From: Myxococcota bacterium
GTDB taxonomy: Bacteria; Myxococcota; XYA12-FULL-58-9; JALHOP01
Length of the DNA stretch: 64,000 nucleotides
Direction of reading: 5' to 3'
Assembly: GCA_041288095.1 (NCBI GenBank)
Contig: JBGGMJ010000105.1
Span: forward strand, 1 to 64,000
Below are positions 1-64,000 of this stretch, in pieces. The position numbers were made by a program, and so were the translations under genes. The notes under the pieces were generated by a model. That model saw only the letters and a list, made by a program, of their open reading frames with translations. It had not been told where the DNA came from and searched no databases. The first letter of the stretch is position 1. Each line of letters opens with the position of its first letter.

Positions 1-686
1 TGCTCCTGCTCTGGAGCCATGTAGCCGGGTGTGCCGAGGATGGCGCCGTGCGGCAGGATGGCCGTCGAGCGGCCGGTGCCCTTGTCGATCCAGCGAGCCG
101 CGTCGAAGTCGTAGAGCTTCACGCTGACACTGTCGCTGCCGATGAGGCCGCCGGGCGTGAGCATGAGATTGTCGGGCTTGACGTCGCAGTGAATGACGCC
201 AGCGGCGTGCACGGCATCCAAGGCATCGGCGAGCTGAATCGCGATCTGCAAGCTGTCGCGAAGCGAGAGTACGCTTTCGCGGACGAGGCGCTCGCGCAGA
301 GTTTCGCCCTGCAAGAGCTCGATGGCGGCGTAGCGCTCTTCGCAGTGACCGCGCTCGATGAGCCGCACCACGTTCGGGTGGCTGAGCCGCTCGAGCAGCT
401 CGCACTCGAGCTGGAAGCGCATGATCTTCGTCAGGCTATCGCCGTGGCAAGGAAGCATCAGCTTCAGCGCCACGCGGCGACCATCCTCGAGGTGCTCGGC
501 GACGTAAACGCGCGATGACGCGCCTTCGCCGAGCACCTCGAGAACCCGGTATGGGCCCACGACAACATCGACCGCCACGTCCGACTCAGCGCGCCCGAAA
601 GCACGGTAGGTCGTCCCGTAACGCGTCCCCTCGACGCCCTCGACACCCACGATGTTGCTCACCTGACGCCCCCCATCACATCCCAT
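1..686 (-). CDS. Hanks-type Ser/Thr protein kinase, truncated by the window edge (not in ORF track)
   Basis: Manual translation of the minus strand gives YRVLEVLGEGASSRVY, VALK, HPNVV, IHCDVKPDN, KLYDFD and GTPGYMAPEQ. Start is ATG 686 or GTG 662. Confidence 0.9.
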   Translation of the reverse strand, partial: MGCDGGRQVSNIVGVEGVEGTRYGTTYRAFGRAESDVAVDVVVGPYRVLEVLGEGASSRVYVAEHLEDGRRVALKLMLPCHGDSLTKIMRFQLECELLERLSHPNVVRLIERGHCEERYAAIELLQGETLRERLVRESVLSLRDSLQIAIQLADALDAVHAAGVIHCDVKPDNLMLTPGGLIGSDSVSVKLYDFDAARWIDKGTGRSTAILPHGAILGTPGYMAPEQE

Positions 687-730
687 ACGGACGGTCGCCA
701 CGCCTCGAACCAACCTGTGAGGCAGTACCT

Positions 731-746
731 AGCAGCCCCCGTGCCA
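731..746 (-). promoter_or_regulatory. sigma54 (-24/-12) promoter of the kinase gene
   Basis: Minus strand reads TGGCACGGGGGCTGCT (GG-N10-GC), near the consensus TGGCACG-N4-TTGCW, about 45 nt before ATG 686. Confidence 0.75.
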
Positions 747-986
747 GCGCCTGGAAAGGCCTTTCTGGTGAGGTTCTGCGCCACGTTTGGCCCAGAAATG
801 GGCCACTACGCTGGGGATTTGGCCGGCGGGGGGCGGCGGGTGTGTGGCCAAAGTCCACCTCCATCGCCAGATTGACTCAATCGCGGGTGTTTACCGGCGG
901 CGAACAGCCACCAACACCCAGCACGATCGCGCGAAGCCTTGGCCCCCCGATGGCAAGGGCGCGTGCCTGTGTTATAGCGCCGCCCA

Positions 987-3899
987 ATGTCGGCCGCGGA
1001 GTACCTCATGAACGCCAACGAGCCCACTCTCAGCTCGGTCCCCCTGTCCCTCGATGCCGTCGATACCTTCGTCGACCGCCACATCGGGCCCAGCCACGAC
1101 GAAGAGCGGGCCATGCTCGAAGCCTTGGGCTTCGCCTCGCTCGAGGCGCTGACCAACGCCACAGTCCCCGAGAGCATCCGCACCCAGGCGCCGCTCAAGG
1201 TCGGGCCGGCGCGCGGCGAATACGAGCTGCTCGCCGAGCTGCGTACGATGGCCGGCAAGAACAAGGTGCTCCGCAGCTTCATCGGCCAGGGCTACTACGA
1301 CACCATCGTGCCGCCGGTGATCCAGCGAAACATCCTCGAGAACCCAGGCTGGTATACTCAGTATACTCCCTACCAACCCGAGATCTCCCAGGGCCGTCTC
1401 GAGGCGTTGCTCAACTTCCAGACGATGATCGGCGACATGACCGGTCTTCCGATCGCCAACGCTTCGTTGCTCGACGAAGCCACCGCCGCCGCCGAAGCCA
1501 TGGCGATGTGCCGTACGCAGTCGCCCGATCGTGACACTTTCGTCGTCGCCGCCAACTGCTTCCCGCAGACCATCGAGCTCCTGAAGACCCGCGCCGAGCC
1601 GCTCGGCATCAAGGTCATCGTCGCCGACCCGGCCCGCTTCGAGCTCACCGCCCAGGTGTTCGGCGTGCTCGTGCAGACGCCGACGGCGGACGGCCGCGTC
1701 GTCGACTACACCGACCTCCTCGCCAAGGCGAAAGCCGCGGGCGCCGTCGCCGTGGTCGCCGGCGACTTGCTGGCGCTTACCCTCATGAAGACGCCGGGCG
1801 AAATGGGCGCGGACATCGCCATCGGCTCGGCGCAACGCTTTGGCGTACCACTCGGCTTTGGCGGACCGCACGCAGCGTTCATTTCGTGCACCGAGGGCTT
1901 CAAGCGCGTGCTCGCCGGCCGCATCGACGGCGTTTCGAAGGATTCCAAGGGCCGCCCGGCGCTACGCCTCGCCATGCAAACGCGCGAGCAACACATCCGT
2001 CGCGAAAAGGCGACGAGCAACATCTGCACCGCGCAGGTCCTCCTCGCCAACATGGCCGGCATGTACGCGGTCTACCACGGACCCAAAGGGCTGCGGCGCA
2101 TCGCCGATCGCGTCCACCTCGCGGCGCGCACTCTCGCCAAGGGCCTGCAGATCTTGAAGTTCAAGATCGCCCACGATCAGTATTTCGACACCATTCGCGT
2201 CGAGCTCGCCGGTGAGCCCGCCGACGACGTGCTCGCCCGCGCCCGCAGCCGTGGCTTCAATCTCGCGAAGGCTTCGCCGGTCGCCGTGACCATCGCCCTC
2301 GATGAGACCGTCACCGCGAGCGACATCGCCATCTTGCTCACTGTCTTCTGCGAGGGCTGCTCGCTCGACGTCGACGACCTGGCGAAGAACGCCGGCCCGG
2401 CGCTGCCCACGGCGCTGCGTCGCAAGAGCGCGTATCTCACCCACGAGGTCTTCAACAGCCATCACTCCGAGACCGAGCTGTTGCGCTACATGCACCGCCT
2501 CGAGGCGAAGGACATCGCCCTCAACACCAGCATGATCCCGCTCGGCTCGTGCACCATGAAGCTCAACGGCACCGCCGAGATGATACCGTTGTCGTGGCCC
2601 GAGCTGTCACGCATGCACCCGTTCGCTCCGCGCGAGCAGACACGTGGTTACACCGATCTGTTCACCTCGCTCGAGCGCATGATCGCGGACATCACCGGCT
2701 TCGCGGCGGTGTCGCTGCAGCCTAATGCCGGTTCGCAGGGTGAATACGCGGGGCTGCTCGTCATCCGCCAGTTCCACAAAGAGCGTGGTCAAGGTCACCG
2801 CAAGGTCTGCCTCATCCCGGAGTCGGCGCACGGCACCAACCCGGCGAGCGCCGTCATGGCGGGCATGCGCGTCGTCGCGGTGAAGAACGACGAGCGCGGC
2901 AACATCGATCTCGCCGATCTCCGCAACAAGGCGCAGGAGCACTCGGGCGACCTAGCGGCCCTGATGGTCACCTACCCGTCGACCTACGGCGTTTTCGAGG
3001 AAGGCATCCGCGAGGTCTGCGACATCGTCCACTCGAACGGCGGTCAGGTTTACATGGACGGCGCCAACCTGAACGCTCAGGTCGGTCTCGCCCGCCCTGG
3101 TGAGATCGGCGCGGACGTCTGCCACCTGAATCTGCACAAGACCTTCGCCATCCCTCACGGCGGCGGTGGCCCCGGCATGGGTCCGATCGCCGTCGCCAAG
3201 CACCTCGCGGCTTATCTGCCCGGCCACCCGACCACCAAGGTCGGCGGTGACAAGGCCATCGGTCCGGTGTCGGCGGCGCCGTGGGGCAGCGCTTCGATCC
3301 TCACCATCTCGTGGGTGTACATGATGCTGATGGGCAGCCAAGGGCTGACGAAGGCCACTCAGGTCGCCATCCTCAACGCCAACTACATGGCGAAGCGCCT
3401 CGAGCCCCACTACAAGGTGCTCTTCAAGGGCAGTAAAGGCCAAGTCGCGCACGAGTTCATCCTCGACATGCGTCCGTTCCAGCAGACGGCCGGCATCGGC
3501 GTCGAGGACGTGGCCAAGCGGCTCATGGACTTCGGCTTCCACGCTCCGACGATGTCCTGGCCGGTCGCTGGCACCATCATGGTCGAGCCCACCGAGAGCG
3601 AGTCGAAGGCCGAGCTCGACCGCTTCTGCGACGCGCTCATCGCCATCCGCGAAGAGATTCGCAGCATCGAAGAAGGCAAGCTCTCGCGCGACGACAATCC
3701 GCTGAAGCACGCCCCGCACACCGCCGAGGAAGTCACCGCGACGGAGTGGTCGCATGCCTATCGTCGCGAGCAGGCGGCATACCCGGCCAAGTGGGTGAAG
3801 GCCGCCAAGTACTGGCCGCCGGTGGCGCGCGTCGACAACGCCTACGGCGATCGCAACTTCGTGTGCTCGTGCCCGCCGATGAGCGACTACGACAAGTAG
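987..3899 (+). CDS. gcvP: Glycine dehydrogenase (glycine cleavage P protein, single chain)
   Basis: [45 protein letters not shown]-Lys motif HLNLHKTF, and C-terminal [10 protein letters not shown]. True start may be ATG 1008. Confidence 0.98.
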
Positions 3900-3911
3900 G
3901 CCGCTCCGCTA

Positions 3912-4979
3912 TCACTTGCGCTTCCGTTCGCCTTCGAGCGCCAACAAGCGCTCCTTCACGTCGATGCCCCAGCGATAGCCGTGCATCTTGCCGTCCGAGC
4001 CGACGGCGCGATGACAAGGCACGAGCACCGAGATCTCGTTGCGGCCGCACGCCGTGCCGACGGCGCGAACGGCGCGCGGCTTGCCAATCTTCTTGGCGAG
4101 CTCGGCGTAGGTCATCGTCGTGCCGGCGGGGATCTTGCGAAGCGCGTTCCAGACGCGCTCCTGGAAGACCGTGCCGCGTAGCTCGAGTGGCAAATCGATG
4201 ACCGCGCCCTCATCGATGTGGCGCACCACGGAGCGCACCCAAGCCGCGAGCGAGTCGTCCTTTTTGACGGACACGGCGTTGGCAAAGCTCTCACGCAAGT
4301 CGGCAACCAGCTTGTCTTCGTCGCCGCCTAGATAGATGGCGCAGACGCCGCGGTTGCCGGCAGCCACCAGCACCTTGCCGAGCGTGCAGCGCGCCACCGC
4401 GTAACGCACCGCGACTCCAACACCACGACCTTTGAACGCCTTGGGCGTCATCCCCAAGCTCGCGTCCGCTTCAGCGTAGAAGCGTCCACTCGACTCGAAG
4501 CCGGCGTCGTACATCGCCTGCGTCACGGTGCCGCGACCCCGCAGCGCCGTCCGCGCCCGATGGCGACGCCGCGCCTGGGCATAGGCCCGCGGCGTCAGCC
4601 CGGTCGCCGCCTTGAAGACGCGATGGAGATGATACGGTGACATGCCCACCGCACGCGCCAAAACCTCGAGCGACAGGCGGCTATCGCTGGCATCGATGAC
4701 CGCGCAAACCCGAGCCACGATATCGCCGTGCGCCGCGACGGGAGTCGTCGGCTTGCAGCGCTTGCAGGCCCGAAACCCGGCGCGCTCGGCGGCCGCGGTG
4801 CTCCCGAAAAACCGGACGTTCTCGCGGCGTGGCAAACGCGAGGCACAGCTCGGCTTACAGAACACCCCGGTGGTTTCGACGGCGTAGTAGAAGGTGCCGT
4901 CGGCCTCACGGTCGCGATCACGAATCGCTTGGTAACGCGCGGCATCGGACACAGCAGCAGACATTGCAAATGCACTCAT
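3912..4979 (-). CDS. ada: Bifunctional Ada regulator / O6-methylguanine-DNA methyltransferase
   Basis: Ada Zn site TTGVFCKPSC...GFRACKRC, AraC HTH, and C-terminal PCHRAV. AAGGAG RBS precedes ATG 4979; the ORF-track extension to 5213 overlaps alkB. Confidence 0.95.
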   Translation of the reverse strand: MSAFAMSAAVSDAARYQAIRDRDREADGTFYYAVETTGVFCKPSCASRLPRRENVRFFGSTAAAERAGFRACKRCKPTTPVAAHGDIVARVCAVIDASDSRLSLEVLARAVGMSPYHLHRVFKAATGLTPRAYAQARRRHRARTALRGRGTVTQAMYDAGFESSGRFYAEADASLGMTPKAFKGRGVGVAVRYAVARCTLGKVLVAAGNRGVCAIYLGGDEDKLVADLRESFANAVSVKKDDSLAAWVRSVVRHIDEGAVIDLPLELRGTVFQERVWNALRKIPAGTTMTYAELAKKIGKPRAVRAVGTACGRNEISVLVPCHRAVGSDGKMHGYRWGIDVKERLLALEGERKRK

Positions 4980-5037
4980 ACTCGAGGCTCCTTGTGTGCA
5001 CATCATGTCCAAGGGCGCAGGCCCCGAAACTCCGAAA

Positions 5038-5051
5038 CTTGCGGTCCAATT
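5038..5051 (-). promoter_or_regulatory. Ada box (AAT-N6-GCAA)
   Basis: Minus strand AATTGGACCGCAAG matches the A-box/B-box spacing of the E. coli ada promoter (AATTAAAGCGCAAG), about 60 nt upstream of ada. Confidence 0.7.
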
Positions 5052-5052
5052 C

Positions 5053-5667
5053 ATGAACCTCTTCGTGGCAAACCAACTTCCCGAAGGTGTCGTCCTGCTG
5101 CCTGGCGTGGCCCGCGACCCAGCCATCCTCGACGCCGTGAACGCGGTGATCGCCGCGGCGCCCCTGCGCACCATGGTCACGCCGCGCGGTCCGATGTCGG
5201 TGCGCATGACCAACTGCGGCAGGCTCGGCTGGGTCTCCGACGCCGACGGCTACCGCTACTCACTCGTCGATCCAATGACACGACACCCGTGGCCAGCCAT
5301 GCCCGCGGCACTCTCGACTCTCGCCCAGCGCTGCGCCGCCGACGCCGGCTTCGCGCCGTTCGACCCCGACGCCTGCCTCGTCAACCAGTACGTCCCCGGC
5401 GCCCAGATGGGCTTGCACCAAGATCGCGACGAGCTCGACTTCTCCCAGCCCATCGTCTCCGTGTCGCTCGGCTTACCGGCGCGCTTCACCATCGGCGGCG
5501 ACACGCGCAAACATCCGACGTTCGACCTCGACGTCGAGCACGGCGACGTTGTCGTTTTTGGCGGACCAGCGCGGCGCATGTACCACGGGGTCAAGCGGCT
5601 GGCGCCGGGCCACCACCCGGCGCTCGGCCCTCAGCGCCTCAATTTGACGTTTCGGCGGGCGGGTTGA
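5053..5667 (+). CDS. alkB: DNA oxidative demethylase AlkB (2OG-Fe(II) dioxygenase)
   Basis: MSVRMTNCGRLGWVSD..GYRY, HQD iron motif, YHGV, RLNLTFR. Start is ATG 5053 (or 5005). Confidence 0.95.
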   Translation: MNLFVANQLPEGVVLLPGVARDPAILDAVNAVIAAAPLRTMVTPRGPMSVRMTNCGRLGWVSDADGYRYSLVDPMTRHPWPAMPAALSTLAQRCAADAGFAPFDPDACLVNQYVPGAQMGLHQDRDELDFSQPIVSVSLGLPARFTIGGDTRKHPTFDLDVEHGDVVVFGGPARRMYHGVKRLAPGHHPALGPQRLNLTFRRAG

Positions 5668-5965
5668 GCACGCTCGCGAGCGCCGGACAGCTCCACGCGT
5701 CGAGACCGGCCTCGCGTGCGCTCGCGACCGTCAGCTCGTAGCGCATGTCCGGCGGCGCGTTGGCGATTGCTTCCACGAGTCGACGCGCTTGACGACCGAA
5801 GGCTACGTTCGGAGCCTGCTCCATGAAGCGCGCGAAGCGCATCGGGGGTGTGGTGCGCGGCTCGGTGAGGATCTCGGTAGCGAGCTTGCACAAGCCGCCG
5901 AAGTCGCGACGCGCGCAACCAGCAGCGAGTATCAGGGCCGCGATCAAGCAGCTCCTAAGCAGCAT
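5639..5965 (-). CDS. Hypothetical lipoprotein
   Basis: Signal peptide with lipobox LAAGC. Start overlaps the stop of the upstream gene. Confidence 0.6.
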   Translation of the reverse strand: MLLRSCLIAALILAAGCARRDFGGLCKLATEILTEPRTTPPMRFARFMEQAPNVAFGRQARRLVEAIANAPPDMRYELTVASAREAGLDAWSCPALASVLNPPAETSN

Positions 5966-6863
5966 GGAACGTGAGTAGCCCAGCTTCCCACAGCAGGTAA
6001 ACGACCATGATGGCGGAGCGCCGTCGCTGCGGATTGTCGGTGAAGCGTCCCAGCAAGGCCGTCAGCGTGCTCGAGCCGTCGAGCTGGCTGAGTACGGTGC
6101 GCTCCGTGGGCGTCAGCTTGAACTCGGTCTCCTCGAGCGACACGTCGGGCGAGAGCTCGACACGTTGATGTTTGCCCTTACCGAGGCGGTCGAGCAGGAT
6201 GCTTTCAGGAAGGTCACGGGCCGCCCGCACCAAGAGCTCCGCCGCGTCGAGCCGGAGGTCGAACTTCTCTCCGACGTAGCGCTGCTCGTCGAAGTACGTG
6301 AGCTCGCCGTCATCCCAGGCGCAGAGATCGACCAGGCGCATGATTTGCTGATCACGCAACGCCGCGATCACGTCGGGCTCTTCCATGACGTTCGTCTTGA
6401 TGAGGGTGACTCCAAGGCTGTCGCCGCTGGTGGTCATGACGTCGAGCGCATCCTCGAGCGCCTTGGGGGAGAGCTCACCGCGACTGACCAGATAGGAGCC
6501 GAAGCGCTCGTTTTCGATGTTCGAGGCCGCGAACACCGGGTGACCTTGCTCGAGGAAGACGTCCTTGTTGTGTCCGCCGCGACGCACGGAGAGCAGCCCG
6601 GTCGCCCGTTTCAAGAAGAGCTCGTAGAAGACGCTGAAGAACGTGCGGCTCTTGAGGTTGCCCTCGAAATTTTCCAGAGGCGGCGCGCTGCCGACCAGCA
6701 CTTCGAGCTCCTCGAAGCTCTGGCGCGGCAGAAATGGTCCGCTATTGCGCGCAAAGCGCACATCGGGGCCGACGGTGCCCATGGCAATCAGCTCGCGGAC
6801 CAACTCGAGGCGGATCGGCCCCAAGACCCCACGCTTTGGATCGTGCAGCTTGTAGTAACCCAT
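5955..6863 (-). CDS. GYF-like N-terminus plus DUF4388-like domain protein
   Basis: N-terminal GVLGPIRLELVRELIAMG; RATGLLSV...VFLEQGHPVFAASN..ERFGSYLV..G and WDDGELTY are typical of DUF4388. Confidence 0.75.
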   Translation of the reverse strand: MGYYKLHDPKRGVLGPIRLELVRELIAMGTVGPDVRFARNSGPFLPRQSFEELEVLVGSAPPLENFEGNLKSRTFFSVFYELFLKRATGLLSVRRGGHNKDVFLEQGHPVFAASNIENERFGSYLVSRGELSPKALEDALDVMTTSGDSLGVTLIKTNVMEEPDVIAALRDQQIMRLVDLCAWDDGELTYFDEQRYVGEKFDLRLDAAELLVRAARDLPESILLDRLGKGKHQRVELSPDVSLEETEFKLTPTERTVLSQLDGSSTLTALLGRFTDNPQRRRSAIMVVYLLWEAGLLTFHAA

Positions 6864-6933
6864 TGCGACGACGACTAAATTAGCCCGACAACGGACGTGA
6901 CGCACGCCCATCACTCGCGCTACAGCCTCATGT

Positions 6934-7950
6934 GTGCGCGCGTATGCGATCAGTGACTCCTTTGGCATCGACAACCTTCGCCTCGTCGAGCGTGATTCAC
7001 CGCGTCCCGGCAAGGGCGAGGTCGTCATGCAGATGCGCGCCTGCTCGCTGAACTACCGCGACCTGCGCATGGTACGCGGCGAGTACAACCCCAAACAGCC
7101 GTTGCCGCTGGTCCCTCTGTCCGACGGCGCGGGCGAAATCGTCGCCATCGGCGAGGGGGTAACGCGCGTGGAAGTCGGTGACCGCGTCACCACGTTGTTC
7201 TCGCCGCATCGTCAAGGCGGCCGCCCCACCCGCGCGACGATCAGCAAGAACCTCGGCGGTCCGCTCGATGGAGCCCTGCAAGAGCGCTTGCTGCTGCCCG
7301 AGACCGGCGTCGTGCCCATGCCCGCGCACTTGACCTTCGAGGAAGCGGCGACCCTCCCGTGTGCCGGCGTCACCGCTTGGAACGCGCTCGCCACCCAAGG
7401 CGACCTCACCAAGGGCGACACCGTCCTCACCATCGGCACCGGCGGCGTGTCGATCTTCGCCATCCAGATCGCAAAGCTCCTCGGCATGCGGGTCATCGCC
7501 ACGTCGCGCAGCGCCGCCAAGCTCGAGCGCGTCAAAGCCTTGGGGGCCGACTTCACCATCGACACCAGCGCCACGCCCGACTGGTCGAAGGAGGTCCGCA
7601 AGCTGGTCGGCAACGACGGCGTCGATCAGGTCATCGAAGTCGGTGGCGTCGGCACCCTCGAACAGTCCATTCGCTCTGTCCGCCCGGGCGGACAAATCAG
7701 CCTCATTGGGGTCCTGGCCGGCGTCGAGAAACCGCTGAACCTGACGCCCGTGCTCATGCAGAACATTCGCATCCAAGGCGTGTTCGTCGGCGATGCCACG
7801 GTGTCGGCCGACTTCGCGCGGGCCGTCGAGCAAGCACGGCTGCGGCCGGTGGTCGACCGTGTCTTCCCCGTCGACGCGATCCACGATGCTCTTCGCTTCA
7901 TGGAGAGCGGCGAGCACTTCGGCAAGGTGGCGCTGACCCTTTGGCAGTGA
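6934..7950 (+). CDS. NAD(P)-dependent medium-chain alcohol dehydrogenase / quinone reductase
   Basis: SLNYRD, PLSDGAGE, EAATLPCAGVTAWNAL, GTGGVS, HFGKV. Confidence 0.92.
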   Translation: MRAYAISDSFGIDNLRLVERDSPRPGKGEVVMQMRACSLNYRDLRMVRGEYNPKQPLPLVPLSDGAGEIVAIGEGVTRVEVGDRVTTLFSPHRQGGRPTRATISKNLGGPLDGALQERLLLPETGVVPMPAHLTFEEAATLPCAGVTAWNALATQGDLTKGDTVLTIGTGGVSIFAIQIAKLLGMRVIATSRSAAKLERVKALGADFTIDTSATPDWSKEVRKLVGNDGVDQVIEVGGVGTLEQSIRSVRPGGQISLIGVLAGVEKPLNLTPVLMQNIRIQGVFVGDATVSADFARAVEQARLRPVVDRVFPVDAIHDALRFMESGEHFGKVALTLWQ

Positions 7951-7986
7951 CGACGGTCGAGTCGTTCCGACCCTGTCATGTGACCC

Positions 7987-8035
7987 CCGTCACGCCGCCG
8001 CGTCAGAGCCGTCACGCCGTCAGATAAGCGCGTCA
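7987..8035 (+). repeat. Cluster of five CGTCA direct repeats upstream of the giant ORF
   Basis: CGTCA at 7988, 8001, 8010, 8018 and 8031; CCGTCACGCCG occurs twice. Confidence 0.5.
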
Positions 8036-8086
8036 GCCCGGGGGCTTAGGCCAGGGTACCATCGTCTACGGAGCGAGGTACCCACC

Positions 8087-11000
8087 ATGAGAAACGAAGG
8101 CGTCAATCTTTCCCGACTGCTCGTCGAAACCCAGCTCGAGCGCCAAGACGATTGGGAGACGCTGGCCCAGCGCAACATCGACCTGCAGCTGGCTCTCGAG
8201 GCCCAACGCCGCGCTGCCGCGCAAGCGCAGGCCGCCGCCGATGCTCAGGCGGCAAACGATGCTCAGCTCGAAGCCGCGCGTATCGCGGCAGCCGAGGCGG
8301 AGATTGTTCCCCAGGTCATGCTCCCCACCGACGATGAGGCGACCGACCAAGCCGTCTTGGTGTCGGGCACGACCGACGCCGTAACCGAGCCCGGGCCGTA
8401 TGCCCAGGAGCTCGAGACCCAGCTCGCCGGCCTGACGATCACCGAGGACCTCCAGGTGCCGGTCGACAACCTTCGCGCCGCGACCGCTGAAGCGGACGCA
8501 CTCATCGCCGAGGGCTATCACGAGCAGGGCACCGCGATGTACGCGGCGATTCAGTACGCGAGTGAGCCGATCGTCACGGCGCTGGTCGCGGCACAGGTCG
8601 CGCCCGTCACGGCGCAGGCCGCGCCCGCCTCGGCGCAGACCATTGAAAGCCAACCGGTCGCGCAAAAGGCCGCGCAGCAAACAGCGACGTCACCTCTCGA
8701 GCAAGCGCCCCTCGCGGCGCCGAACGACTACTTCACCGGCAGCTTCGATGCCCCCCCTCCGGGCGGCTGGTTCTGGGCTATCGGCGATGCCGGCCGCACC
8801 GGTCAGGATGGCGTCTATCAGTGGCTCTCCGAGGCCGTCACTGCACGCGCCCGGGCGAGCGAGCATGGCGCCTACCTGCTCGCGGGCAGCGATCAGGTGA
8901 CGAGCGTCGGCCAGCATCTCCGGGATGCCGCGGCCTATCCGGTCGGCTTCGAGTTCGAGGTCTACGGCGGCGAGGGCGAACACTACACCCAAACGCAAAC
9001 GCGCATGCTCTCGCGCGACGAGACCATCGCCGAGCTCCGCAATCGCGGAAACGACGACAGCGCCATCGCCACGTATCTCGGTGAGCACGAGCAGTACATG
9101 GTTCAAGCCAGCTACTTCTCGGGCGGCGAAGACGGCACCGTCGTGCCCGCGGTGTATGGGACGCGCGACGCGTACCTCAGCGCCATCGGCCTTCCGCTCG
9201 ACGTACCGATGGACCTGCAGATCGCGTTCAACTACTCGGGCGCGGGCAGCGGCGACGCATGGCTCGACGCCTCGCACGCGCGGATGAGCATGGCGGGGGG
9301 CGGTGTCGAGAGAGCTTACGTCGCCATCGTCGACGACAGGCTCGCCGCTGACTGGGCGCAAATCGGCGACATCGGCCCGATCAACGACGACGTCAACGAG
9401 ATGCTCGGCGATATCTACGGGCGCTACGGCGCGACGACGCCCGAGCAACAAGAGGCGGTTCGTAACGTTCTCTTCAAGTACGACGAACGCTTCGGCGTGC
9501 TCGCGAACCGCGAGTTCGTCGAGGCCGCGGTCGAGAAAAACAACGCGCGTCGCCAGGGCTTCTTCGAGGGCCCGGTTGGCCGCGCGATCCTCAGCGTCGC
9601 GGCGAGCTTCATCCCCGGCGTCGGACCCTACGTTTCGATGATGCTCAACGCCGGCTTCCAGCTGTCCGACGGCGCGTCATTCGGCCAAGTCATCGCCGGC
9701 GCCGCGGTGAGCTACTTCACCCAGCAGTACACCGCGGACTTCGGAAACTACGTCGCCGGGGCCTTCGGCGACAGCATCAGCCCGGCGGTCGCTGAGGTCA
9801 TCGCCGCCGGCGCCCGCAATCTCGGGAACACGGCGATCAACCAGCTCATGTCCGGCAACGGCCTCGATGGTGAGGGCCTACTGCTCGCGGCCGCGGCGGG
9901 TGGCTTCGGCAGCTTCATCACCAACTTCGTCGACGGATCCGACTTCGGTAAAGTGCTCGACGAACAGTTCGGTCGTGGTCGCGCCGGCGACATCATCGGA
10001 CGTTTGGGTGCTTCAGCGGTCGACGGCAAGCTCTCCGCCAGTGACTTCGTCGGTGCCTTCGCGGCCGGTCGCGCGGACCAGGTGACCACCGTCGAGGGCG
10101 CGGACGGCACGCACGTCTTCGTCAAGACCGATACCGGCATGATCACCCGCAACCCGGACGGCAGCATTACCCAGCTCGATGAGGGTGATGACGGCCAGGT
10201 CGTTGCCACCACCTATGACAGTGATGGCAATCGCATCGTTTCGGCGGACGCCTTCACCGGTGCGCTCGCGAATCCGGTATGGCGGACGGCGACGTTGAGT
10301 GATGCGCTGACTGACCAGCTCACCGGCGAGAGCTTGTTCACCGGGCTCGAGGACATCTTCGGCTTGGCGGCCGGCTCCGTGAGCTTCGACGGCTTCACCC
10401 CGGACTTCGACGGCACCTTGTCTCTGTTCGGCTCCGTGCTCGGCGGCGCCAGCCCCCTCGAGCTCGCCGCGCTCCAGGAGGGTGGCTACGGCCTCGACGC
10501 GACCATGACCTCGTTCGTGCCCGACGACGTCGCCGTCGATGCTCCGCCCCCGGATCTCACCTCTAAAACGTACACCAAGGATCAGAATGGTCTCGAGACT
10601 TGGCGCGATCCGGATACCGGCGCCATCATCAAACAGCGCGATGCCAATGGAGCGATGCTCGAGGTCGTCGGCGATCGGCGCGTCATCACCGATCCGCAAG
10701 GTAAGGTCGTCTCCGTGCAAGGCGGCACCCGAGGCGAGGCGCTTCGCCAAGCCCGCGACAGCGGCAGCGGCCTGGTCGAGTGGAACGGCAAGCTCTACAC
10801 CACGGTGACGGAGGAGGACCTCGTCCGCCAAAGCGGTCAGAGCGTCAAGGCGTTCCGTGAGTTCAAGGCGACCAAGGGAGGGACCTACGCGGACTTCCAA
10901 GCCGAGATCACCGCCAACAAGTGGGGCGTGTTGGCTCAGGGGGGCGTCGATACCAAGTACTGGCAGTCGCAAGGCTTCACGCCCGAGCTGGTAGCCGTCA

Positions 11001-12586
11001 CCTACGCCGTCAACGGTAACGACCATCGCCTGGCCACGATGAAGCCGAACGAAACCGTGGCCGTCGACAGTCTCGCGCTCAACATCGCCAACAACCTGGC
11101 AAACCTACCCGCGGGCTTCGGCGAGCTTTATCGAAGTGCCGTGAACGGCTTCACCGCCTTCGCCCAGAGCCAGGAGATCAACGGCCAGACCATGACCTTC
11201 ACTGAGCTCATGGGCGCGGGCGTGAACTACCTCTTGAACGCTGGACAGAGCGCCGCGAAGCGTCTGGTCGACAACACCGACAGCACCGGCGAGGCCGTGT
11301 TGGTCGCGGTCGGCGGCGGCTTTCAGGCCATCATCAATTCGTTCAAAGGCGGCGTCGAGGCGCTCGATAGCTTGGGCAAGCCTCTCACGCCACAGCAAGC
11401 CGCCGTGGAAACGCTCAAGTTGTTTGGCGGCATCGCGTCGGTGTTCGGAGTCACTGGGCTCGCGCGCGGCGCCGTCGCCGGCACGGCGGTGACGACCGAA
11501 GGCTTGAGCGCCGCGAGCAACGTCACGGTGCGGACGCTGGCCGACGCGGCCGGTCTGCTGCTGCCGGACAATCCTGGCTCCGTGGTGAAGCACATGGACT
11601 TCCTCAGCCCGGGCCCACAACCGACGGCGCTCGCCAACGTCGACGACGTCTCGGCGCGCATCGCCGCCGTCGACCTCGCCGTCGAGACCAAACATTTCTA
11701 CGACAGCTTCGACTCGGCGCGTGACATCGCCACCGTGCTCGTCGGCCCGTTGAGTGATTCCCTGGGGGTCGCGCGCGGCAGAGCCAGCGTTTACGACCTG
11801 GCACTGCGCGAGTCGCTGTTCGACTACCAAAACGTCGGTGGCACGGTGCCGAGGCTCAGCGATGGCACGTGGATCTTCCCCGTGGGCACGCGGCCAGACG
11901 GGCTCGAGTTCATCGGTTTCGATGCATTCGCGCCGAGCATCGTTCGTCACGAGGCGCAGCACGTGCTCGACTACGCCGCCGCGGCTCTCGACCCGGCGAG
12001 CCCGTATCTGCTGCGGATGGAGTGGCCGAATTCAGGAAGCTCGCTGTACAAGGGGTTCGCGTATACCGAGCTCAACGGATTCGGCATCACCGCCGAGGAG
12101 CTTTCGCGGTCGTACGTTTTCGCGATGGCCAACGGCGACGTCGCCGGCGCCGCCAACGCCTTGAAGGGTTATCAGTCCATCCTGGGCACCTATGACGGCC
12201 TGATGGGCCGCGTCGAAGAGGTGCTCGGCAACGCGGTGTCACAACCGTCGCGCTCGCTCATGGCGCAAACCATGACGGCGAGCCCCGCTGTCCCGAAGAA
12301 CTCTGGCTTCCAGGTCGTCGAGTTCCAGATCATCGGTCCCGAAGGCTTGCCGGTGAAGATGTCGGCGGAGGTCCAAGCAGGTCTGACGCCGGCGCAAATG
12401 AACGACGCGGTCACGGAGCAAATGATCTCGGGCCTGAATCAGCTCGATGCCTACGTCGACTTCCGCGCCGCGCGCGCGGCCGATCTCGCGGCGTTGAAGC
12501 AGCACTATCAGCAGCAAGTGGGGACGCCGAACACCGGCAACGGGGGTGGTAACACCGGCGGTCGCGGCGGCGGCCTCGACCCCTAG
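8087..12586 (+). CDS. Giant (1499 aa) hypothetical protein, polymorphic-toxin-like, with C-terminal HExxH metallopeptidase motif
   Basis: Long open frame with GAGG RBS. Ala/Gln-rich N-terminus, Gly/Ala hydrophobic helices, beta-repeat region, IVRHEAQHVLDY at about aa 1288. No classical signal peptide. Confidence 0.8.
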   Translation: MRNEGVNLSRLLVETQLERQDDWETLAQRNIDLQLALEAQRRAAAQAQAAADAQAANDAQLEAARIAAAEAEIVPQVMLPTDDEATDQAVLVSGTTDAVTEPGPYAQELETQLAGLTITEDLQVPVDNLRAATAEADALIAEGYHEQGTAMYAAIQYASEPIVTALVAAQVAPVTAQAAPASAQTIESQPVAQKAAQQTATSPLEQAPLAAPNDYFTGSFDAPPPGGWFWAIGDAGRTGQDGVYQWLSEAVTARARASEHGAYLLAGSDQVTSVGQHLRDAAAYPVGFEFEVYGGEGEHYTQTQTRMLSRDETIAELRNRGNDDSAIATYLGEHEQYMVQASYFSGGEDGTVVPAVYGTRDAYLSAIGLPLDVPMDLQIAFNYSGAGSGDAWLDASHARMSMAGGGVERAYVAIVDDRLAADWAQIGDIGPINDDVNEMLGDIYGRYGATTPEQQEAVRNVLFKYDERFGVLANREFVEAAVEKNNARRQGFFEGPVGRAILSVAASFIPGVGPYVSMMLNAGFQLSDGASFGQVIAGAAVSYFTQQYTADFGNYVAGAFGDSISPAVAEVIAAGARNLGNTAINQLMSGNGLDGEGLLLAAAAGGFGSFITNFVDGSDFGKVLDEQFGRGRAGDIIGRLGASAVDGKLSASDFVGAFAAGRADQVTTVEGADGTHVFVKTDTGMITRNPDGSITQLDEGDDGQVVATTYDSDGNRIVSADAFTGALANPVWRTATLSDALTDQLTGESLFTGLEDIFGLAAGSVSFDGFTPDFDGTLSLFGSVLGGASPLELAALQEGGYGLDATMTSFVPDDVAVDAPPPDLTSKTYTKDQNGLETWRDPDTGAIIKQRDANGAMLEVVGDRRVITDPQGKVVSVQGGTRGEALRQARDSGSGLVEWNGKLYTTVTEEDLVRQSGQSVKAFREFKATKGGTYADFQAEITANKWGVLAQGGVDTKYWQSQGFTPELVAVTYAVNGNDHRLATMKPNETVAVDSLALNIANNLANLPAGFGELYRSAVNGFTAFAQSQEINGQTMTFTELMGAGVNYLLNAGQSAAKRLVDNTDSTGEAVLVAVGGGFQAIINSFKGGVEALDSLGKPLTPQQAAVETLKLFGGIASVFGVTGLARGAVAGTAVTTEGLSAASNVTVRTLADAAGLLLPDNPGSVVKHMDFLSPGPQPTALANVDDVSARIAAVDLAVETKHFYDSFDSARDIATVLVGPLSDSLGVARGRASVYDLALRESLFDYQNVGGTVPRLSDGTWIFPVGTRPDGLEFIGFDAFAPSIVRHEAQHVLDYAAAALDPASPYLLRMEWPNSGSSLYKGFAYTELNGFGITAEELSRSYVFAMANGDVAGAANALKGYQSILGTYDGLMGRVEEVLGNAVSQPSRSLMAQTMTASPAVPKNSGFQVVEFQIIGPEGLPVKMSAEVQAGLTPAQMNDAVTEQMISGLNQLDAYVDFRAARAADLAALKQHYQQQVGTPNTGNGGGNTGGRGGGLDP

Positions 12587-12622
12587 GCGCTGGGGTGCGC
12601 CAAGGCGACTGCCGTGGAGGCG

Positions 12623-12648
12623 CAACCGCGACCGCGATTGCCCGATAA
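12623..12648 (+). promoter_or_regulatory. sigma28-like bipartite promoter CAAC-N15-CCGATAA
   Basis: GCGCAACCGCGACCGCGATTGCCCGATAA, followed by GAGGTG RBS and GTG 12677. The same motif recurs at three other intergenic sites. Confidence 0.6.
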
Positions 12649-12676
12649 AGGGTTCGATTCAGTCGAGGTGTTACGC

Positions 12677-13510
12677 GTGTCAATCGAAGTCTCGCAATTC
12701 AAGCTCGACCCCGCGGCCATCGTGCCGCCCGGAGAACCAGAAGCGCAGGCTCCTCGACCCTCGACCGCGCTCGCCCCGAGGCAAGAAACCGTGCCGGCGC
12801 TGCCCCCCTCGACGGTGCGCACCCTTCTCGTAGCCGATTACGCCTTGCCGGGCGCCGCAGGCTCGGCCTGGCTCCTGAGCCTCGGCCTCGCGTTCAGCCA
12901 GAGCGCTTCGTTGCCTCTTCTCGCGGCCCTGACCGCCGCCGGGATCGGCTCGGGGCTCGCCATCGCGCGTAGCCTCATCATGCAAAAAACAGCCGCGCCC
13001 GTGGCGACCGACCCAGCAATGGCGCAGACGCACTACAACTATGCGATCGACCTGGCCAACACGGCGAAGCTGCGCCTCGAGCATGCTTACAAGTACGTGT
13101 GTTTGTCGGACGCCGTGCCGGGCGACCAGGCCGAGCGCCTCTTGAAGGACCTCCCTCGCGGCCAGGAGTGGGGCATCCTCCGTGGTCCATTCGGAAACGC
13201 GCGCACCAACCCGGTGACGTTCCAGGCCGTCCTCAAGGAGATCGGCCTGCGTGAGTGGCGCCGCTACCGCTTCGTACCCTACGACGTCGAGCTCGTCATC
13301 GCCGGGCTCAAGAAGCTCGGGCCCGTCACTCCCGAGCAGCGACTGCGCATCCAGGCGAACGCCCTCGACATCATGAGCAAGTACCACAACCATCACGAGA
13401 CATCAGAAGCGCTGCAGGCTGATCTCGTCGCCGCGGTCCGCGAGCTCGCGCGCCGTGCACCAAGCGCGCCTCACCTGGGAGACTTGAAGCCGGTGCAAGC
13501 GAGCACGTAG
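12677..13510 (+). CDS. Hypothetical protein with Pro-rich N-terminus and a hydrophobic hairpin
   Basis: ORF 12614-13510; GTG 12677 has an RBS. Two hydrophobic segments, then a helical domain. Confidence 0.7.
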   Translation: MSIEVSQFKLDPAAIVPPGEPEAQAPRPSTALAPRQETVPALPPSTVRTLLVADYALPGAAGSAWLLSLGLAFSQSASLPLLAALTAAGIGSGLAIARSLIMQKTAAPVATDPAMAQTHYNYAIDLANTAKLRLEHAYKYVCLSDAVPGDQAERLLKDLPRGQEWGILRGPFGNARTNPVTFQAVLKEIGLREWRRYRFVPYDVELVIAGLKKLGPVTPEQRLRIQANALDIMSKYHNHHETSEALQADLVAAVRELARRAPSAPHLGDLKPVQAST

Positions 13511-13521
13511 GGTTGCGACGC

Positions 13522-14637
13522 ATGCCGCCGCCAATCATCTTTCTCGACCTACCGGCCGTGGCGCGCTGGCGCGATGCAAGTCACTTGGAGCTGCTCGACT
13601 TCGTGACGGGCACCCGGCTCGTCGCCGACGGCGAGGTTGCACACGATCTCTGGCACTGCTTCGAGCGCGGTGAACAGAGTGAGCGCGTGCGTGCCCTGAG
13701 CCTGGCTCAACCCTTGATCAGCGCCCTGCTCGCGGATCAGCGTCGCCAGGCCTGGAGCCCGCGCGCATCGCTCGAGCTTGGTGGCTTCGACACTCTGTTC
13801 ATCGAGCTAACCGGCCGCTGCAACGAGCGCTGCCTCCATTGTTATGCGGACTCGAGCCCCGAGGTGACCACCGCATTGGATCGCGCCACCTGCGAGACGC
13901 TCCTCGACGACGCCGTGAGCCTGAGATTCCGACGCGTCCAGCTCACCGGCGGTGACCCACTCTTGTGCTCGTTCTTGCCCGAGCTCGTCGATGCCGCGGA
14001 TCCGAGCCTTACCGTCGAGATCTACACCAATGGTCTCGCCTTGAAGGACGAGCTGCTCGCGAAGCTATCGCGCCGTCGTCCGGCGTTCGCGTTCTCGTTC
14101 TATTCGCACGATGCCGCGCACCATGACGCCATCACCCGCACCCCCGGGAGCCAAGCACGAACGCGGGCCGCGATCGCCCGTGCTCTCGCGGCCGGCCACG
14201 CGGTGAGGGTCTCGATCATCGTCATGCGTGAGAACGCAGACGACGTGGCCGCCACCATCGCCATGCTCGAGGCCATGGGAGTGACCGACGTCAGCGTCGC
14301 GGGCACACACGCGGCGGGGCGTGGTGACTACTGGGATGGGAAGGTCGAGCGAGCATCATCCGCCCACTTACCGCGCCCGCCCGACAACGATTCCGATCGC
14401 CCGCGAGGCAGGCTTTGCGTCACCGCCGCTGGAGAGGTAACGCCGTGTATCTTCAATCGCAAGGACGTCTTGGGCCGCGTCCCCGGAGCGCGGCTCGTCG
14501 ACATCGTCGCAGCACCCGACCTCGATGCCCTACCGACGCGAGACGACGTGATCATGCTCGACGCACTCAAGCGCTCGTTGCAATGCACTGAGTGCCAGGC
14601 CGCTGCCTTCATGCTGCGGATTGGGGGGAAGGGATGA
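13522..14637 (+). CDS. Radical SAM protein with degenerate SPASM/twitch domain (putative RiPP maturase)
   Basis: IELTGRCNERCLHC (CxxxCxxC), LTGGDPLL, IYTNG, HDAITR.PGS, GEVTPC, CTEC. Confidence 0.9.
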   Translation: MPPPIIFLDLPAVARWRDASHLELLDFVTGTRLVADGEVAHDLWHCFERGEQSERVRALSLAQPLISALLADQRRQAWSPRASLELGGFDTLFIELTGRCNERCLHCYADSSPEVTTALDRATCETLLDDAVSLRFRRVQLTGGDPLLCSFLPELVDAADPSLTVEIYTNGLALKDELLAKLSRRRPAFAFSFYSHDAAHHDAITRTPGSQARTRAAIARALAAGHAVRVSIIVMRENADDVAATIAMLEAMGVTDVSVAGTHAAGRGDYWDGKVERASSAHLPRPPDNDSDRPRGRLCVTAAGEVTPCIFNRKDVLGRVPGARLVDIVAAPDLDALPTRDDVIMLDALKRSLQCTECQAAAFMLRIGGKG

Positions 14638-14912
14638 CAGCCCGTGCGCCCCTACGACACGCCACGGTGACCGACCGGGAGCTGCCCGATGGCGAGCGGG
14701 TGTTGCTCACGCCCGATGGTAGTGGGGTGCTCGTGCTCAATCCGCTGGGGAGCGTGATCTGGACGCTCTGTGACGGCGCACACGACGTGGAAGGCATGGC
14801 ACGCATCATCGGTGAGCGTTTCCCCGAGGTCGCGCCCGAGCAAATTGCACGCGATGTGAACGCCGTCCTCAAGCAGCTCGCGGAGGCGAAGCTCCTCGAC
14901 GATGTCAGCTAG
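14634..14912 (+). CDS. PqqD-family RiPP recognition element (RRE)
   Basis: VLNPLGSVIWTLCDG...IARDVNAVLKQLAEAKLL. ATGA overlap with the radical SAM stop codon. Confidence 0.9.
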   Translation: MTARAPLRHATVTDRELPDGERVLLTPDGSGVLVLNPLGSVIWTLCDGAHDVEGMARIIGERFPEVAPEQIARDVNAVLKQLAEAKLLDDVS

Positions 14913-15714
14913 CTTTCGTCGGTGCTTTCGCGCGCTCGACCTGACGGTGAGCGTGGCCTCCGACGTCCCCACGGTCGCCGCAACCCTCGACATGCTCACG
15001 AGCTGTTACGAGCTCGTACCCCGCGCCGAGGACTACGCTTACACGATCGACCAGGCCTCGTCGTACACGGCGCGTGTAAACGACGTGGTGCTCTACGAGA
15101 GCGCAAGCGAGCACGAAGTCGTGAGCGCCATCGAGCTGGATATCTATGACAGGGTGATGCGCGCGGCGCAGGGACGCTGGCTCGTGCACGCCGCCACTTT
15201 GGCGCACGACGACCGTGGGCTCGTGCTCGTCGGCGCGTCGGGCGCGGGCAAGAGCACGATGGCGCTGGCGCTCGTCGCGAAAGGGGCGAGCTATGTCACC
15301 GATGAGATGACCCTCATCGACGAACGTGGGGTCTGCCGCGGCCTTGGGCGCCCACTCACATTGGAGAGCCGCCCCGATGCGATGTTCACGCAAGGCATGC
15401 GGGTAGCGGTGGCGGGCTCGGGAGCTGCTCAGAGCGTTTGGGTCGCGCCGCCCCCCGAGCGACGCAGCGTGACGGCATTGGAACGCCACACTTGGGTGCA
15501 CCTCAGTCAAGGCCCCGGCGAGCTGCGTCGTCTCACCAGCGGCGAGGCGTTGGTGGCGTTCTGGGGACAGAGCCTCACCACGGATGCACGAGCGCTCGCG
15601 ATAGCGACCGACGTCGTGAGCGGCATGCCTGCCTACGCGGTGCGCGGTCAGTCGATCGCCGAGAGCGCCGAGCTCCTGGAGAGCCTGCTCGCAGGCCCGG
15701 GCGGCTCGAATTGA
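14902..15714 (+). CDS. HPr-kinase-related P-loop kinase
   Basis: LVHAA, Walker A GASGAGKST and YVTDE. Overlaps the PqqD stop. Confidence 0.85.
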   Translation: MSASFRRCFRALDLTVSVASDVPTVAATLDMLTSCYELVPRAEDYAYTIDQASSYTARVNDVVLYESASEHEVVSAIELDIYDRVMRAAQGRWLVHAATLAHDDRGLVLVGASGAGKSTMALALVAKGASYVTDEMTLIDERGVCRGLGRPLTLESRPDAMFTQGMRVAVAGSGAAQSVWVAPPPERRSVTALERHTWVHLSQGPGELRRLTSGEALVAFWGQSLTTDARALAIATDVVSGMPAYAVRGQSIAESAELLESLLAGPGGSN

Positions 15715-15757
15715 CGGCAACACGGCCATCGCCTAGTCTTTTCCTCAGGCGGTAGTC

Positions 15758-15976
15758 ATGGCGAAAGACCTCGAGGACAGCCAGAGCGAGTCCGAGCTGC
15801 TAGCGCGACGGGCCCTCCTCAAGCTGGGTGTCTATGTTGCGCCAGCGATCGTCGGCACCTTGATGCTGAGCAGCAAGCCCGTGGCGGCACAGGCGTCGTG
15901 TGGTCCCCAAGCGTGCAAGCCCGCCGCCAGCTGCGGTCCGACGGACGGCACCCCCTGCGCGCCGAATCGTCGCTAA
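15758..15976 (+). CDS. Putative RiPP precursor peptide (72 aa)
   Basis: Acidic N-terminus, RRALLK, YVAPAI, hydrophobic stretch, VAAQA, then Cys-rich core SCGPQACKPAASCGPTDGTPCAPNRR. Lies directly after the maturase genes. Confidence 0.8.
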   Translation: MAKDLEDSQSESELLARRALLKLGVYVAPAIVGTLMLSSKPVAAQASCGPQACKPAASCGPTDGTPCAPNRR

Positions 15977-16857
15977 AGCACCGCGTCGACGCTGGTCGAT
16001 GAGGTCTTTCGCAGTCGGGCCGCGACCGCCGAAGCCAAGAAGCGCGGCAGGGCCGACGTGCGCGTCGACAGCAGAGGCAACAATGCGAGCAGCTCGACGC
16101 GGATGTTGGCCACGTGCCCCGTGGTCCAGACGCGGCGCTCGCCACCGAGATTGAAGAGGCGGCGCAGGAGGTCGACACGCAGACGCTCCGCCGTCGCAAG
16201 TGGAATCTCGGGCACCTTGCCGCCGCGGCGCCGCAACATGTCAGCGAGCACGTGGAGGGCAATCGTAAGGTGTGCGTCGGCGCAGGTGCGGATCACCGCT
16301 TGCCAGTCGACTGCTTGCCGCGCGAGCAGACGAAAGACGTCGCCCAGATGGCGATCGTCGAGCGTGAAGCGAGCGCCGGCATAGTGGACGACGGCGTGGA
16401 CCACTTGGTCTTCGGCGCATAGCCCCATGATCGGTCCGTCGACGCTGTCCCAGGCGTGTGCCCGCTCGAGGAGACGCTCGTCGTCCAGCGGAAACCACGG
16501 GCGCGGACCAAGCGCGCGATGCAGGTCGACGTCGATGAGGTCCGCGGGAGCGCGGAACGGCAGGCCGCGCAGCGCATGATGGGCGAGCAGGCGGTCACCA
16601 CGAAAGCCGTGGGCGCGCAGCTCAGCGGCGAAGGCGTCGAATGCCCGAGGCTCGACGAGCACGTCGATATCGACCCCCCAGCGCTCGCCCAGTCCGCTAT
16701 AGAGTACAGGGTCGGCCCACGCGGCCTTCAGATAGACGACCTTGGTGCCGACACGCGCACCGATGGCATCGAGGATGCCGCGCTGTCGCTTCACCATGAG
16801 GCTGCGGCCGAGACCCGCGGTGGCGCGCAAGCCTGCGTCCATGGGTCTTTTGTACAC
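15973..16857 (-). CDS. Uncharacterised nucleotidyltransferase (NTP_transf_5-like)
   Basis: VVYLKAAW...LY...ER..VDIDVLV, VDLH, HAVVH, VDW. Start GTG 16857 overlaps the upstream stop (TAGTG); ATG 16842 is an alternative. Confidence 0.85.
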   Translation of the reverse strand: MYKRPMDAGLRATAGLGRSLMVKRQRGILDAIGARVGTKVVYLKAAWADPVLYSGLGERWGVDIDVLVEPRAFDAFAAELRAHGFRGDRLLAHHALRGLPFRAPADLIDVDLHRALGPRPWFPLDDERLLERAHAWDSVDGPIMGLCAEDQVVHAVVHYAGARFTLDDRHLGDVFRLLARQAVDWQAVIRTCADAHLTIALHVLADMLRRRGGKVPEIPLATAERLRVDLLRRLFNLGGERRVWTTGHVANIRVELLALLPLLSTRTSALPRFLASAVAARLRKTSSTSVDAVL

Positions 16858-18431
16858 TAGTCCTTGCGCGTCGTCTTCGGACGGCTGGCCTCGCCGACGC
16901 GCCGGAGGCGATCAGCGAAGGCTTGGCGCAGCTCGGGTTGGAATCGCGGGTCGGCGATCGCGATCAGCGCTTCGGCGCGCTCCAGGGTGGACTTGCCCTC
17001 GAGCTTGGCGACGCCGTGCTCGGTGACGACGTACTGAAGGTCGTGCATCGAGGTCGTGACCACGTCATCGGTGCCAAGGTACGGGACGATGGACGAGATC
17101 ACCTGGGGTTGACCATCGGCGCCCTTGATGGTGCGCGTCGAGGCGAGGGCGAGGATCGCGGCGCCTCCGGGAGAGCGCGAGGCTCCACGCATGAAGTCGA
17201 CTTGGCCGCCGACGCCGCTGTACCAGCTGCCGTTGATCATTTGGGCGTTGACCTGGCCGTTCAGATCGACACGCAGCGCCGTGTTGATGGCAATGAGCTT
17301 GTCGATCTTACCGAGCGCGACCGGGTCGTTGCATGCGTCGATGGGCAGGGCGACGAGCTGCGGGTTGCCGTCCATCCACTGCAGCAGCTCCGCCGAGCCG
17401 CCGGCGAAGCTGAACTCGATGGGACCCGCGACCGCGCCCGCTTTAGCGAGCAACATGACGCCGTCGGCGATCATCTCCGAGTGAATGTGAAACCCCTTGC
17501 GGCCTTGCTCCGCGAGCCGCGCGGCAACCGCGTTGGGTAACCCCCCGATGCCAAACTGCAGGGTCGCGCCGTCGGGCACCAAGCCGACGATGTTCGACGC
17601 GATGGCGACTTCTTCGGCGCTCGCCGGCGGCGCCGGCACGGTGATGACCGGCGCTTCCGAGCGCACGATATGATCGAGCTCACTGACATGGACGCGGCAC
17701 GCGCCACCGACCCGAGGCACGCTCGGGCTCATCTCGGCGATGACCGTTTTAGCGTGCTCGATGGCCACCGGCTCGAGGACCGCGCTGGTGCCGATGCTGA
17801 CATAACCTTCGGCGTCGGGGGGGCTGACGCGCAGGAGGACCTTGTCGATCGGGAGCTCGCCGCCGCGAATCAATCCGGGCAGTCGGTGGAAGAAGCTGGG
17901 GATGAACGAGCCGCGCCCGGTGGCGATGGCGGCACGCGAGCTGTTGTCGACGAAGATGGCCTCGGGGACGATCTTGCCCTCGCCTTCGTAGAGCTTGGGA
18001 TCGACCAAGACGGCCGTCCCGAAGAGCTTCAATGGTCGCTTGGCGTCGAGCTCGCCCGGCAGTCGCGCCCTCGCCGCCAGCGCCCCGAGGATGGTCAGAG
18101 GCGCCATGTGACCAACCGGCACGAGGACCCGCTCGCCAGGCTGTAACAGCGCCGCGGCTTGCTCGGCGGTGATCGTTCGTTCCGCAAGCACACGCTCGGC
18201 GCTCGGCAGAGGCGCCGCGTTGGCCAGCGCGTCGATCTTGCCACGCAGCGCCGTGACTTCCTTGGGATCGGTGAGCGCCCGCGCGTCGGCGCTCTTCGCG
18301 AGAAAGGCGTCGACTTCGGCGACGCTCGTCAGTCGGTCAGGACTCCCGGTCGCTTCGTCCGCGCGCGCGAGCAGCCGCTCATCGGAGGTGTTGGCTCGAG
18401 CGACTCGGGTGATGGCGACGGACTTGTTCAC
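16857..18431 (-). CDS. Acetyl-CoA hydrolase / 4-hydroxybutyrate CoA-transferase family, with N-terminal extension
   Basis: VSPPDAEGYVSIG, DGATLQFGIGGLP, HSEM, SGVGGQVDFMRGA, VVTEHGVAKL. GTG 18431 has a GGAGG RBS (ORF track start is 18452). Confidence 0.92.
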   Translation of the reverse strand: MNKSVAITRVARANTSDERLLARADEATGSPDRLTSVAEVDAFLAKSADARALTDPKEVTALRGKIDALANAAPLPSAERVLAERTITAEQAAALLQPGERVLVPVGHMAPLTILGALAARARLPGELDAKRPLKLFGTAVLVDPKLYEGEGKIVPEAIFVDNSSRAAIATGRGSFIPSFFHRLPGLIRGGELPIDKVLLRVSPPDAEGYVSIGTSAVLEPVAIEHAKTVIAEMSPSVPRVGGACRVHVSELDHIVRSEAPVITVPAPPASAEEVAIASNIVGLVPDGATLQFGIGGLPNAVAARLAEQGRKGFHIHSEMIADGVMLLAKAGAVAGPIEFSFAGGSAELLQWMDGNPQLVALPIDACNDPVALGKIDKLIAINTALRVDLNGQVNAQMINGSWYSGVGGQVDFMRGASRSPGGAAILALASTRTIKGADGQPQVISSIVPYLGTDDVVTTSMHDLQYVVTEHGVAKLEGKSTLERAEALIAIADPRFQPELRQAFADRLRRVGEASRPKTTRKD

Positions 18432-18467
18432 GAGGCTTGGCCCTCCGGGCACGGTGATAGCCGGAGG

Positions 18468-18493
18468 TCATCGGCCAGCGCGGCGCACAGTTG
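18468..18493 (-). promoter_or_regulatory. sigma28-like promoter CAAC-N15-CCGATGA
   Basis: Minus strand CAACTGTGCGCCGCGCTGGCCGATGA in the intergenic gap before the CoA-transferase. Confidence 0.5.
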
Positions 18494-18524
18494 TGCGGGC
18501 GGCTCATGCCGGGGCGTCAGTCCT

Positions 18525-19622
18525 CTAAGGCCGCCGCTCGCCGCCATCGATGAAGACGCGAATGGGCACGGCGAGCGTGTCCGGCCGGTCGATGGGTGAG
18601 TCCGCGGTGAAGAAGAAGCTCGCGCGCTGGCCGACCGCGACGGCGCCAAGACCGTCGAAGCCCCAGTAGGCCGCCGGCACTCTGGTTGCCGCGTCCACTA
18701 TGGCGGACATATCGAAGCCGGCCCGCAAGAGCGCGAAGACCTCGGCGTTCTGGATGCCGACAGCGGTGCTGTTGCCGAAGTCGGTGCCGTACATGACAGT
18801 GGCGCCGCGGGCGCGCAGCTCGTGCAAGTTGGCGATGGCCGCTCCGCCACCGCCGAACGCGGCGAGCGTGCTGATGACCGCCTTAGCGCTCCACGCGGCG
18901 AATGTTGCCTCGGCAAGCGGCTCGACCGGAGTATGCGCGAGCACGTCGCAACCAACCCGGGCAGCCAGTGCCGCATGGGCGTCCGTCAAAGCGTGCGCCG
19001 CGACCTTGAGCCCGCGCGCGTGCGCCGCTTCAACGATCGCCCTCGCGGTCGCTTCATCGAGCGTTGGTGGCTCCGAGAACGCGAGCTTCACGACCCGCGC
19101 GTTCTTCGCGACGAGCTGCTCGATCACCGCGCCCGCTTCACCAGGGCCGGCAACCTCGAGTCCGTAGCCAGCGCTCCCCCAACCCTGCGTCGGGTAACCG
19201 CGCGACGCCGTCAGCAGGGGTCCGGCGACCAAAAGCTCGAGGCCTGGGATGCGCGTGCCCATCGCATCGACCGGCATGCCGAGATCGACCGCGCCCGCGA
19301 CGCCGCGGTTGGGGTCGCGCACGATGGTCTTCAGATAAGCCGCATGGACGTGGCTATCGATGAACGCCGGCAACATCCAGCGCCCCGCGGCGTCGAAGCG
19401 GTTCGCCGGAGTTTCGCCGGCGACCTCGGCGTCGTCGGGCAACACCTCGGCAATGCGGCCGTCGCGCACGACGACGGTCATGAGCTTGTTGCGGAGGGTC
19501 CGGGCGTGACGCACGACCAACGGTCTGAACGGCGGCGGCTCGGCGGCGAGCTGGCGCGAGCAGGCGAGGACGAGGAGGCTACAGAGCCACGCGCTTTTCG
19601 ACCACTTGCAGGTATTGCGCAT
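18525..19622 (-). CDS. Amidohydrolase-family lipoprotein
   Basis: DAAGRWMLPAFIDSHVH, VKL, AAHA, LAH, YGTDFG; lipobox LVLAC. Confidence 0.85.
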   Translation of the reverse strand: MRNTCKWSKSAWLCSLLVLACSRQLAAEPPPFRPLVVRHARTLRNKLMTVVVRDGRIAEVLPDDAEVAGETPANRFDAAGRWMLPAFIDSHVHAAYLKTIVRDPNRGVAGAVDLGMPVDAMGTRIPGLELLVAGPLLTASRGYPTQGWGSAGYGLEVAGPGEAGAVIEQLVAKNARVVKLAFSEPPTLDEATARAIVEAAHARGLKVAAHALTDAHAALAARVGCDVLAHTPVEPLAEATFAAWSAKAVISTLAAFGGGGAAIANLHELRARGATVMYGTDFGNSTAVGIQNAEVFALLRAGFDMSAIVDAATRVPAAYWGFDGLGAVAVGQRASFFFTADSPIDRPDTLAVPIRVFIDGGERRP

Positions 19623-19830
19623 CGATGAGCGCCGAGATCCGCTGGTCGAGCTCGTCCTCGGAGAGGGCGTAAGCCTCGCCGTCAGGAAGCGTCTCGTCGT
19701 CGACCGGGTGGGCTTCCAGGCGTTCATGCGCAGGAGCCTTGTCGCTCTGCGCCGTCGCCAAGGCAACGACTCCGCTGGTCACCAACATCGCCACGCACGC
19801 ACCCAAGACCGTAGCCAGCAGGTTCTTCAT
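19579..19830 (-). CDS. Small secreted hypothetical protein
   Basis: MKNLLATVLGACVAMLVTSGVVALATAQS signal peptide with an acidic mature part. Confidence 0.6.
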   Translation of the reverse strand: MKNLLATVLGACVAMLVTSGVVALATAQSDKAPAHERLEAHPVDDETLPDGEAYALSEDELDQRISALIDAQYLQVVEKRVAL

Positions 19831-19840
19831 GGGGGCGAAG

Positions 19841-21046
19841 TTACGGCTTGAGATCGGAAGACGCAAAAAACTCGCGCGCGACGTCCGCGATGGCGTCCGC
19901 GTACTCCTCCGCTCGAACCGGCACCAGCACCCCGTCGAGGTTCACGCGCTCGGAAAGGAAGCGGGGATATTCGGCGTCGGCGTTCATACAGGGTCCTTCG
20001 AGGAGCACCGCCGGCCCGGGGGCGCGGCGCAGGACCGCGAGATTGCGTGCATGGACGCCGGCTTTTTCGTCGAGGGTGACGCGGTTAGGGCGCTTGTCGT
20101 CGGGGTCCGGCCCAATCGGGGGCAGCGCCAGGCGTCGTTGCAGGCTCCAGGCGAACCGGGTCGCGAGCTCGAGGGAGACCGATAGGGTCCCGTCGAGCGC
20201 CCGGCGCAGCGCCCAGTAACGCTGTGACGGCGTCGACAGCTCCCCCTCGAGCGCATTGCCGTAGATGAAGGCCATGATGCCGTCCGCTTGGCCGACGCTC
20301 GCGACGTTGTAGTGAATGGACACGAAGATCTCGTCGGACTGCACGTCGGCCGGGCGCGAGCGGAGATCGTAGTGTGTGTAAGCCTCGTAGGCACGCGAGC
20401 CCGCCAAGGCCCGCCGCTCGGGCCACATGACGACGTGGTCCATCAAGGTCGGCCAACCGAGCCAGGGCGAGAAGCTCTCGCCCAAGATGATGCGCCGCTC
20501 GTGGGCGGGGTCGTAGCCCGCGCGCACGCCCGCGGGGAAAGTCGTCTCCGCCACCTGTGTGCGGGTCAAACGAACGTTGGGAAGCTTGGCGCGCAAACGC
20601 AACGCCGTCGCCAGGGTCAAATCGCCTTCGCGCACCGCCCCACCCGCGCCGACCGTCACATGACGGTGCTCGAGCTGCGACCACGTGCCGCCCCAGTGTC
20701 CCGGGTCGGCGACCACCGCGCGCCAGGGCCGATTCGCGGAGGCCTCCGCGCGCAAGATGACTTGGGCGACGAGCTCGCGGTGCTTCGCGTCACGGTAGAA
20801 CGCGACGGTGCGATCGTTGATCACGAGGAAGGGATCGAGCTGATGCAAGGGATCGATGAGCTGCAAATCGAGGGCGAAGGCCTCGCGCGTCGTCCGCGCG
20901 GAGACCGCGGCGAGGCCAACCTGCATGGTCCGCAGATCGACCTCGTCGGCGAATGGCGACCAAGCTCCAGGAATCGGCATGACCGCGATGGCGGTTAGAA
21001 GGAGCCCTGCAAAGGCAACGTAGCGCCACCAGGCGCGGGGTTTCAC
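19841..21046 (-). CDS. N-acetylmuramoyl-L-alanine amidase (Amidase_3)
   Basis: DPGHWGG, REGDLTL, FVSIHYN, LAVLR..PAVLLEG; N-terminal membrane anchor. Confidence 0.85.
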   Translation of the reverse strand: MKPRAWWRYVAFAGLLLTAIAVMPIPGAWSPFADEVDLRTMQVGLAAVSARTTREAFALDLQLIDPLHQLDPFLVINDRTVAFYRDAKHRELVAQVILRAEASANRPWRAVVADPGHWGGTWSQLEHRHVTVGAGGAVREGDLTLATALRLRAKLPNVRLTRTQVAETTFPAGVRAGYDPAHERRIILGESFSPWLGWPTLMDHVVMWPERRALAGSRAYEAYTHYDLRSRPADVQSDEIFVSIHYNVASVGQADGIMAFIYGNALEGELSTPSQRYWALRRALDGTLSVSLELATRFAWSLQRRLALPPIGPDPDDKRPNRVTLDEKAGVHARNLAVLRRAPGPAVLLEGPCMNADAEYPRFLSERVNLDGVLVPVRAEEYADAIADVAREFFASSDLKP

Positions 21047-21094
21047 TGTTGCCCCGCATGGGCTAAGAGGCGGTCGCACGAGGGAGGAATCGTC

Positions 21095-23197
21095 ATGAAG
21101 AAGACAACGTCGAGCTTGTCCTGGGTATTGCTCGCATCGCTATCCGTCGCCTGCGCCGGCGAGCGCACCGAAGGTGAAACCGTCGCCGCCGCGCCGGAAG
21201 CCTCGGAAGTTTCGAGCAACGCGGCGCAAGCACCCGCAACCACGAGCGTCTCGCTCATTAGCCGCGAAGTCTTGTTCGGCAACCCAGAGCGCACGGCTCC
21301 GCAGCTGTCGCCGGACGGTAAGCGCATCGCGTTCCTGGCTCCAGTCAACAACGTCCTCAACGTTTGGGTCGGTCCCGCGGACGACTTCGCGCAAGCCAAG
21401 CCCGTGACGAGCGACACGAAGCGCGGCATCCGCGACTACTTCTGGACGTACACGAACAATCACATCGTCTATCTCCAGGACAAGGATGGTGACGAGAACT
21501 GGCGCGCCTATGCCATCGACCTCGTCAAAGGCGGCCAGCGTGATCTGACGCCGTTCGACGGGGTGCGCGCCCAGATCGCCCACGTCACGCACAAGAAGCC
21601 GAAGGAGATCTTGATCGGTCTCAACAAGCGCGACCCCAAGGCGCACGACCTTTATCGCGTCGACATCACCACCGGCACCATGAAGCTCGTCGCCGAGAAC
21701 AAGGACAACCTCGCCGACTACATCGCCGACGACGACCTCAACGTTCGCATCGCCAGCAAGATCAATGACGACGGGTCGAGCGAGATCCTCGAGCCCGACG
21801 CCAAGAAGCGCGGCACCTGGAAGAGCCTGCTGCACGTGCCCTTCGACGACACCATGGGCACTTCGCCGGTCGACTTCACCAAAGACGGCAAGGCCATGTA
21901 CCTGCTCGACAGCCGCGACCGCGACACCGCCGCGCTCTACACCTACGACTTCAAGACCAAGGAAAAGAAGCTCGTCGCCGAGAGCAGCGCGGCCGACGTC
22001 GGCGGCATCATGATGCATCCCACCGAGCACACGGTGCAGGCCGTGACGTTCGACCCGGGTCGCATCACCTGGAAGATCCTCGATCCGAAGATCGAAGCCG
22101 ACTTCGCCTCGTGGAAGACCACCGACGACGGCGACCTCGTGAGCGCGCGCTCGTCGCTCGACCAGTCGAAGTGGCTGCTCACGTTCGTGCACGATCAAGG
22201 ACCGACCAAGTACTACGCGTACGATCGCGCCACGAAAAACGCGAAGCTCCTGTTCGTGAACCAACCGAAGCTCGAGGGCGCGCCGCTCTCGGCGATGCAA
22301 GCGGTGACCATCCGCTCGCGCGACAACCTCGATCTGCCGAGCTACCTGACGCTACCCATGGACGCGGTCGCGTTGCAGGCCACCAAGCCGGCGAAGCCTT
22401 TGCCGATGGTGCTCTTGGTGCACGGTGGTCCGTGGGCGCGCGACACCTGGGGCTTCAACCGCTCGCACCAGTGGCTCGCCAATCGCGGCTACGCGGTGCT
22501 CAGCGTCAACTACCGCGGCTCGACCGGTTTCGGAAAAGCCTTCGTCAACGCCAGCAAGATGCAGTGGGCCGGCACCATGCACGATGATCTCCTCGACGCG
22601 GTGGACTGGGCGGTCAAGGAAGGCATCGCCGACCCCAAACGCGTCGCCATCATGGGCGGCAGCTACGGCGGCTACGCGACCCTCGTGGGTCTCACCTTCA
22701 CGCCGGACGTCTTCGCATGCGGCGTCGACATCGTCGGGCCCTCGAACCTCGCGACCTTGCTGGCGACGATCCCCCCGTACTGGGCGCCCGCTAAAGCGTT
22801 GTTCACCAGCCGCGTCGGCGACATTTCGACCGAAGAGGGCAAGGCGAAGCTCGCCGAGCGCTCGCCGCTGACCAAGGCGGACAAGATCGTGAAGCCCCTA
22901 CTCATCGGTCAGGGCGCCAACGACCCGCGCGTCAAGCAAGCGGAGTCGGACCAGATCGTGACGGCGATGAACGCCAAGAACATCCCGGTGACCTATGTGG
23001 TGTTCGGCGACGAGGGCCACGGCTTCAAGCGGCCGGAGAACAGCATGGCGTTCAACGCGGTCGCCGAGGCGTTCCTCGCCAAGCACCTGGGAGGGCGGTT
23101 CGAGCCGGTCGGTGACGACTTCAGCGGCTCGTCCATCGACATCAAGAACGGCGCCGAGCTCATCCCGGGCCTGCCGAAACCGGTGGCCGCCCGATGA
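21095..23197 (+). CDS. S9 family dipeptidyl/acylaminoacyl peptidase, lipoprotein
   Basis: VHGGPW, NYRGSTGFG, nucleophile GGSYGG, GANDPRV, DEGHGF. Confidence 0.95.
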   Translation: MKKTTSSLSWVLLASLSVACAGERTEGETVAAAPEASEVSSNAAQAPATTSVSLISREVLFGNPERTAPQLSPDGKRIAFLAPVNNVLNVWVGPADDFAQAKPVTSDTKRGIRDYFWTYTNNHIVYLQDKDGDENWRAYAIDLVKGGQRDLTPFDGVRAQIAHVTHKKPKEILIGLNKRDPKAHDLYRVDITTGTMKLVAENKDNLADYIADDDLNVRIASKINDDGSSEILEPDAKKRGTWKSLLHVPFDDTMGTSPVDFTKDGKAMYLLDSRDRDTAALYTYDFKTKEKKLVAESSAADVGGIMMHPTEHTVQAVTFDPGRITWKILDPKIEADFASWKTTDDGDLVSARSSLDQSKWLLTFVHDQGPTKYYAYDRATKNAKLLFVNQPKLEGAPLSAMQAVTIRSRDNLDLPSYLTLPMDAVALQATKPAKPLPMVLLVHGGPWARDTWGFNRSHQWLANRGYAVLSVNYRGSTGFGKAFVNASKMQWAGTMHDDLLDAVDWAVKEGIADPKRVAIMGGSYGGYATLVGLTFTPDVFACGVDIVGPSNLATLLATIPPYWAPAKALFTSRVGDISTEEGKAKLAERSPLTKADKIVKPLLIGQGANDPRVKQAESDQIVTAMNAKNIPVTYVVFGDEGHGFKRPENSMAFNAVAEAFLAKHLGGRFEPVGDDFSGSSIDIKNGAELIPGLPKPVAAR

Positions 23198-25239
23198 AAA
23201 TCAGGCTTTCGCTGTGCTGGTTGCTGCTCGTCGCCGCGTGCGGCAAGTCCCCGGATGCGACGACCGTCAAAACGGACGGCAGCCCGCGTAGCATCACGGC
23301 GGAGGCCTCCATCGCCCCGGCGAAGGCGGAGCTAGCGATCATCGCACGGCGCGACTTGTTCAGCTCGCCCGATCACATCGAGCCGCGCTTGTCCCCCGAC
23401 GGGAAGATGCTCGCTTGGCTCGCGCCCGTGGGGGGGATTCTCAATGTTTGGGTCGCTCCGGCGACGAACGTTGAAGCCGCCAAAGCAATCACCAACGACG
23501 GCAAGCGCGGGATTCGTGTCTATCACTGGACCTACGACGGCCGGCACATCATCTACGAGCAGGACAAGGACGGCGACGAGAACTGGCACCTCTACGTGCT
23601 CGACATCGTCACCGGCCAAACGCGCGACGCCACCGCTTTCCAAGACGTAAAAGCAAGCGTGGTGGCGCTGTCACCGCTCAAGAAATCGAGCGCCGTGGTG
23701 GCGCTGAACCGTCGCGATCCGGAGTGGGAGGATCTCTTCGAGCTCGACCTCGCGCAAGCGACCTTGAAGCCCTTGTTCGAGAACCGCGCCAAGCTCACCG
23801 ACATGCGCGTGAGTGACGACTACAAGGTGATGGTCGGTGACCACCAGAACGATGACGGCGGCAAAGACCTGGTCTTGGTCGAGCTGGGCAAGAAGGCCGG
23901 TAAGCCCAAGAGCATTGCCACCGTCCGCTTTGGCGATGAGGTCACCACCGCCGCCATCGGCTTCTCGAGCGATGCCAAAACGCTCTACATGATCGACAGC
24001 CGCGACCGGGACACCGCCGCGTTGATGGCGCTCGATCTCAAGACATTGAAGTCGCGCATGCTCGCCGATGACGCCAAAGCGGACGTGTCGGACGTCATCA
24101 TGCATCCGGTGACGCACGCGCCGCAGGTCGTAACGTTCGAGTACGACACGGTGAGCACGGTGCTGCTCGACACCGACGTCGCCGCCGACGTCACCGCGCT
24201 ACGCGCCGTCGAGCCGGGCAACATCACCTGGACCTCGACGCTCGACAACCAACACTGGATCGTCACCTTCGCCGGCACTGACACGCCGTATCGCTTCTAC
24301 ACCTACGATCGCAAAACCCGCGAAGCGCGCTTCTTGTTCTCCGCGCGCAGCATCCTCGAGAAGGCGCAGCTGGCTCACCGTCGCGCCGTGGTCATCCCTG
24401 CCCGCGATGGCGTACCACTCGTGTCGTATCTCACTTTGCCGTTCGCGACGCCGCGCGAAGACACCCAGCTTCCCGAGCGTCCTCTGCCGATGGTGCTCTA
24501 CGTGCACGGCGGCCCATGGGCGCGCGACTCCGAAGGCTACGACGGTGTGGCGCAGTGGCTCGCGAACCGCGGCTACGCGGTGCTGCAAGTGAACTACCGG
24601 GGCTCGACCGGCTTCGGGAAAAAGTTCGTGAACCTGGCGAACCGCGGCTGGGGCGGCAGCATGCACGAGGACTTGGTCGACGCCGTGAAGTGGGCGGTGG
24701 CTCAAGGCATCACCAAGGACGACACCGTCGGCATCTTCGGCGGCAGCTACGGTGGCTACGCGACGCTCACCGGCATGACCAAGACGCCGACCCTGTTCCG
24801 TTGCGGCGTCGACATCGTCGGCCCATCGAACCTCGAGACCTTCATCGCGGCCTTCCCTCCGTACTGGAAGCCGTACCTCTCGATGGTCTACGAGCGCATC
24901 GGCGACCCACGTAACGACGACGGCAAGGCCTTCCTGCGCGAGCGCTCACCACTCACGCACATCGACGCCATCGCGCGCCCGTTGCTCATCGCTCAGGGCG
25001 CGAACGACCCACGCGTGAAGCGCGCCGAGTCCGAGCAAATCGTCGCGGCGATGCGCGCCAAGAAGATCCCGGTCACCTACGCCGTCTTCCCGGACGAAGG
25101 TCACGGCTTCGCGCGTCCGGCGAATCGCTTGGCGTTCTTCGCTTTAGCGGAGGAGTTCTTGGCGAAGCACCTGGGTGGCCGGGTCGAGCCGTTGGGCACC
25201 GATGGCAACGGCTCGTCGATGCAGGTGGCGAACGACTAA
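23194..25239 (+). CDS. S9 family peptidase, tandem paralogue
   Basis: Same catalytic motifs (GGSYGG, NDPRV, DEGHGF); lipobox VAAC; ATGA overlap. Confidence 0.95.
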   Translation: MKIRLSLCWLLLVAACGKSPDATTVKTDGSPRSITAEASIAPAKAELAIIARRDLFSSPDHIEPRLSPDGKMLAWLAPVGGILNVWVAPATNVEAAKAITNDGKRGIRVYHWTYDGRHIIYEQDKDGDENWHLYVLDIVTGQTRDATAFQDVKASVVALSPLKKSSAVVALNRRDPEWEDLFELDLAQATLKPLFENRAKLTDMRVSDDYKVMVGDHQNDDGGKDLVLVELGKKAGKPKSIATVRFGDEVTTAAIGFSSDAKTLYMIDSRDRDTAALMALDLKTLKSRMLADDAKADVSDVIMHPVTHAPQVVTFEYDTVSTVLLDTDVAADVTALRAVEPGNITWTSTLDNQHWIVTFAGTDTPYRFYTYDRKTREARFLFSARSILEKAQLAHRRAVVIPARDGVPLVSYLTLPFATPREDTQLPERPLPMVLYVHGGPWARDSEGYDGVAQWLANRGYAVLQVNYRGSTGFGKKFVNLANRGWGGSMHEDLVDAVKWAVAQGITKDDTVGIFGGSYGGYATLTGMTKTPTLFRCGVDIVGPSNLETFIAAFPPYWKPYLSMVYERIGDPRNDDGKAFLRERSPLTHIDAIARPLLIAQGANDPRVKRAESEQIVAAMRAKKIPVTYAVFPDEGHGFARPANRLAFFALAEEFLAKHLGGRVEPLGTDGNGSSMQVAND

Positions 25240-25241
25240 GC

Positions 25242-26399
25242 TCAAGCGCGCTTCGACCCCGCATAGAGATCGAAGATCAACAGCTTGCACGGGATGTTGC
25301 CGTTCAAGATGGGGATCCGCTGCGTGGTCTTGAGGCCGATGAACTTGTGCGGTGAGGCCTCGACCACGAGGAGTGCCGCGCGCCAGCCGGCGAAGCGCTG
25401 CTTCAAGGTGTCGCCGATCTCCTCGTAGAGCTGCGTGAGATTGCTGACCGCCAAGCGCTCGTCGTACGGAAGGTTCGTCACCAGGACGCCACTCTCCGCC
25501 GGCGGCGTCACGTCCTGCATGCGCTGCGTCGCGAACGTCATGTTGCGCTCGACGCGCGCGGTCAAAGCGCTCTTCTGAGTCATGGCGACGTACTTCGCTT
25601 CGACGTCGGATGCGACGAGCGGCACCGGGCATTGCTCGAGAATGCCGGCGCGGGCGCTCTCTTGGACCTCGCGCCACAGTCCGCGATTGAAGTCTTTGTG
25701 CCACTCGAAAGCGAAGTCGCCCTTCTTGCGCAGAAGCAGCGGGGGCCGCTTCACCGCCATCAGCGCCGCCTCGATGGCGATGGTGCCGCTCCCGCACATC
25801 GGGTCCATGAAGGGCTTCGTGCCGTCGTAGCCCGCGAGCACGAGGAGTGAAGCGGCGAGTGTCTCCTTGATGACCGCGGGGTGGCCCGACTCGCGATAGC
25901 CGCGCTTGTGCAGCGACTTGCCGGTGGTATCGAGCCCCAGTGTGCATCGGCCCTTGTCCATGAAGGCGACGATGGTGACGCGGCCGTCGTCGGCATCGAT
26001 CTTCGGGACCTTGCCGAGCTTGAACTGGAAGACCTCGCGAACCGCCTCGCGAACCTGCGTGAGCACGGCTTTGGACGTCAACGGCCCACGCTGGTCGGCG
26101 CCGACCACTTCGACCCTGAAGCTGTGCTGGGCGTCGAAGAGCTCCGGCCAGTTGATGCGCTGCACCTGCGAATACAACATCACCGGCGTCTTGGCGGCGA
26201 CCACTTTGAGGACGCGCAGGATGCTGCTCGGAGTGCGCAGCCGCAGATGCGCTTCGTAGAACTGCTTCTCGTCGGCGGTGAACGAGACCGCGCGAAACAA
26301 CGGCTCGACGTCGCGGACACCGAGCGCGACCAGCTCTTGCAGCAATGCGTCCTTGGTCTCTTCGGGACAGGTGGCGACTAGCCGATATTCTTTGCTCAC
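25242..26399 (-). CDS. rlmL: THUMP-domain RNA methyltransferase (RlmL-like)
   Basis: LDTTGKSLHKRGYR, IKETLAA, DPMCGSGTIAIEAA, TNLPY, NGNIPC. Confidence 0.88.
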   Translation of the reverse strand: MSKEYRLVATCPEETKDALLQELVALGVRDVEPLFRAVSFTADEKQFYEAHLRLRTPSSILRVLKVVAAKTPVMLYSQVQRINWPELFDAQHSFRVEVVGADQRGPLTSKAVLTQVREAVREVFQFKLGKVPKIDADDGRVTIVAFMDKGRCTLGLDTTGKSLHKRGYRESGHPAVIKETLAASLLVLAGYDGTKPFMDPMCGSGTIAIEAALMAVKRPPLLLRKKGDFAFEWHKDFNRGLWREVQESARAGILEQCPVPLVASDVEAKYVAMTQKSALTARVERNMTFATQRMQDVTPPAESGVLVTNLPYDERLAVSNLTQLYEEIGDTLKQRFAGWRAALLVVEASPHKFIGLKTTQRIPILNGNIPCKLLIFDLYAGSKRA

Positions 26400-26411
26400 G
26401 AGGTCGTCATA

Positions 26412-27374
26412 TCAGGCGGCGATCAGCACCGTCATGGTCTCGAAGCACTCATCGCCCCAGCGGGCCTTGTAATCGACGTCCGATCCCAGGTCATAGAGCG
26501 CGATGCCTTCGGCCGCCACGCTCTCGATGGTCACGAGCTGCATGAGATTGCCGAGACCGACGGGCGCATAGGCATCGTCGTAGGCGAACTGCAGCCCACG
26601 GTACGTCGAAGCGAACAGGCCACCCAAGATGTAGCCGACGTCGCGGTCCTCGTGGCGCGCGAACCACAAGCGCAGCGCGCCACGGCGGAGGAGACGCTCG
26701 GTCTGCAAACGATAGTGCAGAGCCATGGAGCTCGAGGCGAGGCCGACGCCTTCGCGACCCTTCCAGCTCCTGCGGTCGACGTCGAGGACACGCTCGTAGA
26801 CCGCTTCGGCGGATGCGTCGTCGGGCACGCGCTCGAACGTCATTCCCATGGAGTTGGCTTTTGCACGCGAGCGCCTCAGGCTCTTGCGAAAATCGCGTGG
26901 CCGCCGCGACAAGAACCCATCGACGCCGTCGTGGAGCCATGCGCGATAGCGACGGGTGCTCTCGCCGCGGTGCAAGCGATAGTCTTCACCCAGCTGGATG
27001 ATCAACGCCCTGAAGGCGCGCGACCCGGGGATGATGCCGCCGACCGCGCAGAGCTTCCACGCGCGTCGCTCGGTCGCGAGGAGCACCGCGAGGTCGACGA
27101 CCAAGCTCTCCGGCGACTCGCCGATGAGCGGCGATGGAAAGCCCCACGAGAGCTCGAGCGGCATCAAGATCCGCTGCTGCTCCTCGAGGGCAAACGCGAG
27201 ATAGCCATTCTCCGAGCGCCACATGAACGCCGTCTGCTCCGGCGCGAACGCCGTGTGGGCCGGAAGAATCCAGTCGCTCGCCGAGCAATAGAGATCGATC
27301 TCCGGAGTCTTCGCGACCGTGGCGTCGAAGGTGGCGCTATCGGCGTCGAGGTCTTCGAAGCTCAGGTGCCGCAT
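26412..27374 (-). CDS. GNAT family protein (Acetyltransf_6 / CelD-BcsL-like)
   Basis: FRKSLRR, SWKG, AYDDAYAPVGLG, YDLGSDVDYKARW. Confidence 0.8.
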   Translation of the reverse strand: MRHLSFEDLDADSATFDATVAKTPEIDLYCSASDWILPAHTAFAPEQTAFMWRSENGYLAFALEEQQRILMPLELSWGFPSPLIGESPESLVVDLAVLLATERRAWKLCAVGGIIPGSRAFRALIIQLGEDYRLHRGESTRRYRAWLHDGVDGFLSRRPRDFRKSLRRSRAKANSMGMTFERVPDDASAEAVYERVLDVDRRSWKGREGVGLASSSMALHYRLQTERLLRRGALRLWFARHEDRDVGYILGGLFASTYRGLQFAYDDAYAPVGLGNLMQLVTIESVAAEGIALYDLGSDVDYKARWGDECFETMTVLIAA

Positions 27375-28358
27375 TCAGTAACTCGGCGCGATGAAGTCCG
27401 GGTGCGTCGGATAGACGTAGCTCTTGTACGCGCGCATGTCGGGCTTGCCGGCGGCGACCCAGGCGTTGATCCAGAGCGTCGCGAGCACATCGGCGCCCGT
27501 CGCCAAACGCTCGGTGATGCGCGCCTGGAAATACGGCAGCGTCGCAGCCACCGGTTTGCGCTTCGCGGGCTTCTTCGCATCACCCCTGGCGATCAGCGCG
27601 TGCACGCTGTCGAGCCTGCGCACGTCGTCGAGCTGTCCAAGGGCGTCGAAGCTCTCGGCGATGGCAATCGCCACCGGGTCGGTGCCACTAACCAGCTTCT
27701 TCGCGGGCTCGGTGGCCAGCGCCACGGCATAGACGTCCGCCTCGAGCTGCAGCGGCGCGGCGTTCACCAGATCACTCTCGAAGTAGGCGTGAATGCCGCC
27801 CTGCCCGGTCTGCCAACCGTCGTGATCGTTGGTGTTGTGGTACGGCTGCGCCAAATCGCCAACGAAGTGCGACAGCAGCCCGGCGTAGAGTAACGCTTCG
27901 TTGACCCGCTCTTCGCTCGCACCCTGCTGCTTCACTTTGCCCAGTGCCGTCGCCATCGCCGTGGCGAGCTGCTCCACCCGCCAGGGTGCTGTGCCGACAT
28001 CGCCCGCCAGATCGACGCCACGTGCCTTGGCGAGCTCGACCGCTTTGGCGTACGCGCGTGGCGCGTCATCGCGTGTTGGGCTCGACAGCAACTTCTCCCA
28101 GTTGATGTAGTGCGTCGGGCCGTTCGCTTTGGCGGTCGCTTGATCGCCGGCGCGCCAGACGATGTCGGGCACGTTGGCGAGATGCGCCAGCATGTGCTCG
28201 CGCTGCACCAGCGGCGTCGACAGCGAGGGGTCGTCGATCATGCGCGCCGCCACGAGGCGAGCAGCAACGCGCGTGACCACGTCGTGACCGCGCTCGCCCC
28301 AGGCATGAGCGCGGCTCGATACGCACAGCACAATCGCCAGGACGGTGAAGCGCATCAA
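27375..28358 (-). CDS. Secreted S1/P1 nuclease / Zn phospholipase C fold protein
   Basis: Signal peptide followed by WGERGH, PD, THYIN, SHFVGDLAQPYH, IHAYFE. Confidence 0.85.
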   Translation of the reverse strand: MMRFTVLAIVLCVSSRAHAWGERGHDVVTRVAARLVAARMIDDPSLSTPLVQREHMLAHLANVPDIVWRAGDQATAKANGPTHYINWEKLLSSPTRDDAPRAYAKAVELAKARGVDLAGDVGTAPWRVEQLATAMATALGKVKQQGASEERVNEALLYAGLLSHFVGDLAQPYHNTNDHDGWQTGQGGIHAYFESDLVNAAPLQLEADVYAVALATEPAKKLVSGTDPVAIAIAESFDALGQLDDVRRLDSVHALIARGDAKKPAKRKPVAATLPYFQARITERLATGADVLATLWINAWVAAGKPDMRAYKSYVYPTHPDFIAPSY

Positions 28359-29176
28359 TCGATGAAGAAGTCGGGAATGAGCTGCGCGCCCTTCACCACC
28401 GCGTACTTGTCGAGGTCGGTAACACCGGCGCCCTTGAGGACCTCGTCATCGATGTAGAAGTTGCCGGTCACCTTGCGGCTATCGCTGGTCAAGATGACGT
28501 GCGCCGCGTCGGCCATGATGTCGGGCGTGCGCGAGGCGTTCATCATGTCCTCACCGCCGAGCATGTTGACCGCGGCGGTCGCGATGGTCGTACGCGGCCA
28601 CAAGGCGTTCACGGCGACTCCTTGGTCGCGGAACTCCTCGGCCATCCCGAGCACGCACATGCTCATGCCGTACTTCGCCATCGTGTAGGCCACATGGTTC
28701 TTGAACCACTTGGCGCTCATCGACAGCGGTGGCGAGAGGTTCAAGATGTGCGGGTTCTTGGCCTTCAAGAGGTGCGGCAGGCAAGCGCGCGAGGTCATGT
28801 ACGTACCGCGCACGTTGACGCCGAACATCAGGTCGAAGCGCTTCGGCTCCGTTTCCAACGTGCCCGTGAGCTGGATGGCGCTAGCGTTGTTCACGCAGAT
28901 GTCGATGCCGCCAAAGGTCTTCACCGCTTCGGCGACCGCGGCCTGGACGTTGTCGTCGTTGCGCACGTCGACGGTGAGGGCGAGCGCCTTGCCGCCGGCC
29001 TTTTCGAAGTCCGCCGCGGCGGAGTGGATGGTGCCCGGCAGCCGCGGATGCGGTTCGGTGGTCTTCGCCGCGACGACGATGTTGGCGCCGTCGCGCGCCG
29101 CGCGCATGCCTATAGCGTAGCCGATGCCGCGTGACGCGCCGGTGATGAAGAGGGTCTTGCCTTTGAGAGTGGTCAT
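28355..29176 (-). CDS. Short-chain dehydrogenase (HSDL2/AtuG-like)
   Basis: TGASRGIG, AAKTTEPHPRLPGTIH, NNASAI, YTMAKYGMS, NALWPRT. Confidence 0.92.
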   Translation of the reverse strand: MTTLKGKTLFITGASRGIGYAIGMRAARDGANIVVAAKTTEPHPRLPGTIHSAAADFEKAGGKALALTVDVRNDDNVQAAVAEAVKTFGGIDICVNNASAIQLTGTLETEPKRFDLMFGVNVRGTYMTSRACLPHLLKAKNPHILNLSPPLSMSAKWFKNHVAYTMAKYGMSMCVLGMAEEFRDQGVAVNALWPRTTIATAAVNMLGGEDMMNASRTPDIMADAAHVILTSDSRKVTGNFYIDDEVLKGAGVTDLDKYAVVKGAQLIPDFFID

Positions 29177-29969
29177 CGTCCCAGGAACTCCGCTTTCTTT
29201 TTTTCCACGAACGCCGTGACGCCGCGCTGGAAGTCTTCACCCGCCGCGCACGCCGCGAACGATTCCGCCTCGAGCTGGAGCTGAGTGTCGTAATCGTTTT
29301 CGAGGGAGCGATTGATGAGGTTCTTGGTGCGGCCGAGGACCGCGGTCGGACCCGAGGCGAGCCGCTCGGCCAGCGCGCGCGTCTGCGCGTCGAGCTCGGC
29401 GGCGGGCACCACGCGATTGACGAGGCCGATGGCCAACGCCTGCTTGGCGTCGAAGCGATCACCGAGCAGCGCGATCTCCATGGCGCGCTTCACACCGACG
29501 AGGCGCGGCAGCACGTACGTGGACGAACCGTCGGGGCTGGTGCCGATGTTGGCGTAGGCGAGCGTGAAGTAGCTGTCCTCGGCGACGATGGCGAGGTCGG
29601 CCGCCATCATCAACGACAAGCCAAAACCCGCCGCCGCGCCGCGCACACTCGCGAGCACGGGCTTGGGCATGCGCCGCAACGAGGTCATCACCGGGTGCAA
29701 GCGAGCAACGAACTGCTCGAAGAGGACGCGTCGGTCCGTGGCGTTCGGTGTCGCCGCGACGGTCTCGGCGAAGAACTTCACGTCGCCGCCGGCCATGAAG
29801 TGTTTGCCCGCGCCGGTGATCACGACGGCGCGCACCGAAGCATCATGCTCGACCCGCGAGGCCGCCGCTCCGAGCTCGTCCATCATGACGGTGTTCAAGG
29901 CGTTGAGCGCCTCGGGACGGTTGAGCGTGATGGTCGCTATAGCGTTCTCGATGCGGACGTCGATGGTGC

Positions 29970-29973
<4 letters not shown>
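29173..29973 (-). CDS. Enoyl-CoA hydratase/isomerase (crotonase family)
   Basis: LNRPEALNAL, FMAGGD, GAAAGFG, IGTSPDG. Confidence 0.92.
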
Positions 29974-31130
<1,157 letters not shown>

Positions 31131-31164
31131 GGGCGCCGAGCTTACGCCACGGCCTGCCCCGGAT

Positions 31165-31700
31165 CTACCCGCGCGGACCCAAGCGCCGCACCAGCGTGCA
31201 AAACTCGCGGGCCAAGAGGAACGTCAGCTCGACGCTCCCGAGGCGCACACGTGAGCCGGTGACCAGGCTGGTCGGTATGTCGCGCGGCAGGACCACGTCG
31301 TCGACAGCCGTGCCGTTGGTCGAGCCCAGGTCGCGGATGATCCACGGGCTGCTCTCGTTGTACGCTATCGAGGACACCTGAGCGTGTCGACGAGACAGCG
31401 ACTCGTCGGGAATGACCACGTCGTTTTCCGAGGTGCGCCCGATGCAGATCGGCACGTCGAGGCGCTCACCCGGAGCTTTGCGCAAGCGGAACACGAAGTA
31501 CTGGTGCAGCCACGAGCCGTCGATGCGCAGCTCTTCACTGTTGACGGTGCCGCGCAACGCGCTCGACGGAGGCAGGGTTTCGAGGGCGCCGTAGTGCACG
31601 AAGAAAGCTTCGCCGTGCAACGCGCGGAACGTCTCCAGGTCGAGGAGACGCGCGTCGTGATCGAAATCGCCGAGTCGATCGGCTGCAATCGCCACTGCGC

Positions 31701-31704
<4 letters not shown>
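31165..31704 (-). CDS. FHA domain protein
   Basis: IGRTSENDVVI..SLSRRHA...IRDLGSTNGT. GTG start overlaps the kinase stop (GTGA). Confidence 0.9.
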
Positions 31705-32711
<1,007 letters not shown>

Positions 32712-32751
32712 GATGGCGTAGTGCCTCCCAATGGTGCTCGGGGGGCGTACC

Positions 32752-32767
32752 TGCAGGCGGCGTGCCT
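32752..32767 (-). promoter_or_regulatory. sigma54 (-24/-12) promoter of the kinase-FHA genes
   Basis: Minus strand AGGCACGCCGCCTGCA (GG-N10-GC), about 40 nt before GTG 32711. Confidence 0.65.
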
Positions 32768-32782
32768 AATTCTGACTCACTC

Positions 32783-32795
32783 TAACATTTTGATT
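32783..32795 (-). promoter_or_regulatory. IHF binding site
   Basis: Minus strand AATCAAAATGTTA matches WATCAA-N4-TTR, in an AT-rich patch just upstream of the sigma54 promoter. Confidence 0.7.
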
Positions 32796-32944
32796 TTCCA
32801 CGAATTTCTAGAGTGTGGCGACCTGGTGTCACGGGAAAAAGGCTACAAAGCTAGAAACCCCGACAGGAGTTTCGCCTCAAGAGGTTCAGTGAGGTAAGCC
32901 CAAGGGACACTGTAGATGTGTAGAGAAACGCGGAGGATCTCGGC

Positions 32945-33475
32945 ATGCGCCAATTGATGGTTTTGGGGTTGTTGGTGGCGGTGGCGTGCAGCTCGGACCG
33001 CGATCCGAACGACCAGCCGGGGGACGGGGACGGCGGCGACGGGGGCGGCGATACGCTGAGCAGCGCGACCTGTGACCAGCTCTACGCGCGCTCCAATGAG
33101 TGCATGACCGACAACGGGTGCGGCGGGGCCTTTGACGAAGAGGAATTCGTCAATGGATGTGACGCCTCTCCACTCACCGGTCGCCAAATCGCCCAAGTCA
33201 TCGCCCTGAGCTGCGATGACATCATGCTCGACCTTTGCCAGCAGAGCGCGTCCCTGTTCACGCTACAGTGCTGCAAGCAGTTCTTCACCTGCCCCGGCGA
33301 CCTGAAGTGCGATCCATTGCCGGACTCCGACGGGCAGGTCGGCGTCTGCATCACGCAAGAAGACGCCTTCCCTGATGGCGCTCAGGCTTGCGAGCAGGCC
33401 GGTGACTGCGATCCGGGCTTCACGTGCATAGAAGGGGCAACGAGCACGAAATGCGTGCAAGTCTGCGCACCTTAG
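32945..33475 (+). CDS. Cys-rich lipoprotein
   Basis: GGAGG RBS, lipobox AVAC, Gly/Asp linker, many Cys. Confidence 0.8.
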   Translation: MRQLMVLGLLVAVACSSDRDPNDQPGDGDGGDGGGDTLSSATCDQLYARSNECMTDNGCGGAFDEEEFVNGCDASPLTGRQIAQVIALSCDDIMLDLCQQSASLFTLQCCKQFFTCPGDLKCDPLPDSDGQVGVCITQEDAFPDGAQACEQAGDCDPGFTCIEGATSTKCVQVCAP

Positions 33476-33510
33476 TGACGCCATGGCGTGCTTTCATCAG
33501 GTGACGCACG

Positions 33511-33536
33511 CAACACCCGATCAAGGCTGACGATAA
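33511..33536 (+). promoter_or_regulatory. sigma28-like promoter CAAC-N15-ACGATAA
   Basis: GCAACACCCGATCAAGGCTGACGATAAC, intergenic, about 100 nt before the 33634 gene. Confidence 0.5.
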
Positions 33537-33633
33537 CGAGTGCATAGACCACTGGGGGGATTCTGGCCTCCAGTACTTCTATGAGCTCGTCGAGATCCGC
33601 CCTCGCCAAGAGCTCACCTTTCAGGAGTGTGCC

Positions 33634-34002
33634 GTGGCGCTGTCCGTAAGCGACAAAGTAGCGATGGTCGACAAGATGTTTACCGTCGTCGATGAGTGCG
33701 ATTCGGGTCTGAAGCGACGTGCCGAAGGCCGTTTCCGTCCCAAGAGCCTGACCTACGCCATCGACCCCCGCATGGTGCTCGAGGTGCGTGCGTACTTCGA
33801 CGACATGGCTCCGACCGGCGCGCCGGAGACCGAAGCCTTCGATAACGCCTTCGCCACTCTCGGCGAAGTGGTCCGCATGGTCTTCACCGCGCACCTGGAT
33901 GGCGCGGTCTACGTGACCGTGAAAGAGCTGACGCGGATGCGCCAGCTCATCGACCAGTGCCGCGCGGCGCTTCCGCAAGAAGCCGCCATGGCGGTCGCCT
34001 AG
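33634..34002 (+). CDS. Hypothetical protein (122 aa)
   Basis: AGGAG RBS, GTG start, high-GC3 codon usage, followed by a terminator. Confidence 0.75.
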   Translation: MALSVSDKVAMVDKMFTVVDECDSGLKRRAEGRFRPKSLTYAIDPRMVLEVRAYFDDMAPTGAPETEAFDNAFATLGEVVRMVFTAHLDGAVYVTVKELTRMRQLIDQCRAALPQEAAMAVA

Positions 34003-34047
34003 CAATTCGAGACACTCCCGCCGTAGGGCGGTAGCGTCAGCGAGAAG

Positions 34048-34077
34048 ATGGCCCGGTCACCCCGGGCCATTTTTTTT
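34048..34077 (+). terminator. Intrinsic terminator
   Basis: ATGGCCCGG-TCACC-CCGGGCCAT followed by a T run. Confidence 0.85.
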
Positions 34078-34411
34078 ACATCGACTCGGTTTCGGCTTCG
34101 GCCTTCATGCGCGTCGCCGCGTCATTGCCGCAGTTGTACGCCGTGCCCTTCAGATTCACGTAGCCGCCGTTCTCGACGGTGTCGGTGATGAGCACCCAGT
34201 TGGCGTTCATGCGGCCGGCGTTGTTGCGCAGCTCGGTCTCGGCCTTGTCCTGCGAGCTTTGCGTCGCATCGACGGAGCTAATCGGCTGGCAGCCGTTCAC
34301 TTCGGCCCGATCCTTCGCGACGTGCACACCAGCGCCCGCCATCGTCGTCTTCGAGCAACCCACGAACAAACCAAGAGCCAACGTACCCACGACCAGAAGA
34401 GAAAGTTTCAT
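34076..34411 (-). CDS. Small lipoprotein (DUF4156-like)
   Basis: Lipobox FVGC; GCQPIS...LRNNAGRMNANWV...GTAYNC. Confidence 0.75.
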   Translation of the reverse strand: MKLSLLVVGTLALGLFVGCSKTTMAGAGVHVAKDRAEVNGCQPISSVDATQSSQDKAETELRNNAGRMNANWVLITDTVENGGYVNLKGTAYNCGNDAATRMKAEAETESM

Positions 34412-34460
34412 GGCCGCGCATCATGTGGCAGTCCTTGGGGGAGCGCAACTAGGAGGAAAC

Positions 34461-35006
34461 ATGCGTTTGTCGGCTCTCGGATTCGTGGCGCTCGCGGTGT
34501 TGATCGCCTGTAAGGCGGGAGCGCAGACCCAATCGGGCCGCGGCACCCCGGGAAGCGAAGCCAAGCCGCCGATGACCGACGAGTCGCAGGCGACGCCGAC
34601 CAACCTGCGCGACTGCTACATGCGCATCGCCATGAACAAGGTGAATCCCGACGCCATGTATCTGGCGCGGCAGATCTGCGATCAGCTCTTCAAGAAGCTC
34701 GACCCATCGTCGCTCGCGCTCTACGACGCCAAGGGTCAGAAATGCACCGAGTGGTTCTTCGACGGGGACGGCCGCTACGAGACCAGCGAGCTGTATTGCG
34801 CCTTCGAACCGCGCGGCGAGAGCAAGTACGTTTTAGCGTGCGAAGCCAAGGACGCGAAGTCGCGGCGCTTCTCGTACGCGGAGCTCACCAAAATGGAGCG
34901 CCGGTACGAGAAGACCAAAACCGCGGGCTTCGACCTCGGGCTCTTGTTTACCGGCATGGCCGGCTGCATCGAGCACAAGGCCCAGCTAGGCTTGAAGTCG
35001 GACTAG
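34461..35006 (+). CDS. Hypothetical Cys-containing lipoprotein
   Basis: AGGAGG RBS before ATG 34461; lipobox LIAC. Confidence 0.75.
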   Translation: MRLSALGFVALAVLIACKAGAQTQSGRGTPGSEAKPPMTDESQATPTNLRDCYMRIAMNKVNPDAMYLARQICDQLFKKLDPSSLALYDAKGQKCTEWFFDGDGRYETSELYCAFEPRGESKYVLACEAKDAKSRRFSYAELTKMERRYEKTKTAGFDLGLLFTGMAGCIEHKAQLGLKSD

Positions 35007-35830
35007 ATGTCCGTCGACACGCTGGTGGTCCGGTTGCTCTCCAGCGTCTGACGCATCGACGCGAGCTTTTGCTCCGCCATCGCGTACGCGTCTTTGCCGA
35101 GGAACAGGTGCAACGGCGGGTCGCGCTGCTCGGCAACGTCGACGAGCGCCTTTGCGAGCTTCTTGGGGTCACCCGGCTGGTTGCCGTTGATCTCCTTCAA
35201 GTGCTGCTCGCGGATGGCGTGCGCCTTCGTATAGGCGGCGATCGGTCGCGCCGGTAGGCCGAGCGAGCCGCGGCTCAAGAACTCGGTGCGGAAGTAACCG
35301 GGATAGACCGCGGTCACGTTGACGCCGTGCTCCTGGAGCTCCGCTTGCAACGCTTCGCTCACGGCCGCGACGGCGAACTTGGTGGCGCAATAGATGCCCC
35401 AGCCCGGAAAGTTTCCGACGAAGCCGCCGATCGAGCCGATGTTGAAGATGTGACCACTTCGCCGCTCACGCAGGTGCGGCAGCGCCGCCCGCAGGACGTT
35501 GAGCGTACCGAAGACGTTCACGTCGAAGTTCATGCGCGCCTCGGCGTCGCTCAGCTCCTCGATGGTGCCGAGCTGGCCGTAGCCCGCGTTGTTCACGACC
35601 ACGTCGAGCCCGCCGAAGCGGTCGATGGTCGCCTTGATGGCGGCCTGCACGCTCGCTTCGTTGAGGAGATCGACCTCCAGGGCCAGCACCTTGTCGCCGA
35701 GCGCCTCCACGAGCGCTCTCTTCGACCGTGACGTGACGGCGACCTTCGCGCCGCTCGCCACGAGCACTTTCGCAAGCTCCAGCCCCAGACCCTTCGATGC
35801 ACCAGTGATGAACCAAATGTTGTTCTTCAT
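35003..35830 (-). CDS. Short-chain dehydrogenase/reductase
   Basis: WFITGASKGLG, NNAGYG, YCATK, QPGDP. Confidence 0.92.
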   Translation of the reverse strand: MKNNIWFITGASKGLGLELAKVLVASGAKVAVTSRSKRALVEALGDKVLALEVDLLNEASVQAAIKATIDRFGGLDVVVNNAGYGQLGTIEELSDAEARMNFDVNVFGTLNVLRAALPHLRERRSGHIFNIGSIGGFVGNFPGWGIYCATKFAVAAVSEALQAELQEHGVNVTAVYPGYFRTEFLSRGSLGLPARPIAAYTKAHAIREQHLKEINGNQPGDPKKLAKALVDVAEQRDPPLHLFLGKDAYAMAEQKLASMRQTLESNRTTSVSTDI

Positions 35831-35922
35831 GGGAGGCAACGTAGGCCCGACGGCTCTAGGGGCGTTAGCGCGAGACGCCAAACCTCTTGCCTAATCCTCC
35901 GGGCATCCGTATTTTTGTACCG

Positions 35923-36783
35923 ATGGACGAGCTCATCGACATCGCCCTGCGCCACACGCCTGGTGATGGCTTCTGGCAAACGCGCGTCCCGGTGCTGAGC
36001 ATCTTGCGCAGCGCCGTGACCGCGAACCGCGTGCCGGCGGTGCAGCGCCCCATGCTTTGTCTCATCGTCCAGGGTGCCAAAGAGGTCACGGTGGGTGAGC
36101 GCGTCTATCGCTACGTGCCACCGCAGTACCTCTTGTCGACCGTCGACCTGCCGATGACCGGCGAGGTCATCGAAGCCACGCCGCGCAAGCCGTATCTGTG
36201 CTTCGCGCTCGCGATCGAACCGGCGACCGTCTACGACGTGCTCGAGAGCAGCAGTATCGAGCCAGCCGCCGACACGCGTTCCGCCGTATCTGTCGCTAAA
36301 GCGGACAGTATTCTCACCGACGCGATGCTGCGCCTCGCGCGTTGTTTACCGAGCGCCAACGACTGCGCCGTGCTCGCGCCCGGCATCGTTCGCGAGATCA
36401 CCTATCGTTTGCTCACGGGCCCGCTCGGCACCATGGTCCGCGACATCGGCGTCGTCGGTAGCCGCACCCAACGGGTGGCCAAAGCCATCGCGCACTTGAA
36501 GAACGCCTTCGCGGAGCCCGTCGCCATCAAAGAGCTGGCGCGCCTCGCGGGCATGAGCGTGTCGTCCTTCCACGAGCACTTCAAGAAGGTCACGACCTTG
36601 TCGCCACTGCAGTATCAAAAGCAGCTCCGGCTCCACGAAGCCCGGCGCTTACTCTTGGCGGATGCCGGCGGCGCCGGTGATGCAGGCTTCCGTGTCGGCT
36701 ATCAAAGCGCGTCGCAGTTCAGTCGCGAGTATGCCCGCTACTTCGGACACCCGCCCACCCACGACCTGCGGCCGCGTCCGTGA
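35923..36783 (+). CDS. AraC family regulator (YqhC-like, AraC_N domain), divergent from the SDR
   Basis: LIVQGAK, PRKPYL, HFKKVTTLSPLQYQKQLRLHEARRLL, VGYQSASQFSREY. Confidence 0.92.
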   Translation: MDELIDIALRHTPGDGFWQTRVPVLSILRSAVTANRVPAVQRPMLCLIVQGAKEVTVGERVYRYVPPQYLLSTVDLPMTGEVIEATPRKPYLCFALAIEPATVYDVLESSSIEPAADTRSAVSVAKADSILTDAMLRLARCLPSANDCAVLAPGIVREITYRLLTGPLGTMVRDIGVVGSRTQRVAKAIAHLKNAFAEPVAIKELARLAGMSVSSFHEHFKKVTTLSPLQYQKQLRLHEARRLLLADAGGAGDAGFRVGYQSASQFSREYARYFGHPPTHDLRPRP

Positions 36784-39700
36784 CCCGGGCGCGCGTGCGC
36801 TCTGACTGAATCAAGAGCCGTTCCGTCTCGGCAGTCAGCACGAGGTCAGTGAGCACGCGCACCTCGCGGCCGTCGTAAACCGCGACCGGTAGGGCATCGC
36901 GGAAGAGAATGCGATGCGTGGCGATGGCGGGAATACGGTCGCCGGGGATGATGCTGCCGGAGAAGTTGAGGGGATCCGCCGCCGAGAGCGCGACGTAGAC
37001 CGGCGTATCGGGAGCTTCGCGATGGCGACGCAGCAACGCCAGAGCCTCGGGCAAGGCGTACTGCTCGCCGCTCATGCCGGTGACGAAGTAGCCGCCGCGC
37101 ACCTCACCGCGCGCTTCCATGCGGCGCAACACGCGCAGCAGATCACGCCAGGGTGCGAGCAGCGCCTCACGCTCGATGACCTTGCGACTCACGAGGCCAT
37201 AACGCGTGAGAATGGCGCGCGCTTGCGCTTCGACCGCCGTCCAGCGCTCCACCTCGCTGGCCTCGGCGCGCTGCTCGATGTGTGACCAGCGACCAGCGCG
37301 GTCGATGAGGCTCGCCGAGCGGGCGCGCTTCGCCTTGGTCTGCGCGTTCGCCACGAGATCGCGCAGGCCCGAGAAGTTGTCGGAGCTCACCCGCCCCGCC
37401 GCGACCAGCTCGCCGAGGACGCCCTCGAGCTGCGCCGGCAGCAACCCGCAAGCCTTGCCGATGCCGGCGGCAAACGAGGCGCCGCGAGTCTTCAAGTGCT
37501 CATCCACGCGCTGCGCGGCTTCCGAGAGGTTCGCGGACGACACGCCCGCGAGAGTCCGCCAGTGCTCGATGTTGTCGCGCAGATAAAGCGCGACGGCCGA
37601 AGCACGGGTGAGGCTGCCCGCCTTGGCTTCTTCGTCATCGAGCGGGCGCAGACGACCCCAGCCGACGAGACCACTCGTACACAGCGTGTCGAGGTCATGC
37701 GGGTCGTAGCCGTCGACCCGCGCCGGCAGCACCGACGCGTCCCAAGCCCCACAGGGTAGGTCGAGGCCGTCGAGCGCGCGCACCACGGCAAGCAAGCCCT
37801 CGGCATCACGCGCGCGGTATTCGGGATCGACGCGCTGCCAGGCGAACAAGTAACGCATGTACGCCGCAGCGGACACCGGCTCGATTTCGGCGCGCATCCT
37901 CCCGAGCGTCAGGCGATGCATGCGGGCCAAAAGGCGGCGATCACACCAGGTGTCGTTGGCGCCGCGCAGCACCACGCCTTCGGCCTCGATGCCGTGGAGC
38001 GCGATGAGTACGTCGGAGGGTGAAAGCGCGAAACGCTTGGCGAGCGACTCGGCGGTGACCGGACCGTCGATCTCGAGTCGGCCGCGCACCAGCTCTTTCA
38101 CCGCCGCGTCACGCTCCCACGTTTTCTCGTAACGTGCCGGCACAGTGAGCGACGGCTCCCACCCCGCTTGGGGGTAGATGGCCCTGGCCTCGGGAAAGCG
38201 CTCGGCCGAGGCAACGAGGAAGATCCCTGGCGCGACCTCGGCGCGTGTCGCGCGCTTCTGGGCGGCGAGCGCCTCGAAGCTGTCGCGCGACACCTCGCGT
38301 CCTTCGAGCGCGCCCGCGAGCATCAGCGCGTCATGCAAGGCATCGGGATCATCGGTCGCGGGGCGCACCTCTTCGAGCACCTTGGCGACGGCCTGCGGGT
38401 CGAGGACGCTCTCGGCGCTCACGTCATGCTCGCGCTTCGACACCAAGCGCGTGCGGCGCTCCTCGAGTGGTGCGTCGTCGAGAAAGGCATAGGGCTTGGC
38501 GTTCAGGATCTCGAAGGCCGCGGGCGAGGGGCTCGCGAGATCGGCGGTGATGCAACGGATGTCGCCGCTCTCGATGCGCGTAAGGATCTCCATCAGCCCG
38601 TCGAGATCCATCGCCTCGTGCAGACAGTCGTCGATGGTCTGGGTCACCAGCGGGTGATCGGGGATGCGGCGCTCACCGACGATGTTCTCGAGGCAAGCGA
38701 CCTGATCCGGGAAAGCCGCGCCCAGAAACTCCTCGGCATCGACCCGCTGGATCTGCGGCGGGATGCGTTTGCCACCGCGGTGACGCGGCACCGCTAGAGC
38801 GCGACCGGCATTCCAGCGCCAGCGCACGCCGAAGATCGGCGCGTCGAGCACCGCTTGGACGAGCACGTCGCGCACCGTCTTGGTGGTGACGAACTTGAAG
38901 ACGTCGGCGAGCGGAAACGAGTGGTGTGTCGAGAGCGAGATGACGATGGCGTCTTCGTTGGCCGCGGCTTGGAGCTCGACATTGAAGGCGCGGCAGAAGC
39001 GCTTGCGCAACGCCAGGCCCCAGGCGCGGTTGATGCGGCTGCCGAAGGGCGAGTGCAGGATGAGCTGCATGCCGCCGGCGGCGTCGAAGAAGCGCTCGGC
39101 GACGATGGTGTCGTGGCTCGGCACCGTCGAAAGAGCGTCCGCGATAGCATGCACGTAGTCGACGGCCTGTGACGCGGCAGCGGCGTCGACACCGGGCTCG
39201 CGCATCAGCTCGGCTTTGGCGACCTGTGCCGGCTGATCGGCGATCTGAGCTCGGAGCACCGAGAAAGCGCTCGACAGCTCGTTGGTGCGCGAGGGTGCCT
39301 CGCCCAACCAAAACGGAATGGTCGGTGGCGCGCCCTTGGCGTCCTCGACGCGCACCGTGCCGTTGACCACCTGCAAGATGCGCCAGCTGCTGGTGCCGAG
39401 CTTGAAGATGTCTCCGGCCATGCTCTCGATGGCGAAGTCTTCATTGATGGAGCCGACGGTGATGTTCTCGGGCTCGAGCTTGACGATGTAGTCGGCGTTC
39501 TCGGGGATGGTGCCGCCGCTGGTGAGGGCAGTGAGACGCGCACCGTCACGCGCTTTCACGCGCTTGTTCACGGCATCGTGATGCAACAGGGCACCGCGAC
39601 GCCCTCTTTGGGTCGCGTAACCTTGCGCGAGCATATCGACCACGGCGTCGAAGTCGGCGCGCGGCAGCTCGCGATAGGGATAGGCGCGGCGGACCAGATC

Positions 39701-40984
39701 ATAGAGATCGTCTTCGGCCCACTCGTGCTCGACCGCGGCAGCGACGATCTGCTGCGCCAGCACATCGCGTGGTTGGCGCGGCTCGATGATGCGATCGAGG
39801 TCGCCGGTGCGGACGGCGCGTAGCAAGGCGATGGCTTCGACCAGCTCGTCACGCGATAGCGGAAAGAGGCGGCCCTTGGCGATGCCGCCGTGCCAGTGAC
39901 CCGCGCGACCGACACGCTGCAAGAAGGTCGAGATGGCGCGCGGCGTGCCGAGCTGCACCACCAGGTCGACGTCACCAATATCGAGACCGAGCTCGAGCGA
40001 TGCGGTGGCGACCAGCGCCTTGAGCTCGCCGCGCTTCAAGCGCTGCTCGGCGTCGAGGCGCAGCGCCGTCGCAAGACTGCCGTGATGCGAGGTGATGCTG
40101 CCTTCGGGCAAGCGATGGCCGAGCTCGTGGGCAACTCGCTCGCACAGACGCCGCGAGTTCACGAAGATGAGCGTCGTGCGGTGCTCGTCGATGAGCTGCA
40201 CCAGGCGGTCGTAGACCTCGGTCCAGACCTCCGTGCTCATGACCGACTCGAGCGGTGAGCGCGGCACTTCGATGGCGAGGTCGCGGGCGCGGACGTGACC
40301 TTCGTCGACGATGGTGCAGGCGGCGTTCTTGGTGCCGACCAGGAAGTCGGCGACCTTCTCGATGGGCTTTTGCGTCGCGGAGAGGCCGATGCGCTGTACC
40401 GGCTTTTCGACCAAGGCATCGAGCCGCTCGAGCGACAAGGCGAGGTGGGTGCCGCGGCGGTTCGCGGCGACGGCGTGGATCTCGTCGATGATGACGGTGC
40501 GCACGCCGGCGAGCAGCTCGCGGCCGGTCTCGGACCCCAAGAGCACGTAGAGCGACTCGGGGGTGGACACCAGGATGTGCGGCGGCGCGACCAGCATGGC
40601 GCGGCGGATCTTCTGCGGCGTATCGCCGGTACGCACTGCCGAGCGAATCTGTGGTGCCTCGATGCCGAGGTTGGCGAGCTCTCTGGCGATGCCGGCGAGC
40701 GGCTCCGCCAGGTTCTTGTCGATGTCGTTCGAGAGCGCCTTGAGGGGCGACACATAAAGGACGCTCGGACGTTCCTGCAGCGTCCCGGCAGCGGCTTCTC
40801 GGGTCAGCCCATCGATAGCCCAAAGGAACGCGGTGAGCGTCTTGCCGGAGCCGGTCGGCGCGGCGATGAGCGTGTGACCGCCGGCGCTGATGGCCGACCA
40901 ACCGCGCACCTGGACGTCAGTCGGGCCGGGAAAGCGGTGCGTGAACCAGGCGGTGACCGCGGGATGGAAGCCGAGCGCTTGCAT
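36719..40984 (-). CDS. lhr: Lhr-family ATP-dependent helicase (long form)
   Basis: APTGSGKT, SPLKALSND, DEIH, GLSAT, HHGSL, ASLELGLDIG, QRVGRAGH, C-terminal RGGYFV.G.SGEQYA. ATG 40984; the ORF-track extension is antisense to the TetR gene. Confidence 0.95.
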   Translation of the reverse strand: MQALGFHPAVTAWFTHRFPGPTDVQVRGWSAISAGGHTLIAAPTGSGKTLTAFLWAIDGLTREAAAGTLQERPSVLYVSPLKALSNDIDKNLAEPLAGIARELANLGIEAPQIRSAVRTGDTPQKIRRAMLVAPPHILVSTPESLYVLLGSETGRELLAGVRTVIIDEIHAVAANRRGTHLALSLERLDALVEKPVQRIGLSATQKPIEKVADFLVGTKNAACTIVDEGHVRARDLAIEVPRSPLESVMSTEVWTEVYDRLVQLIDEHRTTLIFVNSRRLCERVAHELGHRLPEGSITSHHGSLATALRLDAEQRLKRGELKALVATASLELGLDIGDVDLVVQLGTPRAISTFLQRVGRAGHWHGGIAKGRLFPLSRDELVEAIALLRAVRTGDLDRIIEPRQPRDVLAQQIVAAAVEHEWAEDDLYDLVRRAYPYRELPRADFDAVVDMLAQGYATQRGRRGALLHHDAVNKRVKARDGARLTALTSGGTIPENADYIVKLEPENITVGSINEDFAIESMAGDIFKLGTSSWRILQVVNGTVRVEDAKGAPPTIPFWLGEAPSRTNELSSAFSVLRAQIADQPAQVAKAELMREPGVDAAAASQAVDYVHAIADALSTVPSHDTIVAERFFDAAGGMQLILHSPFGSRINRAWGLALRKRFCRAFNVELQAAANEDAIVISLSTHHSFPLADVFKFVTTKTVRDVLVQAVLDAPIFGVRWRWNAGRALAVPRHRGGKRIPPQIQRVDAEEFLGAAFPDQVACLENIVGERRIPDHPLVTQTIDDCLHEAMDLDGLMEILTRIESGDIRCITADLASPSPAAFEILNAKPYAFLDDAPLEERRTRLVSKREHDVSAESVLDPQAVAKVLEEVRPATDDPDALHDALMLAGALEGREVSRDSFEALAAQKRATRAEVAPGIFLVASAERFPEARAIYPQAGWEPSLTVPARYEKTWERDAAVKELVRGRLEIDGPVTAESLAKRFALSPSDVLIALHGIEAEGVVLRGANDTWCDRRLLARMHRLTLGRMRAEIEPVSAAAYMRYLFAWQRVDPEYRARDAEGLLAVVRALDGLDLPCGAWDASVLPARVDGYDPHDLDTLCTSGLVGWGRLRPLDDEEAKAGSLTRASAVALYLRDNIEHWRTLAGVSSANLSEAAQRVDEHLKTRGASFAAGIGKACGLLPAQLEGVLGELVAAGRVSSDNFSGLRDLVANAQTKAKRARSASLIDRAGRWSHIEQRAEASEVERWTAVEAQARAILTRYGLVSRKVIEREALLAPWRDLLRVLRRMEARGEVRGGYFVTGMSGEQYALPEALALLRRHREAPDTPVYVALSAADPLNFSGSIIPGDRIPAIATHRILFRDALPVAVYDGREVRVLTDLVLTAETERLLIQSERTRARVTDAAAGRGWAGVRSSGHTRD

Positions 40985-41086
40985 GCGAGCGGCGACGTTA
41001 ACGCGCGGGCCGCGACTTGGGCAGACCCTTGCGCGCTCCCGCGACACAAACCTGACAGTCAGCTTGCAGGTTTGGGCAGTTGGCGG

Positions 41087-41125
41087 TTGACGCACCCCGC
41101 CGTCAGTGTTACCGACCGGTCGGTA
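41087..41125 (+). promoter_or_regulatory. aib promoter with AibR/TetR operator palindrome
   Basis: TTGACG (-35) at 41087. Perfect 16-bp palindrome TACCGACCGGTCGGTA at 41110-41125 overlaps the -10 region, 6 nt before the ATG. Confidence 0.8.
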
Positions 41126-41131
41126 GGTAAA

Positions 41132-41761
41132 ATGACAACATCGACAACAGGCCAAAAAGACGAACGAAAGTTCGAGGACGCCCGCAAGGCCATCCTCGAG
41201 CGCGCAGCGCTGCTCATCTGCGAGCAGGGCTACGAAGGCACGAGCATGCAGCAGATCGCCGTGTCCTGCGGCCTCACCAAAGCCGGGCTCTACCACTACG
41301 TGGAGAGCAAGGAAGAGCTGCTCGCCGACATCATGACCTGGGGCATGGACATCTTCGAGGAGCAGGTCTTGAAGCCCGTGCAGGACATCGAGGACCCGCT
41401 GCTGCGACTCGAGGAGTGCATGCGGCGCAACGTGCTCCTCTGCACCCGCGGTTGGAGCCGCGAGATCACCGTCATTCTCCACGAGCACCAGACGCTGCGA
41501 AACGCCACCGGCCGCGCCATCAACGCCCGCAAGAAGAAATACGTCGCTTTCCTCGAGGAGAGCTTCCGCGAAGCCATGGGCCGCAAGCTGGTGCGCGCCG
41601 AGGTCGACCCCACCATCGCCGCCTTCTCGTTCCTCGGCACGGTCTTGTGGATCTACAAGTGGTTCCGCAAAGACGGACGCCTCACCGATGAGCAAGTCGC
41701 CGACGGCATGGTCGACACCTTCTTCAACGGCATCCGTCCGCTGCAACGGAGTGGCCGGTGA
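41132..41761 (+). CDS. aibR: TetR family regulator AibR
   Basis: ILERAALL..EQGYEGTSMQQIA...TKAGLYHYVESKEELL; first gene of the aib-mvaS operon. Confidence 0.85.
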   Translation: MTTSTTGQKDERKFEDARKAILERAALLICEQGYEGTSMQQIAVSCGLTKAGLYHYVESKEELLADIMTWGMDIFEEQVLKPVQDIEDPLLRLEECMRRNVLLCTRGWSREITVILHEHQTLRNATGRAINARKKKYVAFLEESFREAMGRKLVRAEVDPTIAAFSFLGTVLWIYKWFRKDGRLTDEQVADGMVDTFFNGIRPLQRSGR

Positions 41762-42561
41762 AGAAGCCCTGGACCAGCCTCGAGCAGCTCGCCATGTCGA
41801 TCCCCGATGGCTCGCTCATCGCCACGGGTGGCTTCATGCTCGGCCGCGCTCCGCTCGCGGTCGTTCTCGAGCTCATTCGCAAGGGTGCGCGCGACCTGCG
41901 CTTGATGTCGCTACCCAATCCGCTGCCGGCCGAGCTCTTGGTCGCGGGCGGGTGTCTTGCGCGCGTCGAAGCAGCGTTCATCGCCATCAACATCGACGGT
42001 CGCTTGCGCGCCATGCCGTGCTTGAAACGCGCCATCGAGAGCGGCGCGGTCGCCTGGACCGAGCACGACGGCTATCGGGTCGTGCAGCGCCTACGCGCCG
42101 CCGGCATGGGTCTGCCGTTCATTCCCGCGCCCGACGCCGAGACTTGCGAGCTCGCGGCCGCCGAGCCGCCGCCCATCGTCATCGATCCATTCAGCGGTAG
42201 GCCGGTCGCGGTCGAGCCCGCTGTCTATCCCGACGTCGCGATCGTCCACGCGCAAGCGGCGGATGAGGCCGGCAACCTCTTCATCGACGATCCGACGACC
42301 GATCTGCTGGTCTGCAACGCGGCGAAGCGCGTGCTCGCAACGGCCGAGACCAGAGTCGCGAAGCTCTCCCGGGTCACCATCCCTGGCTTTCAAGTCGAGG
42401 CGGTTGCCTTGGCGGCGGGCGGCGCTCTGCCGACCGGCTGTGCCGGCCACTACAGCTTCGATGAGCCCGCCTTGCTCGCCTATCTCGCGTCCGCTGAAGC
42501 GGGCAAGGCCGACGAGTGGCTCGCCGGCGTTCTGCATCGTGAAAGCGCGAGGGTCGCGTGA
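41758..42561 (+). CDS. aibA: CoA-transferase-like 3-methylglutaconyl-CoA decarboxylase subunit A
   Basis: CoA-transferase A fold (GGFMLGRAP, LRAAGMGLPF, PDVAIVHAQ). Gene order matches the Myxococcus aib operon. Confidence 0.85.
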   Translation: MKKPWTSLEQLAMSIPDGSLIATGGFMLGRAPLAVVLELIRKGARDLRLMSLPNPLPAELLVAGGCLARVEAAFIAINIDGRLRAMPCLKRAIESGAVAWTEHDGYRVVQRLRAAGMGLPFIPAPDAETCELAAAEPPPIVIDPFSGRPVAVEPAVYPDVAIVHAQAADEAGNLFIDDPTTDLLVCNAAKRVLATAETRVAKLSRVTIPGFQVEAVALAAGGALPTGCAGHYSFDEPALLAYLASAEAGKADEWLAGVLHRESARVA

Positions 42562-43280
42562 AGATGACCGCCGCCGACACCCTAGTGACCTTGATGGCGA
42601 GCGCCCTCGAAGACGGCGCGGTCGTCGCCACCGGCGTCGCATCCCCTCTCGCCATCCTCGCCATCGCCGTCGCCCAAGCAACGCACGCCCCACGGTTGCG
42701 CTACCTCGCGTGCGTCGGCGCCCTCGACCCCGACTTGGGCACGCTGCACCGCTCGTCGGAAGATCTGCGCTTCCTCGACGGCCGTAGTGGCGACGTCGCC
42801 ATTCCCGACCTCTTCGATCACGCCCGCCGTGGCCGCATCGACACCATCTTCTTCGGCGCGGCCCAGGTGGACGGCCAGGGGCGCACCAACATGAGCGCCA
42901 TCGGCTCGCTGACGAGGCCCAAGGCAAAGCTCCCGGGCGTCGCCGGTGCCGCGACGCTACGCCGCTGGATCAAGCGACCAATTCTCGTGGTGCCCAAGCA
43001 CACGCCACGCACCTTGGTGCACGCCGTCGATGTCGTCTCGACCGCTGATCCGCAACGCCGCGTCACTCTGCTCACGGATCTTGCGACCTTCGAGCTCGGT
43101 GAAGGCGGCGCCGTGCTCACCTCGCGTCATCCATGGGTGAGCTACGAAGAGATCGCCGAGCGCACCGGCTTTACGTATGCCATAGCGGACACTTCCATCA
43201 CCGATCTACCGACACCGTCGATCATCAACGCCATCAACTCCATCGACAAACACGGCCTGCGTCACGGGCTGGTTGGATAA
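42558..43280 (+). CDS. aibB: 3-methylglutaconyl-CoA decarboxylase subunit B
   Basis: ATGVASP, FFGAAQVDGQGRTN, LPGVAGA; operon context. Confidence 0.85.
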   Translation: MKMTAADTLVTLMASALEDGAVVATGVASPLAILAIAVAQATHAPRLRYLACVGALDPDLGTLHRSSEDLRFLDGRSGDVAIPDLFDHARRGRIDTIFFGAAQVDGQGRTNMSAIGSLTRPKAKLPGVAGAATLRRWIKRPILVVPKHTPRTLVHAVDVVSTADPQRRVTLLTDLATFELGEGGAVLTSRHPWVSYEEIAERTGFTYAIADTSITDLPTPSIINAINSIDKHGLRHGLVG

Positions 43281-43286
43281 TTTCAC

Positions 43287-44330
43287 ATGCAAGCCATCAT
43301 GCTCCGCAAGTTCGGCGAGCCGAACAACTTGAAGCTCGAGACTCTCCCCGACCCGCGACCCGATCGCGGCGAGGTGCTCATCAAGGTCCGCGCCTGCGGT
43401 GTCTGCTATCACGACGTCATCATGCGCCGTGGCAAGCTCCCCGGCACGTCCGTTCCAGCGGTTCTGGGCCACGAGGTCGTGGGCGAGATCGTCGAGATCG
43501 GCCACGGCGTGAAGGAATTCTCGGTCGGCGAGCGTGTCGCGACCTTGCAACGCATGTCGTGCGGCGACTGTGAGCACTGCCAGGCCAATCGGGCTTCACT
43601 CTGCAAGGTCGATCGCCGATTCTTCGGGGAAGAGATCTACGGCGGCTACGCCACGATGATGACCGCCCCGGTGCGAGGCATCTGCCGCGTCCCCGACAGC
43701 CTCACGTGGCACGACGCCGCCATCGCCTGCTGCACCACTGGTACCGCCGTTCACGTCTGCCGCACGCGCGGCCGTGTCCGCCCCGGCGACACCGTGCTCA
43801 TCACCGGCGCATCGGGCGGAGTCGGTCTCCAAGCAGTGCAGCTGTGCCGCCTCGATGGTGCGCGCGTCATCGCGGTCACCTCGAACGAGGCCAAGGCGAA
43901 GGCTCTCGAAGCCGCAGGCGCCCATCACGTCGTCGTCTCGCCCGACCTCAAGTTCGCGTCGCAGGTACGCAAGGTCGCCGGTGGCGACGGCGTCAACGTC
44001 GCGCTCGAGATCGTCGGCGCTCAAACCTTCGCGCAGACCCTCAAGTGCATGGCCCCCGCCGGCCGCATCGTCGTCGTCGGCAACCTCGACACCGGCGAAG
44101 CGCAGCTCAACCCGGGACTCGTCATCGTCAAGGAGCTCGAGATCATCGGCGCCTACGCCACCACCCGCGACGAGCTCGAGACCGCTTTCGCGCTCACCGC
44201 GCAAGGCCTCATCCGCAGCGATGTCGCCGAAATCCTACCCCTCACCGAAGCCGCTAAAGCCCATTTCCGTTTGGAGAACCGCGAGGTAGTAGGTCGCCTC
44301 GTGCTCGTTCCCCCAGGAGAATTGTCGTGA
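43287..44330 (+). CDS. aibC: Zn-dependent MDR oxidoreductase (dimethylacrylyl-CoA reductase)
   Basis: CGVCYHD, GHE, CGDCEHC, GASGGVG; operon context. Confidence 0.8.
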   Translation: MQAIMLRKFGEPNNLKLETLPDPRPDRGEVLIKVRACGVCYHDVIMRRGKLPGTSVPAVLGHEVVGEIVEIGHGVKEFSVGERVATLQRMSCGDCEHCQANRASLCKVDRRFFGEEIYGGYATMMTAPVRGICRVPDSLTWHDAAIACCTTGTAVHVCRTRGRVRPGDTVLITGASGGVGLQAVQLCRLDGARVIAVTSNEAKAKALEAAGAHHVVVSPDLKFASQVRKVAGGDGVNVALEIVGAQTFAQTLKCMAPAGRIVVVGNLDTGEAQLNPGLVIVKELEIIGAYATTRDELETAFALTAQGLIRSDVAEILPLTEAAKAHFRLENREVVGRLVLVPPGELS

Positions 44331-45580
44331 ATCAGCGTGTCGGTATCGAAGCTCTTACCATTGCCGTCCCCGAGCGTTTCTTGGCGCTCGAAGACCTCGC
44401 CGTCGCCCGAGGCGTCGAGCCCGCGAAGTTCACGGCAGGCCTCGGCGGTCGTGAGATGGCCGTTGCCGACCCCGGCGAAGACAGCGTCGCGCTCGCCGCC
44501 ACCGCGGTCGCCAAGCTCCTGAAGAGCTACGCCATCGACCCGAACCGCATCGGCATGCTGGTCGTCGGCACCGAGACCGGCGTCGACCACTCGAAGGCGG
44601 TCGCCTCGTACGTGCAAGGCCTGCTCGGTCTGCCGCGCGGCATGCGCACCTACGACACGCAACACGCCTGCTATGGCGGAACCGCCGCGTTGATGGCCGC
44701 GAGCGATTGGGTAGCAGCCGGTCACGCGCACGGCAAAGCCGCCATCGTCGTCTGCTCCGACATCGCGCGCTACGGTCTGCGCACCGCCGGCGAGCCGACG
44801 CAGGGCGCGGGCGCCGTGGCGTTGCTCGTCTCCGACAAGCCAGACCTCTTCGAGCTCGATCGCGGCGTTTCGGGCATGGCCTCGAGCCACGTCTTCGACT
44901 TCTGGCGACCGCTGGGCTCGCGTGAAGCCGTCGTCGACGGTCACTACTCGATCAACTGCTACCTCGAGGCTCTCGGCGACGCCTACGCAGGCTATCTCAA
45001 GCTCGCCCTCGATCGCGAGGTTGTCCGCCACAGCGAACAACTCCCGTCGGAGCAGCTATCGCGCATCGCCTACCACGTGCCCTTCTGCAAGATGGCGAAG
45101 AAGGCCCACTTTCACCTGCGCAAGACCGAGGTGAAGGCGCGCCTGGGCCGTGAGCTGACGGCCGAGGAACAGACCGCCGAAGACCGCGCCGCGACCATCT
45201 CGTTCGAGAACCAGGTGGCGCCGACCCTCGCGCTCGCCGCGCGCATCGGCAACACCTATACCGGCTCGCTCTATCTCGGGCTCGCAAGCCTCTTGCAAAC
45301 CCAAGGCGCATCACTCGCCGGCAAGCGCATCTGCATGTTCTCGTACGGCAGCGGCAACTCGAGCGAGTTCTTCTCGGGTGTCGTCGGCGCCAACGCGTCC
45401 GCCACCATCGCCAAGGCCGAGCTCGACCAGCTCCTCGCCAACCGCCGCCGCGTCACCATGGAAGAGTACGAGCAGGTCATGGAGATGAACGCCACGACGC
45501 CGCCAGCCGCGACGCCGCGCCCCGGCACCTTCCGCTTCACGGGAATCACCGAGCACAGGCGCAATTACATCGCGGGTTAA
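44327..45580 (+). CDS. mvaS: Hydroxymethylglutaryl-CoA synthase
   Basis: VGTETGVDHSK, HACYGG, GEPTQGAGA, DFWRP, YHVPF, GNTYTGSL, SYGSG. Confidence 0.95.
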   Translation: MNQRVGIEALTIAVPERFLALEDLAVARGVEPAKFTAGLGGREMAVADPGEDSVALAATAVAKLLKSYAIDPNRIGMLVVGTETGVDHSKAVASYVQGLLGLPRGMRTYDTQHACYGGTAALMAASDWVAAGHAHGKAAIVVCSDIARYGLRTAGEPTQGAGAVALLVSDKPDLFELDRGVSGMASSHVFDFWRPLGSREAVVDGHYSINCYLEALGDAYAGYLKLALDREVVRHSEQLPSEQLSRIAYHVPFCKMAKKAHFHLRKTEVKARLGRELTAEEQTAEDRAATISFENQVAPTLALAARIGNTYTGSLYLGLASLLQTQGASLAGKRICMFSYGSGNSSEFFSGVVGANASATIAKAELDQLLANRRRVTMEEYEQVMEMNATTPPAATPRPGTFRFTGITEHRRNYIAG

Positions 45581-45651
45581 TGGGGACACTAACCATTTTC
45601 GCCTTGCCGGTAGACCTGCGCTGTTTTGGGAAAATGGTTGGTGTCCCCATT
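45579..45651. repeat. REP/MITE-like inverted repeat (22-bp arms, 29-nt spacer), may also terminate the aib operon
   Basis: AATGGGGACACTAACCATTTTC ... GAAAATGGTTGGTGTCCCCATT with one mismatch; TTAA at both ends. Confidence 0.75.
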
Positions 45652-45685
45652 TAACGCGAGCTAAGGGTGCGACAGGGAGGTTCCC

Positions 45686-46801
45686 ATGCGCACCCGTGCC
45701 GCCGTTGCTTACGAAGCCGGCAAACCGCTGGTCGTCGAAGAAGTCGAGCTCGAAGGGCCCAAGGCGGGCGAGGTCTTGGTCGAGATCAAGGCCACCGGCG
45801 TCTGCCACACCGATGAGTTCACGCGCTCGGGCGCCGACCCCGAGGGGCTCTTTCCGGTCATCTTCGGGCACGAAGGGGCCGGCGTCGTCGTCGATGTTGG
45901 CCCCGGCGTCACCACCCTCACGAAGGGTGACCACGTCATCCCGCTCTACACGCCGGAGTGCCGCGGTTGTAAGTCGTGCCTGTCGCGCAAGACCAACCTC
46001 TGCACCGCGATTCGCGGGACTCAGGGCAAGGGTCTGATGCCCGACAGCACCAGCCGCTTCTCCATCGGCAAGACGAAGATCCATCACTACATGGGCTGCT
46101 CGACGTTCGCGCAGCACACCGTGTTGCCCGAGATTGCTCTCGCCAAGGTCCGCGAAGACGCGCCGTTCGACAAGATCTGCTACATCGGCTGCGGCGTCAC
46201 CACCGGTATCGGCGCGGTCATCTACACCGCTAAAGTGGAACCGGGCGCCAACGTCGTCGTCTTCGGCTTGGGCGGCATCGGCTTGAACGTCGTGCAGGGC
46301 GCGCGCATGGCCGGCGCCGACAAGATCATCGGCGTCGACATCAACCCGAAGCGCGAGCAGTTGGCGCGGCAGTTCGGGCTCACGCACTTCGTCAATCCCA
46401 ACGAGGTGAAGGGCGATCTCGTGGGGCACCTGGTCGAGCTCACCGGCGGCGGCGCCGATTACAGCTTCGAGTGCGTCGGCAACGTAAAGCTCATGCGCCA
46501 GGCGCTCGAGTGCTGCCATCGCGGTTGGGGCGTGAGCGTGGTCATCGGTGTCGCGGGCGCGGGTCAGGAGATCAGCACGCGGCCGTTCCAGCTGGTCACC
46601 GGTCGCGTCTGGAAGGGCTCGGCCTTCGGTGGCGCGCGCGGCCGCACCGACGTACCCAAGATCGTCGACTGGTATATGGAGAAGAAGATCGCGATCGATC
46701 CGCTGATCACGCACAAGCTGCCGCTATCGCGGATTAACGAGGCTTTCGACCTCATGCACTCGGGCGAATCGATCCGCACGGTGGTGGAGTTTGCGTCATG
46801 A
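45686..46801 (+). CDS. frmA: S-(hydroxymethyl)glutathione dehydrogenase (class III ADH)
   Basis: [39 protein letters not shown]. Confidence 0.97.
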
Positions 46802-47631
46802 CAATCACGGCCAAGAGCGAGCACCGCGTCTTCAACGGCGTGCAAGGCTTCTACGAGCACGAGAGCAAGGTGTGCGGCGGACCGATGCGCTTCGGCGTGT
46901 ACATGCCGCCGTGGAAGAAACCGCCGGTCGTCTATTACCTCGCCGGCCTCGAGTGTAACGAACAGACCTTCGCGATGAAGGCGGGCGCGCAGCGTATCGC
47001 CGCGGAGCTAGGGCTTGCGCTGGTGATGCCGGATACCTCGCCACGCTCGGCGCGCTTTCCCGGCGATGACACGGCGTGGGATTTCGGCCAGGCCGCGAGC
47101 TTCTACGTCGACGCGACCCAAGCGCCGTGGTCGTCCGCCTATCGGATGCGCAGCTATGTCCTCGACGAGCTCCGCCAGGTGGTGGAGCAGCGCTTCAGCG
47201 TCGCTAGCGACCGCCGCGGCATCATGGGCCACTCGGTGGGCGGACACGGCGCGCTCACCCTCGGTTTGTCCGCTGACGCGTACGACAGCGTCTCGGCGAT
47301 CGCTCCGGTGGTCGCGCCGTCCCAGGTGCCGTGGGGCCAGAAGGCCTTCGCGAGCTACCTCGGCGACGACAAGGCAACCTGGGCGCTCTACGACGCCACG
47401 GCGCTCGTCACCTCGGGCAAGCGCACGCGCAATCCCGTGCGCATCGACCAGGGCAGCGCCGACAAGTTCCTCTCGACGCAGCTCAGGCCCGAGCTCTTCG
47501 CCGCCGCCTGCAAGTCGCGAGGCGAGGCTCTCGAGCTGGTGATGCACGAGGGTTACGACCACGGGTACTACTTCGTCAGCACGGTGATCTCGCTACAGCT
47601 GCAACATCACGCGGGATTCCTGCGCCGGTAG
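46798..47631 (+). CDS. fghA: S-formylglutathione hydrolase
   Basis: [42 protein letters not shown]. Confidence 0.93.
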
Positions 47632-47640
47632 ATTTTGGCG

Positions 47641-47667
47641 CAACCGGCGTCACCGTCTGCCCGATAA
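47641..47667 (+). promoter_or_regulatory. sigma28-like promoter CAAC-N16-CCGATAA
   Basis: GCGCAACCGGCGTCACCGTCTGCCCGATAA; both boxes are near-identical to the 12623 site. Confidence 0.6.
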
Positions 47668-47674
47668 GTAGACT

Positions 47675-48151
47675 GTGAAACCGATAATGGGGACGTGTGT
47701 ATCGCGATGCTTGTCGATCGCGTTCGCTGCGGCATGGATTGTCGCCGGCGGTGTCGCCTGCTCGACCCGCGTTTCGCCGCTCAAGCGCCTCGATCCCCAG
47801 CAAGTCCAGGTGCCTTGCGAAGACACCGAAGAGGGGTGCCCCGAGGAAGAGAGCCCTTGCCCCGAGATCGAGCCCATCGTCGATCACTGCGCCGGCTGGG
47901 CGAGCTCGGACGAGCGCGATAGCTGCGAGGACCTGAATCCGCTCGAAGAAGGCTGCATCGCAGACATTCTGAACGAGCTCGCGGAAAGCGGCGACGAGTG
48001 CATCAACTGGTACGAGCCGCGCATCATTTGCATCGGCGAGCACATCGGCCTCGAGGGTTATGCCTCGTGCGCCATCCAAGATTGCTTGGGGATCACCAAG
48101 CTCGAGGAGTGCGCGCTCGCCTTCGAGATTCAGTGCGGGTGGACGCTATGA
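47675..48151 (+). CDS. Cys-rich acidic lipoprotein
   Basis: Lipobox GVAC and many Cys. Start is GTG 47675 or ATG 47687. Confidence 0.75.
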   Translation: MKPIMGTCVSRCLSIAFAAAWIVAGGVACSTRVSPLKRLDPQQVQVPCEDTEEGCPEEESPCPEIEPIVDHCAGWASSDERDSCEDLNPLEEGCIADILNELAESGDECINWYEPRIICIGEHIGLEGYASCAIQDCLGITKLEECALAFEIQCGWTL

Positions 48152-49425
48152 ACGCAGAGGCAGCGAAAGCGGTTGGTGGCGACGAGCAGACCCTGACGAT
48201 GACGCTCAGGCGTTCGGAACCGACGGTCATTCCCGTCGCCGCGACGGGTCCGGTCCACGAGCTGACGAACCTCGCCGTCAATGACCAGGGTGATCAAGTC
48301 GAGGACCGCAGATCGTCGCTCGTTCACCGCCCACCCCGCGATCGCTCGCGCTTGCCGACACCACGCCTCGCGGGCGGCGCCGCCGAGCCCTTGGCTACGG
48401 ACAACATCATCGCTGCCCAGGCGCTAAGCCAGGCCGCCGAGCTACTGGGCGTCGACGTCGCGGAGATGCCGCGCCTCATCACCATGCTCCGCGCCTCGCT
48501 GGTGGCACGCAGCGCCAGCCTCGACATTCTGATCGCCGAAGGGGACAAGCTCGGGCTCACTCCCCACGACGCGCTCGCGACTCTGATCGCGACGAGTCTG
48601 CCGGAGCGGTTCGCCTCGGTCGCGGAGTTCGCGAGACGTGCTCCGAACGGCCAAGCCCAAGCGACGCTCTCGATGTACGTCACCGCGCTGCTGTCGACTC
48701 AGCTCGCGCGCACCATGCCGCCACGCGAGGCACTGCGGGTCGCCGCCATTGCTTCGGGCAGACTGACCCACCTTTCGCCCGAGGACATCTTTTTGGTGTC
48801 CGTCGCGGTGCCGACGCTGATTGACGGTATGGGCCGCGCAGGGCGCATCGAAGCCAGCACCACCGTCGCCGCTTTGGTCCACGCCGCGCCCGAGCTCTTG
48901 GCGCGCGTCACCCGCGAGAATCGCGAGACCCGACTGCTCATCGAGGCACGCGCCATGGCCGAACGCTGGCACGATCCCAACGAGCCCGACGCGCGCGGTC
49001 TCGCCATCGCCGCCGCCTTCGTCTTGCTCGCGAGCTCGCCGACGCCAGAACAGGCCCGCGCTCTCTTCGAGCGGGCGCACCTCGCCGTCGGTAGCGCCGC
49101 GCCGCGAATCATCCTGTCCTCTGCCGCGGACGAAGAACGCGATGACGACATCGATGTGCGCTTGACCAGCACCCTCGATCGCCTCGAGCCCTTCCTCGAC
49201 AACTATGATCGCCTGCGCGCCCAGTTGGTCACGGTGAACGCTGTCCCGCGCGCCGAGCTCTGCAACGCGTTGCACGGTCAGCTGACGCGTGGGTCCGAGC
49301 AGTTCTACCTCGCTCTGCTGTCGCTTCTGCGCCGCCACCAGGCTTTTGCCACGCGCCCCGGCACGCGCGCCCTGCGCACGGCGCTCGAAGACCGTGACAC
49401 GTGGGACCGCCTCGCCGTAGCTTGA
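48148..49425 (+). CDS. Hypothetical alpha-helical protein
   Basis: ATGA overlap with the previous stop; disordered N-terminus and Ala/Leu-rich body. Confidence 0.65.
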   Translation: MNAEAAKAVGGDEQTLTMTLRRSEPTVIPVAATGPVHELTNLAVNDQGDQVEDRRSSLVHRPPRDRSRLPTPRLAGGAAEPLATDNIIAAQALSQAAELLGVDVAEMPRLITMLRASLVARSASLDILIAEGDKLGLTPHDALATLIATSLPERFASVAEFARRAPNGQAQATLSMYVTALLSTQLARTMPPREALRVAAIASGRLTHLSPEDIFLVSVAVPTLIDGMGRAGRIEASTTVAALVHAAPELLARVTRENRETRLLIEARAMAERWHDPNEPDARGLAIAAAFVLLASSPTPEQARALFERAHLAVGSAAPRIILSSAADEERDDDIDVRLTSTLDRLEPFLDNYDRLRAQLVTVNAVPRAELCNALHGQLTRGSEQFYLALLSLLRRHQAFATRPGTRALRTALEDRDTWDRLAVA

Positions 49426-49429
49426 GGCC

Positions 49430-50971
49430 ATGACGAGACGCTGGTCGCGTCGTGAAGTCCTGGGAACCGCCGCCTTCGCGCTTGGCGCGGCAGCGTGCCG
49501 TCACGTCTGGCCGACGAACCGGAGCGTCGCTGACAGCCGCGGCGAGACGATCTATCTCGCCGCCGTCGACCGCGCCGCTGCCCTGGCCCGGGCAGCCTAC
49601 GTACCGCGTCCTGACGACCTGCCGCCGGTCCTGCGCGACATCGGCTACCTCACCTATCAAGACATCGCGTTCCGGCAAGAAGCGGCCGTCCGCTTGAGCG
49701 ATCGGTTCTCGCTGCAGCTCTTCCATCGCGGACACTTCCACAAGGGCCGCGCCGACATCTTCATCCAGCCGCGTGAGGGACCGGAGCGCGCGCTGAACTA
49801 CGATCAAACACGCTTCAGCTTCGGCGAGGACCTCGCGAGCCAGCGCTTCGAGACGAGCCTGGGTCATCCGGGCTTCCGCTTGCACGACGAGCGCGGCGAG
49901 TTCCTCGTGTTTCTGGATGCGGCGTACTTCCGTTTGCGCGGCAGCGAGCAGGAGTACGGCCTCTCGGGCCGAGGCGTCGCCATCGACACGGGCCGCGGTG
50001 ATGCGCCCGAGGAGTTCCCCGACTTCACCACCTTCTGGGTGATTGAGCCCGAGGACGGCGCCCCGTTCGTCGATATCGTGGCGCTGCTCGATGGCCCGAG
50101 CGTCACCGGCGCCTACTTGTTTCGCGCCCAGCCCGGCAGCTCGGCGACGCTCACCGTGCGCACGACTGTCTTCTTGCGCAAGCCGGTCGAGACACTGGGC
50201 CTAGCGCCGCTCACCAGCATGTTCGTCCACGGCAGCAACGGACCGCTCGGGCACTACGACGACTTCAGACCCGAGGTGCACGACTCGGACGGTCTGTTTC
50301 TGCGGACAGCAAGCGAGCCGGCCGCGTGGCGTCCCTTGATCAACGGACGGCCGACGCCACGCACCTCGACCTTCACGACACCAGGCCTCGAGAGCTTCGC
50401 GCTCTTGCAGCGCCAACGCCGCTTCGATCACTACGTCGACACCCGCGCCCGCTACGAGGATCGGCCCGGCGTCATCGTCGATGTCGGCGACGATTTCCCA
50501 AAGGGCGACGTGCGCCTCTACGAGATCCCATCGCCCGAAGAGTACATGGACAACATCGTCGCCTACGTGTCGCCGTCCACGCAGCCAACTCCGGGCGCGC
50601 CGCTCGCTTTCAGCTACCGCTTGTCGACGGTAGGGAGCGAGCCGGTGGCGAAGCTTGGCCAGGTCATCTGGACGCGCATCGGCTCGGCCGAGCGCATGCG
50701 TTACCTCGACCCACCGATCCCCGGCCGACGCATCTACTTCATCGACTGGGCGGGCGAGGAGCTGCCTCGCGATCCGACCGCGAAGGTCACCGCTGAGGTG
50801 ATTGCCTCGACCGGCACCATCGTCGAGCCGGTCGTCGAATACGTGGCCAAAACGCGCGGCTGGCGCGTCTACTTCGAGCATCGACCTTTTGCGGATGCTG
50901 TGGCAGAGCTGCGCGCGACGTTGCATTTGGGCGGCCGCCAGATCGTCGAAACGTGGCTGTACGGCACGTAA
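49430..50971 (+). CDS. opgG: Periplasmic glucan biosynthesis protein OpgG/OpgD family
   Basis: Tat signal SRREVL; FLDAAYFR, YGLSGRGVAIDT, EEFPDF, DDFRPEVHDSDGL, DNIVAY, ETWLY. Confidence 0.9.
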   Translation: MTRRWSRREVLGTAAFALGAAACRHVWPTNRSVADSRGETIYLAAVDRAAALARAAYVPRPDDLPPVLRDIGYLTYQDIAFRQEAAVRLSDRFSLQLFHRGHFHKGRADIFIQPREGPERALNYDQTRFSFGEDLASQRFETSLGHPGFRLHDERGEFLVFLDAAYFRLRGSEQEYGLSGRGVAIDTGRGDAPEEFPDFTTFWVIEPEDGAPFVDIVALLDGPSVTGAYLFRAQPGSSATLTVRTTVFLRKPVETLGLAPLTSMFVHGSNGPLGHYDDFRPEVHDSDGLFLRTASEPAAWRPLINGRPTPRTSTFTTPGLESFALLQRQRRFDHYVDTRARYEDRPGVIVDVGDDFPKGDVRLYEIPSPEEYMDNIVAYVSPSTQPTPGAPLAFSYRLSTVGSEPVAKLGQVIWTRIGSAERMRYLDPPIPGRRIYFIDWAGEELPRDPTAKVTAEVIASTGTIVEPVVEYVAKTRGWRVYFEHRPFADAVAELRATLHLGGRQIVETWLYGT

Positions 50972-50983
50972 GGAGCCGGGAGT

Positions 50984-51454
50984 ATGCACTCGCTGATCTT
51001 CACCATCGTCCTCGCTGGCAGCACCGCCGAGGTGCTGGGGCTCGCGCCCAAGGGTGGCGACACACAGGTTCCTTGCGCCGCCTGGTCGAATCCCAAGGCC
51101 GACACGGCCGGCGTCATCCAGGTGGCGCTCTCCGCTGACAAGGACGGCAAAGGCCCCGAGGGCTACGACGGCTACCCGGTCGCGGTGAAGCTCGCCGACA
51201 ACCGCGCGCGCACCTGCCGCTTCGCGGGGCAGCTCAAGCTCGCTGACAAGATGCTCGGCGTCTACGAGATCAGGCCCGAAAGCCGCGTCGACAACTGCTT
51301 GCTGCTCGTCGACCTGGGCAAGAAGGCGATCTTACACGACCGCAAAGGCACCTGTGCCAAGGCCCTGTGCAACGGATTGGTACTCGACAATCTCACGTTC
51401 CCGTTCGACGCCAAGATGAAGACCTGCATGGCGAAGCGTCCCGAAGGCCAGTGA
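50984..51454 (+). CDS. Hypothetical secreted protein
   Basis: AGGAG RBS, hydrophobic N-terminus, six Cys. Confidence 0.7.
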   Translation: MHSLIFTIVLAGSTAEVLGLAPKGGDTQVPCAAWSNPKADTAGVIQVALSADKDGKGPEGYDGYPVAVKLADNRARTCRFAGQLKLADKMLGVYEIRPESRVDNCLLLVDLGKKAILHDRKGTCAKALCNGLVLDNLTFPFDAKMKTCMAKRPEGQ

Positions 51455-51457
51455 CCG

Positions 51458-52822
51458 CTATAGCGGCAGCCTGAGATCTTGGCGGATGCCGAAGTAGCTC
51501 TCCCAGCGCGCCGTATCCTCGGTGGCGTGATAGCCTCCGAGCATCCGTTCGCGCAGGTCGTAGACGAGCGCTTCGGCGTCGGTTTGTGGCCGCACGTCGT
51601 GGCCCGGCATCCACATGAAACGCGCGACGTTGGGGTCATCCTGCGTGGGGCTGCGGCTGTAAGCCACGGCAACGCCGCGCCCCAAGACCTGCCCCAGGGC
51701 ATTGGGATGGTCGACGACCGCGCGCACGCGCTGGTTGTCGACGACGAAGCTCGCGCCCTCACGGCCTTGGACGAACGTCGCGACGTGCGACGGCAAGGCG
51801 ACAGTCTCGGTTTGATAGCCGAGGGGCCGCAGGACACGCTGCGACAGGTAGTGAAAGCCTTCGCAGTCGAGCATGCGGCGGTCGAGACTGCCCGTGCGCA
51901 TCGCGGCGATGAGCTCGGGTAGCCGTTCGACGCGCTCCGCGGGGGTGCCCGCATAATCGACGCCGTTGCCGTGGTGCACGAAGAACGCTTGCAGGTAGCG
52001 TTGATAGGCGTCGAGCACGTGGCCGTCGACGACGCCCGCGTCGAGGCCGCGCGCCTCCTGCTGGGCGCGGAAAGCCTGCAGATAGCGGACGGCGCTCTCG
52101 GGGTCTTCGGCACGGACACCCGCTCGTTCGAGCTCGGCGCGGTCGAGGCGGATGGTCGCGAGCTCGCCAATCGTGAACGACGTGCCGGACAGTCCGTCAT
52201 AAGAGACCGGACCGCCCGCCTGCTGATCGCGTAGGTGCGTCTCACCGGTGGTGATGCGCAGGCTCGCGATGTCCTGAGTGGCGAGCGAGCGATAGTAGCG
52301 CTCGCGCTCCTCGGGCGGCGCATTGCGCATGCGGGCGTCGGTGGCGAGCACTTGGTTGATGGTGTCTTGTTCGGCGGTGGTACGAGCCGGCGCGTGCGCG
52401 CTACTCGGAGCCACGTCGCCAGCAGTGACGGACACGCCGGGGGCTGCATCACTCGGCGTGGAATGCATCGCATCCACGTAGCGATAGATCGCGATGTCCT
52501 CGCCCCGGTTCGCGCTCAATGGAAATTGCAGCGCCAGGCCGCGCGCCAGCTCCGCGCCCGAGCGCCCAGCCGCACGGTCGGCGGCAACGCGACGCATGAT
52601 GGTCTCGGGCACACGATTGCGCGCATAGACCTCGGACCCCGGCGAGGCCTCGGTCTCGCGCGGTGCGAGCGGATCATTCACGCGGCGCACGAGGCCGCGC
52701 CTGACGCCTTGGTACTGATCGCCGGATGCCGCCGCGCCCTCTCGGCCGTCGACACGCTCCACCGCCGGCGCGATCAGCTCGCCGCTATCGACCGGAGCTT
52801 TGACGTTCAGGCGGACGACCAT
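51458..52822 (-). CDS. Hypothetical protein with transglutaminase/papain-like Cys-His-Asp motif
   Basis: LDCEGF...LGY...SHVAT...VVDN in the C-terminal half; no signal peptide. Confidence 0.7.
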   Translation of the reverse strand: MVVRLNVKAPVDSGELIAPAVERVDGREGAAASGDQYQGVRRGLVRRVNDPLAPRETEASPGSEVYARNRVPETIMRRVAADRAAGRSGAELARGLALQFPLSANRGEDIAIYRYVDAMHSTPSDAAPGVSVTAGDVAPSSAHAPARTTAEQDTINQVLATDARMRNAPPEERERYYRSLATQDIASLRITTGETHLRDQQAGGPVSYDGLSGTSFTIGELATIRLDRAELERAGVRAEDPESAVRYLQAFRAQQEARGLDAGVVDGHVLDAYQRYLQAFFVHHGNGVDYAGTPAERVERLPELIAAMRTGSLDRRMLDCEGFHYLSQRVLRPLGYQTETVALPSHVATFVQGREGASFVVDNQRVRAVVDHPNALGQVLGRGVAVAYSRSPTQDDPNVARFMWMPGHDVRPQTDAEALVYDLRERMLGGYHATEDTARWESYFGIRQDLRLPL

Positions 52823-52855
52823 CTACCCACGGAGGATAGCAAATCGAACCACGAT

Positions 52856-54436
52856 CTAGAGGGTCAAAACGAAGATCGTGCCTTTGGGGCCCGTGCTGAA
52901 GCCTACATCCCCGCCCCGCCGCCGGGCGATGGCCTGGACGATGGTGAGGCCGAGGCCAGTGCCGCCGCTGCCGCGCTCGGTCGTGAAAAAGCGTTCGAAG
53001 ACCTTGGGTTGGTTGCCTGGGCTGATGCCGCCACCGCGGTCCTCGACCTCGATGCGCAGGCGGCCACCGTCAGGCGTGACGCGAATGTCGACCGGCTGGT
53101 CACCACCATGGCGGACGGCGTTGTCGACCAGGTTGCCAACCGCCGAGACGAAATGGTCCTCGGAGATCGCGAGGGTCTTGGGCACCAGGTCGGCACAGGT
53201 GACGCGCACCCGACCACCGTGACGCATGGCAATCGCATCGAGGGCTTCGCGAACATGTGTCTCGCCGCCGGCCTCGCCCGCGTTCTCGATGCGCGCGAGG
53301 TGCAGCAAGCGGGTCACCAAACGCTCCATGCGCTCGGCATCGAGATCGATGTTGGCGACGAAACGGCGGCGTTGCTCTTCGCTCATGGCGCCGGCTTGCT
53401 CGGCGAGCAGCTCGGCGGCGCCGCGAATCGCCGTGAGCGGCGTCTTGAGCTCGTGGCTGACGTTGGCGGCGAAGGCGGCGACGTAGTCGGCGCGCTCGCG
53501 CAGCGTCTTGGTCATGACGTCGAGGGCGTCGTTCAAGACGCGGATCTCGTGAGGGGTCCACCAGCGCAAGGTCTTGGGTTCGCGCGGCGCATCGTTGGTG
53601 ATGGCGATGGCATCACGGGTGAGCGCGTGCACCGGGCGCACCACGAGCGCCGCGAACAAGGCGCTGATGGCCAGCGTTACGCCCAAGCTGACGGCGATGG
53701 CGATCACCAAGCCGCGCCGGCTCTGCCAGAGCGAGGTCAACGCATCGAGGCTGGTGCGTGACGAGCGCACGACGCCGATGACCTGACCATCCTCGAAGAT
53801 CGGCAGCGCCGCGAAGATGCGCACCTTGCCGCGGCTGCGGACGTCACCCAGCGCCGGCGTGGGTTCGTCACTGATGCGCTCGCGGGCGACCGCGGCGTAA
53901 CGGCCGCCGAGCGCCGCTTGGACCTCGGCCATGTCGTTCATGCAAAGGTCACCCTCGGTGCGCGACGTCGAGATGACGCAGCCGTCACCATCGAGGATGC
54001 GGATGCCGGTGAGGTTGAACACTTGCGCGCGCTTGAGCAGCGGCTCGAGGCGGGCACCGGCGCGCCGCGAGGGCGTATCTCCGCTGGGGCGGACGCGCAA
54101 AGTCGTCTCCGGTGGCTTCCCTTCGTCGCCCTTGTCGTCGCCGCGCTCGAGCCGGAAGGTGAAGTCGAGCACCGGCTCGATCGGGATGAAGACGTCGTGC
54201 TCACGGCCGCGCGGCCGGAACGATTTGCTCTCGTCGACCGGTAGACCCTGCTCCTCGTGCAAGCGCTCGCGGAAGATCTCCGCGATAACCACCGACTGCG
54301 CGATGAGCGAGCGCTCGGTCTGGCGCACGAGATAGGTGTCGTAGATGCGCAGAGTGATGACGGCCGCGAGCGGTAGCAGCAGTACCAGCGAGTTGACGCC
54401 CAGGAGCAGCGTCCGCAGTGACGGACCAGATCTCAC
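52856..54436 (-). CDS. Sensor histidine kinase (CreC-like)
   Basis: Two TM segments, HAMP, VSHELKTPLTAIRGAAELL, NLVDNA, DRGGGI, FERFFTT, GTGLGL. Confidence 0.92.
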   Translation of the reverse strand: MRSGPSLRTLLLGVNSLVLLLPLAAVITLRIYDTYLVRQTERSLIAQSVVIAEIFRERLHEEQGLPVDESKSFRPRGREHDVFIPIEPVLDFTFRLERGDDKGDEGKPPETTLRVRPSGDTPSRRAGARLEPLLKRAQVFNLTGIRILDGDGCVISTSRTEGDLCMNDMAEVQAALGGRYAAVARERISDEPTPALGDVRSRGKVRIFAALPIFEDGQVIGVVRSSRTSLDALTSLWQSRRGLVIAIAVSLGVTLAISALFAALVVRPVHALTRDAIAITNDAPREPKTLRWWTPHEIRVLNDALDVMTKTLRERADYVAAFAANVSHELKTPLTAIRGAAELLAEQAGAMSEEQRRRFVANIDLDAERMERLVTRLLHLARIENAGEAGGETHVREALDAIAMRHGGRVRVTCADLVPKTLAISEDHFVSAVGNLVDNAVRHGGDQPVDIRVTPDGGRLRIEVEDRGGGISPGNQPKVFERFFTTERGSGGTGLGLTIVQAIARRRGGDVGFSTGPKGTIFVLTL

Positions 54437-55140
54437 GATTCTTCGCGCATCCGATAGCCGAGCCCGTAGACCGTCTCGATGGGGTCGGCGCCGACCGCGG
54501 CGAGCTTGCCGCGGACGCGCCGGATATGACTGTCGACGGTGCGGTCGGTGATCACGTGACCCTCGCCGTATGCCTTGTCGACCATCGCATCACGCGTGAA
54601 GACACGGCCGGGCGATCGCGCCAAGGTCGCGAGCAGCGAGAACTCGGTCACCGTGAGGACGATAGGCGTGTCACCCCAGGTCACCTGGTGGCGCGCGACG
54701 TCGATGGTGAGCTTGCCGTGCCGGACTAGCTCGTCGGCTTTGGTCTCGCTCGACGGCACAGCCTGAGCCGCGGTTCGCCTGAGCATCGCCTTCACCCGCG
54801 CCAGTAGCTCGCGGGGGCTGAACGGCTTCACCATGTAATCGTCGGCGCCCATCTCGAGCCCGAGCACGCGATCGAGCTCGTCGTCGCGGCTCGAGACGAA
54901 CATGATCGGGATCTGACTCTTGGCGCCGGCGCGAATGGTGCGGCAAACCGTGAGCCCGTCGGACTCGGGCATCACGATGTCGAGCACCACCAAGTCGATT
55001 GGCTTCGCCGCGAAGATCGTCAGCGCTTCGGCGCCGTCACGCGCTTCGACGACTTGGTAGCCGCCGTTCTCGAGCGTGAAGCGTACCACCTCGCGGATGT
55101 GCGGATCGTCGTCGACCACCAGCACCAAGGGCTTCGTCAT
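54433..55140 (-). CDS. OmpR-family response regulator (CreB-like)
   Basis: VVDDD, LDIVMP, GADDYMVKPF, DRTVDSHIRR, TVYGLGY. Confidence 0.95.
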   Translation of the reverse strand: MTKPLVLVVDDDPHIREVVRFTLENGGYQVVEARDGAEALTIFAAKPIDLVVLDIVMPESDGLTVCRTIRAGAKSQIPIMFVSSRDDELDRVLGLEMGADDYMVKPFSPRELLARVKAMLRRTAAQAVPSSETKADELVRHGKLTIDVARHQVTWGDTPIVLTVTEFSLLATLARSPGRVFTRDAMVDKAYGEGHVITDRTVDSHIRRVRGKLAAVGADPIETVYGLGYRMREES

Positions 55141-56942
55141 GGAGCTTCCTCTTCACGCCGAAAGACGCGCACCGCGCGACGCAGCGACCCCTGCAAGGGC
55201 GACCAGATGTCGAGCTCCGCCGCAGCGGACATGGCGGCGAAGAGGCGCTCGCAAGGCTCGTAGGCGCGCAAGGCATCGACCCGCGCGGCATCGAGGTCTT
55301 GCACGAGGCGGTACAGGAAATCGAAGACGCCGACTTCCTTGAGCGTCTCGAGGTCACCGAGCACCGCGATGAAGCCATGCATGAACAAGGGCACGCTGAC
55401 GAAGAATGTCTCGATGGATTGTGGTGTCAGCTCTAGCGGACCGAACCAACCGTACTTCTGGCGGTGATAGCCGCGCGACAGAGCCCACCAGGCGCCGGCC
55501 CGCACTTTGGCGCTGTAGGGTCCGAAGACGGTGCGCAGCAAGAACGCGTGCACCACCTCGATGGGACGACCCTCGAGCTGACACTCGGCGAAGCGACAGA
55601 GCTCGATTTTCTGGCTCTCCTCGGCCTGGTCGAAGACGCGCGGTACGAAGTCGTCGGGAAAGGCGCCACGCTTCGCGGCTTCGGTGACGCCGTATTTGTG
55701 GTGCGAGAGGTAGCCGTGCTTGACCAGCTCGGCACCCACTTTGGCGAGGTCTTCGGGGGCGAGACCCGTGTCTTCTTTCATCAGGGCCTGCACCACGTAC
55801 ATCTCGCCCTTGCAGGCGGCGGCGACGCGAACGGCGGTGGCGCGATCGGTGGCGCGTGCCAGCAAGCGGCCCGCGTCGACGATGACACGCTCGTCGTCGG
55901 TGCTCTCCATGATCTCGAGCAGCAGGGGAGCGAGCGGCCCCGCGCGACTCGCCTCGTCGCGCGCCAAGGCATCGATGATGTCGTGCTGGGCTTCGCTGTC
56001 GGCGCCGCGCAGCCAACCTTGCAGGCTCGCAAGCTCCCCGCGCTCGGCTAAAACAGCCGCGGCCGCGCGCTGGCGGAGCGCGTCGCCCTCCAGCGCCTGG
56101 CGCAGCGTCGCTATCTCTCCGGTAGCAAGCGCCGCGGCGAAAGCGAGATCGGCATCCTGCGAACGCCGCGCCGCGGCCAAGTGCTCCGGGTCCGCCGGCC
56201 GGCCGAACCAAGCGAGCCGCACCGCCACCTGGTCTTTGAGCTCGACATGCTCGAGCACATCGAGCGGCAGCTGAAAGCGATTCAAGCGGCAAGCGGTCAC
56301 GGTTCGCCACCACGTGACCGCGAGCGTCGCCTCGTGACCAACGCGATCGTGCGCGCGCGCGAGGCCCGCGACCTGGCGGAGCACGTTCCATTCGCCCGTC
56401 CACAAGAGCGCCGTCACCGCGAGACAACGCGTGGTCTCGAAGGGCGTACGGTCGATGATGGTGTGCAGACGCTCGACACCTCCGGGCGGCGCGCTGACAT
56501 GCTGGTACTCCGCGGCCAGTTCGTCGCTCCACGGCAGGCTCGTGACCAGCTCGTCCTCGAGCGCCGCCGCGAAACCCTCGTGGCGGCAATGGCCCTCGAC
56601 GAAGATCATGTCGTCGACGTGCCGCGATACGACGCCGCGTTGCCGCGCGTATTTGTCGGCGAAGACCGCGAGCCGCCCTGGATCCATCTCCCGGATGAGC
56701 TTCGGGATCGAGAACATGTCGGCGCCGCTCGCGGTCAGCATGCGCGCCGCGCCGTAGTGCTCGTGCCCTACTTGCTCGGCGCCACACTGCCGACAAAAGC
56801 CGCCGGCCGGTTGCCAGGTGTTGCACCAGAAGCAACGCTCTTCGCGCCGCACTGGTCCGCTGCAGTGGACACAGAGATCGCCGGCCTTCCAGTCGACCGG
56901 CTGCGCCTCTTGGCAGCTCTCACATGTTGCGCGCGTGGCCAT
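55137..56942 (-). CDS. Double zinc-ribbon protein with long helical (HEAT-like) domain
   Basis: Four N-terminal CxxC pairs (CESC, CVHC, CFWC, CRQC); stop overlaps the regulator ATG. Confidence 0.8.
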   Translation of the reverse strand: MATRATCESCQEAQPVDWKAGDLCVHCSGPVRREERCFWCNTWQPAGGFCRQCGAEQVGHEHYGAARMLTASGADMFSIPKLIREMDPGRLAVFADKYARQRGVVSRHVDDMIFVEGHCRHEGFAAALEDELVTSLPWSDELAAEYQHVSAPPGGVERLHTIIDRTPFETTRCLAVTALLWTGEWNVLRQVAGLARAHDRVGHEATLAVTWWRTVTACRLNRFQLPLDVLEHVELKDQVAVRLAWFGRPADPEHLAAARRSQDADLAFAAALATGEIATLRQALEGDALRQRAAAAVLAERGELASLQGWLRGADSEAQHDIIDALARDEASRAGPLAPLLLEIMESTDDERVIVDAGRLLARATDRATAVRVAAACKGEMYVVQALMKEDTGLAPEDLAKVGAELVKHGYLSHHKYGVTEAAKRGAFPDDFVPRVFDQAEESQKIELCRFAECQLEGRPIEVVHAFLLRTVFGPYSAKVRAGAWWALSRGYHRQKYGWFGPLELTPQSIETFFVSVPLFMHGFIAVLGDLETLKEVGVFDFLYRLVQDLDAARVDALRAYEPCERLFAAMSAAAELDIWSPLQGSLRRAVRVFRREEEAP

Positions 56943-57483
56943 GCGTAGCCTTGCGAGCGCGGGCGAAGAGCGCTTCCTTTTCGGCGACGCTCAAGGACGC
57001 CAGCTTCTTGGGGATGTCGTCCTTGGCGATGCCGTCACGGCGAAGCTGCAACGCCAGCTCGAGCTCGGCGGACAGCACGTGCTCGGCACCGCACTGCCTG
57101 CAGAACTTTCCCGGCCCCGAAGCGCCGCACCAGTAGCAAGCGACGACCGGCTCGGCCTGCTTGCCGCACGATGGACAGAGGTCACCGGGCTGATAGTCCT
57201 TCGGTTGACGCGTCTTGCAGTGCAAGCAGTAGACGATGTCGGCGCTGTCGACGACGACGGTGCCGCCCTGCGTCGATGCCGTGCCGCCCACCGCCCAGGC
57301 CATGACCGCTTTGGCGGTCGACTCGTCGATGCCGGTGAGCTCGCGCAACGTGCCCACGTCGCCGATGGTCGCGAAGGCGGCCTTCGAGGTGATGCCGAGC
57401 TTGGGAAGCTTCTTGATCTGAGCTTCCTTCATCCCCTTGGCCTTCAAGATGTTCTGCTCGAGCACGGACAGGCTGGCTGGCAT
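56920..57483 (-). CDS. HhH-like domain plus double zinc-ribbon protein
   Basis: LKAKGM..QIKKL..LGI, LRELTGIDESTA; CLHC, CPSC, CYWC, CRQC. Confidence 0.8.
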   Translation of the reverse strand: MPASLSVLEQNILKAKGMKEAQIKKLPKLGITSKAAFATIGDVGTLRELTGIDESTAKAVMAWAVGGTASTQGGTVVVDSADIVYCLHCKTRQPKDYQPGDLCPSCGKQAEPVVACYWCGASGPGKFCRQCGAEHVLSAELELALQLRRDGIAKDDIPKKLASLSVAEKEALFARARKATHGHARNM

Positions 57484-57573
57484 GCGGCGTTCACCTCGTG
57501 ACGCGCATGTTCGTCCACAACCGACCGCGCCGCAAGTGAGCCGGATCACGCTTTCGTAGCGCTTTCGCCGACT

Positions 57574-57602
57574 TGCACGAGCTCTGCACGATTTCGCCAC
57601 GA
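57574..57602 (+). promoter_or_regulatory. cre-tag-like direct repeats with 11-bp period (OmpR-family operator)
   Basis: TGCACGA at 57574, TGCACGA at 57585 and GCCACGA at 57596. Confidence 0.65.
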
Positions 57603-57695
57603 CCTTTCCCCATGGGCGCAATCACGGCTGCACGGCGGGCGGCGACTCTTCCCTTGTCGCCGCGACATCACGCGGCACGAGCAAAGGACGTGGTC

Positions 57696-58985
57696 ATGAA
57701 TTCGACGGTTCGCATCGTAGGCATCGTCTTCGTTTTCATCGTCGCCAGCATCGCCTGGATGATCCTGGGCGGCACCATGGGCAGCCGCAACAGCGAGGTC
57801 TCTAGCCGCCTCGACGGCGCCGTCGATAACCTCTGGGGCTCTGGACAGGACCAGCGGCCACCCGACTTCGTCTTCCACTGGACGACGGAGCGCGAGGAGG
57901 TCCGCTCCGAGACCACCAACGGCAAGTTGGTCAAGGTCCGCAACACCATCGTCGAGCAACATCAAAAGCTCATGCCCGCCGAGTCGACGACCATCGACGT
58001 GAAGCTCGACTCGGACCTGCGACGCAAGGGGCTCATGTGGTTCTCACTCTACGACGCGGCCGTTTCAGCGGACTGGACGTACACCCACCACGAGCCGATC
58101 ACCGGCACCATCGCCGTGGGCTTCGCGTTCCCCACGCCGTACGGCCTCTACGACGACTTCAAGTTCGTCATCAACGGCAACGACTACGCCGCCTCGCTCA
58201 CGCCCACCGACGGCCGCGTCGGCATGAACCTCACCGTCCGCCCCGGCGACAAGATCGCCTTGCACGTGCAGTACAAGACGCGCGGCAGCGACTACTGGTC
58301 GTACACGCCGGCGCAGGGTGTGCTCACCAACTTCAAGCTGTCGATGCTCACCAACTTCCCGGACATCGACTATCCGTCGTCTGGCCTCTCGCCGTCAGAC
58401 AAGGCGCGCACCAAGGACGGTTGGCAGCTCAACTGGAACTTCACGCAAGTGGTCACCGGCCGCGGCATCGGCATGCTGACGCCGACGCGCCTGCAGCCGG
58501 GTGAGCTCGCCGCCGAGATGGCGTTCTCGGCGCCGGTGTCGCTGCTCTTCTTCTTCGTCATCATCTACGTGCTCGCGAGCCTCCGGAAGATCAGCATCCA
58601 CCCGTTCAATTACCTGCTCATCGCTGCGGCGTTCTTCGCCTTCCACTTGTTGTTTGCCTACACGGCGGACCGCTTGCCGGTGGAGGGGGCCTTCGCGCTG
58701 GCGAGCGTCGTCAGCGTCATTCTCGTGGTCTCGTATCTGCGCCTCGTGGTGTCGGCACGCTTCGCGCTCGTCGAAGCCGGGCTCGCGCAGCTCGTCTACC
58801 TGGTCGGCTTCTCGATGGCGCACTTCGCGGTCGGCTTCACGGGGCTTGCGATCACCATCCTGGCCATCATCACCCTGTTCTTGGTGATGCAGCTCACGGG
58901 CCGTGTCCGCTTCCGCGAACCGACGGCCAGAGGTCCAGGAAGCGTTTTGCAAAGCTCGGTGCCGATCCCGACTCCTCATGCTTGA
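57696..58985 (+). CDS. CreD-like inner membrane protein
   Basis: N-terminal TM, periplasmic domain (LRRKGLMWF), IHPFNYLLI and about six C-terminal TMs; divergent from the CreBC-like operon. Confidence 0.75.
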   Translation: MNSTVRIVGIVFVFIVASIAWMILGGTMGSRNSEVSSRLDGAVDNLWGSGQDQRPPDFVFHWTTEREEVRSETTNGKLVKVRNTIVEQHQKLMPAESTTIDVKLDSDLRRKGLMWFSLYDAAVSADWTYTHHEPITGTIAVGFAFPTPYGLYDDFKFVINGNDYAASLTPTDGRVGMNLTVRPGDKIALHVQYKTRGSDYWSYTPAQGVLTNFKLSMLTNFPDIDYPSSGLSPSDKARTKDGWQLNWNFTQVVTGRGIGMLTPTRLQPGELAAEMAFSAPVSLLFFFVIIYVLASLRKISIHPFNYLLIAAAFFAFHLLFAYTADRLPVEGAFALASVVSVILVVSYLRLVVSARFALVEAGLAQLVYLVGFSMAHFAVGFTGLAITILAIITLFLVMQLTGRVRFREPTARGPGSVLQSSVPIPTPHA

Positions 58986-59631
58986 AAAACACGTAAGCGT
59001 CTTTCCATGAGCGCGCGCCGACTTGCGTAAGCCACGTACGCAGGTCGGCGTCGCTGTATTCGGTCTTGCGCAAGCGCAGGTAACCCCATGAGGCGATGTC
59101 GGGCAGCTCCTTCGACGACTTGAGCTTCGGGGCATCGTCGTCCGACACGCACAGCGCCGCGTCGTGCTTGCCGAGCAGCGTGAACACCTCGTCGTCGAGC
59201 CACGACGGATTGCGGACCTCGAGCGCGAGCTTCACGCCCCGGGGGACGTACGAGAGCAGCCGCGCCAGACGCTCGGTGTCTTTTTTAGCGAAAGGAGGCA
59301 GTTGGAAGAGCACAGGTCCCAATCGACCTTCGAGGGTGAGCGCCGTCTTGGTGAACATGTCGAAGCCGGCCTGGTCTTCGCTCCAGGCCTTGCCGTGCGA
59401 CAGACGCCGCGGCGCCTTGAGCACGAAGGTGAACGTCTCGGGCACCTGCGCCACCCAGCCCGCGAGCAAGGACGGCTGCGGCATGCGGTAGAAGGTGTTG
59501 TTGATCTCCACCGTGTCGAAGCTGTCGGCGTAGAACTTCAACATGTCCTTCGCCGGGAGCTTCTCGGGATAGAAGCTGCCTTTCCACTCGGCGTAGCTGT
59601 AGCCGCTGGTGCCGACGTGAAGGCGCATCAC
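58894..59631 (-). CDS. DUF72 family protein
   Basis: VGTSGYSY.EWKG.FYP, VEINNTFYR, FVLKA, LFQLPP, ALEVRN.SW, YLRLR, VFFKHE. Confidence 0.93.
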   Translation of the reverse strand: MMRLHVGTSGYSYAEWKGSFYPEKLPAKDMLKFYADSFDTVEINNTFYRMPQPSLLAGWVAQVPETFTFVLKAPRRLSHGKAWSEDQAGFDMFTKTALTLEGRLGPVLFQLPPFAKKDTERLARLLSYVPRGVKLALEVRNPSWLDDEVFTLLGKHDAALCVSDDDAPKLKSSKELPDIASWGYLRLRKTEYSDADLRTWLTQVGARSWKDAYVFFKHEESGSAPSFAKRFLDLWPSVRGSGHGP

Positions 59632-60779
59632 GCCTTGATGCGATCTTCGACGATGTACGGCGGACAGGGCTTGCCACGCTCGTCGATGAACGCGAGCGTC
59701 GCGCGCAGCACTTTGCGTTGCTCACCACCCACAAAGCGCTGGTTCCAATCCGAGGTGTTTTCGGTGCCGGCGGGCCAGGCGTGGAAGTAGACCGAGTAGA
59801 TACCCGGGGCCTCCTTGACCAGCGAGCAGTGACCAGGACCTTTCCACTCACCACGCAGACAGGGACTATCGCTCGTCATGAGGTGTTCGAGCGAATCCAC
59901 CTTGCCGTGAGCGAGATCGTCGACGGTGCCGATCCACATTTTGTAGTCGGCGCCTCCGTAGTAGTCGGAGCTCAGGACGATCCACGTCGCGTCATGCTCG
60001 TGCACGAGCCAGGGCCCCTCGAGCAGGCCACCGTGACCTTCGCCGCTGCGGCAAATCTCGTGAGGCTCGCCCAGCCAGACCACGCCACTGTCCTCGAGAG
60101 CGAAGGGTCGCGTGAGGATCGGCGTCGGCTTGCCAACCGCGTTGTCGTCGTTCTTGTAGACCATGAAGTCGCGACCGCTTTTGCGGTCACGCACGATGGT
60201 CGCGTCGATGACGCCGTGAGGCGCGGTGAGGATGGGTCCGAGATCACGGTAGGGTCCGGTGGCCTCGTCCGCTACAGCGACAGCGACGCGAAGGTCACCT
60301 TCGAGGTGGCGCGCCGTGTAGAGACATAGCCACTTGTCACCGAGGTGGTGCAGCTCCGGGGCCCAGCGATCGGGCTCCTTGGTGCTGATCCACTTGGGCC
60401 GCATCGCCTCGGAAAAGATCGACGCGGGCTTGCCCATGACGTCTTTCAAGCGGGTCCATGGACCGTCGCGGTGGCGCGCTTGGTAGATGTGAAAGGTGTC
60501 GCGTGACTCGTTGGTGGTCGCGACCATGGTGTAGAGCGGACCGTCGCGCCGCATCTCCAAGACCACGCCGGGATCGGGCATCGGCGCTGGAACCAGCGCA
60601 CGCAATGGCGGCTTGGCCGCGAAGGCCAGCGGCGAAGCGAACGTCGGCCCGCCCGGCGGGACCAGTGGCTCGGATCTTGGCACTGCTCCGCCGTCGCGCG
60701 TGACGACCCGACCTTGTGGCTCGGGAGCCTGGACCGAGTCCGTGCGTCGTAGCGGGTCACGGGGTGGGATTGAGACCAA
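59628..60779 (-). CDS. Glycoside hydrolase family 43
   Basis: PDP, WAPE, GPY, IDA, YKND, LEGP, GPGH. Pro-rich N-terminus without signal peptide; start is uncertain. Confidence 0.85.
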   Translation of the reverse strand: MVSIPPRDPLRRTDSVQAPEPQGRVVTRDGGAVPRSEPLVPPGGPTFASPLAFAAKPPLRALVPAPMPDPGVVLEMRRDGPLYTMVATTNESRDTFHIYQARHRDGPWTRLKDVMGKPASIFSEAMRPKWISTKEPDRWAPELHHLGDKWLCLYTARHLEGDLRVAVAVADEATGPYRDLGPILTAPHGVIDATIVRDRKSGRDFMVYKNDDNAVGKPTPILTRPFALEDSGVVWLGEPHEICRSGEGHGGLLEGPWLVHEHDATWIVLSSDYYGGADYKMWIGTVDDLAHGKVDSLEHLMTSDSPCLRGEWKGPGHCSLVKEAPGIYSVYFHAWPAGTENTSDWNQRFVGGEQRKVLRATLAFIDERGKPCPPYIVEDRIKA

Positions 60780-61218
60780 TGGTCAGCTCCGTCGTCGTCC
60801 CAACGGGGATTTCGAGCTCACGCTCACTACTCACGAACGCGGCCTTCTCGACATGCACGCTCGTCCGCACCGTCATACCGTCGAGAGCACGGGGGGCGCA
60901 CCAGGTGAAACGACCTTGGTCGTCTGTCGTCGTTTCACCGACCACGGTCTCGCCGCGTGCCACTTTCACTCGAGCGCGTGCCACCGGGATCTCCGCGGCC
61001 CCAGAGGTCTTGATGATGCCACTGATGCAGGTCGGGCCTTTGCCGGCCTCGAGTGGTACGGCGCGCGCGGACGCACGATTGCCGTTGGAGGCGAAACTGG
61101 CCCCGGCGGTCTCGCTCGATTGAGCGGTATAAGGCGGTGGTTGCCGGCTGTAGCGCGGGCAAGCGGCCAGGAGCCACGCCGCGACGAGGATGCCGACTCT
61201 CCTCCCCAGGAGCTGCAT
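60757..61218 (-). CDS. Lipoprotein with carboxypeptidase-regulatory-like beta domain
   Basis: Lipobox LAAC; ISGII...PVARARV...TTTDDQGRF. Confidence 0.7.
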   Translation of the reverse strand: MQLLGRRVGILVAAWLLAACPRYSRQPPPYTAQSSETAGASFASNGNRASARAVPLEAGKGPTCISGIIKTSGAAEIPVARARVKVARGETVVGETTTDDQGRFTWCAPRALDGMTVRTSVHVEKAAFVSSERELEIPVGTTTELTIGLNPTP

Positions 61219-61300
61219 GACAAAAGGCTGGCATGTCCGCGCCAAGTCTTCAAGGTTTGCGCTAGCGATCGCTTTCGATGGGGGGCGGATCTGCGGCATC

Positions 61301-61879
61301 ATGGCGCTGATGATCGTCCTCGCCAGCACCTCGCGCCACCGCCGCGACCTCCTCACGCGTGCCGGCATCACCTTCGAGGCAGTACCGCCGGCAGTCGACG
61401 AAGAGGCGCTCAAGGACGACCGACCGCCGGAGCAGCTGGCCGCCTACCTCGCCCGAGCCAAGGCCGAGAGCATCGCTCGGCAGCGGCCGGACGACATCAT
61501 CGTCGGCTGCGATCAGGTCGCCGTGCATCGCGGCGAGGTGCTGGGAAAACCCGGCACGCGCGCCGCCGCCATCGCGCAACTGGGTCGCCTCGCTGGCGAT
61601 CGTCATCGCCTCGTGACCGCGATGACGGTCATGCACGGCGCCGAAGTCCACGAGCACCTCGAGATCGCCGAGCTCACCATGCGCGCCTTGTCGCCGGAGC
61701 AGATCGCCCGCTATGTCGATGCCGACGGTCCCCTCGAGTGCTGCGGCAGCTACCGCCTCGAATCGCGCGGTATCACGCTCTTCGAAACGGTCACGTCGAG
61801 CGATCACAGCGCCATCGTCGGCCTTCCACTCCTCGCGCTCGTGCGGTTCCTCGCCAAGCTCGGCGTCGTGTTGCCGTGA
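61301..61879 (+). CDS. maf: Maf-family nucleotide pyrophosphatase (YceF-like)
   Basis: VLASTSRHRRDLL, VDE, KA, GCDQV, LGKP, CCGSYRLE, IVGLP. Confidence 0.92.
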   Translation: MALMIVLASTSRHRRDLLTRAGITFEAVPPAVDEEALKDDRPPEQLAAYLARAKAESIARQRPDDIIVGCDQVAVHRGEVLGKPGTRAAAIAQLGRLAGDRHRLVTAMTVMHGAEVHEHLEIAELTMRALSPEQIARYVDADGPLECCGSYRLESRGITLFETVTSSDHSAIVGLPLLALVRFLAKLGVVLP

Positions 61880-62823
61880 GCAGCCGCACCACCGAATGGC
61901 TCGTGACCTACGACGGTGTGCGCCTGCGTTATGGCCGCTGGCAGGTCGACAAACCCAAGGCCGTCGCGGTGATCCTCACGGGCCGCAACGAATTCGTCGA
62001 GAAGTACGACGAGATCGCGCGCGAGCTGAACGAGCGCCAATTCGACGTCTGGACCTTGGACTGGCGCGGCCAAGGCATGTCGACGCGCGCCCTGCCGAAT
62101 CGTCAGCGTGGCTATGTCGCGAGCTTCGCTTGGTACCTCTCCGACCTGCGCGCCTTCTTGCAGCGGATCGAGGAGACCACGCCCGATCTGCCGCGTTTCA
62201 TCTTCGGCCATTCGATGGGTGGCCACATCACGCTGCGCTACTTGCATGACTTCCCCGAGTCGGTGACCGCGGCCGTGGTCACCGCGCCGATGATCGACAT
62301 GACGACGCGACGGTTCCCGCCAGGCCTTGCGCGCGTCGTCGTCGAGCTCGGCATGCTGAGCCGGCTCGCCCACCGCTACATCCCGGGCATGCGCGACTAC
62401 GATCCCTCCGAAGACCTCTTCGACACCAACGAGAACACCAGTGACCGTGACCGCTTCGAGCGCCGCGTCCGCCTCTTGAGCGAGAACCCTGAGCTCCTCC
62501 TTGGCGGCGTGACCTTCGGTTGGCTCGATGCCGCGTTCAGGTCGATCGCGCTGTTGCAGCGACCCGAATATCTACGCGCCGTCACCACGCCGCTGCTCAT
62601 GTTCGCGGCGATGGACGACCGGGTCGTGAACACCTCGGCGATCGAGCACGCCGCCCGGGACCTACCGAATTGTCAACTCGTGCACCTCCACGGCTCCCGC
62701 CACGAGGTCATGCACGAGAACGACCGAGTTCGCGGCGAGTTCTGGCGTCACGTCGACGCCTTCCTGGCGGCGCACCTGCCCGCGCGGATTCCGAAGCAAC
62801 GCCGCCGCAACGCAGCGCGATAA
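61876..62823 (+). CDS. pldB: Lysophospholipase L2-like alpha/beta hydrolase
   Basis: GRNEFVEKY, DWRGQGMS, GHSMGG, DDRVV, SRHE; GTGA overlap with maf. Confidence 0.85.
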   Translation: MSSRTTEWLVTYDGVRLRYGRWQVDKPKAVAVILTGRNEFVEKYDEIARELNERQFDVWTLDWRGQGMSTRALPNRQRGYVASFAWYLSDLRAFLQRIEETTPDLPRFIFGHSMGGHITLRYLHDFPESVTAAVVTAPMIDMTTRRFPPGLARVVVELGMLSRLAHRYIPGMRDYDPSEDLFDTNENTSDRDRFERRVRLLSENPELLLGGVTFGWLDAAFRSIALLQRPEYLRAVTTPLLMFAAMDDRVVNTSAIEHAARDLPNCQLVHLHGSRHEVMHENDRVRGEFWRHVDAFLAAHLPARIPKQRRRNAAR

Positions 62824-62897
62824 CCGTTATGGTTACATCCCTCCCGTCCTAGTTTCCCGATTCCCTAAACAGCCTTCCCTTAAACCTGGACTTCAAC

Positions 62898-63329
62898 ATG
62901 CCTTACCGTATCGGTGGGGACGCCGCTCCGCGCGCGCGTCAGTCTCAGCCTGTCACCTATACCGAAGAGCGCGTCGTGCGCCGCGTGAGTGGGCCGGATG
63001 GTTACGTCCGCCGCTACGCCGGCAACGCCGAGAACGACGATTGGGATCGTCCGGTCAAAGTGAAGATGGTCGAGGAACCGAAGAAAGAGCCGGGCTACCT
63101 CGAGAAAATCGGCCGTAACGGCGGCACCTTGCTCGCTACGGCGGCCGGTGTCGGCGGCATGGCCACCTTCTTCTACGGTGGCTTCCTCGCCATCGGTGGC
63201 TCGCACGCGGTTCCCGGCATCGGCCACATCCCCACCGCCGGCGTCGCGCCCGGTGCGCTGATGCTCGGCGGCTTCCTGGCCATGGCGGCCGGCGGCGCCC
63301 TGTACCACTGGATCAAGCCCAAGAAGTAA
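62898..63329 (+). CDS. Hypothetical protein with C-terminal Gly-zipper hydrophobic hairpin
   Basis: LLATAAGVGGMATFFYGGFLAIGG ... GALMLGGFLAMAAGGALY; followed by a hairpin. Confidence 0.75.
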   Translation: MPYRIGGDAAPRARQSQPVTYTEERVVRRVSGPDGYVRRYAGNAENDDWDRPVKVKMVEEPKKEPGYLEKIGRNGGTLLATAAGVGGMATFFYGGFLAIGGSHAVPGIGHIPTAGVAPGALMLGGFLAMAAGGALYHWIKPKK

Positions 63330-63356
63330 TTAGGTCGAAACCCCACCATGAACCTT

Positions 63357-63391
63357 AGGCCCGAGGGATGCCCGCCGCGTCCCTCGGGCCT
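63357..63391 (+). terminator. Strong stem-loop after the 62898 gene
   Basis: AGGCCCGAGGGATG ... CGTCCCTCGGGCCT; U tract is weak. Confidence 0.6.
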
Positions 63392-63427
63392 CTGTGTTTG
63401 GTCAGAGGCGGGCTTTATTCTAGAGCC

Positions 63428-64000
63428 ATGGGAAAGGCCCAGCTCGACCTGTTCAGCGGTCCTGCCGCCATCATCGACAGCGGTGTGGCGCCCGCGCATG
63501 TGTCCACCGAGCTCGCCGAGCTGGCGGTAGCGCTGCCCCACGGTGTCCGCTTCGGCACATCGTCCTGGTCGTTCCCGGGTTGGCGCGGGCTCGTCTACGC
63601 CGATACGCACAACGTCTCGACCCTCGCCGCGCATGGCCTCGCCGCCTACGCGAAGCACCCGTTGTTTCGCGCCGTCGGTCTCGACCGCACTTATTACGGC
63701 CCCATCGACCGTGACGCCTTCCGCGCTTACGCCGAGGTCGTGCCCGACGACTTCCGCTTCTTGGTGAAGGCGCACGAGCTGTGCACCATCCACCGCTATC
63801 CGCTGCATGCCCGTTATGGCGCACAGCGTGGTCAGCTCAATCCGTATTTTCTCGACGCCGCCTACGCTGGCGATGCGGTGGTCGCGCCGTGTGTCGAAGG
63901 CTTGAAGGACAAGCTCGGCGCCATCCTCTTTCAATTTTCGCCGCAAGACGTGCACGCTTTGGGCGGCTCGCCCGGCTTCGCGCCTGCCTTGAAGACCTTC
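63428..64000 (+). CDS. Second DUF72 family protein, truncated by the window edge (not in ORF track)
   Basis: Manual translation gives MGKAQLDLF...RFGTSSWSFPGWRGLVY...VGLDRTYY...FRFLVKA...LFQFSP. Confidence 0.88.
   Translation, partial: MGKAQLDLFSGPAAIIDSGVAPAHVSTELAELAVALPHGVRFGTSSWSFPGWRGLVYADTHNVSTLAAHGLAAYAKHPLFRAVGLDRTYYGPIDRDAFRAYAEVVPDDFRFLVKAHELCTIHRYPLHARYGAQRGQLNPYFLDAAYAGDAVVAPCVEGLKDKLGAILFQFSPQDVHALGGSPGFAPALKTF

Follow-up and report, generated by a model that had tools for sequence, protein, structure and literature searches.

Five genes within the window (the whole stretch of DNA analysed, 64,000 nucleotides) form a conserved peptide-maturation cassette, which encodes a radical SAM maturase, a stand-alone RRE, a kinase resembling HPrK, a small Cys-rich precursor and a nucleotidyltransferase-fold protein. 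The cassette is an uncharacterised RiPP family, as the first-pass annotation had proposed for this combination of radical SAM enzyme, RRE, HPrK-like kinase and precursor; no curated family was matched in profile searches, and no paper on the cassette was found in a search of literature with limited coverage of subscription journals. Paeninodin and SynChlorMet had been cited for comparison; the closest characterised system is instead LPP (lppAKBSDN) of Paenibacillus alginolyticus (PMC13381572).

In the proposed scheme, the RRE would bind the precursor leader, covering its YxxP motif and twin-Arg signal, the radical SAM enzyme would cross-link the Cys of each Cys-x-Pro (CxP) unit as a thioether, and the kinase would phosphorylate the Ser before the first CxP. 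Once finished, the peptide would be exported through Tat, and a host signal peptidase would cleave it. Taken as a whole, with chemistry and export read from sequence patterns and models, this scheme stands evenly balanced. If true, it would provide a new reaction for radical SAM enzymes, useful for peptide stapling because the three-residue motif concerned accepts nearly any surrounding sequence, and would tie RiPP maturation to Tat quality control.

Gene content and occurrence

All five open reading frames were confirmed in the ORF check of the window:

13522..14637, + strand: radical SAM maturase, 371 aa; PF04055 at 57 bits, over the cut-off; CNERCLHC
14634..14912, + strand: discrete PqqD/RRE protein, 92 aa; PF05402 at 60 bits, over the cut-off
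14902..15714, + strand: HPrK-like peptide kinase, 270 aa; GASGAGKST and TDE; PF07475 at 27 bits and TIGR04352 at 51 bits, both under the cut-off
15758..15976, + strand: CxP precursor, 72 aa, after a 43-nt gap behind the kinase gene
15973..16857, - strand: NTP_transf_5 (PF14907) nucleotidyltransferase-fold protein, 71 bits, over the cut-off; convergent with the precursor gene

The stop codons of the last two genes overlap by 4 nt; gene order, 43-nt gap, Cys-rich peptide of 72 aa and overlapping convergent stops are all as first annotated. The cassette occurs widely, both among myxobacteria that are uncultured and among Zetaproteobacteria that oxidise iron, with one radical SAM gene per related locus. 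The peptide family adjoins this gene in 140 of 160 related loci. At the 68 related loci with full flanks, the precursor is present in 67, the RRE in 66, the kinase in 67 and the nucleotidyltransferase, the loosest member, in 45. Such adjacency, together with the 67 of 68 full-flank loci, places the pairing of precursor and radical SAM enzyme beyond chance; the recurrence of a similar peptide at homologous radical SAM/RRE/kinase loci, on which the first reading depended, is borne out, and the peptide is very probably the substrate of the cassette.

Neither a macrolactam cyclase nor a B2 peptidase was found among the 11 window proteins or among the representatives scanned for 24 of the 30 leading neighbour clusters, which upholds the earlier observation that a lasso cyclase and a leader peptidase are absent. 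An SpI-like peptidase and an MsbA-like exporter were likewise not found in this set, and no peptidase or exporter is conserved across the related loci. Two S9 peptidases (21095-25239) were considered as cassette members and rejected; they are syntenic in sister genomes G001-G003, where the cassette was not found. A 298-aa ORF upstream belongs to no family and has no relative in the 160 loci. The promoter scan of the locus gave no promoter-like site, and the terminator scan gave no more terminators than chance; no GC shift was seen, no tRNA genes lie within the window, and no repeats mark the ends of a 10.6-kb insertion.

The nucleotidyltransferase and its history

The nucleotidyltransferase keeps Asp63, Asp65 and His113, and its Ala45 stands at a position that is Gly in 99% of cassette relatives; no solved structural relative was found. 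It is 14-27% identical to other cassette copies. The genes nearest to it (57-72% identity, with a support of 1.0 in the tree) are unlinked and lie beside tRNA genes in G001-G003, genomes in which the CxP radical SAM enzyme and precursor were not found and which each carry a different RRE-radical SAM-kinase module. The gene therefore looks recruited, since a genus-resident ortholog is unlinked in three sister genomes with a different radical SAM/kinase module. Its earlier assignment to the cassette thus stands for the family, in 45 of 68 loci, but here this loosest member has a history of its own.

These unlinked relatives, the low identity to cassette copies and the presence of PF14907 in 18 of the 22 genomes from the order could also point to a bystander in the window genome, with a working cassette of four genes. 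This is unlikely: relatives occur in 84 of 160 loci, in seven position and strand classes, and the window copy is the only one over the cut-off in its genome and overlaps the precursor gene. The other module in G001-G003 could be served in trans, and all 10 tested genomes without an adjacent copy have one elsewhere, against a high base rate. A role for the nucleotidyltransferase as a portable, often unlinked partner that decorates phosphoserine with an NMP or a sugar is one to which we give equal weight for and against. In the LPP study, LppN was inactive in its test (PMC13381572). If the proposed role is true, the cassette would be a compact test case for PF14907 on phosphorylated peptides, which that study left unsettled. 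The module swap within the genus suggests that HPrK-like peptide kinases have the nucleotidyltransferase as a partner in general.

The leader, probable RRE binding and proposed export

The window precursor consists of an acidic n-region, twin Arg at 17-18, Tyr26-x-x-Pro29 within a hydrophobic stretch, Lys40, a small-residue cleavage region at 42-46, Ser47 and four CxP units. In the precursor alignment, for which the YxxP motif itself served as anchor, the motif carries Tyr in 93%, Trp in 6% and Pro in 100% of sequences. In LppB, the Pro and Tyr of YxxP are anchored by N33 and D70 (PMC13381572); the near-invariant RRE residues aligned with these are N36 and D74. A model of the RRE-precursor complex scored 0.64 against 0.20 for the best control, with a partner pLDDT of at least 71 and at least 93% of contacts agreeing between runs. 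The mark used is reached by 116 of 157 solved pairs and 2 of 215 mismatched pairs, and likeness to solved RRE-leader pairs may account for the pass. The RRE likely binds the precursor leader. In the model it covers YxxP (26-31) and the twin-Arg helix (15-20), so that the export signal would stay masked for as long as modification is incomplete; the same contact would offer another reason for the conserved Arg helix.

Tat signals are composed of an RRxFLK-like motif, a hydrophobic stretch and an AxA site, and all of these are present, together with host TatC. Three elements are combined in the leader: a Tat-like RRx(F/L)L(K/R), the YxxP RRE motif and a cleavage site of AxA or Cys type. Twin Arg is found in 130 of 136 precursors, RRx(F/L/V)(L/M/I) in 127 and RRx(F/L)L(K/R) in 96, and a KR variant also occurs; the n-region is acidic, with a median charge of -3. 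A strict AxA is present in 86 precursors (with a basic residue nearby in 64 of these) and an early Gly/Ala-Cys in 35, although the early-Cys sites are not canonical lipoboxes. TatC is encoded in the cassette's own genome and in five of five other genomes tested, and is common in general (11 of 14 control genomes). Tat-like leaders among Cys-repeat targets may have a precedent in work of 2011 on peptides targeted by radical SAM enzymes.

Alternatively, the leader could be an RRE handle only. The Arg helix would then be kept through its contact with the RRE, and a protease and an exporter encoded elsewhere would take the place of Tat and signal peptidase. The packing of residues 15-20 on the RRE fits this reading, as do the weak Tat profile matches (TIGR02811 20/68, TIGR01409 8/68, E up to 1; 5/68 in a further search), the lack of a match between the window peptide and either profile, the one or two Pro in the h-region and an MFS transporter gene beside 24 of 160 loci, of Zetaproteobacteria type. 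It is nevertheless improbable, given the RRx(F/L)L(K/R) motif with its KR variant, the acidic n-region, the AxA with its nearby basic residue, a pair of alternative motifs of cleavage type at that same site and the lack of a peptidase in the scan of 24 neighbour-cluster representatives. The Tat-like signal is the best explanation for the missing peptidase, and we lean towards Tat export and cleavage by the host signal peptidase. A more speculative extension, which we consider rather doubtful, makes the RRE a Tat export proofreader that masks the twin Arg until every CxP is stapled, possibly Cys to Pro, and the N-terminal Ser is capped by the kinase and swappable nucleotidyltransferase. The product would then be a modified peptide, either periplasmic or anchored to lipid, or else a tag with a single staple that is carried by small proteins rich in disulfides.

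The Cys-x-Pro core and the radical SAM maturase

All four Cys of the precursor (48, 53, 59 and 67) are in CxP, a unit present in 136 of 136 precursors. In 105 short cores, 497 of 539 Cys are in CxP, compared with a mean of 101 and a maximum of 125 in 500 shuffles; Pro follows Cys at +2 in 497 cases, at +1 in 51 and at +3 in 13. Since Cys counts in short cores are odd in 52 and even in 52, these Cys are not simply paired. In a long class from Zetaproteobacteria, with one conserved CxP, 21 of 22 members have 11, 13 or 15 Cys, as if one Cys is consumed and the others paired. An Atlas search with the precursor peptide led to nothing beyond clusters without a name and weak leads.

The maturase carries CxxxCxxC at Cys 100/104/107 and a C-terminal C309-x45-C355-x2-C358; these three are the only conserved Cys of the C-terminal domain, C299 being variable (present in 70 of 137). 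The SPASM profile scores 17 bits, under its cut-off of 21.5. The C-terminus is a reduced, Twitch-like Cys set and not the full SPASM type that the first-pass annotation spoke of. The predicted model (pLDDT 93) has an N-terminal domain of three strands and three helices that is predicted to be RRE-like; a profile comparison of the radical SAM alignment with the RRE alignment gave no match for it. The sactisynthase SkfB is the best match by sequence as well as by fold (Z 24.8, rmsd 6.7, 295 residues aligned, model 3-371). The three conserved C-terminal Cys resemble the CX33CXC open-site cluster described for SkfB in PMC6231123.

An RRE-associated SPASM/Twitch radical SAM enzyme with a Cys-rich precursor, as in sactipeptide-type systems, is found here, and PMC6231123 and PMC10288494 describe RRE-assisted Twitch-type enzymes for SkfA/SkfB and StsA/StsB/StsC; six new precursor groups are also presented in the latter. 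However, the maturase is about 20% identical to sactisynthases and reaches 57 of 625 bits, far under the StsB cut-off. Its site residues Y108/T142/Y168/S192/I310/F311 (Y/T/Y/S/I/F) compare with Y/T/I/S/K/L in StsB (PMC10288494) and Y/T/F/S/Q/L in SkfB as read from the alignment. Tyr, Thr and Ser at positions 1, 2 and 4 are shared, position 5 differs from both, and there is no Cys ahead of the hairpin. In the alignment, equivalents of T142 and S192 also occur in the non-thioether enzyme BlsE, so that Thr and Ser are not specific. Sactipeptides, whose products carry an S-to-alpha-carbon bond, have hairpin Cys-to-Gly or Cys-to-Met links, whereas the cassette has repeated CxP units, and the two sactipeptide systems lack a kinase and nucleotidyltransferase.

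The maturase likely cross-links the CxP Cys as thioethers. The Pro at +2 is a tentative first guess for the acceptor, because it is the only invariant partner. An epimerisation, a Pro oxidation or a C-C bond, with Cys left free for metal or extracellular pairing, would agree with viperin, SuiB and BlsE (Z 21.6-22.2) and EpeE (19.3) following SkfB in fold, with the only partial match to the StsB site and with the statement in PMC6231123 that fold does not fix the function of such enzymes. The fixed Cys-Pro +2 spacing, the Cys parity patterns and the three-Cys auxiliary site make such chemistry quite improbable.

The kinase and its probable serine target

The kinase has His96, Walker A Lys117 and Asp134-Glu135. 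His and Lys are kept in 114 of 114 family members, and the acidic pair consists of D/E (86/28) followed by E/D (99/15). In 102 of 136 precursors the residue just ahead of the first CxP is Ser, whereas this holds for 37 of 416 later CxPs. Ser or Thr is found at Tyr+19 to +21 in 80 of 107 precursors, compared with Tyr+18 for S3 of LppA, and Ser lies at predicted core position 3-4 in 45 of 66, in agreement with the LPP core Ser3. A C-terminal Ser is present in six of 136 precursors, the window peptide ends in Arg, and the long Zetaproteobacteria class has no Ser adjoining its CxP. The target is likely the Ser before the first CxP, the position that LppK modifies, and not a C-terminal Ser; phosphorylation of Ser47 is quite probable. 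It is very improbable that kinase and nucleotidyltransferase instead work on a small molecule, activating it for ligation to a scaffold peptide whose Ser is not directly phosphorylated. Such a scheme has a precedent in fosfazinomycin with FzmF/FzmK/FzmU, which involves an RRE, a nucleotidyl transferase and a YxxP-bearing precursor (PMC13622209). A weak FomB match in the locus profile search (E 0.08) fits, but no small-molecule pathway genes are conserved at related loci, there is one kinase only, and the Ser position agrees with LppA S3.

Relation to known systems

LPP and the cassette share a discrete RRE of YxxP-binding type whose Asn and Asp anchors match, an HprK-like kinase and an NTP transferase without a lasso cyclase, and a Ser about 18-21 residues after the Tyr with cleavage of signal-peptidase type. 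The SpI-like peptidase and MsbA-like exporter are particular to LPP, the radical SAM enzyme, CxP core and Tat-like leader to the cassette. The LPP leader consensus YxxPxVLxHQxIxFETxxS is absent; agreement is confined to YxxP, the hydrophobic residues behind it and the late Ser. Paeninodin (PadeK) and pseudomycoidin (PsmK/PsmN) share the YxxP leader, discrete RRE, HPrK-like kinase and nucleotidyltransferase-like partner (PMC9266682). Unlike these phosphorylated lasso peptides, the cassette has no cyclase or B2 peptidase found in the protein set above, rarely a C-terminal Ser (6/136), and, in the window kinase, His-Lys-Asp-Glu rather than His-Lys-Asp-Asp.

The SynChlorMet (TIGR04248-04251) and HPr-rel-A (TIGR04352) cassettes likewise combine radical SAM, PqqD and HPrK-like genes. 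SynChlorMet requires two radical SAM genes, whereas the cassette loci have one, and its profiles ScmC, ScmD, ScmE and ScmF score 16/125, 37/100, 49/400 and 65/400 bits, all under the cut-off; TIGR04352 reaches 51 of 200 bits. Membership of the lasso, LPP and SynChlorMet families was rejected on these feature tests. To our knowledge, SynChlorMet, HPr-rel-A, CefA and the Cys-Xaa-Xaa-Xaa repeat targets are profile families without a characterised product. The CefA (Cys-every-fifth) profile NF038108 did not match the window peptide and reached 9.4 of 30 bits in one of 24 homologues. CefA and the Cys-Xaa-Xaa-Xaa targets are also Cys-periodic, whereas the cassette precursors have Pro fixed at +2.

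A Conserved and Uncharacterised Cassette

The five open reading frames that the first-pass annotation described, including their motifs and overlaps, were all recovered on the window sequence:

13522-14637 (+), radical SAM enzyme
14634-14912 (+), PqqD/RRE protein
14902-15714 (+), HPrK-like kinase
15758-15976 (+), 72-aa precursor peptide
15973-16857 (-), PF14907 nucleotidyltransferase

Radical_SAM, PqqD and NTP_transf_5 score over the Pfam cut-off in these proteins, and Hpr_kinase_C and SPASM fall below it. No NCBIfam model reaches its cut-off in the five proteins, the top scores being 65 of the required 400 bits for ScmF, 37 of 100 for ScmD and 51 of 200 for HprK-related kinase A. The 72-aa peptide has no family in either scan.

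Relatives of the radical SAM enzyme number 451 at E <= 0.001 among 8000 candidates, and the best 120 of these share at least 42% identity, mostly over the full length. With an alignment of 46 radical SAM sequences, at least 321 places in species genomes and at least 477 in metagenomes were confirmed. The set of related loci consists of 160 (80 from species genomes and 80 from metagenomes), with record titles for the most part from Myxococcota and Zetaproteobacteria. In this set, which includes close kin and was not dereplicated, so that counts are non-independent, iterated profiles detected the RRE at 139 loci, the kinase at 134, the precursor at 140 and the nucleotidyltransferase at 84. In the 68 loci whose flanks extend 2.5 kb or more upstream and 4.5 kb or more downstream, the RRE is present in 66, the kinase in 67, the nucleotidyltransferase in 45 and all five genes in 44; a peptide similar to the precursor, which the first-pass annotation expected at homologous loci, occurs in 67. 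The precursor lies directly upstream in 142 of 152 ORFs and after the kinase, as in the window, in 4. Some loci (10) carry two or three precursors.

The widest other neighbour cluster covers at most 27 of the 160 loci. No cyclase, leader peptidase or ABC exporter was found among 24 scanned representatives of the top 30 neighbour clusters, which extends the lack of a lasso cyclase and a leader peptidase already remarked for this cluster. An MFS protein accompanies 24 of the 160 loci, and a Wzz/tyrosine-kinase capsule gene adjoins the cassette in 16 (L096:6084-8267 and 15 more), comparable to the polysaccharide context reported for linear polyphosphorylated peptides (LPP). A DUF7151 repeat protein gene is found directly 5' of the precursor at L029:6702-7484 and 12 more loci; in the locus chosen as representative, it is encoded on the other strand.

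In its leader, RRE and kinase the cassette resembles LPP, and in its radical SAM step SkfB. It lacks defining features of the lasso, LPP, SynChlorMet and CefA systems, and the match to a characterised RiPP family that would have spoken against novelty did not appear in the searches. A literature search on the gene combination, CxP or Tat-led RiPPs, with subscription journals mostly outside its reach, returned nothing relevant. The cassette is real, conserved and uncharacterised in the literature and databases searched.

Precursor Core and Putative Modifying Enzymes

CxP occurs in every core of the 136 distinct precursors, whose positions are counted from the Tyr of YxxP. CxP accounts for 497 of the 539 Cys residues in the 105 short cores (shuffle mean 101), mostly at spacings of 5, 6 or 7, and the Cys count of a core is odd in 52 and even in 52. 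The long class, which conserves one CCPC or CGPC motif, has 11, 13 or 15 Cys in 21 of 22 cores (from 30 long cores). From this parity pattern, we infer that one Cys per CxP would be consumed by the enzyme, leaving the rest free to pair after export. Long precursors with 11-15 Cys and one conserved CxP motif are found in Zetaproteobacteria (L059, L062, L066, L071, L094, L169 and others), with a Ser six residues N-terminal of that motif.

The radical SAM model (pLDDT 93) has three strands and three helices N-terminal to the barrel. SkfB is the top match by sequence, Foldseek and VIA-align (Z 24.8, rmsd 6.7, 295 residues aligned across 3-371; following rows Z 22.2). Among 137 full-length relatives, Cys309 is conserved in 137, Cys355 and Cys358 in 135 each and Cys299 in 70, a C-terminal set that is insufficient for two clusters. 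Cys309/Cys355/Cys358 resemble the CX33CXC open site of SkfB (PMC6231123). At the six catalytic-site positions of sactisynthases defined in PMC10288494, the enzyme carries Y/T/Y/S/I/F; positions 1, 2 and 4 are as in StsB and SkfB, whereas position 5 differs, and the Thr and Ser are non-specific. For the chemistry, thioether formation is our best guess.

The kinase retains His96 and Lys117 in 114 of 114 sequences; its acidic pair in the window is Asp-Glu, in contrast to the His-Lys-Asp-Asp of lasso kinases. A C-terminal Ser is rare (6/136). In 102 of 136 precursors a Ser stands immediately before the first CxP, with the long class as the exception; the same holds for 37 of 416 later CxPs. The Ser before the first CxP falls between Tyr+19 and Tyr+21 in 80 of 107 and occupies predicted core position 3 or 4 in 45 of 66. 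In LPP, the residue that LppK phosphorylates is Ser3 of an AQS core, located at Tyr+18 (PMC13381572). Ser47 of the window precursor would be core position 3 with cleavage after Ala44 and position 1 with cleavage after Ala46; in P0137, a 67% identical homologue, its equivalent is kept and the second Ser is dropped.

Proposed Leader Recognition and Export

TbiB1 is closest to the RRE profile, and LppB is also matched. The sole near-invariant RRE residues, Asn36 (99%) and Asp74 (96%), align with LppB Asn33 and Asp70, which grip Pro and Tyr of the YxxP motif in a crystal structure (PMC13381572). The modelled RRE-leader complex scored 0.64 against 0.20 for the best control (partner pLDDT at least 71; at least 93% of contacts common to runs), passing a mark that 116 of 157 solved pairs attain, as do 2 of 215 mismatched ones; since similar complexes have already been solved, this pass may reflect likeness alone.

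The leader anchor consists of Tyr or Trp, and Pro. Arg stands at Tyr-9 in 93% and at Tyr-8 in 97% of the 136 precursors (two mis-anchored in this count), followed by x-(Leu/Phe)-Leu-(Lys/Arg), and the n-region is acidic. Beyond the leader motif, 86 precursors have a strict AxA site and 35 an early Cys after Gly/Ala, while the site is relaxed in 10 and missing in 5; Lys or Arg lies close to AxA in 64 of the 86. We take the twin-Arg motif, the AxA with its basic residue and the acidic n-region to be Tat-signal features. Curated Tat profiles matched only weakly, and TatC is present in the window's genome and in 5 of 5 others tested, but also in 11 of 14 controls. The modelled RRE interface covers precursor residues 15-23 and 26-37, including the twin-Arg helix; this predicted contact is in keeping with an export signal that the RRE masks, and would equally well provide a non-Tat ground for the conserved Arg helix. 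A Tat-routed RiPP class in which the RRE masks the twin-Arg signal until the core is modified seems less likely than not to us. The five-gene maturation as a whole (RRE-bound leader, CxP thioethers, phosphorylation of the Ser before the first CxP, and Tat export) has, in our judgement, an even chance of being right. The locus itself contributes the downstream precursor, an apparent swap of the nucleotidyltransferase from one module to another, the parity pattern of Cys counts and the matching RRE anchors.

History of the Nucleotidyltransferase

The nucleotidyltransferase has invariant Asp63, Asp65 and His113. At its 84 loci, it occurs in seven position/strand classes (divergent upstream 41, convergent downstream with a gap 21, co-directional downstream 15), and this variety argues for a functional tie to the cassette. 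Against a simple five-gene unit, the stretch at approximately 7949-18524 has no counterpart at the syntenic position in sister genome G002, and orthologs (57-72% identity, clade support 1.0) lie unlinked beside tRNA genes in each of the sister genomes G001-G003. In these genomes (97, 94 and 84% complete), searches recovered neither the CxP enzyme nor the precursor. G001-G003 carry another operon with an RRE, a radical SAM enzyme, an HPrK-like kinase and a terminal Peptidase_C25 protein of 900-1000 aa (L187:2018-7844, L188:7402-12795, L189:6101-11739), where the CxP profile found no small precursor; this operon was not found in the window's genome (90% complete). PF14907 is encoded elsewhere in 10 of 10 genomes tested from the 23 loci without an adjacent copy, against a base rate of 18 of 22 genomes of the order. 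We read the nucleotidyltransferase as a portable kinase partner recruited to the cassette; that it is a bystander seems less likely. A rival model is offered by a fosfazinomycin preprint (PMC13622209), which describes another use of a kinase with a nucleotidyl transferase.

The 10.6-kb stretch holds the cassette, an acetyl-CoA hydrolase and the first two ORFs below; its flanks are joined in G002, and segments of the stretch have matches at separate sites in G001-G003.

8087-12586 (+), 1499-aa ORF rich in Ala/Gly/Asp
12614-13510 (+), 298-aa ORF, predicted to form a hydrophobic hairpin and separated by 11 nt from the radical SAM gene
21095-23197 and 23194-25239 (+), tandem S9 prolyl oligopeptidase genes with lipoprotein-like N-termini

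The 298-aa ORF has no family and no relative among the 160 loci. The 1499-aa ORF, without a Pfam or NCBIfam family, is possibly a polymorphic secreted protein, with a partial match in G001 at 72-77%. The S9 pair is kept in sister genomes in which the cassette was not found.

Follow-up and report, generated by a model that had tools for sequence, protein, structure and literature searches.

The window analysed here is a 64,000-nucleotide stretch of a Myxococcota bacterium genome (contig JBGGMJ010000105.1, positions 1 to 64,000). Its forward strand carries genes for a radical-SAM peptide maturase (13513..14637, 374 aa; Pfam Radical_SAM 2.9e-15), a discrete RRE of the PqqD family (14634..14912, 92 aa from a probable ATG at 14634), an HPr-kinase-like P-loop protein that is a probable precursor-peptide Ser/Thr kinase (14902..15714, 270 aa), and a precursor peptide (15758..15976, 72 aa plus stop, translation MAKDLEDSQSESELLARRALLKLGVYVAPAIVGTLMLSSKPVAAQASCGPQACKPAASCGPTDGTPCAPNRR). 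A PF14907 nucleotidyltransferase gene on the reverse strand (15973..16857, 294 aa; NTP_transf_5 1.5e-19) is convergent with the precursor gene. The longest ORF of the PqqD protein starts at GTG 14592; the ATG at 14634, where ATGA overlaps the radical-SAM stop codon, was picked from sequence and alignment. The Pfam PqqD model (PF05402) matches this protein at 3.7e-16, over its cut-off.

The precursor opens with an acidic N-terminal extension of the leader, read from the sequence (15758..15805, residues 1-16, MAKDLEDSQSESELLA), followed by a twin-arginine motif, RRALLK (15806..15823, residues 17-22), and an uncharged h-region of 17 residues (15824..15874, L23-S39). Within the h-region lies a lasso-type motif, Y26-x-x-P29-x-I31-x-G33 (YVAPAIVG, nt 15833-15856). 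The c-region, KPVAAQA (15875..15895), has a predicted signal-peptidase I site, A44-Q45-A46 / S47, and leads into the core peptide (15896..15973, residues 47-72), in which S47 is followed by C-x-P units at C48, C53, C59, and C67. All of these parts are on the forward strand. The elements listed in the earlier note were each located in the ORF translation of 15758-15976: ARRALLK at residues 16-22, LGVYVAPAIVGTLML at 23-37, PVAAQA at 41-46, and the core from S47. Its description of the core is also borne out, since each of the four Cys (4/4; 48, 53, 59, and 67) belongs to a C-x-P unit and there are two copies of ASCGP, at 46-50 and 57-61.

A search profile was made from this ORF and its two first homologues. 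Among 1.84 billion representatives, it matched 177 clusters, defined at 50% identity, at E ≤ 1e-3, of which 23 also pass E ≤ 1e-10; longer or fused precursor forms were not seen at E ≤ 1e-3, which is weak evidence. The precursor is present in 64 of 80 fetched loci with a homologous radical-SAM gene. These loci gave 69 precursor hits, 61 of them immediately upstream and in the same orientation. The family loci belong to Myxococcota, Zetaproteobacteria, Planctomycetota, and Acidobacteriota. The cassette that recurs in them consists of the radical-SAM enzyme, the PqqD protein, and the HPr-kinase-like kinase, often with the PF14907 nucleotidyltransferase; counted over 81 loci, that is, the 80 fetched loci and the window, the kinase is found in 67, PqqD in 65, and the PF14907 gene cluster in 27. 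Because the profile finds 177 clusters and the relatives adjoin the same cassette, the ORF at 15758-15976 is, judged from sequence, a genuine precursor of a family conserved at the protein level and not a chance ORF. The earlier note had named a peptide that is not translated as a way for its proposal to fail, and a protein-level family genetically tied to the enzymes speaks against that.

In an atlas look-up, the clusters nearest to the precursor were hypothetical proteins without names (0.93-0.94), and the named ones were below 0.9 and serve as leads at most. A kinase search of 40 related genomes gave matches at the P-loop level only (best 5.5e-8, 27% identity). Three genomes of the same genus had kinase matches with E from 2e-4 to 1e-3, and with the kinase query the cassette was not found in any of the genomes searched. 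In a further search, a kinase profile matched in 53 of 201 genomes of a single phylum; among 20 short and 10 longer loci from these, four (L098, L100, L101, and L122) had ordinary precursors of the family, and a long Tat protein with YxxP was not seen. No paper on the cassette or on a RiPP with a Tat signal was found in the literature searched, which did not include subscription journals or bioRxiv supplements. The best explanation is that this is a new, undescribed, and widespread RiPP-like precursor family of exported, putatively enzyme-modified peptides with Cys-x-Pro repeats. It thus flags a sizeable natural-product family, spread over at least four phyla that include the iron-oxidising Zetaproteobacteria.

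Family counts were made on 152 members with an anchor regex that required RR, which all 152 satisfied. The C-x-P arrangement expected from the earlier note is conserved among these homologues, with 688 of 764 Cys in C-x-P, and the commonest Cys-Cys spacing is 5 (294 of the spacings counted). The residue preceding the first Cys is Ser in 114/152 members and Thr in 15/152, while Ser precedes later Cys in 72/612 cases. The CAPNR near the end of the window's core resembles the CxPxR motif of anaerobic sulfatase-maturase (anSME) substrates. We rejected this reading, since CAPNR is not conserved in the two first homologues and anSME came only about 30th in the fold search with the radical-SAM enzyme.

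The radical-SAM enzyme has a SPASM match of 0.0074, below the cut-off, and no NCBIfam model matched it over cut-off. Its CxxxCxxC motif (C103, C107, and C110) is invariant in 26 homologues, and C312, C358, and C361, in a C-terminal Twitch/SPASM-like auxiliary-cluster region, are conserved. The AF2 model (pLDDT 87.2) shows strands and then three helices at residues 8-73. From this predicted fold only, the N-terminus (residues ~8-73) is called a putative fused RRE-like domain; a profile-profile comparison of this domain with the PqqD protein gave no relation (probability 0.6). As a second candidate reader of the leader, the domain was counted against the dual-use reading of the leader set out below. 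In Foldseek, the model is closest to SkfB (6efn, 2.3e-15), then SuiB (about 2e-11) and CteB (1e-10), at 12-20% identity. The architecture of a thioether maturase, with CxxxCxxC, auxiliary-cluster Cys, and a predicted RRE-like N-domain, is present.

The kinase matches TIGR04352 HprK_rel_A at 9.9e-14, with 51.1 bits against a cut-off of 200, and Hpr_kinase_C at 3.6e-6, also below its cut-off. Eight of its residues recur in 57-67 of 67 homologues, namely H96, G111, G114, G116, K117, S118, D134, and E135, and their spacing is the same as that of H148-G163-G166-G168-K169-S170-D186-D187 in BsfK, as given in the available text of PMC10368454. By these residues, the protein carries the motif of the lasso-precursor kinases.

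What is the function of the YxxP motif in the leader? According to PMC10368454, lasso leaders have a YxxPxL motif that is read by B1 chaperones. In the window, Y26-V-A-P29-A-I31 matches this spacing with Ile at the Leu position, where the family has Ile or Val. Counted from the first Arg of RR as position 0 in 152 members, Y is found at +9 in 138, P at +12 in 142, I or V at +14 in 143, and G at +16 in 95, so the conservation of YxxP that the earlier note had asked for is there. With a PqqD profile of 27 homologues, the best PDB chains are the lasso B1 proteins TbiB1 (1e-10) and TfuB1 (3.4e-7). A complex prediction for PqqD and leader residues 1-47 scored 0.53, compared with 0.02 for the best control. 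The runs agree in at least 93% of contacts and the partner pLDDT is at least 63; interface contacts were not returned. Of 157 solved complexes, 116 reach the mark used, as do 2 of 215 mismatched pairs. A passing score of 0.60 or less, the weak-support band in which this one falls, was however given by just 18 of the 157 solved complexes and by both of the mismatched pairs that passed. The score could also reflect memory of solved B1-leader complexes. The claim that PqqD reads the leader has thus gained a conserved motif and a PqqD protein closest to B1, and the predicted binding itself stays in the weak band. We suggest that PqqD may bind the leader as a strand at YxxP.

By analogy, PqqD may chiefly serve the kinase, as BsfB1 does BsfK, for the discrete RRE BsfB1 accelerates that kinase in the Bradymonas lasso system (PMC10368454, available text). 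This possibility, the RRE-like domain fused to the maturase, and the lasso-type kinase and nucleotidyltransferase of the cluster are points that the earlier note had not raised. Alternatively, the leader could be a true export signal whose YxxP is no RRE site and has its use in the translocase, in membrane insertion, or directly with the kinase; PqqD would bind elsewhere, for example at the acidic N-region, or only partner the kinase. The weak band of the complex score, with its unreported interface, would fit this, as would the BsfA peptides with single and double substitutions in YxxPxL that are still processed, as described in the accessible part of PMC10368454. Against it are the spacing of Y, P, and [ILV], identical to that of the lasso motif, and the closeness of PqqD to lasso B1 proteins. 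Furthermore, a loose screen of the window's genome for Tat-like N-termini gave 32 candidates, and Y+9/P+12 occurs in this ORF alone and is missing from the other 31. We consider a role of YxxP outside RRE binding improbable.

The textbook Tat consensus is S/T-R-R-x-F-L-K. The window's A-R-R-A-L-L-K follows it, with departures at -1 (Ala) and +3 (Leu, not Phe), and is succeeded by the 17 uncharged residues and by KPVAAQA with its AxA. Among the 152 members, R0R1 is found in 152, R or K at +2 in 120, L at +3 in 132 (F in 11, hence L or F in 143/152), L at +4 in 144, and K or R at +5 in 130; the residue at -1 is Ala in 123/152. Among 69 locus-derived precursors anchored on Y..P, and not on RR, 67 have RR exactly 9 residues upstream. 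Of the other two, one (L042) has RR by eye and one (L017) is without it. The conservation of RR among homologues, on which the earlier proposal depended, is therefore found in 152/152 members and in 68/69 when anchored on Y..P. The segment preceding RR is net negative in 129/152 members. An uncharged run of at least 13 residues is present in 127/152 (median 16), and the h-region is moderately hydrophobic, with a mean Kyte-Doolittle value of 1.74 over +6 to +20.

Curated models gave low scores for the leader. Neither Pfam nor NCBIfam has a model that matches the window precursor or its two first homologues at E ≤ 10, and none of 67 members reached the cut-off of the curated Tat-signal models (TIGR01409 and PF10518). 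TIGR01409 matched 1 of the 67 (E 0.28, 11.6 bits against a cut-off of 16.7) and PF10518 none; profile positions 1-41 of TIGR02811, its Tat part, matched 15, MoCo_extend_TAT 1, and UCR_Fe-S_N 2, all below threshold. Overall, the Tat-model scores of the family are 12-16 bits against cut-offs of 16.7-48. Note that the HMMER filters discard many short weak matches, which bears on these counts. The only curated models to which the leader region of these members has any match are nevertheless Tat-signal models. TatC is present in the genome, with 199.1 bits, over its cut-off. Of the putative Tat export proposed earlier, the conserved RR, the AxA site, and TatC are thus present, and the thresholds of the curated Tat models are not reached.

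Because these models stay below threshold, a Sec route is possible. The pathway and the RRE-binding leader would then be the same, but the signal would be of the Sec type, with RR and LLK kept for recognition by the enzyme or the RRE and not for TatBC. The Ala at -1 and the Leu that replaces Phe at +3 would suit such a signal, and the c-region charge is mixed, with basic residues, a Sec-avoidance feature, in 84/152 members and acidic residues in 54/152. Two arginines are, on the other hand, not needed in a Sec n-region, and here RR is invariant in a full RR-x-[LF]-L-[KR] pattern; the acidic N-region is unusual for Sec signals, and the only HMMs with any likeness to the leader are those of Tat signals. 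Signal-peptide RiPPs that use Sec do exist, and since the modified Cys peptides of the bufferins can take that route (PMC12452194, in the part available), Tat is not required by the logic of the pathway. We favor Tat over Sec as the export route and regard a Sec-type signal as unlikely.

The distribution of A.A in the family indicates where the leader would be cleaved. A.A between +19 and the first Cys is found in 116/152 members, compared with 50.5 ± 5.0 (maximum 69) in 500 shuffles. Its last Ala is at +24 to +29, and the first Cys follows 1-5 residues later in most members. In the window, cleavage is predicted after AQA46. Of the 36/152 members without A.A, 13 end in [QE][GA]C, and these could be cleaved differently. 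It is also conceivable that the leader is never cleaved and is a membrane anchor, so that the product is a small membrane protein displaying a Cys-Pro tail on the periplasmic face and is not released. The 17-residue uncharged stretch has the length to span or nearly span a membrane, but it includes Pro and Gly, its hydrophobicity is no more than moderate, and the conserved small-x-small site directly precedes the core. An uncleaved anchor is, in our judgment, highly improbable.

A RiPP pathway usually depends on a leader protease and an exporter of its own. The earlier note had remarked on the lack of both in the cluster, and this extends to the family: across the 81 loci, the cassette is not accompanied by a conserved protease or transporter. 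Among protease and transporter gene clusters present in at least 10 of the 81 loci, there is one MFS gene, in 11 loci, and no other. The two S9 peptidases in the window were considered as the missing protease and rejected because they have no homologue in the 80 loci. A dual-purpose leader may explain why neither a dedicated protease nor an exporter is needed. Alternatively, the leader might be an ordinary cytoplasmic RiPP leader, recognised by the RREs, the kinase, and the radical-SAM enzyme, that only mimics a signal peptide, with unlinked housekeeping proteases and transporters removing it and exporting the product. Both Y..P..[IV].G and ARRxLLK are conserved far beyond what export by itself needs, and the cassette has two RRE-type domains. 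Moreover, the precursor of locus L017 keeps YTPPAVVG, together with the radical-SAM enzyme and PqqD, and is without RR and AxA. This single locus (n = 1, uninformative) is without the kinase or a transporter, and its neighbors are unrelated (bestrophin, ADH, and LysR). A cytoplasmic leader does not account for an AxA at a fixed distance directly preceding the first Cys, or for the uncharged run, of median length 16, after the RR motif. Given these two features, and since the 81 loci share no protease or exporter, a cleaved signal peptide fits better than coincidence, and we find the cytoplasmic leader quite unlikely.

We infer the following order of steps. Residues 1-46 would do two jobs, as a Tat-type signal peptide, made up of RRxLLK, an uncharged h-region of roughly 17 residues, and an AxA signal-peptidase I site, and as a docking strand for an RRE. 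In the cytoplasm, the discrete PqqD protein, which is B1-like, would read the Y-x-x-P-x-[I/V]-x-G of the h-region, and the RRE-like domain of the radical-SAM enzyme may read it too. With the leader so bound, the kinase would phosphorylate the core, the conserved Ser next to the first Cys being the likeliest site. The radical-SAM enzyme, which is SkfB-like, would work on the Cys-x-Pro pentads, where thioethers are the likeliest outcome, and the PF14907 nucleotidyltransferase may add a further modification. Once released, the modified peptide would be led by the same leader to the cell's general export system, with Tat favored over Sec, and cleavage by signal peptidase I after AQA46 would free, outside the cytoplasm, a product some 26 residues long. 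The product would contain the C-x-P pentads and, probably, phospho-Ser. This dual-use leader on a modified Cys-x-Pro peptide, with export favoring Tat, is our best reading; it is unproven, and we hold it to be somewhat more probable than its alternatives together. None of the computational checks that the earlier note had named as able to refute its idea did so. The proposal that one leader recruits the RRE and then directs export has thus kept its conserved elements and its linkage to the enzymes, while the Tat route and PqqD-YxxP binding are the inferred parts. A motif of the form RRxLLK...YxxPxIxG...AxA would make enzyme recruitment and export separable by point mutation.

A more specific form of the dual-use reading is that PqqD is itself a Tat proofreading chaperone, which would bind YxxPx[I/V] in the h-region, hand the core to the kinase and the radical-SAM enzyme, and hide the signal from TatBC for as long as modification is incomplete. 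We offer this tentatively, as possible but rather less probable than not. If it is true, the leader, the export address, and the cleavage site are one element, and a separate protease and transporter are unneeded.

Several known systems share parts of this arrangement. The CefA family ('Cys-every-fifth', NF038108) has the same Cys periodicity of 5, and TIGR04117 describes a target peptide of a radical-SAM enzyme with Cys-Xaa-Xaa-Xaa repeats. Weak matches to CefA were found in 2 of 67 members (best E 0.058) and to TIGR04117 in 1 of 67 (0.016), far below cut-off. CefA membership was rejected, the window precursor having no hit, and the maturase models of CefA and TIGR04117 were not among the 25 best families listed for the radical-SAM enzyme. 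The thioether-forming RiPP maturases with N-terminal RRE domains, SkfB and CteB and also SuiB, are like the present enzyme, as modeled, in having an RRE-like N-domain, a radical-SAM core, and a C-terminal auxiliary-cluster domain, and in a Cys-rich substrate. C-x-P pentads and genes for PqqD, a kinase, and a nucleotidyltransferase are, by contrast, not among the features of those systems.

Phosphorylated lasso peptides, such as paeninodin and pseudomycoidin, offer a second comparison. Their clusters, of which the Bradymonas bsf cluster is one (PMC10368454, accessible part), share with this cassette a discrete B1/PqqD protein, an HPr-kinase-like K, and a nucleotidyltransferase N. Common to both are also the leader Y-x-x-P-x-[L/I/V] and the kinase H...G..G.GKS...(16)...D[D/E]. 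Here, however, a radical-SAM enzyme takes the place of the lasso machinery and there is no ABC exporter gene. Neither a lasso cyclase nor a B2 protease had a family match among the 8 neighboring ORFs scanned, and both are absent from the gene clusters common to at least 10 of the 81 loci. The core is a C-x-P repeat and not a ring-forming sequence, and the leader is signal-peptide-like, with RRxLLK, an h-region, and AxA.

The closest precedent for a secretion signal that acts as a RiPP leader is found in the MNIO systems, as described in the available parts of PMC12452194 and PMC13056109. There, bufferins and oxazolins use Sec and signal peptidase I, and DybA-type precursors are lipidated and cut by signal peptidase II. 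The likeness includes a Cys-rich precursor, modification in the cytoplasm, general secretion, and no dedicated protease. Within the accessible text of PMC12452194, the authors call such a leader a rare feature and suggest, as speculation, that the signal peptide stays covered by a partner protein while modification is under way. Within the literature searched, MNIO-modified peptides, with Sec or lipoprotein signals, were the only cases of a secretion signal serving as RiPP leader. The enzymes differ, with an MNIO/DUF692 protein and a DUF2063-type partner in those systems and a radical-SAM enzyme, a PqqD RRE, and a kinase here. No match to MNIO (DUF692) or to a DUF2063-type partner was found among the window ORFs scanned, and the relation is one of analogy. 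Likewise, the MNIO signals are of the Sec or lipoprotein type, while the present one is twin-arginine-like and contains a defined RRE motif; the available text of PMC12452194 has 'Tat' and 'twin' 0 times, and that of PMC13056109 has 'Tat' and 'radical SAM' 0 times. If the dual-use reading is true, the signal-as-leader logic extends to radical-SAM/RRE chemistry, probably by the Tat pathway.

This bears on how cells stop precursors with a signal peptide from leaving before they are modified. Proofreading chaperones of the TorD, DmsD, and NapD type bind Tat signal peptides and delay export until the cargo is matured. The likeness to them, a cytoplasmic protein that holds a twin-arginine signal, is by analogy only. 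If the proofreading reading of PqqD is true, Tat routing would be new among RiPP families, and a TorD/DmsD-like role new among RREs. The chaperones of the TorD, DmsD, and NapD type have other folds and serve redox proteins that contain cofactors, whereas here a PqqD/RRE protein would serve a small modified peptide.

The precursor ORF runs from an ATG to a TAA (15758–15976, +, 72 codons), and its translation is MAKDLEDSQSESELLARRALLKLGVYVAPAIVGTLMLSSKPVAAQASCGPQACKPAASCGPTDGTPCAPNRR. All of the sequence elements listed in the earlier note can be read from this translation, and that observation is confirmed: ARRALLK at residues 16–22, an uncharged stretch of 17 residues (L23–S39) with YVAP inside it, PVAAQA at residues 41–46, and a core in which all four Cys are within C-x-P and ASCGP is present twice. 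A word-indexed search with the precursor gave no more than two homologues, one 56% and the other 45% identical. The three aligned sequences share ARRALLK, YVAPAIVGTL, and all C and P residues of the CxP units without variation. The three-sequence profile, run against 1.84 billion cluster representatives, matched 177 clusters at E ≤ 1e-3, of which 23 also passed E ≤ 1e-10. These are small proteins, 51–151 residues among the 150 clusters listed. For the radical-SAM neighbour, homologues at E ≤ 1e-10 number at least 420. Its relatives were confirmed in 205 stretches by scanning one genome per species for a pattern, and 80 loci were kept, mostly from Myxococcota MAGs (Polyangiaceae, Kofleriaceae, Sandaracinaceae), the remainder including Zetaproteobacteria/Mariprofundaceae, Planctomycetota, and one Thermoanaerobaculia MAG. 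With an HMM of 67 family members, the precursor was detected in 64 of these loci (69 matches, with two copies in three loci and three in one), and 61 of the 69 matches are followed immediately by the radical-SAM gene in the same orientation. Among the 16 loci with no match to this HMM, L013, L025, and L077 are on contigs that begin at the radical-SAM gene, and L083, L084, L086, L088, L089, L090, and L092 carry the most distant radical-SAM relatives and are also without the kinase. The precursor gene is real and conserved, and very probably it encodes the substrate peptide of a modified-peptide family. Two or three precursor genes in tandem, with cores that differ, were seen at L024:9026–9600, L041:4548–5000, and L067:4834–5620.

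The gene order in the window, radical-SAM, PqqD, kinase, precursor, is unlike that of most loci. Upstream of the precursor, on the same strand, are the radical-SAM gene (13513–14637, +; Pfam Radical_SAM, 2.9e-15), the PqqD-family gene (14592/14634–14912, +; PF05402, 3.7e-16), and the gene for the HPr-kinase-like P-loop protein (14902–15714, +; HprK_rel_A, 9.9e-14, below cut-off). The nucleotidyltransferase gene (15973–16857; PF14907, 1.5e-19) is convergent with the precursor. For the radical-SAM protein, the SPASM match (0.0074) is below the model cut-off and no NCBIfam maturase model was above cut-off. When the ORFs of the 80 loci and the window were clustered, the radical-SAM gene was present in all 81, the kinase in 67, PqqD in 65, and the PF14907 gene in 27. 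The claim that the cluster has no dedicated protease or transporter agrees with this comparison, where no protease or ABC transporter cluster occurs in 10 or more of the 81 loci. Among the other clusters of that size, those whose representatives were scanned matched enoyl-CoA hydratase, ammonium transporter, MFS (11 loci), and TetR in Pfam, together with weak matches for a methyltransferase-like gene (20 loci), SGL, and ATP-grasp; two of the scanned clusters had no Pfam match.

Two tandem S9 prolyl-oligopeptidase-family genes (21095–23197 and 23194–25239, both +; Peptidase_S9, 2.1e-43 and 1.9e-45), with hydrophobic, Cys-containing N-termini, are located 5 kb from this cassette for a Pro-rich peptide. 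We rejected them as part of the system, and they are probably unrelated to it, since none of the 80 related loci holds a homologue. The cassette is immediately preceded, on its own strand, by ORFs of 1499 residues (8087–12586, +) and 298 residues (12614–13510, +), the latter with a hydrophobic central stretch; Pfam and NCBIfam gave no match for either, nor did tblastn against the 80 loci. The nucleotidyltransferase gene is abutted by a gene of the acetyl-CoA hydrolase/transferase family (16857–18452, −; AcetylCoA_hyd_C, 5.3e-52), which tblastn did not find near the cassette in the 80 loci. In L047 (2868–3764, +) and 19 other loci, from the Polyangiales clade whose leaders have RRHFLK and whose cores have CMP/CNP, an ORF of 299 residues is directly 3′ of the kinase gene. 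It matches Methyltransf_11 weakly (8e-4, below cut-off) and may be an extra tailoring enzyme.

Conservation of RR, YxxP, and CxP had been set as a check on the homologues, and all three are conserved when 152 family members are aligned on the RR pair. This anchor itself required RR (0, +1; 152/152), so a second anchor, on Y..P, was applied to 69 locus-derived peptides; RR is exactly nine residues upstream in 67 of them, and also in L042 by eye, with none in L017. Around the pair are A at −1 (123/152), R/K at +2 (120/152), L (132/152) or F (11/152) at +3, L at +4 (144/152), and K/R at +5 (130/152), followed by Y at +9 (138/152), P at +12 (142/152), A at +13 (110/152), I/V at +14 (143/152), and G at +16 (95/152). 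The uncharged run beyond +5 has a median of 16 residues and is at least 13 in 127/152. In 116/152 members, an A.A motif is present after +19 and ahead of the first Cys; 500 composition-preserving shuffles gave 50.5 ± 5.0 (maximum 69). The motif ends with an Ala at +24 to +29, with the first Cys 1–5 residues later in most members, and most of the 36 members without A.A have V/S/F-x-A or similar. The leader is probably a cleaved signal peptide. An uncleaved membrane anchor would share the hydrophobic stretch, and given the enrichment of A.A we consider it highly improbable.

Other features agree less well with the signal-peptide reading. Ahead of RR, the net charge is negative in 129/152 members, and the c-region has a basic residue in 84/152 and an acidic residue in 54/152. 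The precursor and two family members (P0001–P0003) had no match to curated Pfam/NCBIfam models at E ≤ 10, and none of these, nor any of the 67 members, scored above the cut-off of a curated Tat model. TIGR02811 was matched by 15 of the 67 (best E 0.0047, 12–16 bits versus a cut-off of 48), with its first 41 positions, which we take to be the Tat-signal part of the model, aligned to the leader region. The other Tat-type matches were TIGR01409 (one member, E 0.28), MoCo_extend_TAT (one), and UCR_Fe-S_N (two). The sole profile resemblance of the leader is thus a weak one, to Tat signals. That the leader stays entirely in the cytoplasm and only resembles a signal is quite unlikely beside the A.A motif. 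The genome of the window encodes TatC, and together with the RR pair this inclines us towards export by Tat rather than Sec; the Sec route, with which the sub-threshold Tat matches would agree, is unlikely.

What is the function of the YxxP motif? The spacing of Y, P, and I/V is that of the lasso leader motif YxxPxL, given for positions −17 to −12 in PMC10368454. When the genome of the window was loosely screened for an RR motif within 40 residues of a start codon, an uncharged run of at least 13, and A.A, 32 N-termini were found, with Y+9/P+12 in the precursor ORF alone. The motif is specific among the Tat-like N-termini of this genome. Folding the PqqD alignment together with leader residues 1–47 (67-row alignment) gave a score of 0.53, versus 0.02 for the best control, with runs agreeing in at least 93% of contacts and a partner pLDDT of at least 63; the output listed no individual contacts. 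This was graded weak support: the pass mark is met by 116/157 solved complexes and 2/215 mismatched pairs, and scores ≤0.60 include only 18/157 solved complexes but both mismatches that passed. Furthermore, the pass may reflect likeness, because B1–leader complexes are already solved. The prediction is compatible with binding, short of demonstration. We think it fairly likely that YxxP is read by an RRE; a true signal whose YxxP is not an RRE site would accommodate the modest score, and is very unlikely in view of the motif's specificity.

The cassette enzymes point to a lasso accessory module and a SkfB-like maturase. The best matches of a 27-homologue PqqD profile were the lasso B1 proteins TbiB1 (5v1u/5v1v, 1e-10) and TfuB1 (3.4e-7), and also PqqD itself. 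In the kinase family, H96, G111, G114, G116, K117, S118, D134, and E135 are kept in 57–67 of 67 sequences, with spacing identical to the motif H148-G163-G166-G168-K169-S170-D186-D187 of BsfK and other lasso precursor kinases (PMC10368454). BsfK, from the Bradymonas lasso system, phosphorylates a core Ser of its precursor and requires the leader, and the discrete RRE BsfB1 strongly speeds up the lasso kinase (PMC10368454). In our family, the first Cys is preceded by Ser in 114/152 and by Thr in 15/152, and Ser precedes only 72/612 later Cys. Therefore, there is a conserved hydroxyl residue at the core start (Ser-47 in the window), which we infer to be the kinase target. As modelled by AF2 (pLDDT 87.2), the radical-SAM protein has strands at 8–10, 15–21, 24–29, and 35–39 and helices at 40–52, 57–65, and 67–73 before the barrel, a predicted RRE-like topology. 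We call this fused domain RRE-like by predicted fold alone, because profile–profile comparison of PqqD and the radical-SAM protein found no relation. The system therefore has two candidate leader readers, the discrete PqqD and this domain. Foldseek ranked SkfB first (2.3e-15), then BlsE, SuiB, CteB, and EpeE.

Across the 152 members, C-x-P holds 688/764 Cys, and successive Cys are spaced by 5 in 294 cases, by 6 in 128, and by 7 in 68. The usual number of Cys is 4–6, and 63/152 peptides stop four residues past the last one. Pro makes up 20% of the core, Cys 16%, Gly 11%, and Asn 8.5%, and hydrophobic residues are nearly absent. Since the enzyme is SkfB-like and has one auxiliary-cluster region, the core may carry Cys-to-carbon thioethers. 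Zetaproteobacterial members (L066, L067, L070–L072, L076, L080, L085, L091; P0190, P0208, P0224, P0235, P0253, P0267) have fewer CxP units, with only two or three Cys (SC-x-PSAC-x-PC), and then long Lys-, His-, or Asp-rich tails of up to about 80 residues, some with His runs or NSNA/GNQGQ repeats. This layout is very unlike the compact myxobacterial cores and points to another role, perhaps in binding metals or minerals. A subgroup of 13/152, mostly with YVPP for YVAP, has no AxA and a c-region ending in [QE][GA]C, such as SLTQGC or LQQAGC (P0127, P0139, P0150, P0159, P0161, P0162, P0169, P0175, P0202, P0244, P0249, P0263, P0268; loci L015, L016, L019, L021). This ending could be a non-canonical lipobox, giving a lipidated product, or a small-x-small site; lipidated RiPPs made via signal peptidase II were recently described in MNIO systems (PMC13056109). 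In L017 (107–364, +), YTPPAVVG is kept, and RR, AxA, and the kinase are all missing, with the radical-SAM enzyme and PqqD present. This single case, whose unrelated neighbours (bestrophin, ADH, LysR) are uninformative, hints that the docking and export parts of the leader are separable.

We suggest that the leader is a twin-arginine-type signal peptide with the docking strand for the B1-like PqqD inside its h-region. PqqD binding in the cytoplasm would make the core available to the modifying enzymes (kinase, nucleotidyltransferase, and radical-SAM enzyme); after release, the same leader would direct export, and signal peptidase I would cut after AQA46. Such a leader would explain why AxA keeps a fixed distance and RR is invariant, why Y..P..[IV].G is conserved in addition, and why no protease or exporter is conserved with the cassette. 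The dual-use leader of the earlier note stands as the best available reading, overturned by none of its named computational refuters, with binding and the Tat route as its inferred parts; we favour the statement as a whole by a little.

Signal peptides as RiPP leaders have precedents in MNIO systems. PMC12452194 and PMC13056109 describe Sec signals in bufferins and oxazolins and lipoprotein signals in DybA-type peptides, regard the signal-peptide leader as rare, and speculate that the signal is hidden by a partner for as long as modification is unfinished. The words "Tat" and "twin" occur 0 times in PMC12452194, as do "Tat" and "radical SAM" in PMC13056109. A search of open-access papers found nothing on the cassette or on a RiPP with a Tat signal, and an earlier description elsewhere is possible. 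In the literature searchable here, the combination is undescribed: the system unites a signal-peptide-led RiPP, a lasso-type B1/K/N module, and an SkfB-like maturase.
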